DNA of 40,632 nucleotides from positions 1 to 40,632 of the IMG/VR virus record IMGVR_UViG_3300017909_002515; one strand, given 5' to 3'. Positions 1-40,632 of this stretch are shown piece after piece (position 1 is the first letter of the stretch; the number at the start of each line of letters is the position of its first letter). A program made the position numbers and the translations under genes. The stretch comes from a virus (lineage: Duplodnaviria > Caudoviricetes). Below the pieces are notes generated by a model. That model did no database searches. It was not told the DNA's origin and saw nothing but the letters and a program-made list of their open reading frames with translations.

Positions 1-237
1 GGCCCAAGTGCTTCTGAAGTGAGGGCACATATAAGTGCTGGTACAGGTATTAGTATTACAGATGGAGAAATCAGTACAACCATTACGCAATATGCTGATT
101 CGGACGCTAGAGGTGCTATAAGTGTTACCGACTCTGGTGGAGACGGTTCTTTGGCATATAATTCTTCTACTGGTGTGATCACATACACCGGCCCAAGTGC
201 GTCAGAGGTAAGAGCTCATATAAGTGCCGGAACTGGC
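1..237 (+). repeat. Intragenic direct repeat, period 189 nt (63 aa)
   Basis: ggcccaagtgc..catataagtgc.gg.ac.gg at 1-48 and 190-237, differing at synonymous positions. Confidence 0.85.
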
Positions 238-351
238 GTAACAATTACTGATGGTGAAATTGCTATCGGGCAGGCAGTCGCAACAAATTCAAACGTTCAG
301 TTTAATAATGTTACCATAGATGGAACTTTGGACTGCGGTGTACTCACATAA
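1..351 (+). CDS. C-terminal fragment of a repetitive Gly/Ser/Thr-rich virion (tail fibre-like) protein, 5'-partial
   Basis: Frame is open from base 1. GPSASEVRAHISAGTG recurs with a 63-aa period (positions 1 and 190). Composition is typical of fibre proteins. Confidence 0.7.
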   Translation, partial: GPSASEVRAHISAGTGISITDGEISTTITQYADSDARGAISVTDSGGDGSLAYNSSTGVITYTGPSASEVRAHISAGTGVTITDGEIAIGQAVATNSNVQFNNVTIDGTLDCGVLT

Positions 352-353
352 TT

Positions 354-361
354 TATAAATA
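354..361 (+). promoter_or_regulatory. T4-type late promoter (TATAAATA)
   Basis: Exact TATAAATA in the intergenic gap upstream of the ORF at 383. Confidence 0.8.
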
Positions 362-382
362 CTTGGGTAAAAGGATACTACT

Positions 383-1117
383 ATGAAATATAAAAAAACA
401 CACAGTGAGGCCATGGAGGAAGTAAACCTCTATGAAAAATCTGTTTCACAACAGCAACAAAAGTTCATGGGAATGGTTCGTGCAGTTCAGAAGGGCGATA
501 TGGAAGCTCCTTCTCCTGAAGTTGCAAAAGCAGCAAAAGACATGAAAAAGAAGGATGTGAAAGATTTTGCATCAACAAAACACGATGAGTTGCCCGTAAG
601 AAAAGAGGCGACTAATCCTGAAGACGAAGCACCAGCATCACCAGACGAAGGTCACATGGCAGTTCAACAGTTAGAGTTCATGATGCATGCCGTGGTAAGA
701 ATGAAAGGACACATTGAACAAGGTGGTAAATTTCCAGAGTGGATGCAGAATAAACTTTCTGGTGCCCACGAGAAGTTGAAGGGTTTGTATTCAAACATTG
801 AACACGGAATGAAAGAAGAGGTAGAGTCTATGGACGAAGGAAGAAAAAGTAAATATGATTTTTCAGAACCGGACGATACCGGAGCAGATCGCGCTGTCAT
901 TATGCAGATTCGCAAGGCTTATGACTTGGACGGTAAGTTTGATGTTGAGTTTGCAGATGGGAAAACGACAAAAGTTTCTAAACCGATTGCAAAGGCAATC
1001 ATGCAAACTCACATGAGTCTGAAACCTGCTGACAGATTAAAATTTCAAAAGGGAATCAGTAAATCATATAAAGGTTTGCTGACTACACTTAAAAAACATA
1101 TGGGGAACAAAAAATGA
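383..1117 (+). CDS. Hypothetical charged late protein (possible head internal protein)
   Basis: 244-aa ORF with AAGGA RBS after a late promoter. Lys/Glu/Met-rich, with modules separated by Glu-rich linkers. Confidence 0.7.
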   Translation: MKYKKTHSEAMEEVNLYEKSVSQQQQKFMGMVRAVQKGDMEAPSPEVAKAAKDMKKKDVKDFASTKHDELPVRKEATNPEDEAPASPDEGHMAVQQLEFMMHAVVRMKGHIEQGGKFPEWMQNKLSGAHEKLKGLYSNIEHGMKEEVESMDEGRKSKYDFSEPDDTGADRAVIMQIRKAYDLDGKFDVEFADGKTTKVSKPIAKAIMQTHMSLKPADRLKFQKGISKSYKGLLTTLKKHMGNKK

Positions 1118-2100
1118 GTAAATATCTAGAGACTAAAGAAGGTAGTCTAGAAGCTGCGGTGCTGGAAGCAGTGTCAAGGGCACAACAGGCTGCGATTGCA
1201 ATTTCTAAGAAAGAACGTGGTGAGAAACCTAAGAATGAGTGTGCATCTGAGGACGAATTCAAACCGCACATGATGTATGACCCGAAGACGGGTAAGAGTG
1301 TGAAAGCAAACACCTATGCAGACCATGTGAAGTATGATAAGATGGGTTACACCCACGAGAAACCTAAAGGAATGAAAGAAGGATTTTCTGAAGAAGAAGT
1401 AAGAGAACTCTGTCATTCTAAAGACCACAACTGTGCAATCATAGTAAACCATCCTGAGTGGGGTCTTGGTAAACCTGTATATGAATCACACGCAATTCCA
1501 ACTGACGATGGTTATGTCGAGTGGTATGATGTGGAATTCAAACATGGCATCGAAAGAGAAGTTCCCGCTGAAGATATGGAGATCATCGAAGAAACAAGTC
1601 ACATGAAGTCTAACAAACATAAGGACGATAAGAAGATGATTAGTGGTCAGCTTGTTGGTGGACAAAAGAAATTGGACAAAGACAAGGACGGTGACATTGA
1701 CGGTAAAGATTTTGCTATGTTGAGAAAATCAAAGAAAAACGAATCTAAAGAAGTTAAAATGGCGATAGGCATTGCTTCTGATCCTCGTTACAAGGGGGGT
1801 AACATGACGGGCGCGGTAAAGGCCATTGAGAAAATGAAGAAGGGACTATCTAAACACCCACAAGTTAGAGCAGTTCTTAGAAGACAAAACGAAGAAACCG
1901 ATCATTACAAAGAAATGGAAAAAATCCAAGAACAGCAAAGACAGTCTATGAGACAGGCTCTTGCACAAGTTTGGGGTGTTGACGAAGGTAAAAATCCATT
2001 TAAAAAAGATGATGAGAAGGTGAGGAAGGGAGAAAAAACTGAGACGGGAGAACCAATGAATCCGGTTTCTGTGAACCCTAAAATGGATGAAAGAGCTTAG
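1114..2100 (+). CDS. Hypothetical charged late protein with EF-hand-like DxDxDG loop
   Basis: 328-aa ORF, ATGA-style 4-nt overlap with the previous gene, contains LDKDKDGDIDGKDF. Confidence 0.7.
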   Translation: MSKYLETKEGSLEAAVLEAVSRAQQAAIAISKKERGEKPKNECASEDEFKPHMMYDPKTGKSVKANTYADHVKYDKMGYTHEKPKGMKEGFSEEEVRELCHSKDHNCAIIVNHPEWGLGKPVYESHAIPTDDGYVEWYDVEFKHGIEREVPAEDMEIIEETSHMKSNKHKDDKKMISGQLVGGQKKLDKDKDGDIDGKDFAMLRKSKKNESKEVKMAIGIASDPRYKGGNMTGAVKAIEKMKKGLSKHPQVRAVLRRQNEETDHYKEMEKIQEQQRQSMRQALAQVWGVDEGKNPFKKDDEKVRKGEKTETGEPMNPVSVNPKMDERA

Positions 2101-2698
2101 ATATATCCACACTAGAAAATGTGCTGGTTCGTCGATAAAAGGATTTTTTAAACAAAGAGGAATAGATATAAAATATGGTGATGGGTATCTATGGGATATG
2201 GATGAAAAACCTTTCACTGAAACTGTTTTTTCCGTAGTTAGAAATCCATATACCAGAGTTTTATCTGGGTATAACCATATGATGAATTGGGGTATTCCTT
2301 GGAAAAAATACCACGAAAGACAAAGGACGCAGTTAGGAAAGGTAGAAGGGTGGTATTTAGAGTATGACCACGTTAAGTGGCCGAAGGATAATTTGCTTGA
2401 CTTTGTTGAAAAGTATGATAGCATAGATGAAGTTTGGAGACATGTTACCGCAACACAATCTAGTTTTCTAAACGGTAGAGTAGATTATTTGATGCGTTTT
2501 GAAACACTACAAGAAGATTGGAAAAAGTTTTGTGATTTCATTGAAATGCCATACTTTCCTTTGCCCCATCTAAACAATCATGATGAGTGGAAAAAGACTT
2601 ACTTCACTGATGAAGAAATTGCTTGGGTACAGGATACTTTTCGTGATGACTTTAAGAATTTTGGATACGATATAAATGTTATACCTAGAACAAACTAG
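2087..2698 (+). CDS. Sulfotransferase family 2-like protein
   Basis: 5'-PSB-like YIHTRKCAGSSIK, 3'-PB-like VVRNPYTRVLSGY, RFETLQED and C-terminal DFKNFGY. Confidence 0.75.
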   Translation: MKELRYIHTRKCAGSSIKGFFKQRGIDIKYGDGYLWDMDEKPFTETVFSVVRNPYTRVLSGYNHMMNWGIPWKKYHERQRTQLGKVEGWYLEYDHVKWPKDNLLDFVEKYDSIDEVWRHVTATQSSFLNGRVDYLMRFETLQEDWKKFCDFIEMPYFPLPHLNNHDEWKKTYFTDEEIAWVQDTFRDDFKNFGYDINVIPRTN

Positions 2699-3191
2699 AA
2701 AAAAGAATGATGAAGATTTACCCAAGATATACTGCGACATGGATGAAGTTTTATGTAACTTCATGAAAGGAGCAAGTAAAGCATCGGGTGCTCCTTTTGC
2801 AGCGGTAGAAAAAGAAAAACGTTGGGAAGACATTAGAAACACAAAGGATTTTTGGGCAAACTTAGAATGGATGCCTGGAGCAGAAAGACTATATCGTTAC
2901 ATTAACAAGTATGATTTGAACATACTTTCTGCGGCAAGTACCAGAGATCCTAACTCAAAGCCAGGCAAAAGAAAGTGGTTGAAGAAACATACAAACTTAC
3001 AGCCAAGTAAAATTAACTTGGTTTTGCGGGCACAGAAAAGGGATTTTGCAACAACACCGAATGGAAAACCAAACGTTTTGATAGATGACTATATAAAGAA
3101 CATAAATGAATGGGAACGCGCTGGTGGGATTGGAATACACCATACCAGTGTAGGAAACACTATTGCACAACTCAAAAGACTAGGATATTAA
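2676..3191 (+). CDS. HAD-superfamily 5'(3')-deoxyribonucleotidase-like protein
   Basis: HAD motif I IYCDMDEVL, ILSA, LIDDYIKNINEW..AGGIGIHH. Confidence 0.8.
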   Translation: MLYLEQTRKKNDEDLPKIYCDMDEVLCNFMKGASKASGAPFAAVEKEKRWEDIRNTKDFWANLEWMPGAERLYRYINKYDLNILSAASTRDPNSKPGKRKWLKKHTNLQPSKINLVLRAQKRDFATTPNGKPNVLIDDYIKNINEWERAGGIGIHHTSVGNTIAQLKRLGY

Positions 3192-3192
3192 T

Positions 3193-3921
3193 ATGCCGTC
3201 TAAAATATTATACAGAAACTCAGATTCCACTAAACATATTTTACTTGCTTTTCAAAGGGCCTGTGGCGGGCCTTACTTAAAAAGTTTTTTTCATCTAAGT
3301 GATGATTGGACTAAAGTATCTGATAACAACACTTCTACTGGAGGAGATTTGTTTGGGGATAATTCATTGCGAACAACGGGGAAGAAATCTACTATAAGTG
3401 AAACGTATGCAGGACTTCACGTTGTAGGTATAAAAAGGAATCCTTATAGTAGATTCATCGAATCTCTTGCTTACAGTAATCAACGACATTCTAAAACGTA
3501 TACTCCAGATGATCTATTTACCACAGACGATAAATCATCTGATGCAGATAACTGTTGGTATGACCAGTGTGGCCACAATTACGATTCCTGTCCTGAAGCC
3601 ATGAGAAAAATCCTGTGGGAAACACAGGCAGAATTATATGCACTGGATGATGACAGTTTAGTTACGGATACAATGTTTTCTTATGAAAATTTTTCCACAG
3701 AGTGGACTACCTTTGCTACTGATGTATTGGGTGATGCATCACTTGCGGCTCCACAACTTGGGTCTAGGTGGGAAGAGTTAAGTTTAGAAGACAAGGGAAC
3801 ACATCTAGATGATATTTTAGATAGTGTCACATCATCGACCAAAACTAAAATATATAACAAATTTGTTGATGATTTTACATTATTAGGATATACTTCCAGT
3901 GATTGGCCGTATACCGATTAA
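3193..3921 (+). CDS. Divergent sulfotransferase family 2-like protein
   Basis: KRNPYSRFIES and DDFTLLGY motifs are present. The N-terminal PAPS loop is degenerate (LLAFQRACGG). Confidence 0.5.
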   Translation: MPSKILYRNSDSTKHILLAFQRACGGPYLKSFFHLSDDWTKVSDNNTSTGGDLFGDNSLRTTGKKSTISETYAGLHVVGIKRNPYSRFIESLAYSNQRHSKTYTPDDLFTTDDKSSDADNCWYDQCGHNYDSCPEAMRKILWETQAELYALDDDSLVTDTMFSYENFSTEWTTFATDVLGDASLAAPQLGSRWEELSLEDKGTHLDDILDSVTSSTKTKIYNKFVDDFTLLGYTSSDWPYTD

Positions 3922-3925
3922 TTCT

Positions 3926-3933
3926 TATAAATA
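3926..3933 (+). promoter_or_regulatory. T4-type late promoter (TATAAATA)
   Basis: Exact motif upstream of the AAGGAG RBS and ATG at 3961. Confidence 0.8.
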
Positions 3934-3960
3934 GTAAGATAAACATTTAAGGAGAAAACT

Positions 3961-4923
3961 ATGTCTGCTTGGAGTATGAATGACGGTTCTGCATTGACAG
4001 GAACCCATACTTTCACCAATGCAAGTGCAGCCGTCTCTGCCTCTTCTGGTGCGTACACCACTGAAGTAGCCGTAGGAGATATTCTTGTAACTGCTGGTGG
4101 TGAATCAGTTAGAGTAAAATCTATTACTGATGACGATAACTTAACACTAACCGATAATTTTGGTGCTACTACAGAAAGTGGTGTTGCCGCTACAGTTCGT
4201 AGACCCCCTATTAATTTTGACTCTGCTGCACCGCACATCGACTCAACAATTCTTGGTGTGGATACAACCGAACTTAGTGCCGGTGGAGACAACGTAGTGT
4301 CTGTAACCGTTTCAAATCAAGGTTCTGGTTACGCTTCGGCACCCGCTGTAAGTTTCTCAGGAGGTGGTGGTTCCTCTGCTGCTGGAACTGCCGTTCTTAC
4401 AGACAATAAAGTAACTTCTGTAACAGTAACTAACGTTGGTTCATCTTATACGTCTGCCCCTACTGCAACTGCGGCTGCCCCATCTGAGGTGACTTTTAAC
4501 GCTGCATCTGCGGTAGATGGAACTGACATCACACTTACCTCACACCCGTTCGAAACTGGTGACGCGGTAACTTATTCTGATAAGAGTGGTACTGCAATCG
4601 CTGAACTTACAGATGGTGGTACATTCTTTATCGTAAAGGTTGATGCAAATACAGTTCAACTTGCTACTACTGCGTTAAATGCATCTGCTGGTACGGTGCT
4701 TACACTGACTGACGGGCCTTCAGAAAACCACGGTTTGACAGGTGAAACTGCCACTCTTGTTGCTGCCCTTGGTGCGGGTGGTACTGAAGTAACTCACGCA
4801 GGTTGGGTTAAAAAGACTGTAGGTACTGGTGGACGTGCTGGTAGAGTATTTTATGAAACTCTGGTTGCGTCTTCAACTATTAGTGGTGATGCCGCTGATG
4901 ATCTTGAGTTGCCAGATAGTTAA
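3961..4923 (+). CDS. Virion structural protein (fibre/decoration-like, Ala/Thr/Gly/Ser-rich)
   Basis: GSGYASAPAVSFSGGGG and GSSYTSAPT repeats, THPFETGDAVTY module, C-terminal HAGWVK..GRV.YETLVA. Late promoter and strong RBS. Confidence 0.75.
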   Translation: MSAWSMNDGSALTGTHTFTNASAAVSASSGAYTTEVAVGDILVTAGGESVRVKSITDDDNLTLTDNFGATTESGVAATVRRPPINFDSAAPHIDSTILGVDTTELSAGGDNVVSVTVSNQGSGYASAPAVSFSGGGGSSAAGTAVLTDNKVTSVTVTNVGSSYTSAPTATAAAPSEVTFNAASAVDGTDITLTSHPFETGDAVTYSDKSGTAIAELTDGGTFFIVKVDANTVQLATTALNASAGTVLTLTDGPSENHGLTGETATLVAALGAGGTEVTHAGWVKKTVGTGGRAGRVFYETLVASSTISGDAADDLELPDS

Positions 4924-4966
4924 TAAATACTTTTAGATTATGTTTTCATTATGGAGGAAACAGAAA

Positions 4967-5176
4967 GTGATAGACGCTACACGTTTGAATGCAAGAATTG
5001 ATGAACTAGATAAAGATATGGGATCCGTCACTCAATCTATACAAGAGTGTGATGCCAAAAAGAATGAACTCATGACACTGTTGCGAACACTAGATGGTGC
5101 AAGACAACAGTGTCAAGAGTTTTTAAAAGAACTCGATATGGAACGGTCAGAGGGTAAACCAAAGACTAAAAAGTGA
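4967..5176 (+). CDS. Small coiled-coil protein
   Basis: GTG at 4967 follows a GGAGG RBS. Heptad-like sequence. AATAAATA late-like box at 4922-4929. Confidence 0.6.
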   Translation: MIDATRLNARIDELDKDMGSVTQSIQECDAKKNELMTLLRTLDGARQQCQEFLKELDMERSEGKPKTKK

Positions 5177-5241
5177 TTCATGTGTATGCATGAAGTAGAA
5201 TTCCCTTATCGGGGTTATTAAAATTAAATAGGAGATGCCAA

Positions 5242-5715
5242 ATGGCTGATAAGAAAATTACCGCTCTAACTGACCTGTCTACAGGTATTGCAAGTGTTGA
5301 CTTGTTTCACGTAATCGATGACCCTAGTGGTACACCGATTAACAAAAAGGTATCAGTGGCTAACGTATTCAACTACGTTCCTACTTTCCTTGCTACTAAC
5401 TCTACTGAAACCATGACCTCTGATGGTGCTGCTTCAGTATCAACCGCTATCACTTTCCTTGATGGTTCTTCTACAGGTGTAGACGCAACTCTCGCTGATG
5501 GTGTTACTGGTCAGGTTAAGACTTTTGTCTGTGTGGATGCTTCTAATGCTTGTACTGTCGCTCTGACTAACAACATTACTGGTTCATCTAAGACTGTCAC
5601 TCTGAACAGTGCCGGTGAAACTGTAACTTGTATGTACACTGGTGCTACATACGATTGGGTTGTTATCTCGACTTCACAGCCCCCTTCAACTGCTGCTATT
5701 GCAGTTACTCAGTAA
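5242..5715 (+). CDS. Virion structural protein (beta-rich fibre/decoration-like)
   Basis: [12 protein letters not shown]-type N-terminus common in phage fibre proteins, AGGAG RBS, followed by a terminator. Confidence 0.7.
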
Positions 5716-5724
5716 GATGGGTTC

Positions 5725-5756
5725 ATGGAAAGGGGGGTAACCCCCTTTCCATTTTT
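5725..5756 (+). terminator. Rho-independent terminator
   Basis: 12-bp stem atggaaaggggg/ccccctttccat with a gtaa loop, followed by a T run. Confidence 0.85.
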
Positions 5757-5771
5757 AACTAGGTAAGAGAT

Positions 5772-6197
5772 ATGAAAACATTTAAAAATTTTGCAGAAGA
5801 TGCTGGGGTTAATACTTCACATACCGGAACAGATCTTGACAGCCATACTACTGGTCAAAGTCTTGCTAATTCTTCACTATTAAGAAAGTTGAATGTATAC
5901 GTTGGTGCTGTTGCTAAAGAAAGTGTCAAGTTGCCAGAAGAAACAATTGCTGAAATTCGTCAGAAGTTGGCTAGACTTGGTATTACTTTCGACCAAGCTC
6001 CTGTAGTTGAAGGTGCGTCTGGTTCATTCAGTTTACCAATCAAAAGATATGGTGGGGTGTTTGGTAAGAGCAACACTACTGCTTTCGATGAGTTCGATAA
6101 TGAAGATGGTACTGGTGTGGAAGGTGGACTTTCCCTGAAAATTACTTACGAAGAAACCGAAGCAAACTGCTATAAAATGACTGCAAGTATTGAGTAA
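5772..6197 (+). CDS. Hypothetical protein with MKTFKNF N-terminus
   Basis: 141-aa ORF with AGGT RBS. N-terminus resembles the T4 capsid-targeting sequence. Confidence 0.65.
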   Translation: MKTFKNFAEDAGVNTSHTGTDLDSHTTGQSLANSSLLRKLNVYVGAVAKESVKLPEETIAEIRQKLARLGITFDQAPVVEGASGSFSLPIKRYGGVFGKSNTTAFDEFDNEDGTGVEGGLSLKITYEETEANCYKMTASIE

Positions 6198-6574
6198 TGT
6201 TTGAAAAGATTACATCAGAAAATGTTCTGATGTTTGCTATGAAACATTATGAGAATCCCCACTGTGAGGGTGAGCATGAGTTTTATGATGACATCAAACG
6301 TTTTAAGTATTTAAAAAGACTGTTTCGAAAATACGAAGTTTCAGGTGAGTTGAAAGAAAGACTAGTTCTAAATCATCTCATTGTGTTGAGGAATGTTTTT
6401 GGAACGGAACCAGCTACAGTATTACTTTTACATAAAATAGATGTCGATCATCATCCCGCTCTAAAATCTTTTTTACTCTACCTAAATATGATAACACAAG
6501 AAGAACTTCCAGAAATAGAAGTTGACCTTGATTTATTGAAAATTTTGGAGAGTATAGATGGGTTCGGCGATTGA
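6197..6574 (+). CDS. Conserved T4-like (marine myovirus) hypothetical protein
   Basis: FAMKHYENP.C....EFYDD.KRFKY.KRL...LNH pattern recalled from cyanophage-like myoviruses. TAATG coupling. Confidence 0.7.
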   Translation: MFEKITSENVLMFAMKHYENPHCEGEHEFYDDIKRFKYLKRLFRKYEVSGELKERLVLNHLIVLRNVFGTEPATVLLLHKIDVDHHPALKSFLLYLNMITQEELPEIEVDLDLLKILESIDGFGD

Positions 6575-7172
6575 CTTATTTGTCACATACAGGTTTATCA
6601 AACTTTTGGTCACTCCGTTTGAAAAAACGGATGCGTACAAATTTGGTATAATTGACAAGGATGGTAATCGTATCATCAAGAAAGGTACGAAAAACCAACC
6701 AGAGGTAGAATTAAGCACCTCTGCACTACGAGATTCCTACACCGTTTTACACAAACTGGTGTTCAACATCAAAAAAATATTCCAAAAAGTGCCTGGCTTA
6801 AGAACTAAGTTGGGTACTTATGCGGCCGCAACTTTTCTCCTCAAAGACACATTTAAAGAACAAGTAGACCCCGAAATGTTCGAGAAGGAACTTATTAAGT
6901 ATCTTCAGGAACAAGGTGTCGAGTTTGATGATGAGATTTCAGAGGAAGTTGTAGGGTTTGGTGAGAAGCTTCCAAAGGGGGAGTATGTTCTAGTCAACGA
7001 TATACTAAATAAAGATGAGGACTTGCCTAGCGTAAAATCAGGCGATAAGGTTATTGTGTATGCAGACGAATCTCCTATAGACATGGTTCTAGGAGTTGAG
7101 ATTTTTCCTGTAGTACATGAAAAGTCAAAAGAAAAGATTTTTGTTGCGTTAACGGATTTGAAAAATGCCTAA
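6558..7172 (+). CDS. Conserved phage hypothetical protein
   Basis: YRFIKLLVTPFEKTDAYKFGIIDKDG motif, coupled to its neighbours. Confidence 0.7.
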   Translation: MGSAIDLFVTYRFIKLLVTPFEKTDAYKFGIIDKDGNRIIKKGTKNQPEVELSTSALRDSYTVLHKLVFNIKKIFQKVPGLRTKLGTYAAATFLLKDTFKEQVDPEMFEKELIKYLQEQGVEFDDEISEEVVGFGEKLPKGEYVLVNDILNKDEDLPSVKSGDKVIVYADESPIDMVLGVEIFPVVHEKSKEKIFVALTDLKNA

Positions 7173-7428
7173 GAAATTTCAAGCACTTTATAAAGAAGTT
7201 AATCCATACAGTGGCCAAGTGATTGAGGACGCTCCAACCAACTCTGCTGGGGGTGGTGCAATCGCAGGGATTGGTGTGGGGCCTGATGGTGAGCCAGGCG
7301 TAGACCCCAAGAAAAAGAAAAAAAGATATCTAGATGCAAGAACAAAGGAATACAGATTCCATCGTGCCAAATTAGAAGCGCGAAGACTAAGACGTCAAAA
7401 TAAAAGAGTCACTAATGAAAACATTTAA
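7165..7428 (+). CDS. Hypothetical basic protein
   Basis: EDAPTNSAGGGAIAG..GEPGV motif followed by a Lys/Arg-rich tail. Confidence 0.65.
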   Translation: MPKKFQALYKEVNPYSGQVIEDAPTNSAGGGAIAGIGVGPDGEPGVDPKKKKKRYLDARTKEYRFHRAKLEARRLRRQNKRVTNENI

Positions 7429-7687
7429 AGAATACATGATGAATCCTACAACGGATTCTCCACTAACACAGTATACTCCTAGAAATACTGGTTACCATAG
7501 CCTCTACCATCCTGTTGCAGATTTGAACGCACAGAAAAATGCAAGAAGAAAAAAGAAGACAGAAGGTCTTTGGGACAACATTCGAAAGAAAAAAGAAAGA
7601 ATTGCAAGGGGTTCTGGGGAAAGAATGAGAAAGCCTGGCGAGAAAGGTGCGCCAACTCCAGATCAAATACAGAGAGCTAAAGGTTGA
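7415..7687 (+). CDS. Hypothetical basic protein with MKTFKEY N-terminus
   Basis: GLWDNIRKKKERI..GSGERMRKPGEKGAPT module, overlapping neighbours. Confidence 0.65.
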   Translation: MKTFKEYMMNPTTDSPLTQYTPRNTGYHSLYHPVADLNAQKNARRKKKTEGLWDNIRKKKERIARGSGERMRKPGEKGAPTPDQIQRAKG

Positions 7688-8367
7688 AATTAATTGTTTC
7701 GGGGTGCAGTTTCACCTCGATAAAAGGTGAGTGGTTTGACCCCACTTATCCTAAACAAAAAACATTTCGTAATACCAGAGAAAAATATAGAGTAAAGTCT
7801 TGGCAAGATTATCTTGCAGAAAAACTTGATATTGAATGTATTACCGTAGGAAAGTCTGCAATAGGTAATAGACAAATTATCGAGAGAGTTGTTTCCGAAA
7901 TTGCGTGTCATGACCCCTCCGATATATTTGTAATTGTAAGTTTTACAGAATGGTTGCGTCTAGATGGAAATACTGGCGGTGAAGCATGGTGGGTTATAGG
8001 TAAACCACGTTATGTGACAAATGCGTTTTTGACTCAGCTAATTACGTTGCAGTCTTATTTGGAAAGTAACAATATAAAGCACTTGATTGTACACGGAACA
8101 GAACCAATAAATAATATAAGTGCAGGGCAATCTTTTTTTTCTGAGAACTGGACACTACAACACATAATGGAACAGTTTTTAGAAAATAAGTTATATCACC
8201 AGATTAACGCAGATAATATATGGGGTTGGCCTTTTTTCGAAAGAATAGGTGGAAAAACAATACAGTCTATCGTTGAATTAGACCACACCAGCCATCCAAC
8301 AGAAAGAGGACACAGACATTTTGCAGAGGTGATACTCAAAGATGTCGAAAGGAGAATGCAATGCTAG
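7684..8367 (+). CDS. SGNH/GDSL hydrolase-like protein
   Basis: Block I GCSFT, GN block, C-terminal SHPTERGH. TTG start. Confidence 0.6.
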   Translation: MKLIVSGCSFTSIKGEWFDPTYPKQKTFRNTREKYRVKSWQDYLAEKLDIECITVGKSAIGNRQIIERVVSEIACHDPSDIFVIVSFTEWLRLDGNTGGEAWWVIGKPRYVTNAFLTQLITLQSYLESNNIKHLIVHGTEPINNISAGQSFFSENWTLQHIMEQFLENKLYHQINADNIWGWPFFERIGGKTIQSIVELDHTSHPTERGHRHFAEVILKDVERRMQC

Positions 8368-8525
8368 ATTGGGTAAAGAATAGAATAGAAGAAAGAACTA
8401 CTTGGGATGGTAGTGTTCTTATTGTGGCTGGAGTGTGTTTCTTAATCTTCAAACCACTTGCAACGATTGTTGCTTACGGTGCAATCGCATATGGTGTCTG
8501 GACTATTTGTAAAAAGGAAAACTAA
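8361..8525 (+). CDS. 54-aa two-TM membrane protein, holin-like candidate (not in ORF track)
   Basis: AGGAG RBS. MLDWVKNRIEERTTWDGSVLIVAGVCFLIFKPLATIVAYGAIAYGVWTICKKEN*. Fills the gap exactly, with TAATG coupling to the lipase. Confidence 0.75.
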   Translation: MLDWVKNRIEERTTWDGSVLIVAGVCFLIFKPLATIVAYGAIAYGVWTICKKEN

Positions 8526-9235
8526 TGCCATCACATCATTTCGCTCTGGTTTCGAGAGAAGCATATAAAGATCCTGTTGACGCAGACTTCACACAATTTG
8601 GGTACGAACACGCAGAGTTTTGTAGTGTCGAAGGCGCGCAGGCATATGTTCTTTGTGACGAAGACAGAGGAGAGATTGTTGTCGTTTTTAGGGGAACTGA
8701 ACCAAAAGAGTGGAGTGATGTCAAGGCAGACTTATACGCGACTCACACTAATGGGTTTCACTCTGGTTTTCTAAAAGAATATCTAAAACTTCATAAAGAT
8801 ATTATTCGCACAGTTGCGAGATATCAAGTTTCAAAGGCACCTGATTGGCCAGTCATTTTATGTGGACATAGTTTGGGTGGAGCAATGTCTCAGGTCGCGT
8901 CCTACTACGTGCCATGGGTCGATGCGATTTATACCTATGGTTCACCAAGGGTAATAAGCTGGTTTAAGGAAAAACTGTGTGTCGAGCATTTCCGTCATGT
9001 TAACAACAACGATATTGTACCCAGAGTTCCCCCCTTTCTACTAAATTTCAGACATTGTGGAAAACTAATATACATTGATTATGATGGTGACGTGTATCGT
9101 GGGGATTCAACTCGATGGAAAAGACTCAAAGATAGTTGGAAAGGTAGATTAGATGCTTGGAAACAGAGAAAATTTTTTGACGGAATTGCTGACCACGATA
9201 TGGATTTCTACTGTGCTCATTTGGGGAGTGAATGA
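8525..9235 (+). CDS. Class 3 lipase (alpha/beta hydrolase)
   Basis: VVFRGTE, FHSGF, nucleophile motif GHSLGG, YTYGSPRV, NNNDIVPRVP, DH catalytic His. Confidence 0.9.
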   Translation: MPSHHFALVSREAYKDPVDADFTQFGYEHAEFCSVEGAQAYVLCDEDRGEIVVVFRGTEPKEWSDVKADLYATHTNGFHSGFLKEYLKLHKDIIRTVARYQVSKAPDWPVILCGHSLGGAMSQVASYYVPWVDAIYTYGSPRVISWFKEKLCVEHFRHVNNNDIVPRVPPFLLNFRHCGKLIYIDYDGDVYRGDSTRWKRLKDSWKGRLDAWKQRKFFDGIADHDMDFYCAHLGSE

Positions 9236-9555
9236 TGCCTTGGTTACTCGTACTTACACTAAAAGCAATATTGAGTTCTATCATAGGTTCCAGTTTTTAC
9301 CAGTGGTTCAAAAACACAAAGGCTGGAGTCTGGGTACAAGTTAGAATGGACAATACGATGGAGTGGATTGCAAAGCGTTACGATATCGAAATTGCAACCA
9401 GAGAAGAAAAGTGGTTGAAACAGTACCCTAATCTTGCTGAAAGGATAAATAAACTTGAGAATTACTCGCATCCTTGTAAAGAACTGCATGAGTTTGAAGT
9501 TTGGCCAGAGTTAGATGCAAGAATTAAAAAACTAGAAGGAAAGTCTGATGAGTAA
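9232..9555 (+). CDS. Hypothetical protein with N-terminal hydrophobic segment
   Basis: 107-aa ORF with ATGA overlap. Confidence 0.65.
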   Translation: MMPWLLVLTLKAILSSIIGSSFYQWFKNTKAGVWVQVRMDNTMEWIAKRYDIEIATREEKWLKQYPNLAERINKLENYSHPCKELHEFEVWPELDARIKKLEGKSDE

Positions 9556-9940
9556 AGTATTGTTTTTGCTCGTGTTGATTGAGGCTGCTGGCATTTACTT
9601 TCTCTGGGGAGAAAGAGAAATCCTGAAAGAAAATGTTGTGAAGTTAGAGATTGCAATAGAGGAACAAAGGGCTGCAGTAGAATCAATACAACAACAGTAT
9701 GAAGTGCAGGGACAGGCACTCATAGAACAGACGCAAAAGAATGCCGAGATAGAAGGTGAAATGAACAGATACCTAAGTATCTTTAGTAGACATGATCTAA
9801 CAAAACTTGCCGCGGCAAGGCCTGGGTTGATACAACCAAGGGTGAACAATGGTACAAAAGATGTTTTTGAAACAATTGAACAGGACACACAGGAATTGTA
9901 TGAAGTTTCTAATCCTACCGCTGACACTGATACTGAGTAG
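9548..9940 (+). CDS. Putative i-spanin (Rz-like)
   Basis: N-terminal TM, long coiled coil, KLAAARPGLIQPRVN motif. Overlaps the downstream lipoprotein gene. Confidence 0.65.
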   Translation: MSKVLFLLVLIEAAGIYFLWGEREILKENVVKLEIAIEEQRAAVESIQQQYEVQGQALIEQTQKNAEIEGEMNRYLSIFSRHDLTKLAAARPGLIQPRVNNGTKDVFETIEQDTQELYEVSNPTADTDTE

Positions 9941-10286
9941 TTGTTCTCTCTTACCGGAAAGAACAAAACCAGTTGAGATTGTCACAAAACCTGTTCGTAT
10001 AAATATTACTCAACCGGCATACCCAAGGCCCTTAGACTTAAGGGAACCATATTGGTATGTTGTGAATGACGATAACCTTGAGACTTTTCTTGAGGATGTT
10101 CGTAAACAGTCTGGAGATCAGACTGTATTTTTTGCCATGACTGTAGCTGACTACGAATTAATGGCATATAACATGCAAGAGCTTCGTCGCTACATTCGTG
10201 AGGTTCAAGAAGTGGTTTTATATTATAGAACTATCACGGAAAATCTTAACAACGAAAGCGGAGAAGATGGTGGCGGAACAAACTAA
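9900..10286 (+). CDS. Putative o-spanin (Rz1-like lipoprotein)
   Basis: Start at 9900 after AGGA gives MKFLILPLTLILSSC (lipobox LSSC) and a Pro-rich segment. 41-nt overlap with the i-spanin candidate. Confidence 0.7.
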   Translation: MKFLILPLTLILSSCSLLPERTKPVEIVTKPVRINITQPAYPRPLDLREPYWYVVNDDNLETFLEDVRKQSGDQTVFFAMTVADYELMAYNMQELRRYIREVQEVVLYYRTITENLNNESGEDGGGTN

Positions 10287-10716
10287 CTTAGAAACTCAAG
10301 TAGCCGTTCTGAGAAAGGATGTTGAAAACATGAAAGAGATTCATGTACGCTTGGATAATGCAATTCATTCAATATCTGATGTAACTTCTGCTATCAACCG
10401 TATGTTGGCTGTCCATGAAGAAAAGATATCCCAACAAGAAGAAGCGGTTTTTGTTAGTGAACAACTCATGGAAAAAAGAAGAGTTGAGTTCTCCAAAGAC
10501 ATTACTGAAATTCATAGTAGAATTAGTAAAGTAAAAGAAGAACTATCTAAAGAAATGACCGAACAGCACTATAAAAATGAACGGCTTCTGGAATCAATTA
10601 AGACTGACGTTATTGAAAAGGTAAACGACCTAGAACGTTGGAGATGGATAATTTTTGGAGGAATCAGCGTCCTTGCCGTTTGTTCTTCCATAATTCTACC
10701 AAATTTACTCGTATAG
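10267..10716 (+). CDS. Coiled-coil protein with C-terminal TM helix
   Basis: GGAGA RBS before ATG 10267. Heptads end in LERWRWIIFGGISVLAV. Confidence 0.65.
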   Translation: MVAEQTNLETQVAVLRKDVENMKEIHVRLDNAIHSISDVTSAINRMLAVHEEKISQQEEAVFVSEQLMEKRRVEFSKDITEIHSRISKVKEELSKEMTEQHYKNERLLESIKTDVIEKVNDLERWRWIIFGGISVLAVCSSIILPNLLV

Positions 10717-11727
10717 ATTTTCTCTCGCCTCGTCCCACTTCGCAATTAAAGTTTCATTGTAGAGTTCTTCTGCAAACTCATAGTCTTCCTGATACTCTTC
10801 GTAGATAGGAGTGAGATCGTGTAAATCCCGATCAAATTTATTATTGTTTTGTGATGAATTTTCTCTTTCCCAATCGATATCTTTCCACACTACATCGCCA
10901 AGACAGTGGGCCATTCTACTCATAACCTCATCCCTTTCGTCATTATCATCACTGAAGAGGTCTTCATATGCATAAATGACACATGTTCGGTCATCAAATC
11001 CCCAAGTGTCCTGTAGGTTGTTTACCACATCTCTCAAATCTAAATCGTATGCCCTACCCTCATCAATCTCGTGTAGCATTGTTTCATACTCTTCTTGTGC
11101 AGTCCAGCTTCCACTCAAGACAATATCTGGATTAGTAAGAGATTCTAAAATCTCTGCGTGATTATCATATTGTTTGCCTGAAGCAATTTCTTTAAGATAC
11201 ATTTTTGCCATAGAGTGCAATCTACAAACAGGATCTCTCATTGCAAACATAGGAACGGTTCTTATTCCTTTTTCTTCGAATTTATCTTTTATAGTTTGAA
11301 GAGATGGTTGTTGTATTTGATACTTCACAGGAAATAAATCGGCAGAAATGTTGCCACTAGTCGGTTGTGTTTCTTGTTGTACCTTGTTTTCTAACACATC
11401 TCCATAGTGCTCTACGTAACTATCCAACCATCCTATAGGATTAGACATGTTGTACCCTGCGGTTCTATAGTATTGAATTGTTCTATTTACATATGTTAAG
11501 TCTAACGTCAAACCAAATTCCATCGACTGTTTCTTTGTGTGTTCTTCTTCATTCTGTATTATTTCATTACTACCGCCAGGCTCCGTGACATTGTACCAAT
11601 CCAAAAGAAGAGTTGGCTCTTTTTGCCAAGAAGCACACCACCAATCCTGTTTATTCAACTGTTTCCAAAACCAAGTAGTACCAGTTTTCTGCGCTCCCAT
11701 ATGGAGAATGTGAATTTTGTCAGGCAT
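10705..11727 (-). CDS. Sulfotransferase (P-loop, PAPS-dependent)
   Basis: 5'-PSB HMGAQKTGTTWFWKQL, KEP, 3'-PB MRDPVCRLHS, YEDLF. Confidence 0.75.
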   Translation of the reverse strand: MPDKIHILHMGAQKTGTTWFWKQLNKQDWWCASWQKEPTLLLDWYNVTEPGGSNEIIQNEEEHTKKQSMEFGLTLDLTYVNRTIQYYRTAGYNMSNPIGWLDSYVEHYGDVLENKVQQETQPTSGNISADLFPVKYQIQQPSLQTIKDKFEEKGIRTVPMFAMRDPVCRLHSMAKMYLKEIASGKQYDNHAEILESLTNPDIVLSGSWTAQEEYETMLHEIDEGRAYDLDLRDVVNNLQDTWGFDDRTCVIYAYEDLFSDDNDERDEVMSRMAHCLGDVVWKDIDWERENSSQNNNKFDRDLHDLTPIYEEYQEDYEFAEELYNETLIAKWDEARENLYE

Positions 11728-12763
11728 AGTCTTCCAATGCTCCTTTTCTTCTTAAGTCTAGAGTCGCGCAGTGCATACCGCCTGCGAGAGTCATTGCATG
11801 TCTAAATTGTATTGGGATGCAATCTATCTTATACTTATTTAGTTCCTTCATGAGTGGTGCTTGACAATTATCAATCACGACTGTATAATGGTCTATGCTA
11901 AGGAGGTTGAGGCCTATATAAGGGCTACAAGGTGCGGCATACCCCATTTTGTTTCCTTGAACCACAACGTCCTCAAAGTAAATTTTGTCCCAAGTCTTGA
12001 ATACTTCTGGACAATTGTGTTTGTTTACCCTATTAGAATTTAGAAGAACCAATCCAGGCCGTAATGGAATGATAGTGGAGTCAAAATGAGAAAAACTGTA
12101 AAGTTCACTGTAGTGCATTCTGTAACCCATAGGTTCAAGGAGGCGTTTCAACCATTGGTATCCTTTCATGTTTCCACTGTTAGAAACTTGATACAACAAG
12201 TCTTTACCTATTCGCACAAGGTTTGGTGCGTCAAATATAATTTCGTGGTTTTTTAACGTGGGTTTAGAGAGGTCTTCAAAGGTGAAAGAGTCATCTAAAA
12301 GTTTTGGTTTTGGTGCAGACAACCATAACGCACCGTCTTCAAAAGCTTCATACAAAATGTCTTCATACAGTCTTGTCTCAAAGTATCTTGCACGAACAGG
12401 ACTAGGTGTTTCGATTAACATGTTTCCAAGAGGTATGATTAAGTCTCTTGGACACCAACTGTACCAACCTTTAGATTTCCAACCTTGTCCAATATCGTAA
12501 GTGGTGTTTTCCCAATCAATAATTTTAGGACGATGAACCTTTACTCCACAACTTTCCAATACGCTTGCGAGGCCGTCTGCATCTTCGTTTGCTTCATCAA
12601 TCAACCACTGAGGGTATTCGCCCTCTGGAGGGACTTGATCAACAGGAGTATCTGCGTAACTAAAACTTCGTGCGCTAATATCGGTTGCGATTCTTGCGTG
12701 GTGGGCGTGTCCTACGATGATTTCTTCTAAAGGGTCAAAATCATTATGTGTGCTAATTTTCAC
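11720..12763 (-). CDS. Amidinotransferase (glycine / scyllo-inosamine-phosphate amidinotransferase family)
   Basis: NDFDPLEEIIVG, YSWCPRD, catalytic triad motifs FDAPN (Asp), SHFDST (His), GGMHCATLD (Cys). Confidence 0.9.
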   Translation of the reverse strand: MKISTHNDFDPLEEIIVGHAHHARIATDISARSFSYADTPVDQVPPEGEYPQWLIDEANEDADGLASVLESCGVKVHRPKIIDWENTTYDIGQGWKSKGWYSWCPRDLIIPLGNMLIETPSPVRARYFETRLYEDILYEAFEDGALWLSAPKPKLLDDSFTFEDLSKPTLKNHEIIFDAPNLVRIGKDLLYQVSNSGNMKGYQWLKRLLEPMGYRMHYSELYSFSHFDSTIIPLRPGLVLLNSNRVNKHNCPEVFKTWDKIYFEDVVVQGNKMGYAAPCSPYIGLNLLSIDHYTVVIDNCQAPLMKELNKYKIDCIPIQFRHAMTLAGGMHCATLDLRRKGALEDYA

Positions 12764-12793
12764 TTGACAATTACATCCTTAAAGAGTTATACT
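12764..12793 (+). promoter_or_regulatory. Sigma70-type early promoter for primase/nrd
   Basis: TTGACA-N18-TATACT, 7 nt upstream of the primase ATG. Confidence 0.7.
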
Positions 12794-12800
12794 ATTAAAC

Positions 12801-13775
12801 ATGACATACATTGACGAAAAATATATTCTACTAGCCTCGCCTCTTCTTTTGCAGTTTAAGAAAAGAGGTAATCAAGTATACAACTTCCGTTGTCCCTATT
12901 GTGGAGACTCACAAAAATCTAAAACAAAAAGTCGAGGATTTGTGTTTCCCAAAGGAGACACTCTTATATATAAGTGTCACAATTGCGAAAAAGTGACTAA
13001 CACTCAAAACTTAATAAGACATTTAGATGAAAATCTATATAAGGAGTACGTGAAAGAAAAGTTGTCTGGAGGGGTAGGGAACTCCGTTTCGGAACAACCA
13101 AGGGAAGAAAGATATTATTTTAAAAAGAATGGACTGATAAAGGTTTCTAGTTTGCGATGGGATCATCCCGTAAAGAAGTACGTGATGGCGAGAAGAATTC
13201 CTTCAAACAGACAATATCAACTATTCTATGCTCCAAAGTTTTATAAGTGGGTAAATAGCATTATAACTGACAAGTTCCCATCCAGTGGTGACCATCCACG
13301 ACTTGTTTTGCCCTTCTATGATGAGAGGGGAAAGATCTTTGCCTTTCAGGGTAGAGCGTTTGGTGAAGAAATTCCCAAGTACTTAACTATTAAGTTAGAT
13401 AACACAAAGGACAAAATTTATGGGCTCGACCGCGTTGACTACAATCGTACAGTATACGTTGTTGAAGGCCCCATTGATAGTCTATTCATAGATAACTGTA
13501 TTGCAACCGCTCAAGGTGATTTGAGGGTCGGTGTTGATAATGCAGTTCTCGTTCCCGACAATGAGCCTAGGAACAAACAGATTGTTACTAACATAGAAAA
13601 GTATATTGACGATGGTTATAAAGTAGTAATATGGCCAGAGTCGATTGTCCAGAAGGACATAAATGATATGATACTCTCAGGATTTACTGAGAGACAGTTG
13701 AAAGACATAATTGCACAGAATACATACGATGGAATGCTGGCAAAAGTTAGATTATCAAATTGGAAAAAGGTATAA
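12801..13775 (+). CDS. 61: T4-like DNA primase (gp61)
   Basis: Zn ribbon RCPYCGDS...YKCHNC, FQGRAF, TOPRIM VVEGPIDS, DNEPRN, KDINDM. Confidence 0.95.
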   Translation: MTYIDEKYILLASPLLLQFKKRGNQVYNFRCPYCGDSQKSKTKSRGFVFPKGDTLIYKCHNCEKVTNTQNLIRHLDENLYKEYVKEKLSGGVGNSVSEQPREERYYFKKNGLIKVSSLRWDHPVKKYVMARRIPSNRQYQLFYAPKFYKWVNSIITDKFPSSGDHPRLVLPFYDERGKIFAFQGRAFGEEIPKYLTIKLDNTKDKIYGLDRVDYNRTVYVVEGPIDSLFIDNCIATAQGDLRVGVDNAVLVPDNEPRNKQIVTNIEKYIDDGYKVVIWPESIVQKDINDMILSGFTERQLKDIIAQNTYDGMLAKVRLSNWKKV

Positions 13776-13777
13776 AA

Positions 13778-15583
13778 ATGGCTAAAAGAGACTATAATGG
13801 AATTCAAATTGATCTGTCTCGTGATGAATTGTTTGATAAGTTAGGACTGGCAAGACTGCAAGAATCTTATATGATGGAGGATGAAACCTCCCCACAGGAA
13901 CGCTTTGCATTTGTGAGTAAGGCGTTTTCATCTAACCCTGAACATGCACAGAGATTATACGACTATTCAAGTAAACACTGGTTGTCGTATTCAACACCTA
14001 TTTTATCATATGGTAGGTCAAAACGTGGCATGCCTATCTCATGTTTTTTAAATTATATCAACGATACTGCGGAGGGGTTAGTTGAAAATCTTAGTGAAAC
14101 AAATTGGCTTAGCATGTTGGGTGGCGGTGTTGGTATTGGCTTTGGTATCAGATCATCTGATGATAAGTCTACTGGGGTTATGCCTCATCTTAAGACTTAT
14201 GATTCGTCCTGTCTCGCTTATCGCCAAGGGCGTACTAGACGTGGTAGTTATGCTACTTACCTTGACATATCTCATCCAGATGTTTTGATGTTCCTTGAGA
14301 TGAGGAAACCCACAGGTGACCCAAACGTGAGGTGTTTGAATCTTCATCATGGAATTAATATCAACGATAGATTCATGGAGATTATTGAACGGTGCATGGT
14401 TGACCCTGAGGCCGATGATGGGTGGAATCTCACTGATCCACACACAGGTGAGATACGAGATACCGTATCTGCAAAGGCTCTTTGGCAAAAAATCCTTGAA
14501 CTGAGAATGGAAACGGGTGAACCGTATGTTCATTTTATTGATACCAGTAACAGACATCTACCACAGTTTCAAAAAGATTTGGGTTTGAAGATTCATCAGT
14601 CAAACCTTTGTTCTGAAATTATTTTACCAACTAACGAGGAGAGAACTGCTGTGTGCTGTTTGTCCTCAGTGAACTTGGAACACTATGATTCGTGGAGTAA
14701 AAACACCATGTTCCTTCGTGACATGGCAGAAATGTTGGACAATGTTTTGCAGTTCTTCATTGATAACGCTCCCGATGCTGTATCACGGGCTAAATTCTCA
14801 GCAATGCGTGAAAGGAGTATTGGTATTGGTGCGCTAGGATTCCATGCGTATTTACAAAAGAACAACCTTGCGTGGGAATCGTGGCAGGCAACAAGCGCAA
14901 ATGTAAGAATGTTTAGACACATTAGGAGTAAGTTAGATGAAGCAAATTTGGAACTCGGTAAAGAGCGCGGAGAAGCACCTGATGCAGTCGATACAGGAAG
15001 AAGGTTTAGTCATGTTATGGCTATCGCTCCCAATGCATCTTCTTCTATTATCATGGGCAACACTTCACCATCTATCGAACCTTTTAGGGCAAATGCTTAC
15101 CGACAAGACACGCTTTCGGGAGCGTATCTCAATAAAAATAAGTATTTGGATGTGCTTATTAAAAGTAAAATGGATGATGGTCAAACAAGAATTCCATATG
15201 ATGAAATATGGTCGTCAATAATTGCGAATGATGGTTCAGTTCAACATCTTGCTTTCTTAAGTGAAGATGAAAAGGCGGTATTTAAAACATCTATGGAAAT
15301 AGACCAAAGATGGGTTATTGACCATGCTGCAAAACGTCAAGAGTTTATTGACCAAGCACAATCTTTGAATCTGTTCTTTCGACCAGATTCAAACTTGAAA
15401 TATCTTCACGCTGTACATTTCCAAGCATGGAAACAAGGACTGAAGACACTATACTATTGTCGTTCCGAAAAACTTGGAAAGGCCGATAAAGTTTCAAACA
15501 GAATAGAAAGACAAATTATCAAGGAAATCGACATGAAAGCACTTGCTGTCGAAGATGAACCTTGTTTAGCGTGTGAGGGCTAA
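13778..15583 (+). CDS. nrdA: Ribonucleotide reductase class Ia alpha subunit (short, no ATP cone)
   Basis: PISCFL, GGGVG, SNLCSEI (radical Cys), IAPNASSS, LKTLYY, C-terminal CLAC. Confidence 0.97.
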   Translation: MAKRDYNGIQIDLSRDELFDKLGLARLQESYMMEDETSPQERFAFVSKAFSSNPEHAQRLYDYSSKHWLSYSTPILSYGRSKRGMPISCFLNYINDTAEGLVENLSETNWLSMLGGGVGIGFGIRSSDDKSTGVMPHLKTYDSSCLAYRQGRTRRGSYATYLDISHPDVLMFLEMRKPTGDPNVRCLNLHHGININDRFMEIIERCMVDPEADDGWNLTDPHTGEIRDTVSAKALWQKILELRMETGEPYVHFIDTSNRHLPQFQKDLGLKIHQSNLCSEIILPTNEERTAVCCLSSVNLEHYDSWSKNTMFLRDMAEMLDNVLQFFIDNAPDAVSRAKFSAMRERSIGIGALGFHAYLQKNNLAWESWQATSANVRMFRHIRSKLDEANLELGKERGEAPDAVDTGRRFSHVMAIAPNASSSIIMGNTSPSIEPFRANAYRQDTLSGAYLNKNKYLDVLIKSKMDDGQTRIPYDEIWSSIIANDGSVQHLAFLSEDEKAVFKTSMEIDQRWVIDHAAKRQEFIDQAQSLNLFFRPDSNLKYLHAVHFQAWKQGLKTLYYCRSEKLGKADKVSNRIERQIIKEIDMKALAVEDEPCLACEG

Positions 15584-15584
15584 C

Positions 15585-16562
15585 ATGACACCAACATCTA
15601 GATTAACAGACGAAAGAAGTTATTTTAAACCATTTAACTATGCATGGGCATATGACTCGTGGTTAAAACATGAGCAGTCACATTGGTTGCATACCGAAGT
15701 GCCAATGGTAGAAGACGTGAAGGATTGGAAAAACAAACTAACAGTAGAAGAAAAGTCGTTTCTTACAAACATCTTTAGATTCTTTACACAAGGAGACATT
15801 GATGTTGCAGGTGGGTATGTAAACAACTATCTTCCACACTTCAAACAGCCTGAGGTTCGTATGATGTTGGCCGGTTTTGCTGCAAGGGAAGCATTACACG
15901 TTGCTGCGTATTCACACCTTATTGAAACCCTTGGTATGCCAGACTCAACTTACAATGAGTTTCTTGAGTATGAAGCCATGGCCGCGAAACACGAATACTT
16001 CTTGGACTTATCAAACAATAACGGCACAAAAGAATCTATCGCAACAAATATTGCTGCGTTCTCTGCGTTTACCGAAGGTATGCAATTGTTTAGTTCCTTT
16101 ATCATGCTCCTTAACTTCCCACGCCACGGTAAGATGAAGGGTATGGGACAAATTGTCACTTGGTCTATTGTTGATGAAACAATGCACGCTGAATCTATGA
16201 TTAAGTTATTTCGTGAATATGTAAACGAAAACCTAGATATTTGGAATGACGATTTGAAATCTTCTATATACAGTATCGCAGAAAAAATGGTAGAACTTGA
16301 AGATAAGTTTATAGACTTGGCATTTGCAATTGGGCCAATGGAAAACCTAACCCCCGAAGATGTTAAAAAGTACATTAGATATATCGCAGACAGAAGACTG
16401 ATTAGTCTAGGACTGAAGGGTATATTTAAAGTAAAAAGAAACCCATTGTTATGGGTAGAAGAAATGATAAACGCCCCAACACACACTAATTTCTTTGAGA
16501 ATCGCGCTACGGATTATGCTCGCGGTGCGTTGACAGGAGATTGGTCTGATGTTTGGGCTTAG
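15585..16562 (+). CDS. nrdB: Ribonucleotide reductase class Ia beta subunit
   Basis: FFTQGD, REALHVAAY (radical Tyr), TEG..LFSSF, DETMH, TNFFE. Confidence 0.97.
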   Translation: MTPTSRLTDERSYFKPFNYAWAYDSWLKHEQSHWLHTEVPMVEDVKDWKNKLTVEEKSFLTNIFRFFTQGDIDVAGGYVNNYLPHFKQPEVRMMLAGFAAREALHVAAYSHLIETLGMPDSTYNEFLEYEAMAAKHEYFLDLSNNNGTKESIATNIAAFSAFTEGMQLFSSFIMLLNFPRHGKMKGMGQIVTWSIVDETMHAESMIKLFREYVNENLDIWNDDLKSSIYSIAEKMVELEDKFIDLAFAIGPMENLTPEDVKKYIRYIADRRLISLGLKGIFKVKRNPLLWVEEMINAPTHTNFFENRATDYARGALTGDWSDVWA

Positions 16563-16571
16563 GAGAAGTAA

Positions 16572-16760
16572 ATGAAAAGGAAATTGACTTGTTTAGAATG
16601 TGATGGGGTTTTTACTATAAATCATTCTATGGAAGACGATGACTACAATGCAGAGTTTTGTGTTTTTTGTGGTACATCAATAGTAGAAGAATTAGATTAT
16701 GATGAGGATGAGTCGAGAGATTATATTGATCTAGACCCTGATGATGATGAAGACTTCTAG
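16572..16760 (+). CDS. Small zinc-ribbon protein with acidic tail
   Basis: CLEC...CVFCG, AGGAG RBS. Confidence 0.75.
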   Translation: MKRKLTCLECDGVFTINHSMEDDDYNAEFCVFCGTSIVEELDYDEDESRDYIDLDPDDDEDF

Positions 16761-17076
16761 TGCAAAGGCAAAGGGTAGACGATTACAAAAATGGTTTGCA
16801 GAACAGCTTGTTGAAAAACTAGGAATAGACCCCGAAGACGTGGAGTCTAGGCCTATGGGTTCACAGGGCGAAGACATAATTATAGGAAAAGAAGCTAGAC
16901 AATCCTTTCCCTATAGTGTAGAATGTAAGAATCAAGAGCGTGTGAACGTTTGGGAATCTTACCATCAAGCAGAATCAAACTGTAAAGGGTATGAACCTGT
17001 TCTGGTGATTAAGAAAAACGGTGAAAAGCCTCTAGTAGTTATTGATGCTGAACACTTTTTAAAAATGTTAAAATAG
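16747..17076 (+). CDS. PD-(D/E)XK nuclease, archaeal Holliday-junction-resolvase-like
   Basis: SAKAKGRRLQ, GED, SVECKNQE. Confidence 0.7.
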   Translation: MKTSSAKAKGRRLQKWFAEQLVEKLGIDPEDVESRPMGSQGEDIIIGKEARQSFPYSVECKNQERVNVWESYHQAESNCKGYEPVLVIKKNGEKPLVVIDAEHFLKMLK

Positions 17077-17085
17077 GAAATTATT

Positions 17086-17373
17086 ATGGATGTTAGATTA
17101 TTCAGAATATCTTCAGGTGAAGATATTATCGCTGAGGTTGTAGAATCAAATGACGATGTTCTTACAATTAAGAATGGTATAGTTGCTATTCCAAATGGTA
17201 AAAGTATGCAGATTGGTTTTGCACCTTGGACGCCACTTCTCGACCCCGACACGGAAATTGTAATTGAAAAGTCTTGGGTTGTTTATGATGCTACACCGAG
17301 TAGTGCGGTGCTAGAACATTATAACGGTATGTTTGGAAACGTTATGGTTCCAGAGAACAAGATTATAGTGTGA
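17086..17373 (+). CDS. Conserved T4-like hypothetical protein (Sm-like fold candidate)
   Basis: RLFRISSGEDIIAEV...FAPW...Y..MFG pattern. Confidence 0.65.
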   Translation: MDVRLFRISSGEDIIAEVVESNDDVLTIKNGIVAIPNGKSMQIGFAPWTPLLDPDTEIVIEKSWVVYDATPSSAVLEHYNGMFGNVMVPENKIIV

Positions 17374-18446
17374 GTTTTTTCTGTCCCGAACCATATACAA
17401 AAATATCAACTGACACGAACGGGTTTTGGAAACCATGTTGTATTTCAAAACCCAGTTCGATGCACATTGATACCGTTAAGTATATGGACTTTTATAATTC
17501 AGATGAAATGGTTCGCTTGCGAGAAGATCAAAAAGCGGGCAATATGTCTACTTTGGTGAAAGAAACTTGTTATGCTTGTATACATGATGAAAAAGTCACA
17601 GGTAGGTCTAGGAGAACTCAGATGCTAGAAGAGAATCCAGACCTTACACAGATAGACAATATCAAACTAAAACACATTGGAAATCTTTGCAACTTAAAAT
17701 GTTTGATGTGTTTTCCAGAGGTGTCTTCTCTTTACGCCATGGAGGCTCAGATACTAGATGACTACGATGGTGATATTGTTATTTCTCATAAACCAACAGA
17801 AACCTATCTTGAGGGGCTGAAAGAAGTACTCCCAAAAGTAAAGGCAATAAAGTTTGTAGGTGGAGAGCCTATCATTAATCCAGAAACGTGGAACTTTCTT
17901 AAGTGGTTGAAGTTAAATCAATTTTTTCACCTTGAGATTGAGTTTACAACAAACGGGACGAGACACTTTACTGACGCAGAAGAACTTCTTTTAATGTGGT
18001 TCAAGTCAGTAAATATTATTGTTTCAATTGATGCGGTAGGTGAAAAAAATGATTATATTCGTTTCCCATCAAAATTTGCAAACTTATATAAAAACTACAA
18101 ACGTTTTAAGGAGTTCGCTAATCACGTAAATTTACACACCACAGTAACCATGCTGAATATTGGTGATGTAGATAAGGTATTGGATTACTTTTCTGAAACG
18201 GATGTAAGTGTTGGACAGGCGATATCAAAACCCGATTTTCTATCTCCCGAAAACCTCCCTTACAGTATTAAAGAAAACTATTGTTCAGAGATACCCCACA
18301 TACAAAAGATATTGGAAACTAAACCAAACTATCAGAAGTTTATGGAGGGGATGATATATCTAAAGAAAAGAGACGTACACAGAAAGACAAACTTGTTAAA
18401 TCTGTGGCCGGAGTTTGAAAGTTATTATCCTATAGGCACAACATGA
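17370..18446 (+). CDS. Radical SAM protein with N-terminal Twitch/SPASM-like Cys cluster
   Basis: CxxxCxxC GNLCNLKCLMC, GGEP, TTNGT, SIDA, YIRFP. N-terminal CPEP..PCC..CYAC. Confidence 0.9.
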   Translation: MSFFCPEPYTKISTDTNGFWKPCCISKPSSMHIDTVKYMDFYNSDEMVRLREDQKAGNMSTLVKETCYACIHDEKVTGRSRRTQMLEENPDLTQIDNIKLKHIGNLCNLKCLMCFPEVSSLYAMEAQILDDYDGDIVISHKPTETYLEGLKEVLPKVKAIKFVGGEPIINPETWNFLKWLKLNQFFHLEIEFTTNGTRHFTDAEELLLMWFKSVNIIVSIDAVGEKNDYIRFPSKFANLYKNYKRFKEFANHVNLHTTVTMLNIGDVDKVLDYFSETDVSVGQAISKPDFLSPENLPYSIKENYCSEIPHIQKILETKPNYQKFMEGMIYLKKRDVHRKTNLLNLWPEFESYYPIGTT

Positions 18447-19039
18447 AAAATTATGAAAACGTTTTGGTGGTATCAGCACACCCCGACGATTTAGAAATAT
18501 CTGCTGGAGGCACAGTATCTAAACTTACACGTAAGGGTGTAAATGTCGATAACCTAATTATGGTTCATGACGTGCCTCACAAAAAATACGTAGAAGCATC
18601 TTCTAAGTGGTTGGGGTTTAATCCCATCTTTTTAGATTTTGAAACTTCTAGACCAAGAGAGTCACAGCATGTCATTGCACATATCGAACTTATGTTAGAC
18701 ATCCCATCTTATGATTTAATTATTACTCAATGGAGAGAGGACTGGCATCAAGATCATAGGATGACACATTATGTTGCTAACAGTTTAAGACGAAAGGGCA
18801 CTTGTGATGTTTGGTATATGGATGCCTGGCCGTACAATCAAAAGTATGAACAATTTAGAAACAGTGTCTATGTTGATATTACTGAAGATGAAAGACGTAA
18901 GAGACAGGCAATAAGAGAATATAAGAATGTGCCTTCTAGTGCAGTTGATAAAATCAGAGGGTACAATGCATACAGAGGAGATTTTATTAACTCTGGTTAT
19001 GCAGAAGTTTTCTCTGCCGATACTATAATTCTGAGATAA
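18443..19039 (+). CDS. PIG-L/LmbE-family N-acetyl deacetylase
   Basis: SAHPDDLEI..GGT, HQDH, YVDIT, YAEVF. Confidence 0.9.
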   Translation: MKNYENVLVVSAHPDDLEISAGGTVSKLTRKGVNVDNLIMVHDVPHKKYVEASSKWLGFNPIFLDFETSRPRESQHVIAHIELMLDIPSYDLIITQWREDWHQDHRMTHYVANSLRRKGTCDVWYMDAWPYNQKYEQFRNSVYVDITEDERRKRQAIREYKNVPSSAVDKIRGYNAYRGDFINSGYAEVFSADTIILR

Positions 19040-19060
19040 TACCGGCAGATACTGGCTACA

Positions 19061-19186
19061 TTATACTATTGCAATGATGACAAATGGAATGGCGATTGCA
19101 CCAACAACAAGTGCAACTGCGGTTACTACTTCGCAAACAGCACAAACACGTTCATTTTCCATCAGGCTTTTGACCAAACTGGACAT
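19061..19186 (-). CDS. 41-aa single-TM peptide with CxxC (not in ORF track)
   Basis: AAGGAGA RBS. MSSLVKSLMENERVCAVCEVVTAVALVVGAIAIPFVIIAIV*. TCTAAATA late-like box on the minus strand at 19236-19243. Confidence 0.7.
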   Translation of the reverse strand: MSSLVKSLMENERVCAVCEVVTAVALVVGAIAIPFVIIAIV

Positions 19187-19253
19187 TCAGGGTTCTCCTT
19201 GTGGGAATTTAAGTAACACCATTGTTACTCGACTCTATTTAGACACCAAACGC

Positions 19254-19283
19254 TTGACAATTAAACAATAAATAGACTAAAAT
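19254..19283 (+). promoter_or_regulatory. Sigma70-type promoter with embedded late-like box upstream of bS21
   Basis: TTGACA-N18-TAAAAT, with AATAAATA at 19267-19274. Confidence 0.65.
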
Positions 19284-19303
19284 AGCAACATATTGGAATT
19301 AAT

Positions 19304-19546
19304 ATGCGACAAAATAGAAACAAAAACAAAAACTATAACTTTGGGTTATCTGTAACAGTCGAGAATGGAAACTTTAATCGAGCATTAAAACAGTTTAAAA
19401 GAAAGGTTAAAGATTCTGGAAAGATGCAAGAACTCAAAGATAGGCAGTTCTATGAAAAACCTTCGTCAAGGAAGCAACGTAAGAAACAAGCCGCAGTTAG
19501 GAGAACACAAAAGGCTTTAACTGCAAACGAACCGAAAAGGTATTGA
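19304..19546 (+). CDS. rpsU: Ribosomal protein bS21
   Basis: VTVENGNFNRALKQFKRKV...ELKDRQFYEKPS..K.RKK.AAVRR. Confidence 0.9.
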   Translation: MRQNRNKNKNYNFGLSVTVENGNFNRALKQFKRKVKDSGKMQELKDRQFYEKPSSRKQRKKQAAVRRTQKALTANEPKRY

Positions 19547-19547
19547 T

Positions 19548-20384
19548 ATGATTATTGTTGATATGAATCAAATTTCTTTGGCAAATGTTATGATGCATCT
19601 GTCAATGAATAAATTAACAGTCCCAGATATAGGACTAGTTAGACACATGATACTAAACTCTTTGAGACAGTATCGCTCCCAGTTTTCACAAGAGTTTGGT
19701 GAGATGGTAATTGCTTATGATTCGAAACACTATTGGCGTAGAGATTACTTTCCAAACTACAAAGCAAATCGAAAGAAAGGACGCGAAACAGACTCAAAAG
19801 ATTGGGATGCAATTTTTGAATGTCTAAATGAAATCAAACAAGAGATTCGAGAGCATCTTCCATATAAGGTTCTAGAAGTGCATGGTGCAGAGGCTGATGA
19901 CATCATTGCAGTACTGGTAGAAGAAAATCCTAAAGAAAAGATTTTAATTCTTTCTGGAGACAAAGATTTTATTCAACTTCAGACTCAGGAAAATGTTTCA
20001 CAATACAGTCCGATTACAAAGAAGATGGTGAACGGTGAAGATCCAGTTGAATATAAACGTATACATATATTAAAAGGTGACTCAAGTGATGGAATCCCCA
20101 ACGTTTTAAGTTCAGATGATACTTTCGTAACAGGGATTCGACAAAAACCTTTAAGTGCAAAAAAGATTGATGAAATGCGTTTCTCTAAATTTCCTAGTAT
20201 AGAGGTAGAAAGGAACTTCCAGAGAAACAGAACTTTAATTGACTTGGGACGTATTCCAAATGAAATTAAAGACCGCATCAAAGAACAGTTTACAGAAGCT
20301 CCTTGTGGAGATAGAAGTAAACTTTTTAACTTTTTTGTTAAAAACAAACTTAGAGAATTAACCGAAAATATTGGAGATTTTTGA
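19548..20384 (+). CDS. rnh: T4-like RNase H (5'-3' exonuclease, FEN family)
   Basis: IIVDMNQI, YWRR..FP.YKANR, EADDII, SGDKDF.QL, GDSSDGIPN. Confidence 0.95.
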   Translation: MIIVDMNQISLANVMMHLSMNKLTVPDIGLVRHMILNSLRQYRSQFSQEFGEMVIAYDSKHYWRRDYFPNYKANRKKGRETDSKDWDAIFECLNEIKQEIREHLPYKVLEVHGAEADDIIAVLVEENPKEKILILSGDKDFIQLQTQENVSQYSPITKKMVNGEDPVEYKRIHILKGDSSDGIPNVLSSDDTFVTGIRQKPLSAKKIDEMRFSKFPSIEVERNFQRNRTLIDLGRIPNEIKDRIKEQFTEAPCGDRSKLFNFFVKNKLRELTENIGDF

Positions 20385-20385
20385 A

Positions 20386-20847
20386 ATGGTTGATACAACT
20401 GCAAGTTCCGCAACACTTCTTTTTTCTGAGGTACTTGAAAAAGTACACAAGGCAAAAACCAAATCACAGAAGGTAGATATTCTTAGACAGAATGACACCG
20501 CCGCTCTACGCATGGTAATCAAATCTTCTTTTGATCCAAAAATAAAGTGGGCAATCCCTACTGGAACAGTTCCATACCAAGCGAACGATGTTCCTATTGG
20601 CACTGAACACACTCGTCTTGCTGCAGAGGCTAAAAAACTTTGGCATTTTATCGAAGGTGCCGATGGAGAAACCCCACAGTTCAAAAAGGAACAAATGTTC
20701 GTACAGATGTGTGAAGGCCTTCATCAAAGTGAGGCAGAACTTCTTATTAATGCAAAGGATAAAAAGTTGCACCAAGTGTATAAAGGTTTTTCTGCTGCTG
20801 TAGTCAAGGAAGCTTTTGGGTGGGACGATGAGTTTGTCCGTCCTTGA
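20386..20847 (+). CDS. Conserved T4-like hypothetical protein
   Basis: FDP...W..P.G.VPY...EQMFVQMCEGLH..EAELL..AKDK.L pattern, GGAG RBS. Confidence 0.7.
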   Translation: MVDTTASSATLLFSEVLEKVHKAKTKSQKVDILRQNDTAALRMVIKSSFDPKIKWAIPTGTVPYQANDVPIGTEHTRLAAEAKKLWHFIEGADGETPQFKKEQMFVQMCEGLHQSEAELLINAKDKKLHQVYKGFSAAVVKEAFGWDDEFVRP

Positions 20848-21388
20848 TTATATAAAAGTATATAACGGACTAGAAAAAACTCTCTGTGATGATGTTGTAA
20901 AACACTTCAAACACAGCCCATCTTGGGAAGTATCGACGTTTTCATCTAACACTGGCTATTCTGCAAATTCACATGAAAGTGTGAAGATGCAACAGTATTG
21001 GGTGGAGACAAGCGAACCGTACCAAGAAGAACTTGCGAATGGGTTTCGCAAAGTTGTAGAAGAGTATATATCTACATTCAATAAAGTGGAACCCATGATC
21101 TTTACTCGTTTCCGTCTAAACTGGTATGGTGTCGGTGGTTTTATGAGAAATCATATCGACAGCATTCATCACAGTCATGGACAAAAGTATGGGTATCCTC
21201 ACATTACTGCATTAGGATTTTTGAACGACGAGTATGAGGGTGGTGAGTTTTCTCTCTGTGATGGAGAAATGGTGTTACAGCCTAATGTTGGGGATATAGT
21301 GGTATTCCCGTCAAACTTTATGTATCCCCATGAAGTGAAAAAGGTAACTAGTGGGGACAGGTTTACCTGTATGACATGGATAATGTAA
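20828..21388 (+). CDS. 2OG-Fe(II) oxygenase (prolyl-4-hydroxylase-like)
   Basis: HID, FLNDEYEGGE, FPSNFMYPHEV..VTSGDR. Confidence 0.9.
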   Translation: MSLSVLDYIKVYNGLEKTLCDDVVKHFKHSPSWEVSTFSSNTGYSANSHESVKMQQYWVETSEPYQEELANGFRKVVEEYISTFNKVEPMIFTRFRLNWYGVGGFMRNHIDSIHHSHGQKYGYPHITALGFLNDEYEGGEFSLCDGEMVLQPNVGDIVVFPSNFMYPHEVKKVTSGDRFTCMTWIM

Positions 21389-22584
21389 CTCTCGATCTTT
21401 TAGTTCTTAATAAAAACTTTCGTAACATAGACTTGCATGAAGTGCCGGACATAGCAAAAAAGTTTGTGTCTGGGTTTTCTCGCACATGTAAAGCAAAGAA
21501 AGTTTTGTGTAATCTAGCGTGGGAGAGATTTGGTGTTTCTCCTTCAGATAGAAACTATGCAAATAGTTTTATCATGTTTGAACTCTATAGGGCTGTGTTT
21601 GATGAGTTTGCAAAACAAGGGATTGAAACAACTTTTTTGGTAAACAGTTTCCACACAAAAGAGGAACACTATGATATCTACGATGTAAACACCAAAGTAA
21701 TACCGATTAATTGGCATCTTTGGTATACCTACTCAGAAGTTTTCTTGAACGACACTGCAATTCCTAACGATAAATGGAACAGAGACGCAGACAAGTATTT
21801 GTTTCTTACGGGTAAACCAAACCGCACAAATCGAATCAGACTTTTGTGGAAGATGTATGCGAAAGGATTGCTTGATAAATGTGTGTGGTCTTTTTTCATG
21901 GCAGAAAGACACCATCTCTTTAACAACAGAAATAAACAGTATCGTGAGACTAGAAGACTTCTTCCTGAATTAACTGACACGCAGTTCAATGATTTTATTT
22001 TCGACATGGTAAGGTATCCCGATGCAGCCGCAGAAATGGTTAGGGGTTGCACCGCTGGAGATTGGTTATCTTTGATGGGAAATAAGTTTTCTACAGAGTT
22101 GTATTCCAACACGAAGTTTAGAGTAATTAGTGAGGGTTCGGACATTGAAGATACCAATGTTTTTATCACCGAAAAAACTTATCAGGCGATACTGAACAGA
22201 GTTCCGTTTATGATTACTGGGCAAACAAACTATGAGAAAAAACTCCAAGAGATGGGATTTAAAACTTACGAACAGTATATGAGAAATCCAAACTACAACT
22301 CGATTTACGGTGATGAACAATATGATATGGTTTGTGATAATATTGTAGGTTGGATGGATTATATGCGTGTAGGTATAGAAACTGATGTGGAACATAACTT
22401 TAAACACTATGTGAAACTTGCATTGGAAGCGGAGAATATACTCAGTAAACTTAATGATGAATTTGAATTTAAATTAGAACCAAAGGATTACTACAAGATG
22501 GCGAACACATTTTATCTCACGGGACTAAATAGAGATTATAGTATAGGTTTACGCCCAGAACAAATGAGGTTTGCATTCCCATGA
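21376..22584 (+). CDS. Hypothetical protein (possible glycosyltransferase-like)
   Basis: LFLTGKP...RI, VISE, FITEKTY..I....PF...G...L..MGFKTY pattern typical of phage accessory islands. Confidence 0.55.
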   Translation: MDNVTLDLLVLNKNFRNIDLHEVPDIAKKFVSGFSRTCKAKKVLCNLAWERFGVSPSDRNYANSFIMFELYRAVFDEFAKQGIETTFLVNSFHTKEEHYDIYDVNTKVIPINWHLWYTYSEVFLNDTAIPNDKWNRDADKYLFLTGKPNRTNRIRLLWKMYAKGLLDKCVWSFFMAERHHLFNNRNKQYRETRRLLPELTDTQFNDFIFDMVRYPDAAAEMVRGCTAGDWLSLMGNKFSTELYSNTKFRVISEGSDIEDTNVFITEKTYQAILNRVPFMITGQTNYEKKLQEMGFKTYEQYMRNPNYNSIYGDEQYDMVCDNIVGWMDYMRVGIETDVEHNFKHYVKLALEAENILSKLNDEFEFKLEPKDYYKMANTFYLTGLNRDYSIGLRPEQMRFAFP

Positions 22585-23132
22585 GAATATTTAAGCCGGT
22601 TAGGCTTACAGAAAATTATGACCATCTACTCGAAGGTTTCAACGAAATCGAACGGGTTACTTGTGTTGGTCACCACAAAACAGAACAAGCAGACTTGCAC
22701 CCAAATGGGTTTCCTGAAAGTTTTGTTTTGGATAACACCGCTATTCGTCAACGATTTTTTACCAGAGAAGAAGTTGATTTTGATTTGTTGGGGAAACAAG
22801 TTGGTGTTGAGGTGATAAGTGTCTCTGTCATAAAACAAGAACCTGGCAACGTAATACCTATTCACAGAGATATGTTTTACAAGATTGCTCAGGAACATCC
22901 ACAAAGAGTTGCCGCAGGAGAAGAGATGGTTCGTGCAAACATGTTCTTGACAGATTGGAAAGCCGGACAGTACCTAGAATTTGACGAAGAACCGTTTACT
23001 AAGTGGGAAAAGGGAACCGGATTCTTATTTAACAAAGACGTGTTGCATTTATCTTCAAACGCAGGCGCACATGACAAATATACAATGCAAATAAGTGGAT
23101 TTTATCATGACAATACACACAGGACTTCCTGA
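22581..23132 (+). CDS. Cupin/2OG-Fe(II) oxygenase-like protein
   Basis: QEPGNVIPIHRD, W..G, LH.SSNAG...KYT.Q. Confidence 0.65.
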   Translation: MRIFKPVRLTENYDHLLEGFNEIERVTCVGHHKTEQADLHPNGFPESFVLDNTAIRQRFFTREEVDFDLLGKQVGVEVISVSVIKQEPGNVIPIHRDMFYKIAQEHPQRVAAGEEMVRANMFLTDWKAGQYLEFDEEPFTKWEKGTGFLFNKDVLHLSSNAGAHDKYTMQISGFYHDNTHRTS

Positions 23133-24033
23133 TAACAAACATCGAAAATACGGTGGTGCGTACAGTGTATATGACCGACACACTGTATTTATTCGAGACG
23201 CTGCACTCAGGTCATATAAACAACCTAGTGATATAAAGCAACTCGACGCAATAAAGCATGAATTTTTTGAAACCTATCTCGAATGGTTTCCTTCTGTTCA
23301 TGATTTGCATGGGATAGAGGACTTCACCGAAACCTGCTATACGCAAGGTACAGCAGAGTCTTTCTTATACTTTCATCTTAAATACAAAGATAAACGTAGA
23401 TTACGAATCGCAAAGGGAGAATACTTCTTTCATCAGATGATGAAAAACCTTTACTATGATGAGTTTGAGTGGTTAGAAGACGGGCCTATTGAAAAGAATG
23501 ATGCGGTTTTAATCAGTTGTCCTTTTTCTGATACAGGTGGAATTCCAGAGGGACTTCCCTACATTCTTAACAGGTGTACGGACTTGGGAGTTCCGGTGTT
23601 GTTGGACTTGGCATATATCAATCTCACAGATAATTTTGTGCTAGACTTATCATATCCTTGCATCGAGTATGTTACCACTTCACTATCAAAGTGTTTTCCT
23701 GTCGAGTTTCACAGGATTGGGCTGCGTCTACAAAGAACACGAGATGAAGATCAGTTATACGTGTATAATGAAGATGGTTACGGGTACTTAAACTTTATGA
23801 GTATGTACCTTGGTACTCAGATGATGCAAAGTGTTGAACCTAATTTTGTTTACAAAAAGTATAGAGAAAAACAATTAGAAGAATGTAAACGAATGTCTTT
23901 GGCTCCTTCTCCTTGTGTGTATTTTGGTATAGATGAAGAAAATTTGTATCCAGTTTACAACAGAGGACGTGATACAAACAGATTGTGTTTTACAAGACTA
24001 TGGGACGGAAGAGCAGAAGGATTTGAAGAATGA
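23107..24033 (+). CDS. PLP-dependent fold-type I enzyme (aminotransferase-like)
   Basis: QGTAESF, GEY..H, VLLDLAY, SLSK (Schiff-base Lys), RIG. Confidence 0.75.
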   Translation: MTIHTGLPDNKHRKYGGAYSVYDRHTVFIRDAALRSYKQPSDIKQLDAIKHEFFETYLEWFPSVHDLHGIEDFTETCYTQGTAESFLYFHLKYKDKRRLRIAKGEYFFHQMMKNLYYDEFEWLEDGPIEKNDAVLISCPFSDTGGIPEGLPYILNRCTDLGVPVLLDLAYINLTDNFVLDLSYPCIEYVTTSLSKCFPVEFHRIGLRLQRTRDEDQLYVYNEDGYGYLNFMSMYLGTQMMQSVEPNFVYKKYREKQLEECKRMSLAPSPCVYFGIDEENLYPVYNRGRDTNRLCFTRLWDGRAEGFEE

Positions 24034-24620
24034 AACACGATAAACTATTTCCAACAAACATCTTTAAAGTAAGTGACTTTATGCCAGAAGAAGACTTATA
24101 CCAAATGAAATACGAGGTGATGAAAGACTATTCTCCGAGGCATCGTTGGCAGACTACCTATAATCTCCACGAACTGGAACCATTTAAGAGATTTTCTAAT
24201 CAGGTTATGGCTCACGCTGGACTCATTATGGACGAGTTGACTACCATGTATGATGACATGGAAATAACGGGAATGTGGGCTAACGTACTAAAAAAAGGGG
24301 AATCGCATGACGTACACTCTCATTCAAACAACTGGTTGAGTGGTGTATATTATCTTGAAGGAAATGAATCTGCTGGTATCGCGTTTCTTGACCCTAGGCC
24401 TGCTGCATCCGTATTTCAACCACATTGTTATGCGAGTATTGATAACTCACACTTAATTAAATATCCAGCAACTACCAATCAGATTTACTTCTTCCCAAGT
24501 TGGTTATTACATTATGTTCCAACTGTAATGAACGACAAAGAAAGAATTAGTGTTGCTTTTAATATTCAACTGAAGGGCAACGTAGGGCAACCAGAGGATT
24601 TACAGTATGCGAAATTCTAA
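24030..24620 (+). CDS. Putative 2OG-Fe(II) oxygenase (TIGR02466-like)
   Basis: LFPT, WAN, HSHSNNWLSGVYY, F.DPR, FPSWLLHYV, RISVAFN. Confidence 0.85.
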   Translation: MKHDKLFPTNIFKVSDFMPEEDLYQMKYEVMKDYSPRHRWQTTYNLHELEPFKRFSNQVMAHAGLIMDELTTMYDDMEITGMWANVLKKGESHDVHSHSNNWLSGVYYLEGNESAGIAFLDPRPAASVFQPHCYASIDNSHLIKYPATTNQIYFFPSWLLHYVPTVMNDKERISVAFNIQLKGNVGQPEDLQYAKF

Positions 24621-25737
24621 TGAAATGTTTGATAGGTACGGACTTGTTGGTTGGAGAGGCCTAGAAATTGTTAAAGGGTGGGACAACGAAGTTGTCGATT
24701 ATGACTATGAAAAGTTCCCTTGGTACGACAGAATTCTTGGTGCAATTCAAGAAATCAATCCTGACTGCGACACCATAGAATACTTACATATGTATTTCAA
24801 TAGGGAACAGATTGTACCCTTACGAAAGCATCTTGAAAGATTTGTTCGTTCAGATGAGTTTTCTGGTTGGGTGGATGATTACTTCGATGCGATAATAGGT
24901 GACAGCCTTGGGGAGTATTTGATTCAGTCAACTCCTACCATGAACGTAGTGCTACCTGACCAACAGAGACAGGGTAGTATGTTGACCTTTCACACAGGAC
25001 ACTGGACTGCATATAACAATGGGATGTATACTATATGGACACCCGTATCTAAAGCTAGAGGTAACAATTCTATGCAAGTAGTTTCTTGGGAAGACTCTGT
25101 TGAGATTACAAAGGAACTATACGAAAACAAACACTCAATTTCTTGGTTACAAGAAAGGTGTTCAGAGGTTTCTTACCCTGTAGAAATCAATCAGGGACAG
25201 GCTTGGTTGTTTCATCAAGGACACTGGCACGGAAACGTAAACAATGACACTGGTATATCAAGAATAGGTTTGGACATTCGTGCGATGGTGAAGGGAACCG
25301 ACTATCATTACAGAAAGCCTGGCGGGTATTTTCGCTTTCCAAAAACTAAAGTTTCCCCTCCAAGTGTCGATAGCGATAGACGCTGGATAGTTTTCAATGA
25401 TCCGGCCGCCTCTGATTACATGGGCTCTATGCCGTTTCACATTGCAAGAAACTTTATAGAAACCTACATTGAAAAATTAAACATTAAACCTGTTGGTTGG
25501 CATAACGAATACACATTAACCGATTGGAATCCACATCTAGAATTTTTTATCGAGGAAACAGAAGTGCAAGGGATAGCGTTACTCAGCGCACACGCCCTAA
25601 GTAGTTCAGTTGAAAGAAGACTAGAACTACTCCAAAAATGTATTGACAGAGATATTCAAGTTTTATTTTGTGATGAAAACTTTGTTCTAAACACCACAGA
25701 AGATTTACAGTACATTGAAAGAATATTGAGATTCTAA
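24607..25737 (+). CDS. StrG-like non-heme Fe oxygenase fused to a second (carbohydrate-cluster-type) domain
   Basis: IQSTPT..V, FHTG, TIWTP, HGNVNNDTG.SR..LD.R in the N-terminal domain, then a ~120-aa alpha/beta C-terminal domain. Confidence 0.6.
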   Translation: MRNSNEMFDRYGLVGWRGLEIVKGWDNEVVDYDYEKFPWYDRILGAIQEINPDCDTIEYLHMYFNREQIVPLRKHLERFVRSDEFSGWVDDYFDAIIGDSLGEYLIQSTPTMNVVLPDQQRQGSMLTFHTGHWTAYNNGMYTIWTPVSKARGNNSMQVVSWEDSVEITKELYENKHSISWLQERCSEVSYPVEINQGQAWLFHQGHWHGNVNNDTGISRIGLDIRAMVKGTDYHYRKPGGYFRFPKTKVSPPSVDSDRRWIVFNDPAASDYMGSMPFHIARNFIETYIEKLNIKPVGWHNEYTLTDWNPHLEFFIEETEVQGIALLSAHALSSSVERRLELLQKCIDRDIQVLFCDENFVLNTTEDLQYIERILRF

Positions 25738-27338
25738 TGAAAATATTATTTACTTACCCTAACCTTCCTCTTATGATGAGCCCTGCTATCTCTGTGGCCA
25801 TATTTCAAGAACTTGTGAATAGATTCCCAGAACATGAAATGGAAATTTTTGAAACGACTTATTATTCGGATGACTACAATAACCGTCATATTCGTCTTGA
25901 AGAGGTTGGAGCAATTCGCAAAGGTAAGGATAACTTCAATGACGATGCACAGGTTATTAGGGTTAAACCAACAAATGAAATACTACCGGATTACATAAAA
26001 AAAATTGAAGCGTATAAACCTGATGTAATCTTTTTTTCAACAGCGGAAGATACTTGGCCCCAAACAAAAAGTTTTTTAGAGGCAGCTAGACCTTATCAAA
26101 TAAAAACATTGATAGGTGGAGTCTTTCCAACCGCAGCACCAGAGATTGTCTTAGGACACCCAGACGTTAATTATATCTGTGTACATGAAGGTGAGGGTGT
26201 TGTACAAAATATATTAGAAGGAAAGGATTGGGAAGATATTCTTGGTATTCACTATAAAGATAAAAATGGTAAGATACATCAAAATGGTGTGCAACCGCTT
26301 TGGGACATTAACAGTGTAATCCCAGATTTTCGTATATACGAAAAAGATGGTCGTAGATGGAAAAGACCTATGGGTGGTAGAATGTTTCAAAAGGTTCTCC
26401 CGATGGAAACCTATCGTGGTTGTCCGTATAGTTGCACCTACTGTAACAGTCCATTTACAAGAGAATACACTAGAAAAACTAATAACGGAAGCTTTCTAAG
26501 GAGAAAAACTCCTAAAGTTATTGATGAAGAGTTTCAGGTAATGCGAGAAAGACATAACCCTGACATGGTAATGTTTATCGATGACAGTTTTTTAGCTAGA
26601 CCAAAAGATGAAATATTTGAGTTTTCGAAATTATGGGGTAAACACAAAACGCCATTCTGGTTTAACACCAGAATAGAAAACTGTGATCCTGATGTGTTAC
26701 AAGCAATGAAAGAAGCTGGCGCATATAGAATGGCTTTTGGTTTAGAAGCGGGAAGCGAAGAGTATCGTAAAAAATACTTGAACAGAAGAGTTAGTAACGA
26801 AAAATATCGTAAATACTTTAAGTACATCAATGATAGCAATATTTGTTACAATTTTAATGTTATTATTGGGATGCCGTTTGAAACCAGAGAACTTGTTTTA
26901 GAAACTGCTAGATTGGTAAAAGATGCACTGGGGTATGACTCGCTTACAATTTCATACTTTACCCCCTATCGTGGGACTGCATTACGTGACATTGCAGTAG
27001 AAGCAGGAATGTTGACAGACAAATATGTCTATGGAGAAGGCTACATTGCGAAGGAAATGAGAGAAAATCATTTTCTTCAACAACCTATTGGATGTCTGAC
27101 TCCAGAAGACACACAAAGACTGATGAAATGTTTTTCTTTATATGCTTACTACCCAGAGAGTAGATGGGATGAAGTTTATGAAGCAGAAACTAATGATGAA
27201 ATTTACAAAGAGTTGATGGACTACTATCATAAAAACTTCTTATCCGAATATCAATTGGGCGGCAAGGACAGAATTAATAAAAGATTTTGTGCTCAACATG
27301 ATGCAACTACAACCTATTCTTGGGAAATTGTTGCTTGA
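25737..27338 (+). CDS. Cobalamin-dependent (class B) radical SAM enzyme
   Basis: B12-binding-like region (IGGVFPT..PE, EGE), RGCPYSCTYC, DDSF, FGLEAG, IIGMPFET, FTPYRGT. Confidence 0.9.
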   Translation: MKILFTYPNLPLMMSPAISVAIFQELVNRFPEHEMEIFETTYYSDDYNNRHIRLEEVGAIRKGKDNFNDDAQVIRVKPTNEILPDYIKKIEAYKPDVIFFSTAEDTWPQTKSFLEAARPYQIKTLIGGVFPTAAPEIVLGHPDVNYICVHEGEGVVQNILEGKDWEDILGIHYKDKNGKIHQNGVQPLWDINSVIPDFRIYEKDGRRWKRPMGGRMFQKVLPMETYRGCPYSCTYCNSPFTREYTRKTNNGSFLRRKTPKVIDEEFQVMRERHNPDMVMFIDDSFLARPKDEIFEFSKLWGKHKTPFWFNTRIENCDPDVLQAMKEAGAYRMAFGLEAGSEEYRKKYLNRRVSNEKYRKYFKYINDSNICYNFNVIIGMPFETRELVLETARLVKDALGYDSLTISYFTPYRGTALRDIAVEAGMLTDKYVYGEGYIAKEMRENHFLQQPIGCLTPEDTQRLMKCFSLYAYYPESRWDEVYEAETNDEIYKELMDYYHKNFLSEYQLGGKDRINKRFCAQHDATTTYSWEIVA

Positions 27339-27364
27339 CAATCCCTATTATACTACCTTATAAT
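27335..27364 (+). promoter_or_regulatory. Sigma70-type promoter for the tRNA
   Basis: TTGACA-N18-TATAAT, 9 nt upstream of the tRNA. Confidence 0.8.
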
Positions 27365-27373
27365 ATGTAATAT

Positions 27374-27450
27374 GTCCTGATAGCTCAACTGGATAGAGCA
27401 TCGGCCTTCTAAGCCGAGGGTTGCAGGTTCGAGTCCTGCTTGGGACGCCA
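27374..27450 (+). tRNA. tRNA-Arg(TCT)
   Basis: Acceptor GTCCTGA/TTGGGAC, anticodon arm TCGGC-CTTCTAA-GCCGA, T arm GCAGG-TTCGAGT-CCTGC, encoded CCA. Confidence 0.97.
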
Positions 27451-27460
27451 TTTTTCGGGA

Positions 27461-27534
27461 GAGTAGTGGGGAGGTGTGGTTACCTGAACCCCGACGAAAA
27501 AACCTAAATGACACCCCCACTACTCAACTTTTTT
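27461..27534 (+). terminator. Long hairpin with large loop and T tract (terminator or small RNA)
   Basis: gagtagtgggg/ccccactactc 11 bp plus gtgt/acac, 33-nt loop, T6 at 27529-27534. Confidence 0.6.
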
Positions 27535-27535
27535 C

Positions 27536-27623
27536 TAAGTCATTGATTTTATTGAGATTTTAAGTCATTGATTTTATTAGACCTTCAAATTATTTTACAA
27601 TTACCTTATAAATCAATGACTTA
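27536..27623. repeat. Three copies of TAAGTCATTGATTT (two direct, one inverted)
   Basis: TAAGTCATTGATTTTATT at 27536-27553 and 27561-27578, inverted AAATCAATGACTTA at 27610-27623. Confidence 0.9.
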
Positions 27624-27628
27624 TATGC

Positions 27629-27658
27629 TTGACAAAACGGGGCCTTATGTTCTATAAT
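27629..27658 (+). promoter_or_regulatory. Strong sigma70-type early promoter
   Basis: TTGACA-N18-TATAAT with an AT-rich upstream region. Confidence 0.85.
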
Positions 27659-27693
27659 TATACTGTAATTTGATGATTGAGAGAGAAAATACT

Positions 27694-28065
27694 ATGACCA
27701 ACGAAATGTCCTTTGCAATAATGAAAATGGTTAAAGTCATGAAAAATGACTATCTGCGTTTTTGGAAACGTTCTGATAGTGTATCTGCCCCTGGCACTTT
27801 GTCACCATATGCTCAAAAACAGTTGGATGGGTTTGTTGATTCAATTGAGATTTCTGAAGGTAACAAATACATTAAGATCATTCGGAATGATGGACAACGC
27901 ATGGTTTGGGGTTTTATTGTCAACACAGATAATGACGCAAAATTTAAACGTGGTGATATACTAAAGGCTGCCGGTTGGGCAGCTCCCGCACGAAACAAAC
28001 CGCGTGGTAATATTTTGGATGGTGATTTTTCTTGGGTTCGTTGGACTGGCCCTGAGTATCTTTAA
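27694..28065 (+). CDS. Conserved phage early hypothetical protein
   Basis: GNKYIKI...VWGFI...FKRGDILKAAGWAAPARNKPRGNI..WTGPEYL, GAGAGAG leader. Confidence 0.8.
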   Translation: MTNEMSFAIMKMVKVMKNDYLRFWKRSDSVSAPGTLSPYAQKQLDGFVDSIEISEGNKYIKIIRNDGQRMVWGFIVNTDNDAKFKRGDILKAAGWAAPARNKPRGNILDGDFSWVRWTGPEYL

Positions 28066-28079
28066 GAGAGGTAAGAGTT

Positions 28080-28406
28080 ATGTTGGATTTTAGAGGTTAC
28101 GAGATTGTCGCTGACGGTATTGATGCCGGTCGTTATGCTACTCCAGAAGTCGCAATGCAGGCCTACGTGGATGATTGCCACAGCTATATCTCAGATACCT
28201 CTAAAGATGTATGGGGTTTCCGTTATCGCGGCGCTCTACCTACTACTTTTGCTGAACTAGAAGAAGAGTGTAAGATCTGGGAAGATCGTCTTAACATCCT
28301 TCTGTCCGAAGAACAGCACGAGGAAATAGAAAACCTCAATGCATTCATTCAATACGCGCCTGATCTAGAGACGGCCGAACGTTGGGCCAAGGAGGCCACA
28401 CACTAG
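28080..28406 (+). CDS. Early hypothetical protein
   Basis: YISD.SKD..GFR.R motif, GAGAGGT leader. Confidence 0.75.
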   Translation: MLDFRGYEIVADGIDAGRYATPEVAMQAYVDDCHSYISDTSKDVWGFRYRGALPTTFAELEEECKIWEDRLNILLSEEQHEEIENLNAFIQYAPDLETAERWAKEATH

Positions 28407-29059
28407 TGTTTAGACATGTAGAAACTGAAACCTTACCGACTCTATCGAGAAAAACGATAGAAGGTAAACGTATGTACCTGACTGAAGACGGCAGAAAGTA
28501 TCCTTCTGTCACTACAGTTCTTGGTGCAAGAAACGCGAAAGCAATCCATGAGTGGAGAAAACGTGTTGGTGAAAAGAAAGCAAATGCAATCTCATCTCGC
28601 GCTTCTGCTCGTGGAACTAAGATACATGGTTTCTGCGAAAGTTATTTGTGTAATGAAAGTGTTCCCTATGAAGAACTAAATTTGATCGAGAAAGATATGT
28701 GGTATGAGTTTACCCCTATCCTAGATCGAATTAATAACATTCATCATATTGAAAGTTTCTTGTACAGTGACCATTTACGAATGGCTGGACAAGTGGATTG
28801 CATTGCAGAATTCGATGGTAAACTGACTATCATTGATTTCAAAACTGCTGCAAAACCAAAATACAAAAGTCAGATTAAACATTATTTTGCACAATGCGCT
28901 GCGTATGCAATCATGTACGAAGAACGGACAGGTATCCCTGTTAATCGTATCGCTGTGTTGATTTCGGTACAAGGTGAACAACCTCAAGTGTACATTGAGA
29001 AACGTGATAACTACGTTGATTATCTTATCGAAAGTCGAGATTTATATGAGAACAATTGA
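28406..29059 (+). CDS. PD-(D/E)XK exonuclease (Cas4-like phage exonuclease)
   Basis: YPSVTTVL, RGT.IH, AGQVDCI, IIDFKT, Q..AY. GTG start after AGGAGG. Confidence 0.85.
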   Translation: MFRHVETETLPTLSRKTIEGKRMYLTEDGRKYPSVTTVLGARNAKAIHEWRKRVGEKKANAISSRASARGTKIHGFCESYLCNESVPYEELNLIEKDMWYEFTPILDRINNIHHIESFLYSDHLRMAGQVDCIAEFDGKLTIIDFKTAAKPKYKSQIKHYFAQCAAYAIMYEERTGIPVNRIAVLISVQGEQPQVYIEKRDNYVDYLIESRDLYENN

Positions 29060-29062
29060 GAA

Positions 29063-29192
29063 GTTTCGTCTGCCGGCCTCTCTCTCTCACTCTCACGGCA
29101 GACAAAACCGTAGGCAATATATTATGAACCAACTGATGCCTACAGGGGACAACAGGGTTAACTCTTGCTCTCTGTTGTCCCCACCCTTTTTT
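29063..29192 (+). ncRNA. Candidate three-hairpin small RNA ending in a terminator-like stem
   Basis: Stems gtctgccg/cggcagac (20-nt loop), gtaggca/tgcctac (20-nt loop), ggggacaacag/ctgttgtcccc (16-nt loop), then T6. Confidence 0.65.
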
Positions 29193-29203
29193 GGAGTTTT
29201 GGT

Positions 29204-29752
29204 ATGAATGTATTTTACTTACACCCCATCCCTAAAACTTGTGCAGTAATGCACTGTGACAAACACGTAGTCAAAATGATTATTGAGTATGCACAGTTGA
29301 TGTCTACAGCCCATCGTATGTTGGACGGTACTGAGTACTATGGTAAAACAAAGAATGGGCGTAAAATCAAACGATGGGAACACCCAAAACCCTACATGGA
29401 AAACGCCTTGTATAAAGCAAGTCATGTAAATCATCCAAGTGCAATCTGGTGTCGTGCTAATCACGAGAACTACAACTGGTTGTACAACATGTGGTTGGAA
29501 CTCTGTTACGAGTACACTCATCGATATGGAAAAACTCACCTTTGTGAAACCAAACTGAGAGATGTTTTGTGTCAGTTGCCTGAAAATATTCCTACAGGTA
29601 AATTTACACAACCTACCCCAGCAATGCCTGACATATATAAAAGAGAGGACTCTATTATGGCGTATCGTAATTATTATATGGGTGCTAAGAAAGCTTTTGC
29701 CTCATGGAAGAACAGGGAGGCGCCGATTTGGTATGAACCAGAAACTAGTTGA
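29204..29752 (+). CDS. Pyrimidine-dimer DNA glycosylase (DenV-like) family protein
   Basis: MNVFYL...A..HCDKHVVKMIIEYAQLMSTAH, H.NHPSAIW, EY..RYGK.H, P.AMPD, AYR.YY. Confidence 0.7.
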   Translation: MNVFYLHPIPKTCAVMHCDKHVVKMIIEYAQLMSTAHRMLDGTEYYGKTKNGRKIKRWEHPKPYMENALYKASHVNHPSAIWCRANHENYNWLYNMWLELCYEYTHRYGKTHLCETKLRDVLCQLPENIPTGKFTQPTPAMPDIYKREDSIMAYRNYYMGAKKAFASWKNREAPIWYEPETS

Positions 29753-29894
29753 AGAAGTGGTTAGTTACAAAAAAGAAAACGGTGTCCTCTATTATCTCAA
29801 TGAAAACGGGGAGATCGTTTTTACGCGAGCAGGAGAGTTCGTAGACGAAATACCTGATGGCGAATTTGACAAAGAAGACTTGTGGTTGGACTAA
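29733..29894 (+). CDS. Small acidic hypothetical protein
   Basis: 53-aa ORF filling the gap, GGAGG upstream. Confidence 0.5.
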   Translation: MNQKLVEEVVSYKKENGVLYYLNENGEIVFTRAGEFVDEIPDGEFDKEDLWLD

Positions 29895-29896
29895 AT

Positions 29897-30199
29897 ATGC
29901 CTACATATAACTTTCAAAATAAACAAACTGGTGAAGTCATTGAAAAGTTTATGAAGATTGCCGAAAGGGAAACTTGGTTAAAAGAGAATCCCGATTATCA
30001 ATCTATCATAATGCAGGCTCCATCATTCACGGGTGACCATATCATCTCTAAACAGCAAGACGGGGGAATGAAAGAGGTTCTAGACAGAGTTGCAAACGCA
30101 CACCCTGATAGCCCACTTGCAGACAGATATGGTGACAAGAAATCTATCAAAGACCTTAAGACTAAGGATGTTTTAAGAAAACACGGTATAACAACATGA
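29897..30199 (+). CDS. FmdB-like small regulatory protein (Cys-less variant)
   Basis: MPTYNF.NK.TGE..E....EVL...HP pattern common upstream of phage phoH. Confidence 0.65.
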   Translation: MPTYNFQNKQTGEVIEKFMKIAERETWLKENPDYQSIIMQAPSFTGDHIISKQQDGGMKEVLDRVANAHPDSPLADRYGDKKSIKDLKTKDVLRKHGITT

Positions 30200-30900
30200 G
30201 TAAAAAAGTCTATTTAAAAGATTTGCGCGAACTAAGTCCTATTGGTGAAAATCAAAAACAAGTATTCTCATCTTGGGAAGCTGGTAAAAATCAATTTCTT
30301 TTCGGTGCTGCTGGAACGGGTAAAACCTTTGTTGCACTTTACAATGCGATGTTTGACGTACTAGATAATGAATCTCCATACGAAAGAGTTATTCTTGTGC
30401 GTTCACTTATCCCTACACGAGAAATTGGTTTCTTGCCAGGCGATGAAGAAGATAAATCTGCGTTGTATCAAGTTGGGTACATGAACATGGTAGACTTTAT
30501 GTTTCATGATCCTAGAGGCCCGAACAGCAGTGCCTCCATGTTTGAACTGTTAAAGGAACAAAAACTGTTATACTTTATGTCAACTTCATTTTTACGAGGC
30601 TTGACATTCGACAACAGTATTGTTATAGTAGATGAGTGTCAAAACTTAAACTTTCATGAACTAGACACCATTATTACGAGAACAGGTCAAAACACAAAAA
30701 TTGCTTTTGCGGGTGACTATTCACAAACAGATTTGAAGAACACTAATGAAAAAAATGGTTTGTATGACTTTATGAGAATTCTAGAAAACCTACCTAGTTT
30801 CAATTGCACAGAGTTTGGTATTGGTGACATTGTAAGGTCAGGATTGGTTAAAGAATATCTTATTGAAAAAATAAAACTTGGAATGGGGTCAGAACTATGA
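30196..30900 (+). CDS. phoH: PhoH-family ATPase
   Basis: Walker A GAAGTGKT, IGFLPG, FLRGLTF, VDECQN, GD..QTDL, DIVRSGLVK. Confidence 0.95.
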   Translation: MSKKVYLKDLRELSPIGENQKQVFSSWEAGKNQFLFGAAGTGKTFVALYNAMFDVLDNESPYERVILVRSLIPTREIGFLPGDEEDKSALYQVGYMNMVDFMFHDPRGPNSSASMFELLKEQKLLYFMSTSFLRGLTFDNSIVIVDECQNLNFHELDTIITRTGQNTKIAFAGDYSQTDLKNTNEKNGLYDFMRILENLPSFNCTEFGIGDIVRSGLVKEYLIEKIKLGMGSEL

Positions 30901-31349
30901 ACAGAGAGGCTGTATACGAACAGCTTAAAATAGACGAAGGGGTCAAGTATGAAATCTATAATGACCACCTCGGTTATCCAACATTTGGAGTCGGTCACCT
31001 TGTCAAAGAAAGTGACCCCGAATATGGACAACCAGTTGGAACAGCAGTCAGTGAAGAAAGAGTCCGTGAATGTTTCGAGGGTGACCTTGACACCGCAATC
31101 AGCGAGTGTCGCAATCTATACGGAGAAGGGGACTTTGGAGCCTTACCCGATGAAGTACAGCAAATCCTTGTTAATATGATGTTTAACATGGGTCGAACAA
31201 GATTAAGTAAATTTAAAAAAATGAATGCCGCAATTGCAGAAGGTAATTGGAGTGAGGCAGCATTAGAAGGAAGGGACAGCCGGTGGTACAAACAGGTTAC
31301 TAATCGTGCTGAAAGATTAATGACACGATTGGAGAACATAAATGGCTAG
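30897..31349 (+). CDS. T4-type lysozyme (GH24)
   Basis: IDEG...IYNDHLGYPTFGVGH (Glu-Asp-Thr triad), NMMFNMG, DSRWYKQVTNRA. Confidence 0.9.
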   Translation: MNREAVYEQLKIDEGVKYEIYNDHLGYPTFGVGHLVKESDPEYGQPVGTAVSEERVRECFEGDLDTAISECRNLYGEGDFGALPDEVQQILVNMMFNMGRTRLSKFKKMNAAIAEGNWSEAALEGRDSRWYKQVTNRAERLMTRLENING

Positions 31350-31551
31350 ACTCAGAGAACAAATATTGGAAGCTAGTAAGAAACATTTTGAATCCCACAT
31401 TGAAAAACATAGAATAAACGTAGAGGTTTATTTGTCAGACTCAGTGGGTATAGGTGAACATCCAGACATCATGGAAGCGATTGAAGGTGAACTATCACAA
31501 ATGGCTGAGTATGACGATAAACTAGAAATGTTAGACAAATATTTTGACTAA
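31342..31551 (+). CDS. Conserved small phage hypothetical protein
   Basis: KH..NVEVYL...VGIGEHPDI.EAIE.EL pattern, GGAG RBS. Confidence 0.75.
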   Translation: MARLREQILEASKKHFESHIEKHRINVEVYLSDSVGIGEHPDIMEAIEGELSQMAEYDDKLEMLDKYFD

Positions 31552-31554
31552 ATA
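31547..31554 (+). promoter_or_regulatory. Late-promoter-like box (ACTAAATA) upstream of the tmRNA
   Basis: TAAATA core immediately upstream of the tmRNA acceptor piece. Confidence 0.5.
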
Positions 31555-31559
31555 ACAAA

Positions 31560-31895
31560 CCTATGTACAAAGTATTCGATGAAGCATGAGATAGGAAGTT
31601 TGGACGGGGGTTCAACTCCCCCCGCCTCCACCAAGAGCACATTCCGTAACTGCGTTACTTGTGGTAAGAGTTTCAAAGTGGTGATAGATCATCCATCTGT
31701 TATTCACTGTTCCAAGGAGTGTGTTGTTGATGGGGGCGTTCTGGATTCGACAGACGACTGAAGGCATGTGGAGAATCGACTAACGCAGAAGGTCGTTAAA
31801 CTAGAAGCAAAACTACAAACGCCAATGATGACGTTTACGCTCTAGCCGCTTAAGGTTAGATGGGGTCTGGCCCACCTTATAATCCAACGGGCCAT
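31560..31895 (+). ncRNA. ssrA: Circularly permuted two-piece tmRNA (outer ends approximate)
   Basis: T arm and 3' acceptor GGGGGTTCAACTCCCCC-CGCCTCC-A-CCA (ends 31633) precede the 5' end GGGGGCG..GGATTCGAC (starts 31732). G3-U70 pair. Tag ANDDVYALAA* at 31821-31853. Confidence 0.93.
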
Positions 31896-31911
31896 CTACT
31901 AGGAATTAATT

Positions 31912-32142
31912 ATGGATTTTGAAGAATACACAACAAAAAAGTTTTCTCTTAAAATTGAAGAAATCGCCAGAGACAAAGGTATTACACACTTTGATGCTGT
32001 GCTGTACTACTGTGAAAAAAACGAAATTGAAGTAGAGTACGTCTCTAAGATGCTAACAAAGGCTCTTAAAGACAAGATTGAAATTAACGCTCGAAACTTA
32101 AAGATGATGAAAGATAATGTCGTTACTGAACTTCCTGTTTAA
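31912..32142 (+). CDS. 33: Late transcription coactivator gp33
   Basis: FSL.IE...DAVL.YCE.NEIE......LTK.LK.KIE..A..L, upstream of 59 and 32. Confidence 0.85.
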   Translation: MDFEEYTTKKFSLKIEEIARDKGITHFDAVLYYCEKNEIEVEYVSKMLTKALKDKIEINARNLKMMKDNVVTELPV

Positions 32143-33361
32143 AAGTAAAAAGAAACCATCTGTTACTTTCTATTACGATATACCAAGAGACATATGCGAC
32201 AAGATTAATCCTAAAACCGGCCGCAGAGGCGGTGAATGGGTTAATACTTCGTTGTATTGTAAGACTTGGAACTCGTTACATCCAGACGAACAATATAAGT
32301 GGATAGATTATCCCAACACATATTCTAAGAACTATTCTAAGGGGTTCTTTAACTCTAGTGACCTTGCACCACTTGCAGAAGTGATGCATCGCAATGGAAT
32401 ACGAATTGAAAGAACTGATTTGGGGGAGGAGATAAAAGGTAAATATATCTATCCTCTTTCCTTTGGTGCATCTTCTATATCATATTCCATAACGAGATGG
32501 GGCGCAAATCTATTTGACAATGTAAAAGACTTTGTTGTTGAAGACATTAATAATGGCAAGTGTCTAATGATTTTGTTTGACATTGACGACCCTGAGTCAC
32601 ATGTAATTGAGCCTTGGTGCTGGGAAAAACTTGACGTATTGCTCTCCACCGCAGGTATTGACCCAAGTAAAGTTATTTTTGTAACAAGAAATTTTGGTGA
32701 CTCGTATGTGGCAACTGCATCTACAGAAATGGAGGTAATTACTTGGGACTATTTTGCCTGTGCAGAAAAAATACGAAACTGTGAGAATCCACCTTGGCCC
32801 TTCAATGAGAAAAATACTGGGTATGTTGATAATGTGAAACAAAAGTATGAAGACATATTAAATTATAATCCTAGTAATCCTTTCATAAACAAATTTAAAA
32901 ACAACATGAAACGGTTTGGAATTGACCCAACCTTTGGAGGGAAGATAGAAATTGTTTATGGTAACGGAAAAGGAACAGGATATCCAGAGGGTCTTCTTGA
33001 TGGTTGTTGTACGTTTCCATTGAAACTTCTTAATTGTATGTCTCAAAAGAAACCTTTTATCTATGTAAGCGATGATAACTTAATTGATAAAATGAGAGAA
33101 CTAAACTACAGTGTATATTTTGGTTGGAATTGTGAGTACGCAATGATTGACGATTCTAATAAAAGACTACATTACCTAACTATGTTGTTTAGAGAACTAC
33201 AAGATAAAGAAGACAAAATTGATGAACTGTTGGAAAAAAGTAAAGTCACTGTAGATGCAAACTATGATGCATTAAACAGGGCTGTTCCAGAACAGCAACT
33301 TATTAATCGTATTGTTGATTTTTACTTTGGTGAGAATGTATATGAGGATAGGATTTCTTAA
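32117..33361 (+). CDS. Hypothetical accessory protein
   Basis: 414-aa ORF. The C-terminal K....KPFI....L....Y..N pattern is weakly similar to 21376..22584. Confidence 0.6.
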   Translation: MSLLNFLFKSKKKPSVTFYYDIPRDICDKINPKTGRRGGEWVNTSLYCKTWNSLHPDEQYKWIDYPNTYSKNYSKGFFNSSDLAPLAEVMHRNGIRIERTDLGEEIKGKYIYPLSFGASSISYSITRWGANLFDNVKDFVVEDINNGKCLMILFDIDDPESHVIEPWCWEKLDVLLSTAGIDPSKVIFVTRNFGDSYVATASTEMEVITWDYFACAEKIRNCENPPWPFNEKNTGYVDNVKQKYEDILNYNPSNPFINKFKNNMKRFGIDPTFGGKIEIVYGNGKGTGYPEGLLDGCCTFPLKLLNCMSQKKPFIYVSDDNLIDKMRELNYSVYFGWNCEYAMIDDSNKRLHYLTMLFRELQDKEDKIDELLEKSKVTVDANYDALNRAVPEQQLINRIVDFYFGENVYEDRIS

Positions 33362-34535
33362 TCTAGATAATCCGTATTCGTCAATCGCGGTAGAGATGTC
33401 AAAAGAAGGACATCAAGTAATCGCGTATGATGCTAATGCAAAACTAGAGAAGTATTTTGACGCAACAGGTGAACATAAAAATTTCACCTTTACAACCGAT
33501 CTAGTTAAGGCTACAAAACGTTGTAGTTACGTTTTTGTATTGCACCAATTTTTACCTGAAAGATATTATGACGGAACTGCCCCTATGGTAAAGAGGGGAA
33601 TGCAAAGACAAAACCTAACACATCTAATTGAAACTTTTACAGAACTCTCCAAGATATTAAAACCATCACAAACAGTTATACTAATTGGGAATGTTCCACC
33701 TAGAACAACTAGACAACTTCAAGAGTTGATACCAGCCCCTATATTATATTTGACAGCTGGAGAAAACTTAGATACCGAAAAGATAAATGCAAGAGAGCAG
33801 TTTTGTTCTAGGTACTTGGAGCAAAATTTTCCCGTATACATTGGAACTCCTACTGGTGAGACCAAAGACAAAAGTTTTATTGCATTCGATAGGGACTTTG
33901 CCTTTTGTGGTTGGACAGGAGAAAACCTTGTTAACGGCACTTGGGAAGACATAGAACTTTTAAATATGTGTTGTCGAACTTTTGATGCTATGAATCAAAC
34001 CTTTGTCAACACGGTGCAACATTTGTGTGCAAAGATTGGTGCTGACACAAGATTCGTTTTGAGAAGGATAAAGAAAAGAACCAACCACTCATTTCGTGCT
34101 GGTATAGGGCTAGGTTGTGACTATCCACAGACTTTGATGGATATGTCTTGCTTGACAAATGATATAGGTTTAGGATATGATCCTTTCAGTGAAATGTTGC
34201 TGGCAAGAGAACAGCAGGCAAAACACATTGCAACAAAGATACGAGAACTTGGGGTTAACGTAAAGTTTGGACAAACCGTACCAGAAAGACATAGTTCATC
34301 AGAATGGTTTTACTCTGGAAGAAATATTCCAACCTTTTACAATTCTTTTATTGAACTTGTGAAACACTACGTATTACAGATGGGATGCGTTATCACTGAA
34401 GACATCGATGAAACAGAAGTGTACGTTAAGTCACCGTATGACGAACTTGCGCCAACCCTAACAAGAGGCTGGATAGGAACTGTATTTGACATAACGGAGT
34501 ATTACGGAAGGCCAATAGAACATGAATGGACCTGA
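33342..34535 (+). CDS. Degenerate UDP-glucose/GDP-mannose dehydrogenase-like protein
   Basis: MRIGF...GHQVIAYD N-terminus and AREQQA region fit the family, but GxGxxG is replaced by NLDNPY. Confidence 0.6.
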   Translation: MRIGFLNLDNPYSSIAVEMSKEGHQVIAYDANAKLEKYFDATGEHKNFTFTTDLVKATKRCSYVFVLHQFLPERYYDGTAPMVKRGMQRQNLTHLIETFTELSKILKPSQTVILIGNVPPRTTRQLQELIPAPILYLTAGENLDTEKINAREQFCSRYLEQNFPVYIGTPTGETKDKSFIAFDRDFAFCGWTGENLVNGTWEDIELLNMCCRTFDAMNQTFVNTVQHLCAKIGADTRFVLRRIKKRTNHSFRAGIGLGCDYPQTLMDMSCLTNDIGLGYDPFSEMLLAREQQAKHIATKIRELGVNVKFGQTVPERHSSSEWFYSGRNIPTFYNSFIELVKHYVLQMGCVITEDIDETEVYVKSPYDELAPTLTRGWIGTVFDITEYYGRPIEHEWT

Positions 34536-35100
34536 TGCTCAAGAAATATACTTAATATATTGTGCAATGAAGGCGCACTTTACTACAGACTATGACTATT
34601 ATAAGTTTAAAGGTAAAACTAAAATAAAGGCTCAATCTTTTTTTAATAGAAAGGATAGAATATATTTCGTGAAGTTGGCTAGGAAGTTAAAAACAAAACA
34701 AGAAGTGGAAGAATACTTCATAGCGAACTTTTCAGTGTTGAGAGATAAGTGGATAGGAGACTTTTCTGAAGACATTTACCTAAAGTGGAAAGAAAGAAAA
34801 GACAACATTGTAAACGTTCTTGAAAGGGAACTAACACCGCACGTTAAGAACTTTGAAGAACTGTTTGTAGTAAAGGGACACCCAATACTTTTTAGGGAGT
34901 ATTTGGGAAAGAGAATAAGTGCTGAAACAATGGTAGTGCTAAATACTCTTGTAAACTATTCCAAGGATTGGGATGCAAAAATGGGCAGTGATCGTATTTG
35001 GAAAAAAGAAAAAAAGTTTTTAACTAATTACGAAAAAAGCTTGACAATAAACAAAGATGCATGTAGAATGTGCTTAATTAAAATGATGGAGGTTGGTTAA
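34522..35100 (+). CDS. 59: Helicase loader gp59
   Basis: Y.AMKAHFTT.YDY.KF.GK, RKDR..F.KL, YFIANF, IS.ET. Confidence 0.9.
   Translation: MNGPDAQEIYLIYCAMKAHFTTDYDYYKFKGKTKIKAQSFFNRKDRIYFVKLARKLKTKQEVEEYFIANFSVLRDKWIGDFSEDIYLKWKERKDNIVNVLERELTPHVKNFEELFVVKGHPILFREYLGKRISAETMVVLNTLVNYSKDWDAKMGSDRIWKKEKKFLTNYEKSLTINKDACRMCLIKMMEVG
35041..35069 (+). promoter_or_regulatory. Sigma70-type promoter inside the 3' end of gene 59
   Basis: (GC)TTGACA-N17-TAGAAT, positioned to drive 35100 through gene 32. Confidence 0.6.
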
Positions 35101-35288
35101 TGACCACTCAAGCAGAAGTAATCTCCGAACTGGAGTATAATCTTGAAATCGCTAGAAAGCGAATTCGTGAACTGGAGTATGACTGCGGTCAACTTCAACG
35201 ACAGGTGAACGAGTCACGCGCTCGTTTTAACAAAAACAGAAACAACAAGGGCGCTAGACGTGGTGCAGTACAAAATACAAACAAGTAA
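35100..35288 (+). CDS. Small coiled-coil basic protein
   Basis: GGAGG RBS, TAATG coupling. Confidence 0.65.
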   Translation: MTTQAEVISELEYNLEIARKRIRELEYDCGQLQRQVNESRARFNKNRNNKGARRGAVQNTNK

Positions 35289-36093
35289 ACCAGAACATGT
35301 AGTTTTTGGTAATGGTGAGTCCAGAAAAAACTGGACTCTTAAACCACTGGCTAATGCTACAACTTGGGGCTGTAACGCAATGTATCGAGACTTTGCCCCA
35401 GACAATCTCATTGCAATCGATGTTGGTATACAAAATGAGATTGTCGCTTCTGGGTATACAAGGAGACATCAGTGTTGGTTTGCTGAATGGGAACCTATTC
35501 CAACTGATGCTTTTGCAATTGAAAGTATTATTGCATCTACTGGATTTGCAGAGTCTCAGATTTGTTGCGCTGGTGACCCAGATTCCAATAAAGTAGTTAT
35601 CAACGGTGTTGATACCAGTGATGAAAGGGTACAGGAATTAAAGTTGATGTTTCCACATCTAGATGCAGAAGATTTGGAAGCAAAGCTTAAGTCGGACTAC
35701 GGAATGTACGTGACGTATGTCTCACCAGAAGACAAGATACGTCCAATCTCAGACCCTGAAGGATGGTCAGCAGGGACAACTGCTATGCATCTTGCATGTC
35801 AAGATGGTGCAGAAGTTGTTTATATGATTGGGTTTGATTTATCATCATATTCTAGTCGAATAAATAATATTTACAAGGGGACTCCACATTATCTCCCGCC
35901 TGAGGCAAAGGGGTTCAACCCAATCAACTGGAAAAATCAGTTGTATTTGTTGTTCAAGGAATTCGAAGATGTTCAATTTAAGTGGGCATACGATAGTAAT
36001 TTCTTGAAACAAAATGATTTTGAAAGTGCAAAAGGATTGATAGAACTTCCAAATGTGGAAACAATAGCACACGAAAACATACGTTTAACATAA
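35260..36093 (+). CDS. MptE/Maf/sialyltransferase-like fold protein
   Basis: VFGNGESR, WGCNA.YRDF.PD.L...D, SAG..A..LA, YMIGFDL. Confidence 0.55.
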   Translation: MVQYKIQTSKPEHVVFGNGESRKNWTLKPLANATTWGCNAMYRDFAPDNLIAIDVGIQNEIVASGYTRRHQCWFAEWEPIPTDAFAIESIIASTGFAESQICCAGDPDSNKVVINGVDTSDERVQELKLMFPHLDAEDLEAKLKSDYGMYVTYVSPEDKIRPISDPEGWSAGTTAMHLACQDGAEVVYMIGFDLSSYSSRINNIYKGTPHYLPPEAKGFNPINWKNQLYLLFKEFEDVQFKWAYDSNFLKQNDFESAKGLIELPNVETIAHENIRLT

Positions 36094-36103
36094 GGAGACA
36101 ATT

Positions 36104-37003
36104 ATGTCATTGGATAATATCCGCCGCAACAACTCTCTGGACAAACTTCTTGGTGCAGTCCAGAAAGATAATCAACCTCAAGAAAAGAAATCATACGTAG
36201 ATGAACGTCTTTGGAAACCCGAACTGGACAAGTCTGGTAACGGTTATGCTGTGATTCGTTTCTTGCCTGCCGTTCACGGTGAAGAACTGCCATGGGCTAA
36301 AGTATATTCACATGCATTCCAAGGCCCCACTGGACAGTGGTACATCGAGAACTCTCTAACAACTCTCAACGAAAAGGATCCCGTATCTGAGTACAACACT
36401 AAACTTTGGAACACTGGTGTTGAATCTGATAAGGAGATTGCACGTAAACAGAAACGCAAACTTCAGTACTACTCTAACATCTATGTTGTGAGTGATCCAA
36501 AACACCCTGAAAATGAGGGTAAGGTTTTCTTGTTCCGTTATGGTAAGAAAATCTATGACAAACTTCTGGCTGCAATGCAACCAGAGTTCGAGGACGAAAG
36601 TCCTATCAATCCTTTCTGTCCTGAAACTGGTGCGAACTTCAAATTGAAGATTCGTAAGGTTGACGGATACTGGAACTACGACAAGTCGGAGTTCGAGGCT
36701 GTATCTGCACTAAGTGAGGATACCGCGAAAGTAGAACAGGTATGTTCCAATTCATATCCACTTTCTGAGTACACAGAGAGAAGTAACTTCAAGTCATACG
36801 AGGAACTAAAAACTCGACTTGACGTTGTTCTTTCTGGAGTTACCAAAGTGGGTAACGTAGAAGACAGTATCGACGCTACACCAGCTCCCGCGATTCGGGA
36901 GGCAACTGCACCACAACCAGTTGCAGTGGAGTCTTCGTTCGAAACGACTGCTGACGAAGAAGATGACACCATGTCGTACTTTGAAAAACTTGCTAACAAC
37001 TAG
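36104..37003 (+). CDS. 32: Single-stranded DNA-binding protein gp32
   Basis: DERLWKP..DKSGNGYAVIRFLP, WYIENSLTT, KRKL.YYSNI, GANFKLKI, NYDKSEF, acidic tail. Confidence 0.97.
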   Translation: MSLDNIRRNNSLDKLLGAVQKDNQPQEKKSYVDERLWKPELDKSGNGYAVIRFLPAVHGEELPWAKVYSHAFQGPTGQWYIENSLTTLNEKDPVSEYNTKLWNTGVESDKEIARKQKRKLQYYSNIYVVSDPKHPENEGKVFLFRYGKKIYDKLLAAMQPEFEDESPINPFCPETGANFKLKIRKVDGYWNYDKSEFEAVSALSEDTAKVEQVCSNSYPLSEYTERSNFKSYEELKTRLDVVLSGVTKVGNVEDSIDATPAPAIREATAPQPVAVESSFETTADEEDDTMSYFEKLANN

Positions 37004-37023
37004 AAGTCTTTCTACGTTTTGTG

Positions 37024-37049
37024 AGGGGGAACTATGTTCCCCCTTTTTT
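37024..37049 (+). terminator. Rho-independent terminator after gene 32
   Basis: agggggaac-tat-gttccccct followed by a T run. Confidence 0.85.
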
Positions 37050-37056
37050 ATAAATA
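37049..37056 (+). promoter_or_regulatory. T4-type late promoter (TATAAATA)
   Basis: Exact motif abutting the terminator, 60 nt upstream of the first monooxygenase. Confidence 0.75.
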
Positions 37057-37115
37057 GGCTTATTCCCTCGCTGTGAAGCGACATGATTCCCCATGAGGAC
37101 AACGGAGAATCTAGT

Positions 37116-38420
37116 ATGAAAAAAATTTTACTTCTAATGTTGTTGCCTGTTCTGACAACAGCTCAAACTTACACAGATGATGTAGCAGAAATCATCAACA
37201 ATAATTGTGTTGTCTGTCATCGGCCAGGAGGCGTGGGCCCGATGAGTTTCGAAACCTATGAACAAGTTCGTCCTTGGGCGCCTCTCATTCAAATGCGAGT
37301 AGCAAACAGAGAAATGCCTCCCTATGCATACGACCAGCATATAGGTATTCAGGACTTGGAAGGAGATTGGAGACTTTCTCAAGAACAGATTGATACTGTA
37401 GTAGCATGGGTAAATGCAGGTTCCCCTTATGGCGATCCTGACCGTGTAGTGCAATTACCTGAAATGCCTAATCCAGATGATTGGCGGTTTTCTGCAATGT
37501 TTGGCCAACCTGACTTAATTGTACCTTCAAGTCCGTATGACATTCCGGCAAACGGAAATGACCTGTGGAGTAAAGAATTTGTTAATCCAAAACTTGTTGA
37601 AGATCGTTGTATAAAGGCGGTACAGGTAAAACCAAAAGGTGATGCAGCTGCGGTAGTACATCACGCTAACTCAGATGTATATGTGTATGATGAAGAGGGC
37701 GAACTTGTTCCTTATGGACAACTCACAGAGTATGCGATGGGCAAATGGGGTGAAGTTATGCCTGAAGGAGTCTGTCGCATCATGCCTGCAAATTCACTAG
37801 TGCGTTGGGACATTCACATGTTTCCTGGCGGTGTGGGTGCAACTGCTGAAGGCGACATGATCGAAGACAATGTTGTAGAGATTGGTCTTTGGTTCCACGA
37901 TGAAGATTACGCAGAAGTAAACGATGTGTACAATCAAGACCTTCGTTTATATCCTCTTCGTGAAGGGTATGAAAATGGCCACCTGATTGTTCCACCTCAT
38001 GGTTATGCTATGACTCAAGGCTTTCATAGTTTTGACCATCCCGTCCGTATTGACAGTTTCCAACCACATGGACATCTACGGATGAATGCAGCAAGTTTAG
38101 AAATCTTTTATCCTGATACGGGTAGAACCGAATCAGTGTCTCAGATTTCTAATTGGTCAGCAACGTGGCATCACAGTCACATTTATGCTGAAGATGTAGC
38201 CCCTTTGTTACCAACTGGGGCAGTGTTAGTAATAAAACAGTGGTATGACAATACTGCTGATAATCCCAACAATCCTGATCCAGATCAATGGGTATATGGC
38301 GGAAGTAGAACGGGTGACGAGATGTCTCATGCGTGGATAGCTGTTACTCATTTAGACGAAGAAGGTTATGAAAAAATATTGGAGGAAAGAAATGCGAAAA
38401 TTAATATTGCTGGGAGGTAG
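37116..38420 (+). CDS. Exported cytochrome c / copper type II (PHM/DBH-like) monooxygenase, copy 1
   Basis: Signal peptide, heme motif CVVCH, MPP, CuH-type VVHHAN and DIHM, CuM-type QPHGH and DEMS. Confidence 0.8.
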   Translation: MKKILLLMLLPVLTTAQTYTDDVAEIINNNCVVCHRPGGVGPMSFETYEQVRPWAPLIQMRVANREMPPYAYDQHIGIQDLEGDWRLSQEQIDTVVAWVNAGSPYGDPDRVVQLPEMPNPDDWRFSAMFGQPDLIVPSSPYDIPANGNDLWSKEFVNPKLVEDRCIKAVQVKPKGDAAAVVHHANSDVYVYDEEGELVPYGQLTEYAMGKWGEVMPEGVCRIMPANSLVRWDIHMFPGGVGATAEGDMIEDNVVEIGLWFHDEDYAEVNDVYNQDLRLYPLREGYENGHLIVPPHGYAMTQGFHSFDHPVRIDSFQPHGHLRMNAASLEIFYPDTGRTESVSQISNWSATWHHSHIYAEDVAPLLPTGAVLVIKQWYDNTADNPNNPDPDQWVYGGSRTGDEMSHAWIAVTHLDEEGYEKILEERNAKINIAGR

Positions 38421-39630
38421 TTTATTTGCAATTATAAGTTATGCAGATGAAATAGATTACGCACAAGACGTTGCACCTATCTTTGTAGAACAATGCCAGT
38501 CTTGTCACAGGGAGGGCGGTATTGCTCCTTGGGCAATGACTAACTATCAAATGTTACAGGCATTTGCCCCTGCAATCAAAGAGGCAATCATTACGAAACA
38601 CATGCCGCCTGGCCAGATTGATCGTAAATACGCAGGCACTATCATTAATCACAGGACTCTCAGTAATCGTGAAGTTGATACGATTGTAGAGTGGATTGAT
38701 GCAGGCGCACCTGTTGAGGGTGATGTTGATCCTTTGACAGAGACAACCTATTCTACTTCAGAGTGGGTGCATGGTGAACCAGATATGATTATCGAAGTAC
38801 CGCCTCAAGAGATTCCTGCTGTCGGTACAATGGGCCCTAATGCCATTCCATACAGATACACCAGTGTGGATTTAGGTCTCACAGAGGACAAGTGGTTACG
38901 TGGTTCAGAATTTTTACCATCAGAACCTACTGTCATGCACCATATGCTCAACACTGTATCGCTGCCAGGCGAACGAAACGGTAACCTGTTGGGTGCTCAG
39001 GGTGAAGGACAGGGTAACATGGAGTATGCAACTATCAGTGCATATGTGCCAGGCGGTGACCCCGATTACTACGATGAAAACACTGGCGGTTTGTTACGTG
39101 CAGGCTCTATCGTAAATCTACAGTTACACTATACGCCTGACGGTACTGCAAGAACTGATAGAGCAAGAATCGGACTGTACTTCCATGATGAAGGTGTGAT
39201 ACCAGAAGAGAGAATGGCAGGCGACTGTGCTTGTATTTTCCCTAACAACTGGACACCGATTCCCCCATACGATCCTAACTTTGTACAGACAGCAGAGATT
39301 ACGTTGAAGAATGATATTCGACTACACACATTCTTGCCTCACATGCATTTCCGTGGCAAGAGTATGCGTGCTACTGCAATCTATGCTGATGGTACAGAAG
39401 AAGAGCTTATCGACATTCCTAAATATGACTATGCTTGGCAACTTTCATATACATGGAAAGATCCCAAGTTTATTCCAGCAGGAACACGATTGTTTGTTGA
39501 AGGTGCATTTGACAATTCGGCAGACAATCCAATGAACCCTGATCCAGCAAGAGAAGTACCTTGGGGCCAAATGTCAGAGGACGAAATGTTCTTTGGCGCA
39601 TTCACTTGGAAAAACGTAGAAGGAGACTAG
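38392..39630 (+). CDS. Exported cytochrome c / copper type II (PHM/DBH-like) monooxygenase, copy 2
   Basis: GGAGG RBS, signal peptide, CQSCH, MPP, VMHHML, LQLHY, LPHMHFRG, DEMF. Confidence 0.85.
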   Translation: MRKLILLGGSLFAIISYADEIDYAQDVAPIFVEQCQSCHREGGIAPWAMTNYQMLQAFAPAIKEAIITKHMPPGQIDRKYAGTIINHRTLSNREVDTIVEWIDAGAPVEGDVDPLTETTYSTSEWVHGEPDMIIEVPPQEIPAVGTMGPNAIPYRYTSVDLGLTEDKWLRGSEFLPSEPTVMHHMLNTVSLPGERNGNLLGAQGEGQGNMEYATISAYVPGGDPDYYDENTGGLLRAGSIVNLQLHYTPDGTARTDRARIGLYFHDEGVIPEERMAGDCACIFPNNWTPIPPYDPNFVQTAEITLKNDIRLHTFLPHMHFRGKSMRATAIYADGTEEELIDIPKYDYAWQLSYTWKDPKFIPAGTRLFVEGAFDNSADNPMNPDPAREVPWGQMSEDEMFFGAFTWKNVEGD

Positions 39631-39631
39631 C

Positions 39632-39703
39632 ATGTGGACTAAACCCACTTACGAAAAAATCCGTTTAGGGTTTGAAGTAACAATGTACTACAAAAATAGA
39701 TAG
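39632..39703 (+). CDS. pqqA: Pyrroloquinoline quinone precursor peptide PqqA (not in ORF track)
   Basis: AGGAGA RBS. MWTKPTYEKIRLGFEVTMYYKNR* (23 aa) with the W.KP leader and GFEVTMY (ExxxY) core. Confidence 0.93.
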   Translation: MWTKPTYEKIRLGFEVTMYYKNR

Positions 39704-39723
39704 AAAAATATTAAAGGTGAGAA

Positions 39724-39930
39724 ATGAAAAAATTATTGCAAGTGCTGATGATCAGTTTGGTCTTAACTGGTTGTGGTAGTAGCGCAATAGACCTATATGA
39801 TGACCCACAATTTGATTGGATGCCTAATCCATTGCAGTGGGAAAGAAACTGGAGAGATTGTAGATCTCAACCACAATGCAACCCTGCTGATTTGTTCAAT
39901 AGAACGGGTTACATCAGCACGATTGGTTAA
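39724..39930 (+). CDS. Small lipoprotein
   Basis: MKKLLQVLMISLVLTGC (lipobox LTGC), AAGGTG RBS, two further Cys. Confidence 0.7.
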   Translation: MKKLLQVLMISLVLTGCGSSAIDLYDDPQFDWMPNPLQWERNWRDCRSQPQCNPADLFNRTGYISTIG

Positions 39931-40632
39931 ATTGCCGCGGTAGCAATACCATTGATAAATGGGTCTGGATTCACAAGACTCTTGTTGTTGACAGTGGTAT
40001 TGCTATTGCTGGTGTTACTTACTCTAGTAGATGGGGCATTCACAACTGTAACCTGAGCCATCGCCTCTTCTCTACTTACAGATTGCTGTGACTGAATCAA
40101 TTCTTGATTTTGTTGCAAAGATGGTGCGGTAGAAAGTGGAGCAATTTGTGCCTCCGAAGGTTCTACCTCCATCATCATTTCATCAAAGTTTCTCTGCATC
40201 TGTGCTTCTAGGGCTCTTCTTTCGATAAGTTTTTCTGCAATTATACCAGAAGAATCCATTTCTGCCGCAGTCTCCATGTCGGCATTAACGAACCTCGTTG
40301 CCTCTGCAACAGTGTCAAACATTGCACGTACCCCAAACCTTGACGTTCCTATGTACTTACCAGACCAATCTAAGATTACTCCATCTGGTAATCTTTGTTC
40401 TGCTTGATTTGTTGCAGTGTTAACTAGTTGTGTAATATTTGCAGGCGGAGATGTCTGCACAACTGGTTCAGGTGTAAAGTCGGCCGGAGATGTCTGCACA
40501 ACTGGTTCCGGTTCAAAGTCGGCAGGAGTGAGTGCAAAAGCCTGATCTATTGCCTCTTGTCCAGTTTGAGGCACAGGTAGGTCATTGTTCATCATGTTCA
40601 ACTGCATTGACGCAAAGGTTGTACTCGTGTCA
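39927..40632 (-). CDS. C-terminal part of a low-complexity protein (possibly baseplate/tail associated), 5'-partial
   Basis: Frame stays open to the window edge. VVNAPST..SNTSNSNTTV-type tail. Confidence 0.6.
   Translation of the reverse strand, partial: DTSTTFASMQLNMMNNDLPVPQTGQEAIDQAFALTPADFEPEPVVQTSPADFTPEPVVQTSPPANITQLVNTATNQAEQRLPDGVILDWSGKYIGTSRFGVRAMFDTVAEATRFVNADMETAAEMDSSGIIAEKLIERRALEAQMQRNFDEMMMEVEPSEAQIAPLSTAPSLQQNQELIQSQQSVSREEAMAQVTVVNAPSTRVSNTSNSNTTVNNKSLVNPDPFINGIATAAI
40446..40523 (-). repeat. Tandem 39-nt (13-aa) intragenic repeat
   Basis: cggagatgtctgcacaactggttc at 40446 and 40485, encoding PADF(E/T)PEPVVQTS twice. Confidence 0.9.

What the first reader, a model, noticed from the sequence alone, without database searches (positions are those of the whole stretch)
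29063..29192. Three-hairpin RNA whose loops are antisense to the leaders of the upstream early genes
Seen: three back-to-back GC-rich hairpins with loops of 20, 20 and 16 nt, followed by T6. Segment 29159-29173 (UAACUCUUGCUCUCU, mostly loop 3) pairs with 28065-28080 (AGAGAGGUAAGAGUUA, the RBS and first base of the start codon of gene 28080) over 15 bp with one G-U pair and one bulge. Loop 1 (GCCUCUCUCUCUCACUCUCA) contains UCUCUCUCA, complementary to UGAGAGAGA at 27678-27686 (leader of gene 27694), and CCUCUCU, complementary to 28065-28071. Inference: a multi-loop antisense sRNA from the 3' end of the early transcript shuts off translation of early genes with GA-rich leaders. Loop 2 (AUAUAUUAUGAACCAACUGA) has no match I could find in this window. 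GA/CU repeats are low complexity, so the loop-1 matches are weak evidence alone; the loop-3 match is the more specific one.
Basis: partly seen in the sequence, partly recalled or inferred. Interest (0 to 1): 0.82.

Follow-up and report, generated by a model that had tools for sequence, protein, structure and literature searches.

The report
Three-loop phage RNA mirrors own mRNAs
A marine T4-like phage carries, at the end of an early operon, a conserved three-hairpin sequence whose first loop is complementary to the starts of several of its own early genes and whose third loop is a perfect 20-letter complement of its own tail-sheath gene, so it is likely one small RNA that would turn down both early and late messages by base-pairing, although no transcript or effect has been seen.

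Summary
The three hairpins and T-run are real (z -7.1). They are kept, with compensatory stem changes, in a sister phage whose exonuclease gene is 80% identical. I found a second 51-kb piece of the same phage (G039). Over both pieces, loop 1's three best partners of 120 gene starts are all leaders behind sigma-70 promoters, and gene 28080 is fourth (0/500 shuffles). Its match to 28080 is no better than shuffles. Loop 2 has no firm target. Similar anti-leader hairpins occur in other marine phages, including cultured Melnitz, but were not found in several others. No Rfam family matches. Best reading: a multi-target antisense RNA working like P1/P7 C4; expression and effect untested. This scan noted early-leader antisense hairpins before on other phages; none of the 8 notes shown mentions a coding-region late target.

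The parts
29063..29108 (+). Hairpin 1; loop 29076-29095 is CU-rich and complementary to GAGAG-type leaders of early genes
   Evidence: (loop unpaired 1.0; 3 of 8 core pairs changed on both sides in the sister)
29110..29143 (+). Hairpin 2; AU-rich 20-nt loop 29117-29136 containing AUG; target not established
   Evidence: (stem identical in sister, loop length kept, loop sequence partly changed)
29145..29182 (+). Hairpin 3, probably also the terminator stem; 29152-29171 is the perfect complement of codons R-A-R-V-N-P-V of the phage's own tail-sheath gene (G039:C1, coding strand, site at 37746)
29187..29192 (+). T6 run 4 nt after stem 3; predicted 3' end (T7 in the sister)
   Evidence: not flagged by the consensus terminator scan, whose loop limit is 8 nt
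27629..27658 (+). Perfect sigma-70 consensus promoter (12 of 12) of the early operon; nearest strong promoter-like site upstream of the element
27678..27686 (+). Leader of gene 27694; only 9-nt perfect complement of loop 1 in the window
27694..28065 (+). Early gene, phrog_5014 (unknown function); predicted target of loop 1
28065..28080 (+). Ribosome site of gene 28080; fourth-ranked partner of loop 1, weak secondary partner of loop 3
28080..28406 (+). 108-aa orphan gene, absent from this place in the sister phage
28406..29059 (+). PD-(D/E)XK exonuclease (phrog_298, PF12705); the element begins 4 nt after its stop here and follows it in the sister too
29204..29752 (+). Downstream gene phrog_624; replaced by a tryptophan-halogenase-like gene in the sister contig, so not part of the unit

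Best explanation
The segment is a conserved three-hairpin sequence at the 3' end of an early operon of a marine T4-like phage, and it likely yields one stable antisense RNA whose loops would pair with the phage's own messages: loop 1 with the GA-rich ribosome sites of early genes, loop 3 with the coding region of the late tail-sheath message. Shown: the structure, its conservation with compensatory changes, and the complementarities. Inferred: transcription from the sigma-70 promoter at 27629, termination at the T6 run, and trimming to a protected ~130-nt species that builds up during early infection. Inferred: loop 1 blocks 30S loading on early mRNAs as the RNA accumulates, a negative-feedback timer doing the job RegB does in T4. 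Inferred: the 16-20 bp duplex of hairpin 3 at codon 532 of 670 triggers cleavage or decay of sheath mRNA made too early by read-through, until the gene's own late promoter outnumbers the RNA. Loop 2 is unresolved. It may pair with the same read-through transcript upstream of the sheath gene (13 nt) or present a RegA-type AU-rich AUG site.
For: Structure z -7.1, sister -5.4. In the sister (L183) fourfold sites of the exonuclease are only 39 of 64 identical, yet stem 1 has 3 double-compensatory pairs of 8, stem 3 has one plus a pair lost from both arms, and loop 3 is 16 of 16 identical. The overlapping small ORF changes frame between the two phages, so it is not a conserved peptide. G039 belongs to the same phage: tetranucleotide r 0.985 against 0.79-0.94 for 12 other records; no shared core gene; its RegA, major capsid and tail-tube proteins and the window's gp32 and primase each lie on a contig of 148,232 bases. 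Loop 1: top 3 of 120 starts are among the 7 promoter-led ones, 0 of 500 shuffles. Loop 3: perfect complement 16 nt, shuffles at most 14 (0 of 1000); duplex -26.9 against opening costs of 4.4 + 4.1 kcal/mol. All best matches are to the message strand. Analogues in other marine phages track their own leader motif (GAGAG, GAGGAGAG, GGAGCTAG): 8 of 12 lineages beat at least 487 of 500 shuffles. RegB was not found in 10 of 10 marine phage records searched, with T4 as positive control.
Against: Only two distinct homologues of the three-hairpin form exist in my data, so covariation is not statistical. The sister's sheath gene could not be checked. Within the GAGAG group loops pair about as well with relatives' leaders as with their own, and CU/GA repeats are low in complexity. 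4 of 12 lineages did not beat shuffles. No such hairpin was found in G006, a complete genome with many GAGAG leaders. In Melnitz only 2 of the top 10 starts are promoter-led. Loop 2's best match is reached by 40 of 1000 shuffles and shows no preference for early starts (295 of 500). G039 was found through the loop-3 pattern. The link of the two pieces rests on equal contig length, composition and gene content, not on an overlap. The sheath protein on the 148,232 contig differs from G039's at 5 residues, none at the site.
Confidence: 0.68

Rival explanations
1. The RNA is mainly aimed at superinfecting relatives: it pairs with their early leaders and sheath mRNA and gives exclusion, as C4 contributes to P1/P7 heteroimmunity. 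Self-matches follow from kinship.
For: 26 of 44 IMG/VR hits of the loop-3 16-mer are tail-sheath genes, in 14 distinct contexts. Loop 1 pairs as well with relatives' leaders.
Against: The longest match seen, 20 nt, is to the phage's own gene, so self-targeting cannot be avoided. The site was absent from the sheath genes of 10 of 10 records picked by other genes and from Melnitz.
Confidence: 0.12
2. The hairpins are protein-binding decoys or a stability element. Loop 2 titrates the RegA translational repressor, and the other loops bind host proteins.
For: Loop 2 is AU-rich with an AUG in both phages, like the RegA sites described in PMC3014915 (passages). Its best match is also a sense copy of a real gene start. 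The phage encodes RegA.
Against: Does not explain a perfect 20-nt complement to the sheath gene or the ranking of early leaders. It could be true for loop 2 alone.
Confidence: 0.08
3. The hairpins are a small guide array for a nuclease, most simply the Cas4-like PD-(D/E)XK exonuclease just upstream, acting on RNA or DNA.
For: The element follows the exonuclease in both phages while the downstream gene differs. Loops are 16-23 nt with distinct targets.
Against: The three stems are not repeats. No comparable array was found within 10 kb in the 182 loci of 38-69% relatives scanned. Analogous hairpins follow other genes: an endolysin, an ATPase, phrog_5014. Loop 1 pairing is short and bulged.
Confidence: 0.07
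4. An ordinary terminator with extra stems; the loop matches are chance or relics of local DNA inversions.
For: Hairpin 3 plus T-run has terminator form; GA/CU repeats match easily.
Against: Shuffle controls, 16 of 16 loop conservation against 61% at fourfold sites, and leader-tracking in other clades.
Confidence: 0.05

Closest known systems
C4 antisense RNA of phages P1/P7 (Rfam RF01695)
   Same: Phage-made structured RNA whose loops pair in trans with the phage's own mRNA near a ribosome site and block translation (PMC12197685, passages).
   Different: No Rfam match. Lytic T4-like phage. Targets are several early leaders plus a late coding region, not the ant antirepressor message. Lies at an operon's 3' end.
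T4 RegB endoribonuclease (PF10715)
   Same: Inactivates early mRNAs at their GGAG ribosome sites at the early-to-late transition (PMC3014915, passages).
   Different: A protein nuclease. Not found in 10 of 10 marine records searched. The RNA would be a functional stand-in, which is inferred.
3'-UTR-derived bacterial sRNAs such as DapZ (RF02551)
   Same: Shares the host operon's terminator; the class is recalled to pair with ribosome sites of several mRNAs (recalled, no call).
   Different: Only a chance-level Rfam score (14.7 bits against 56, E 7.8). Seeds sit in three long loops. Chaperone dependence unknown.
T4 RegA operators
   Same: Loop 2 is AU-rich with an AUG, like the SELEX consensus and natural operators (PMC3014915, passages).
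   Different: Presented in a hairpin loop outside any conserved gene start; binding not tested.

Membership tests
C4 antisense RNA (RF01695) | Covariance-model match at the gathering score | tested here: not met
C4 antisense RNA (RF01695) | Target is the ant antirepressor mRNA of a temperate phage | tested here: not met
   Best partners are early leaders and the tail-sheath coding region; no antirepressor among 54 window proteins scanned
C4 antisense RNA (RF01695) | Complementary stretches displayed in loops, acting in trans on own mRNA | tested here: met
   In sequence only:
Trans-acting base-pairing sRNA | A discrete transcript exists | not testable with these tools
   See Tried and rejected
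Trans-acting base-pairing sRNA | Seed-target pairing beyond chance | tested here: met
   Loops 1 and 3: 0 of 500 and 0 of 1000 shuffles; loop 2 not
Trans-acting base-pairing sRNA | Seed and target change together | tested here: inconclusive
   Seen between clades and in a separate jumbo clade (kinship not controlled); only two homologues of this element
Trans-acting base-pairing sRNA | Regulation lost and restored by compensatory mutation | not testable with these tools
   Needs experiments
CRISPR-like guide array | Repeated identical scaffolds between guides | tested here: not met
   The three stems differ in sequence and length
Any Rfam 15 family | Match at gathering score | tested here: not met
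   Window; L183, L155, L171, L326 and the Melnitz stretch: only tRNA and tmRNA hits

The most novel reading that the evidence does not exclude
Lytic marine phages that lack RegB and middle promoters time their cycle with modular multi-guide RNAs: a string of hairpins, each loop a separately evolving guide, one closing early translation and another holding back a late structural gene from inside its coding region. The same guides would also silence co-infecting relatives, possibly with the adjacent Cas4-like exonuclease as effector.
Probability: 0.2. Interest if true: 0.9.

Novelty: new variant of a known kind. Interest (0 to 1): 0.74.

Why it matters
How T4-like marine phages shut off early genes without RegB or a middle phase is open; the Melnitz paper finds no middle promoters (PMC9004378, passages), and sRNA functions in lytic phages are called unclear (PMC8244752, passages). 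This element gives named targets in both an early and a late gene, and a one-loop analogue with its own promoter and terminator exists in a cultured system: Melnitz on Methylophilales H5P1, MZ577097.1 about 38520-38640, now annotated as a hypothetical protein. That makes the idea directly testable.

Tried and rejected
No RNA holder was listed among 9 runs, so expression is unassessed. Rfam: nothing above gathering. BLASTN of the element against cultured phages: 11 chance hits. Stem-2 pattern in IMG/VR: only the phage's own copy. Metagenome pattern scan: one sister contig. Hairpin-array scan of 182 loci: no third homologue. Host target for loop 3: 15 scattered hits of a 17-mer in GTDB, no cluster. 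A conserved peptide across the element: frames differ. Loop 2 against the start at 35100 (-11.2, second of 64) was not tested against shuffles and is not kept. I first took the sheath match for chance or a competitor, until G039 proved to be the same phage. G005's leader-complementary motif lies at promoters as an inverted repeat and may be a DNA operator, so it is not counted. The 9-mer genome scan missed the Melnitz and Mosig elements, so its blanks for G001, G004, G006, G035 and G037 are weak. Direct DNA overlap of G039 with the window: none over 1-15000 and 30000-40632. No covariance model was built, as two sequences are too few. Paper searches listed no description of such an RNA; supplements were not read, and those of PMC2864571 and PMC9004378 could bear on prior description.

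Full report
Setting. The window is a whole 40.6-kb contig of a T4-like myophage: primase, NrdA/B, gp33, gp59, gp32, PhoH, tRNA and tmRNA. The closest cultured match by gp32 is Methylophilales phage Melnitz, 63%. The element fills most of the 144-nt gap between a PD-(D/E)XK exonuclease (stop 29059) and a phrog_624 gene (29204). It closes an operon that starts at a 12-of-12 sigma-70 promoter at 27629-27658.

Observation. Three hairpins with loops of 20, 20 and 16 nt and a T6 run are as described. Folding z is -7.1 (0 of 200 shuffles). Loop unpaired probabilities are 1.0, 0.88 and 0.66. No Rfam family matches.

Conservation. Protein searches show one sister clade (exonuclease 85%; phrog_624 74%) and then a gap to about 63-65%. 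One metagenome contig of the sister was recovered (L183). It has the same three hairpins after the exonuclease stop, although the next gene is different and gene 28080 is missing from the operon. Fourfold sites of the exonuclease are 39 of 64 identical. Stem 1 has 3 of 8 core pairs changed on both sides, stem 2 is identical, stem 3 has one compensatory pair and one pair lost from both arms, and loop 3 is 16 of 16 identical. A small ORF across hairpins 2-3 changes frame between the two, so no peptide is conserved. Two sequences are all there is: scans of 182 more distant loci and a stem-2 pattern found no third.

A second piece of the same phage. The loop-3 16-mer hit 44 IMG/VR stretches, 26 of them antisense to tail-sheath codons R-A-R-V-N-P in 14 distinct contexts. 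Sheath genes of 10 records picked by other genes lacked the site (the two that had it had been found by the pattern), so I first read this as chance or a competitor. Laying the two possible source runs on one such gene showed a contig in each with 18 differences, none in the site; G039, the record of L212, has 18 differences over the same stretch, and the nine listed agree. G039 (51 kb) does not overlap the parts of the window tested, but its tetranucleotide profile correlates 0.985 with the window against 0.79-0.94 for 12 other records. It holds the neck-to-helicase genes the window lacks, and shares only two weak paralogue hits. Its RegA, major capsid and tail-tube proteins, and the window's gp32 and primase, are each on a contig of 148,232 bases. 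The sheath protein of that contig keeps the motif and differs at 5 other residues. I treat G039 as the same phage or a near-identical strain.

Loop 1. In the window its only 9-nt perfect complement is the leader at 27678, and an unbiased scan of sense-strand non-coding DNA for complements of early leaders returned only this loop. Over window plus G039, the top 3 of 120 starts are G039:3715 (-21.2), G039:30777 (-17.8) and 27694 (-17.4), all among 7 promoter-led starts; 28080 is fourth; 0 of 500 shuffles reach the mean of the best three. Against this, in the window alone 253 of 1000 shuffles reached the best-of-all value and the start at 6558 scored slightly better in that wider window.

Loop 3. 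It is a perfect complement over 16 nt, 20 with the 5' stem, at codon 532 of 670 of the tail sheath. Shuffled loops reach at most 14 nt in the same 92 kb (0 of 1000). Duplex -26.9 kcal/mol, opening costs 4.4 and 4.1. The sheath gene has its own late-promoter motif 47 nt upstream (G039:39386).

Loop 2. No preference for early starts (295 of 500). The best perfect complement, 13 nt, lies on the same strand about 400 nt upstream of the sheath start, upstream of its late promoter. It is at the same time a sense copy of the start of a gene on the other strand that looks like a methyltransferase by eye; 40 of 1000 shuffles reach 13 nt. The loop is AU-rich with an AUG in both phages, like RegA sites (PMC3014915, passages), and RegA is in 8 of 10 records searched, all eight T4-like ones. 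Unresolved.

Analogues. Single hairpins with 20-29 nt pyrimidine loops on the coding strand occur in L098/L099, L120, L155, L171, L326, L284 and L339; these were found by a CTCTC filter, which biases them. L155 and cultured Melnitz have promoter, hairpin and terminator as a free-standing unit. In a separate jumbo-phage clade a loop or unpaired seed follows a phrog_1250 gene. Its top partners are promoter-led starts: top 3 of 229 in G030, top 2 of 366 in G031, top 3 of 79 in G032. G031's hairpin was found by position alone. In 50 of 68 distinct loci picked by that gene (those with a leader and a T-run), the longest complement to own leaders averages 7.26 nt against 6.52 after permuting loci (0 of 5000) and 5.5 after shuffling; kinship is not controlled. 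Loops sort by leader motif into three groups; 8 of 12 lineages beat at least 487 of 500 shuffles and 4 do not. Melnitz is modest: AUC 0.74, 2 of 100 shuffles, 2 of the top 10 early. G006, complete and rich in GAGAG leaders, showed none. These analogues are not shown to be homologous to this element.

Mechanism. Shown: structure, conservation, complementarity. Inferred: an RNA ending at the T-run accumulates from the early operon; loop 1 occludes early ribosome sites; hairpin 3 forms a long duplex on sheath mRNA and promotes its decay, most simply to suppress premature sheath. RegB, which does the first job in T4 (PMC3014915, passages), was not found in 10 of 10 marine records, with T4 ringing as control; the window's own full genome could not be searched.

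Comparison. It works like C4 of P1/P7 (PMC12197685, passages; listed as RF01695 in PMC2864571, passages) but fails membership. Eight paper searches listed nothing describing it; the Melnitz paper's main text has no hit for sRNA, noncoding or hairpin. PMC8244752 was seen as passages; all other papers as search listings only. This scan holds 100 earlier notes on antisense-to-early-leader hairpins in other phages, of which 8 were shown; they are unchecked and were not used as support. No note matched this sequence or genome.

Verdict. A real, conserved RNA-like element with two well-supported antisense arms, one early and one late; function untested. New variant of a known kind, interest 0.74.

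Noticed in passing
MZ577097.1 38520-38640 (L481): Melnitz hypothetical protein _66 overlaps a promoter, a 14-bp hairpin with CU-rich loop and a terminator; probably a small-RNA gene misannotated as a CDS.
   Followed up: partly
MT647606.1 about 106690-106743, minus strand (L342, L468): Pelagiphage Mosig has an unpaired CU tract and terminator right after gp32, with 16 nt identical to the L171 loop; modest preference for early starts (1 of 100 shuffles).
   Followed up: partly
L098 15585-15639; L099 15113-15167: 17-bp hairpins with CU loops lying in frame inside a cell-wall-hydrolase-like gene, with compensatory stem changes.
   Followed up: partly
L382-L461, 3' of phrog_1250: Jumbo-phage clade with a conserved anti-leader seed and terminator after an AAA-like ATPase; letter-for-letter matches to own leaders in many loci.
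   Followed up: partly
G031:C1 about 72390: Second long hairpin whose inner stretch is complementary to the 5' ends of six early leaders.
   Followed up: no
G005:C1 82500, 84780, 161000; L120 7830-7870: A GAATCAC/GTGATTC motif flanks early promoters and leaders; looks like a DNA operator.
   Followed up: no
window 31530-31908: Phage tmRNA scoring with both the beta and the permuted model; Melnitz also has a tmRNA.
   Followed up: no
window 27335-27447 and 27530-27625: Second perfect sigma-70 promoter before a tRNA gene, then a cluster of TCATTGATTTTATT-like direct and inverted repeats upstream of the early promoter; a similar cluster is in L183.
   Followed up: no
L068, L070, L129: A shared hairpin (CTTACCTG ... 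CAGGTAAG) with a 26-nt loop, not compared with Rfam.
   Followed up: no
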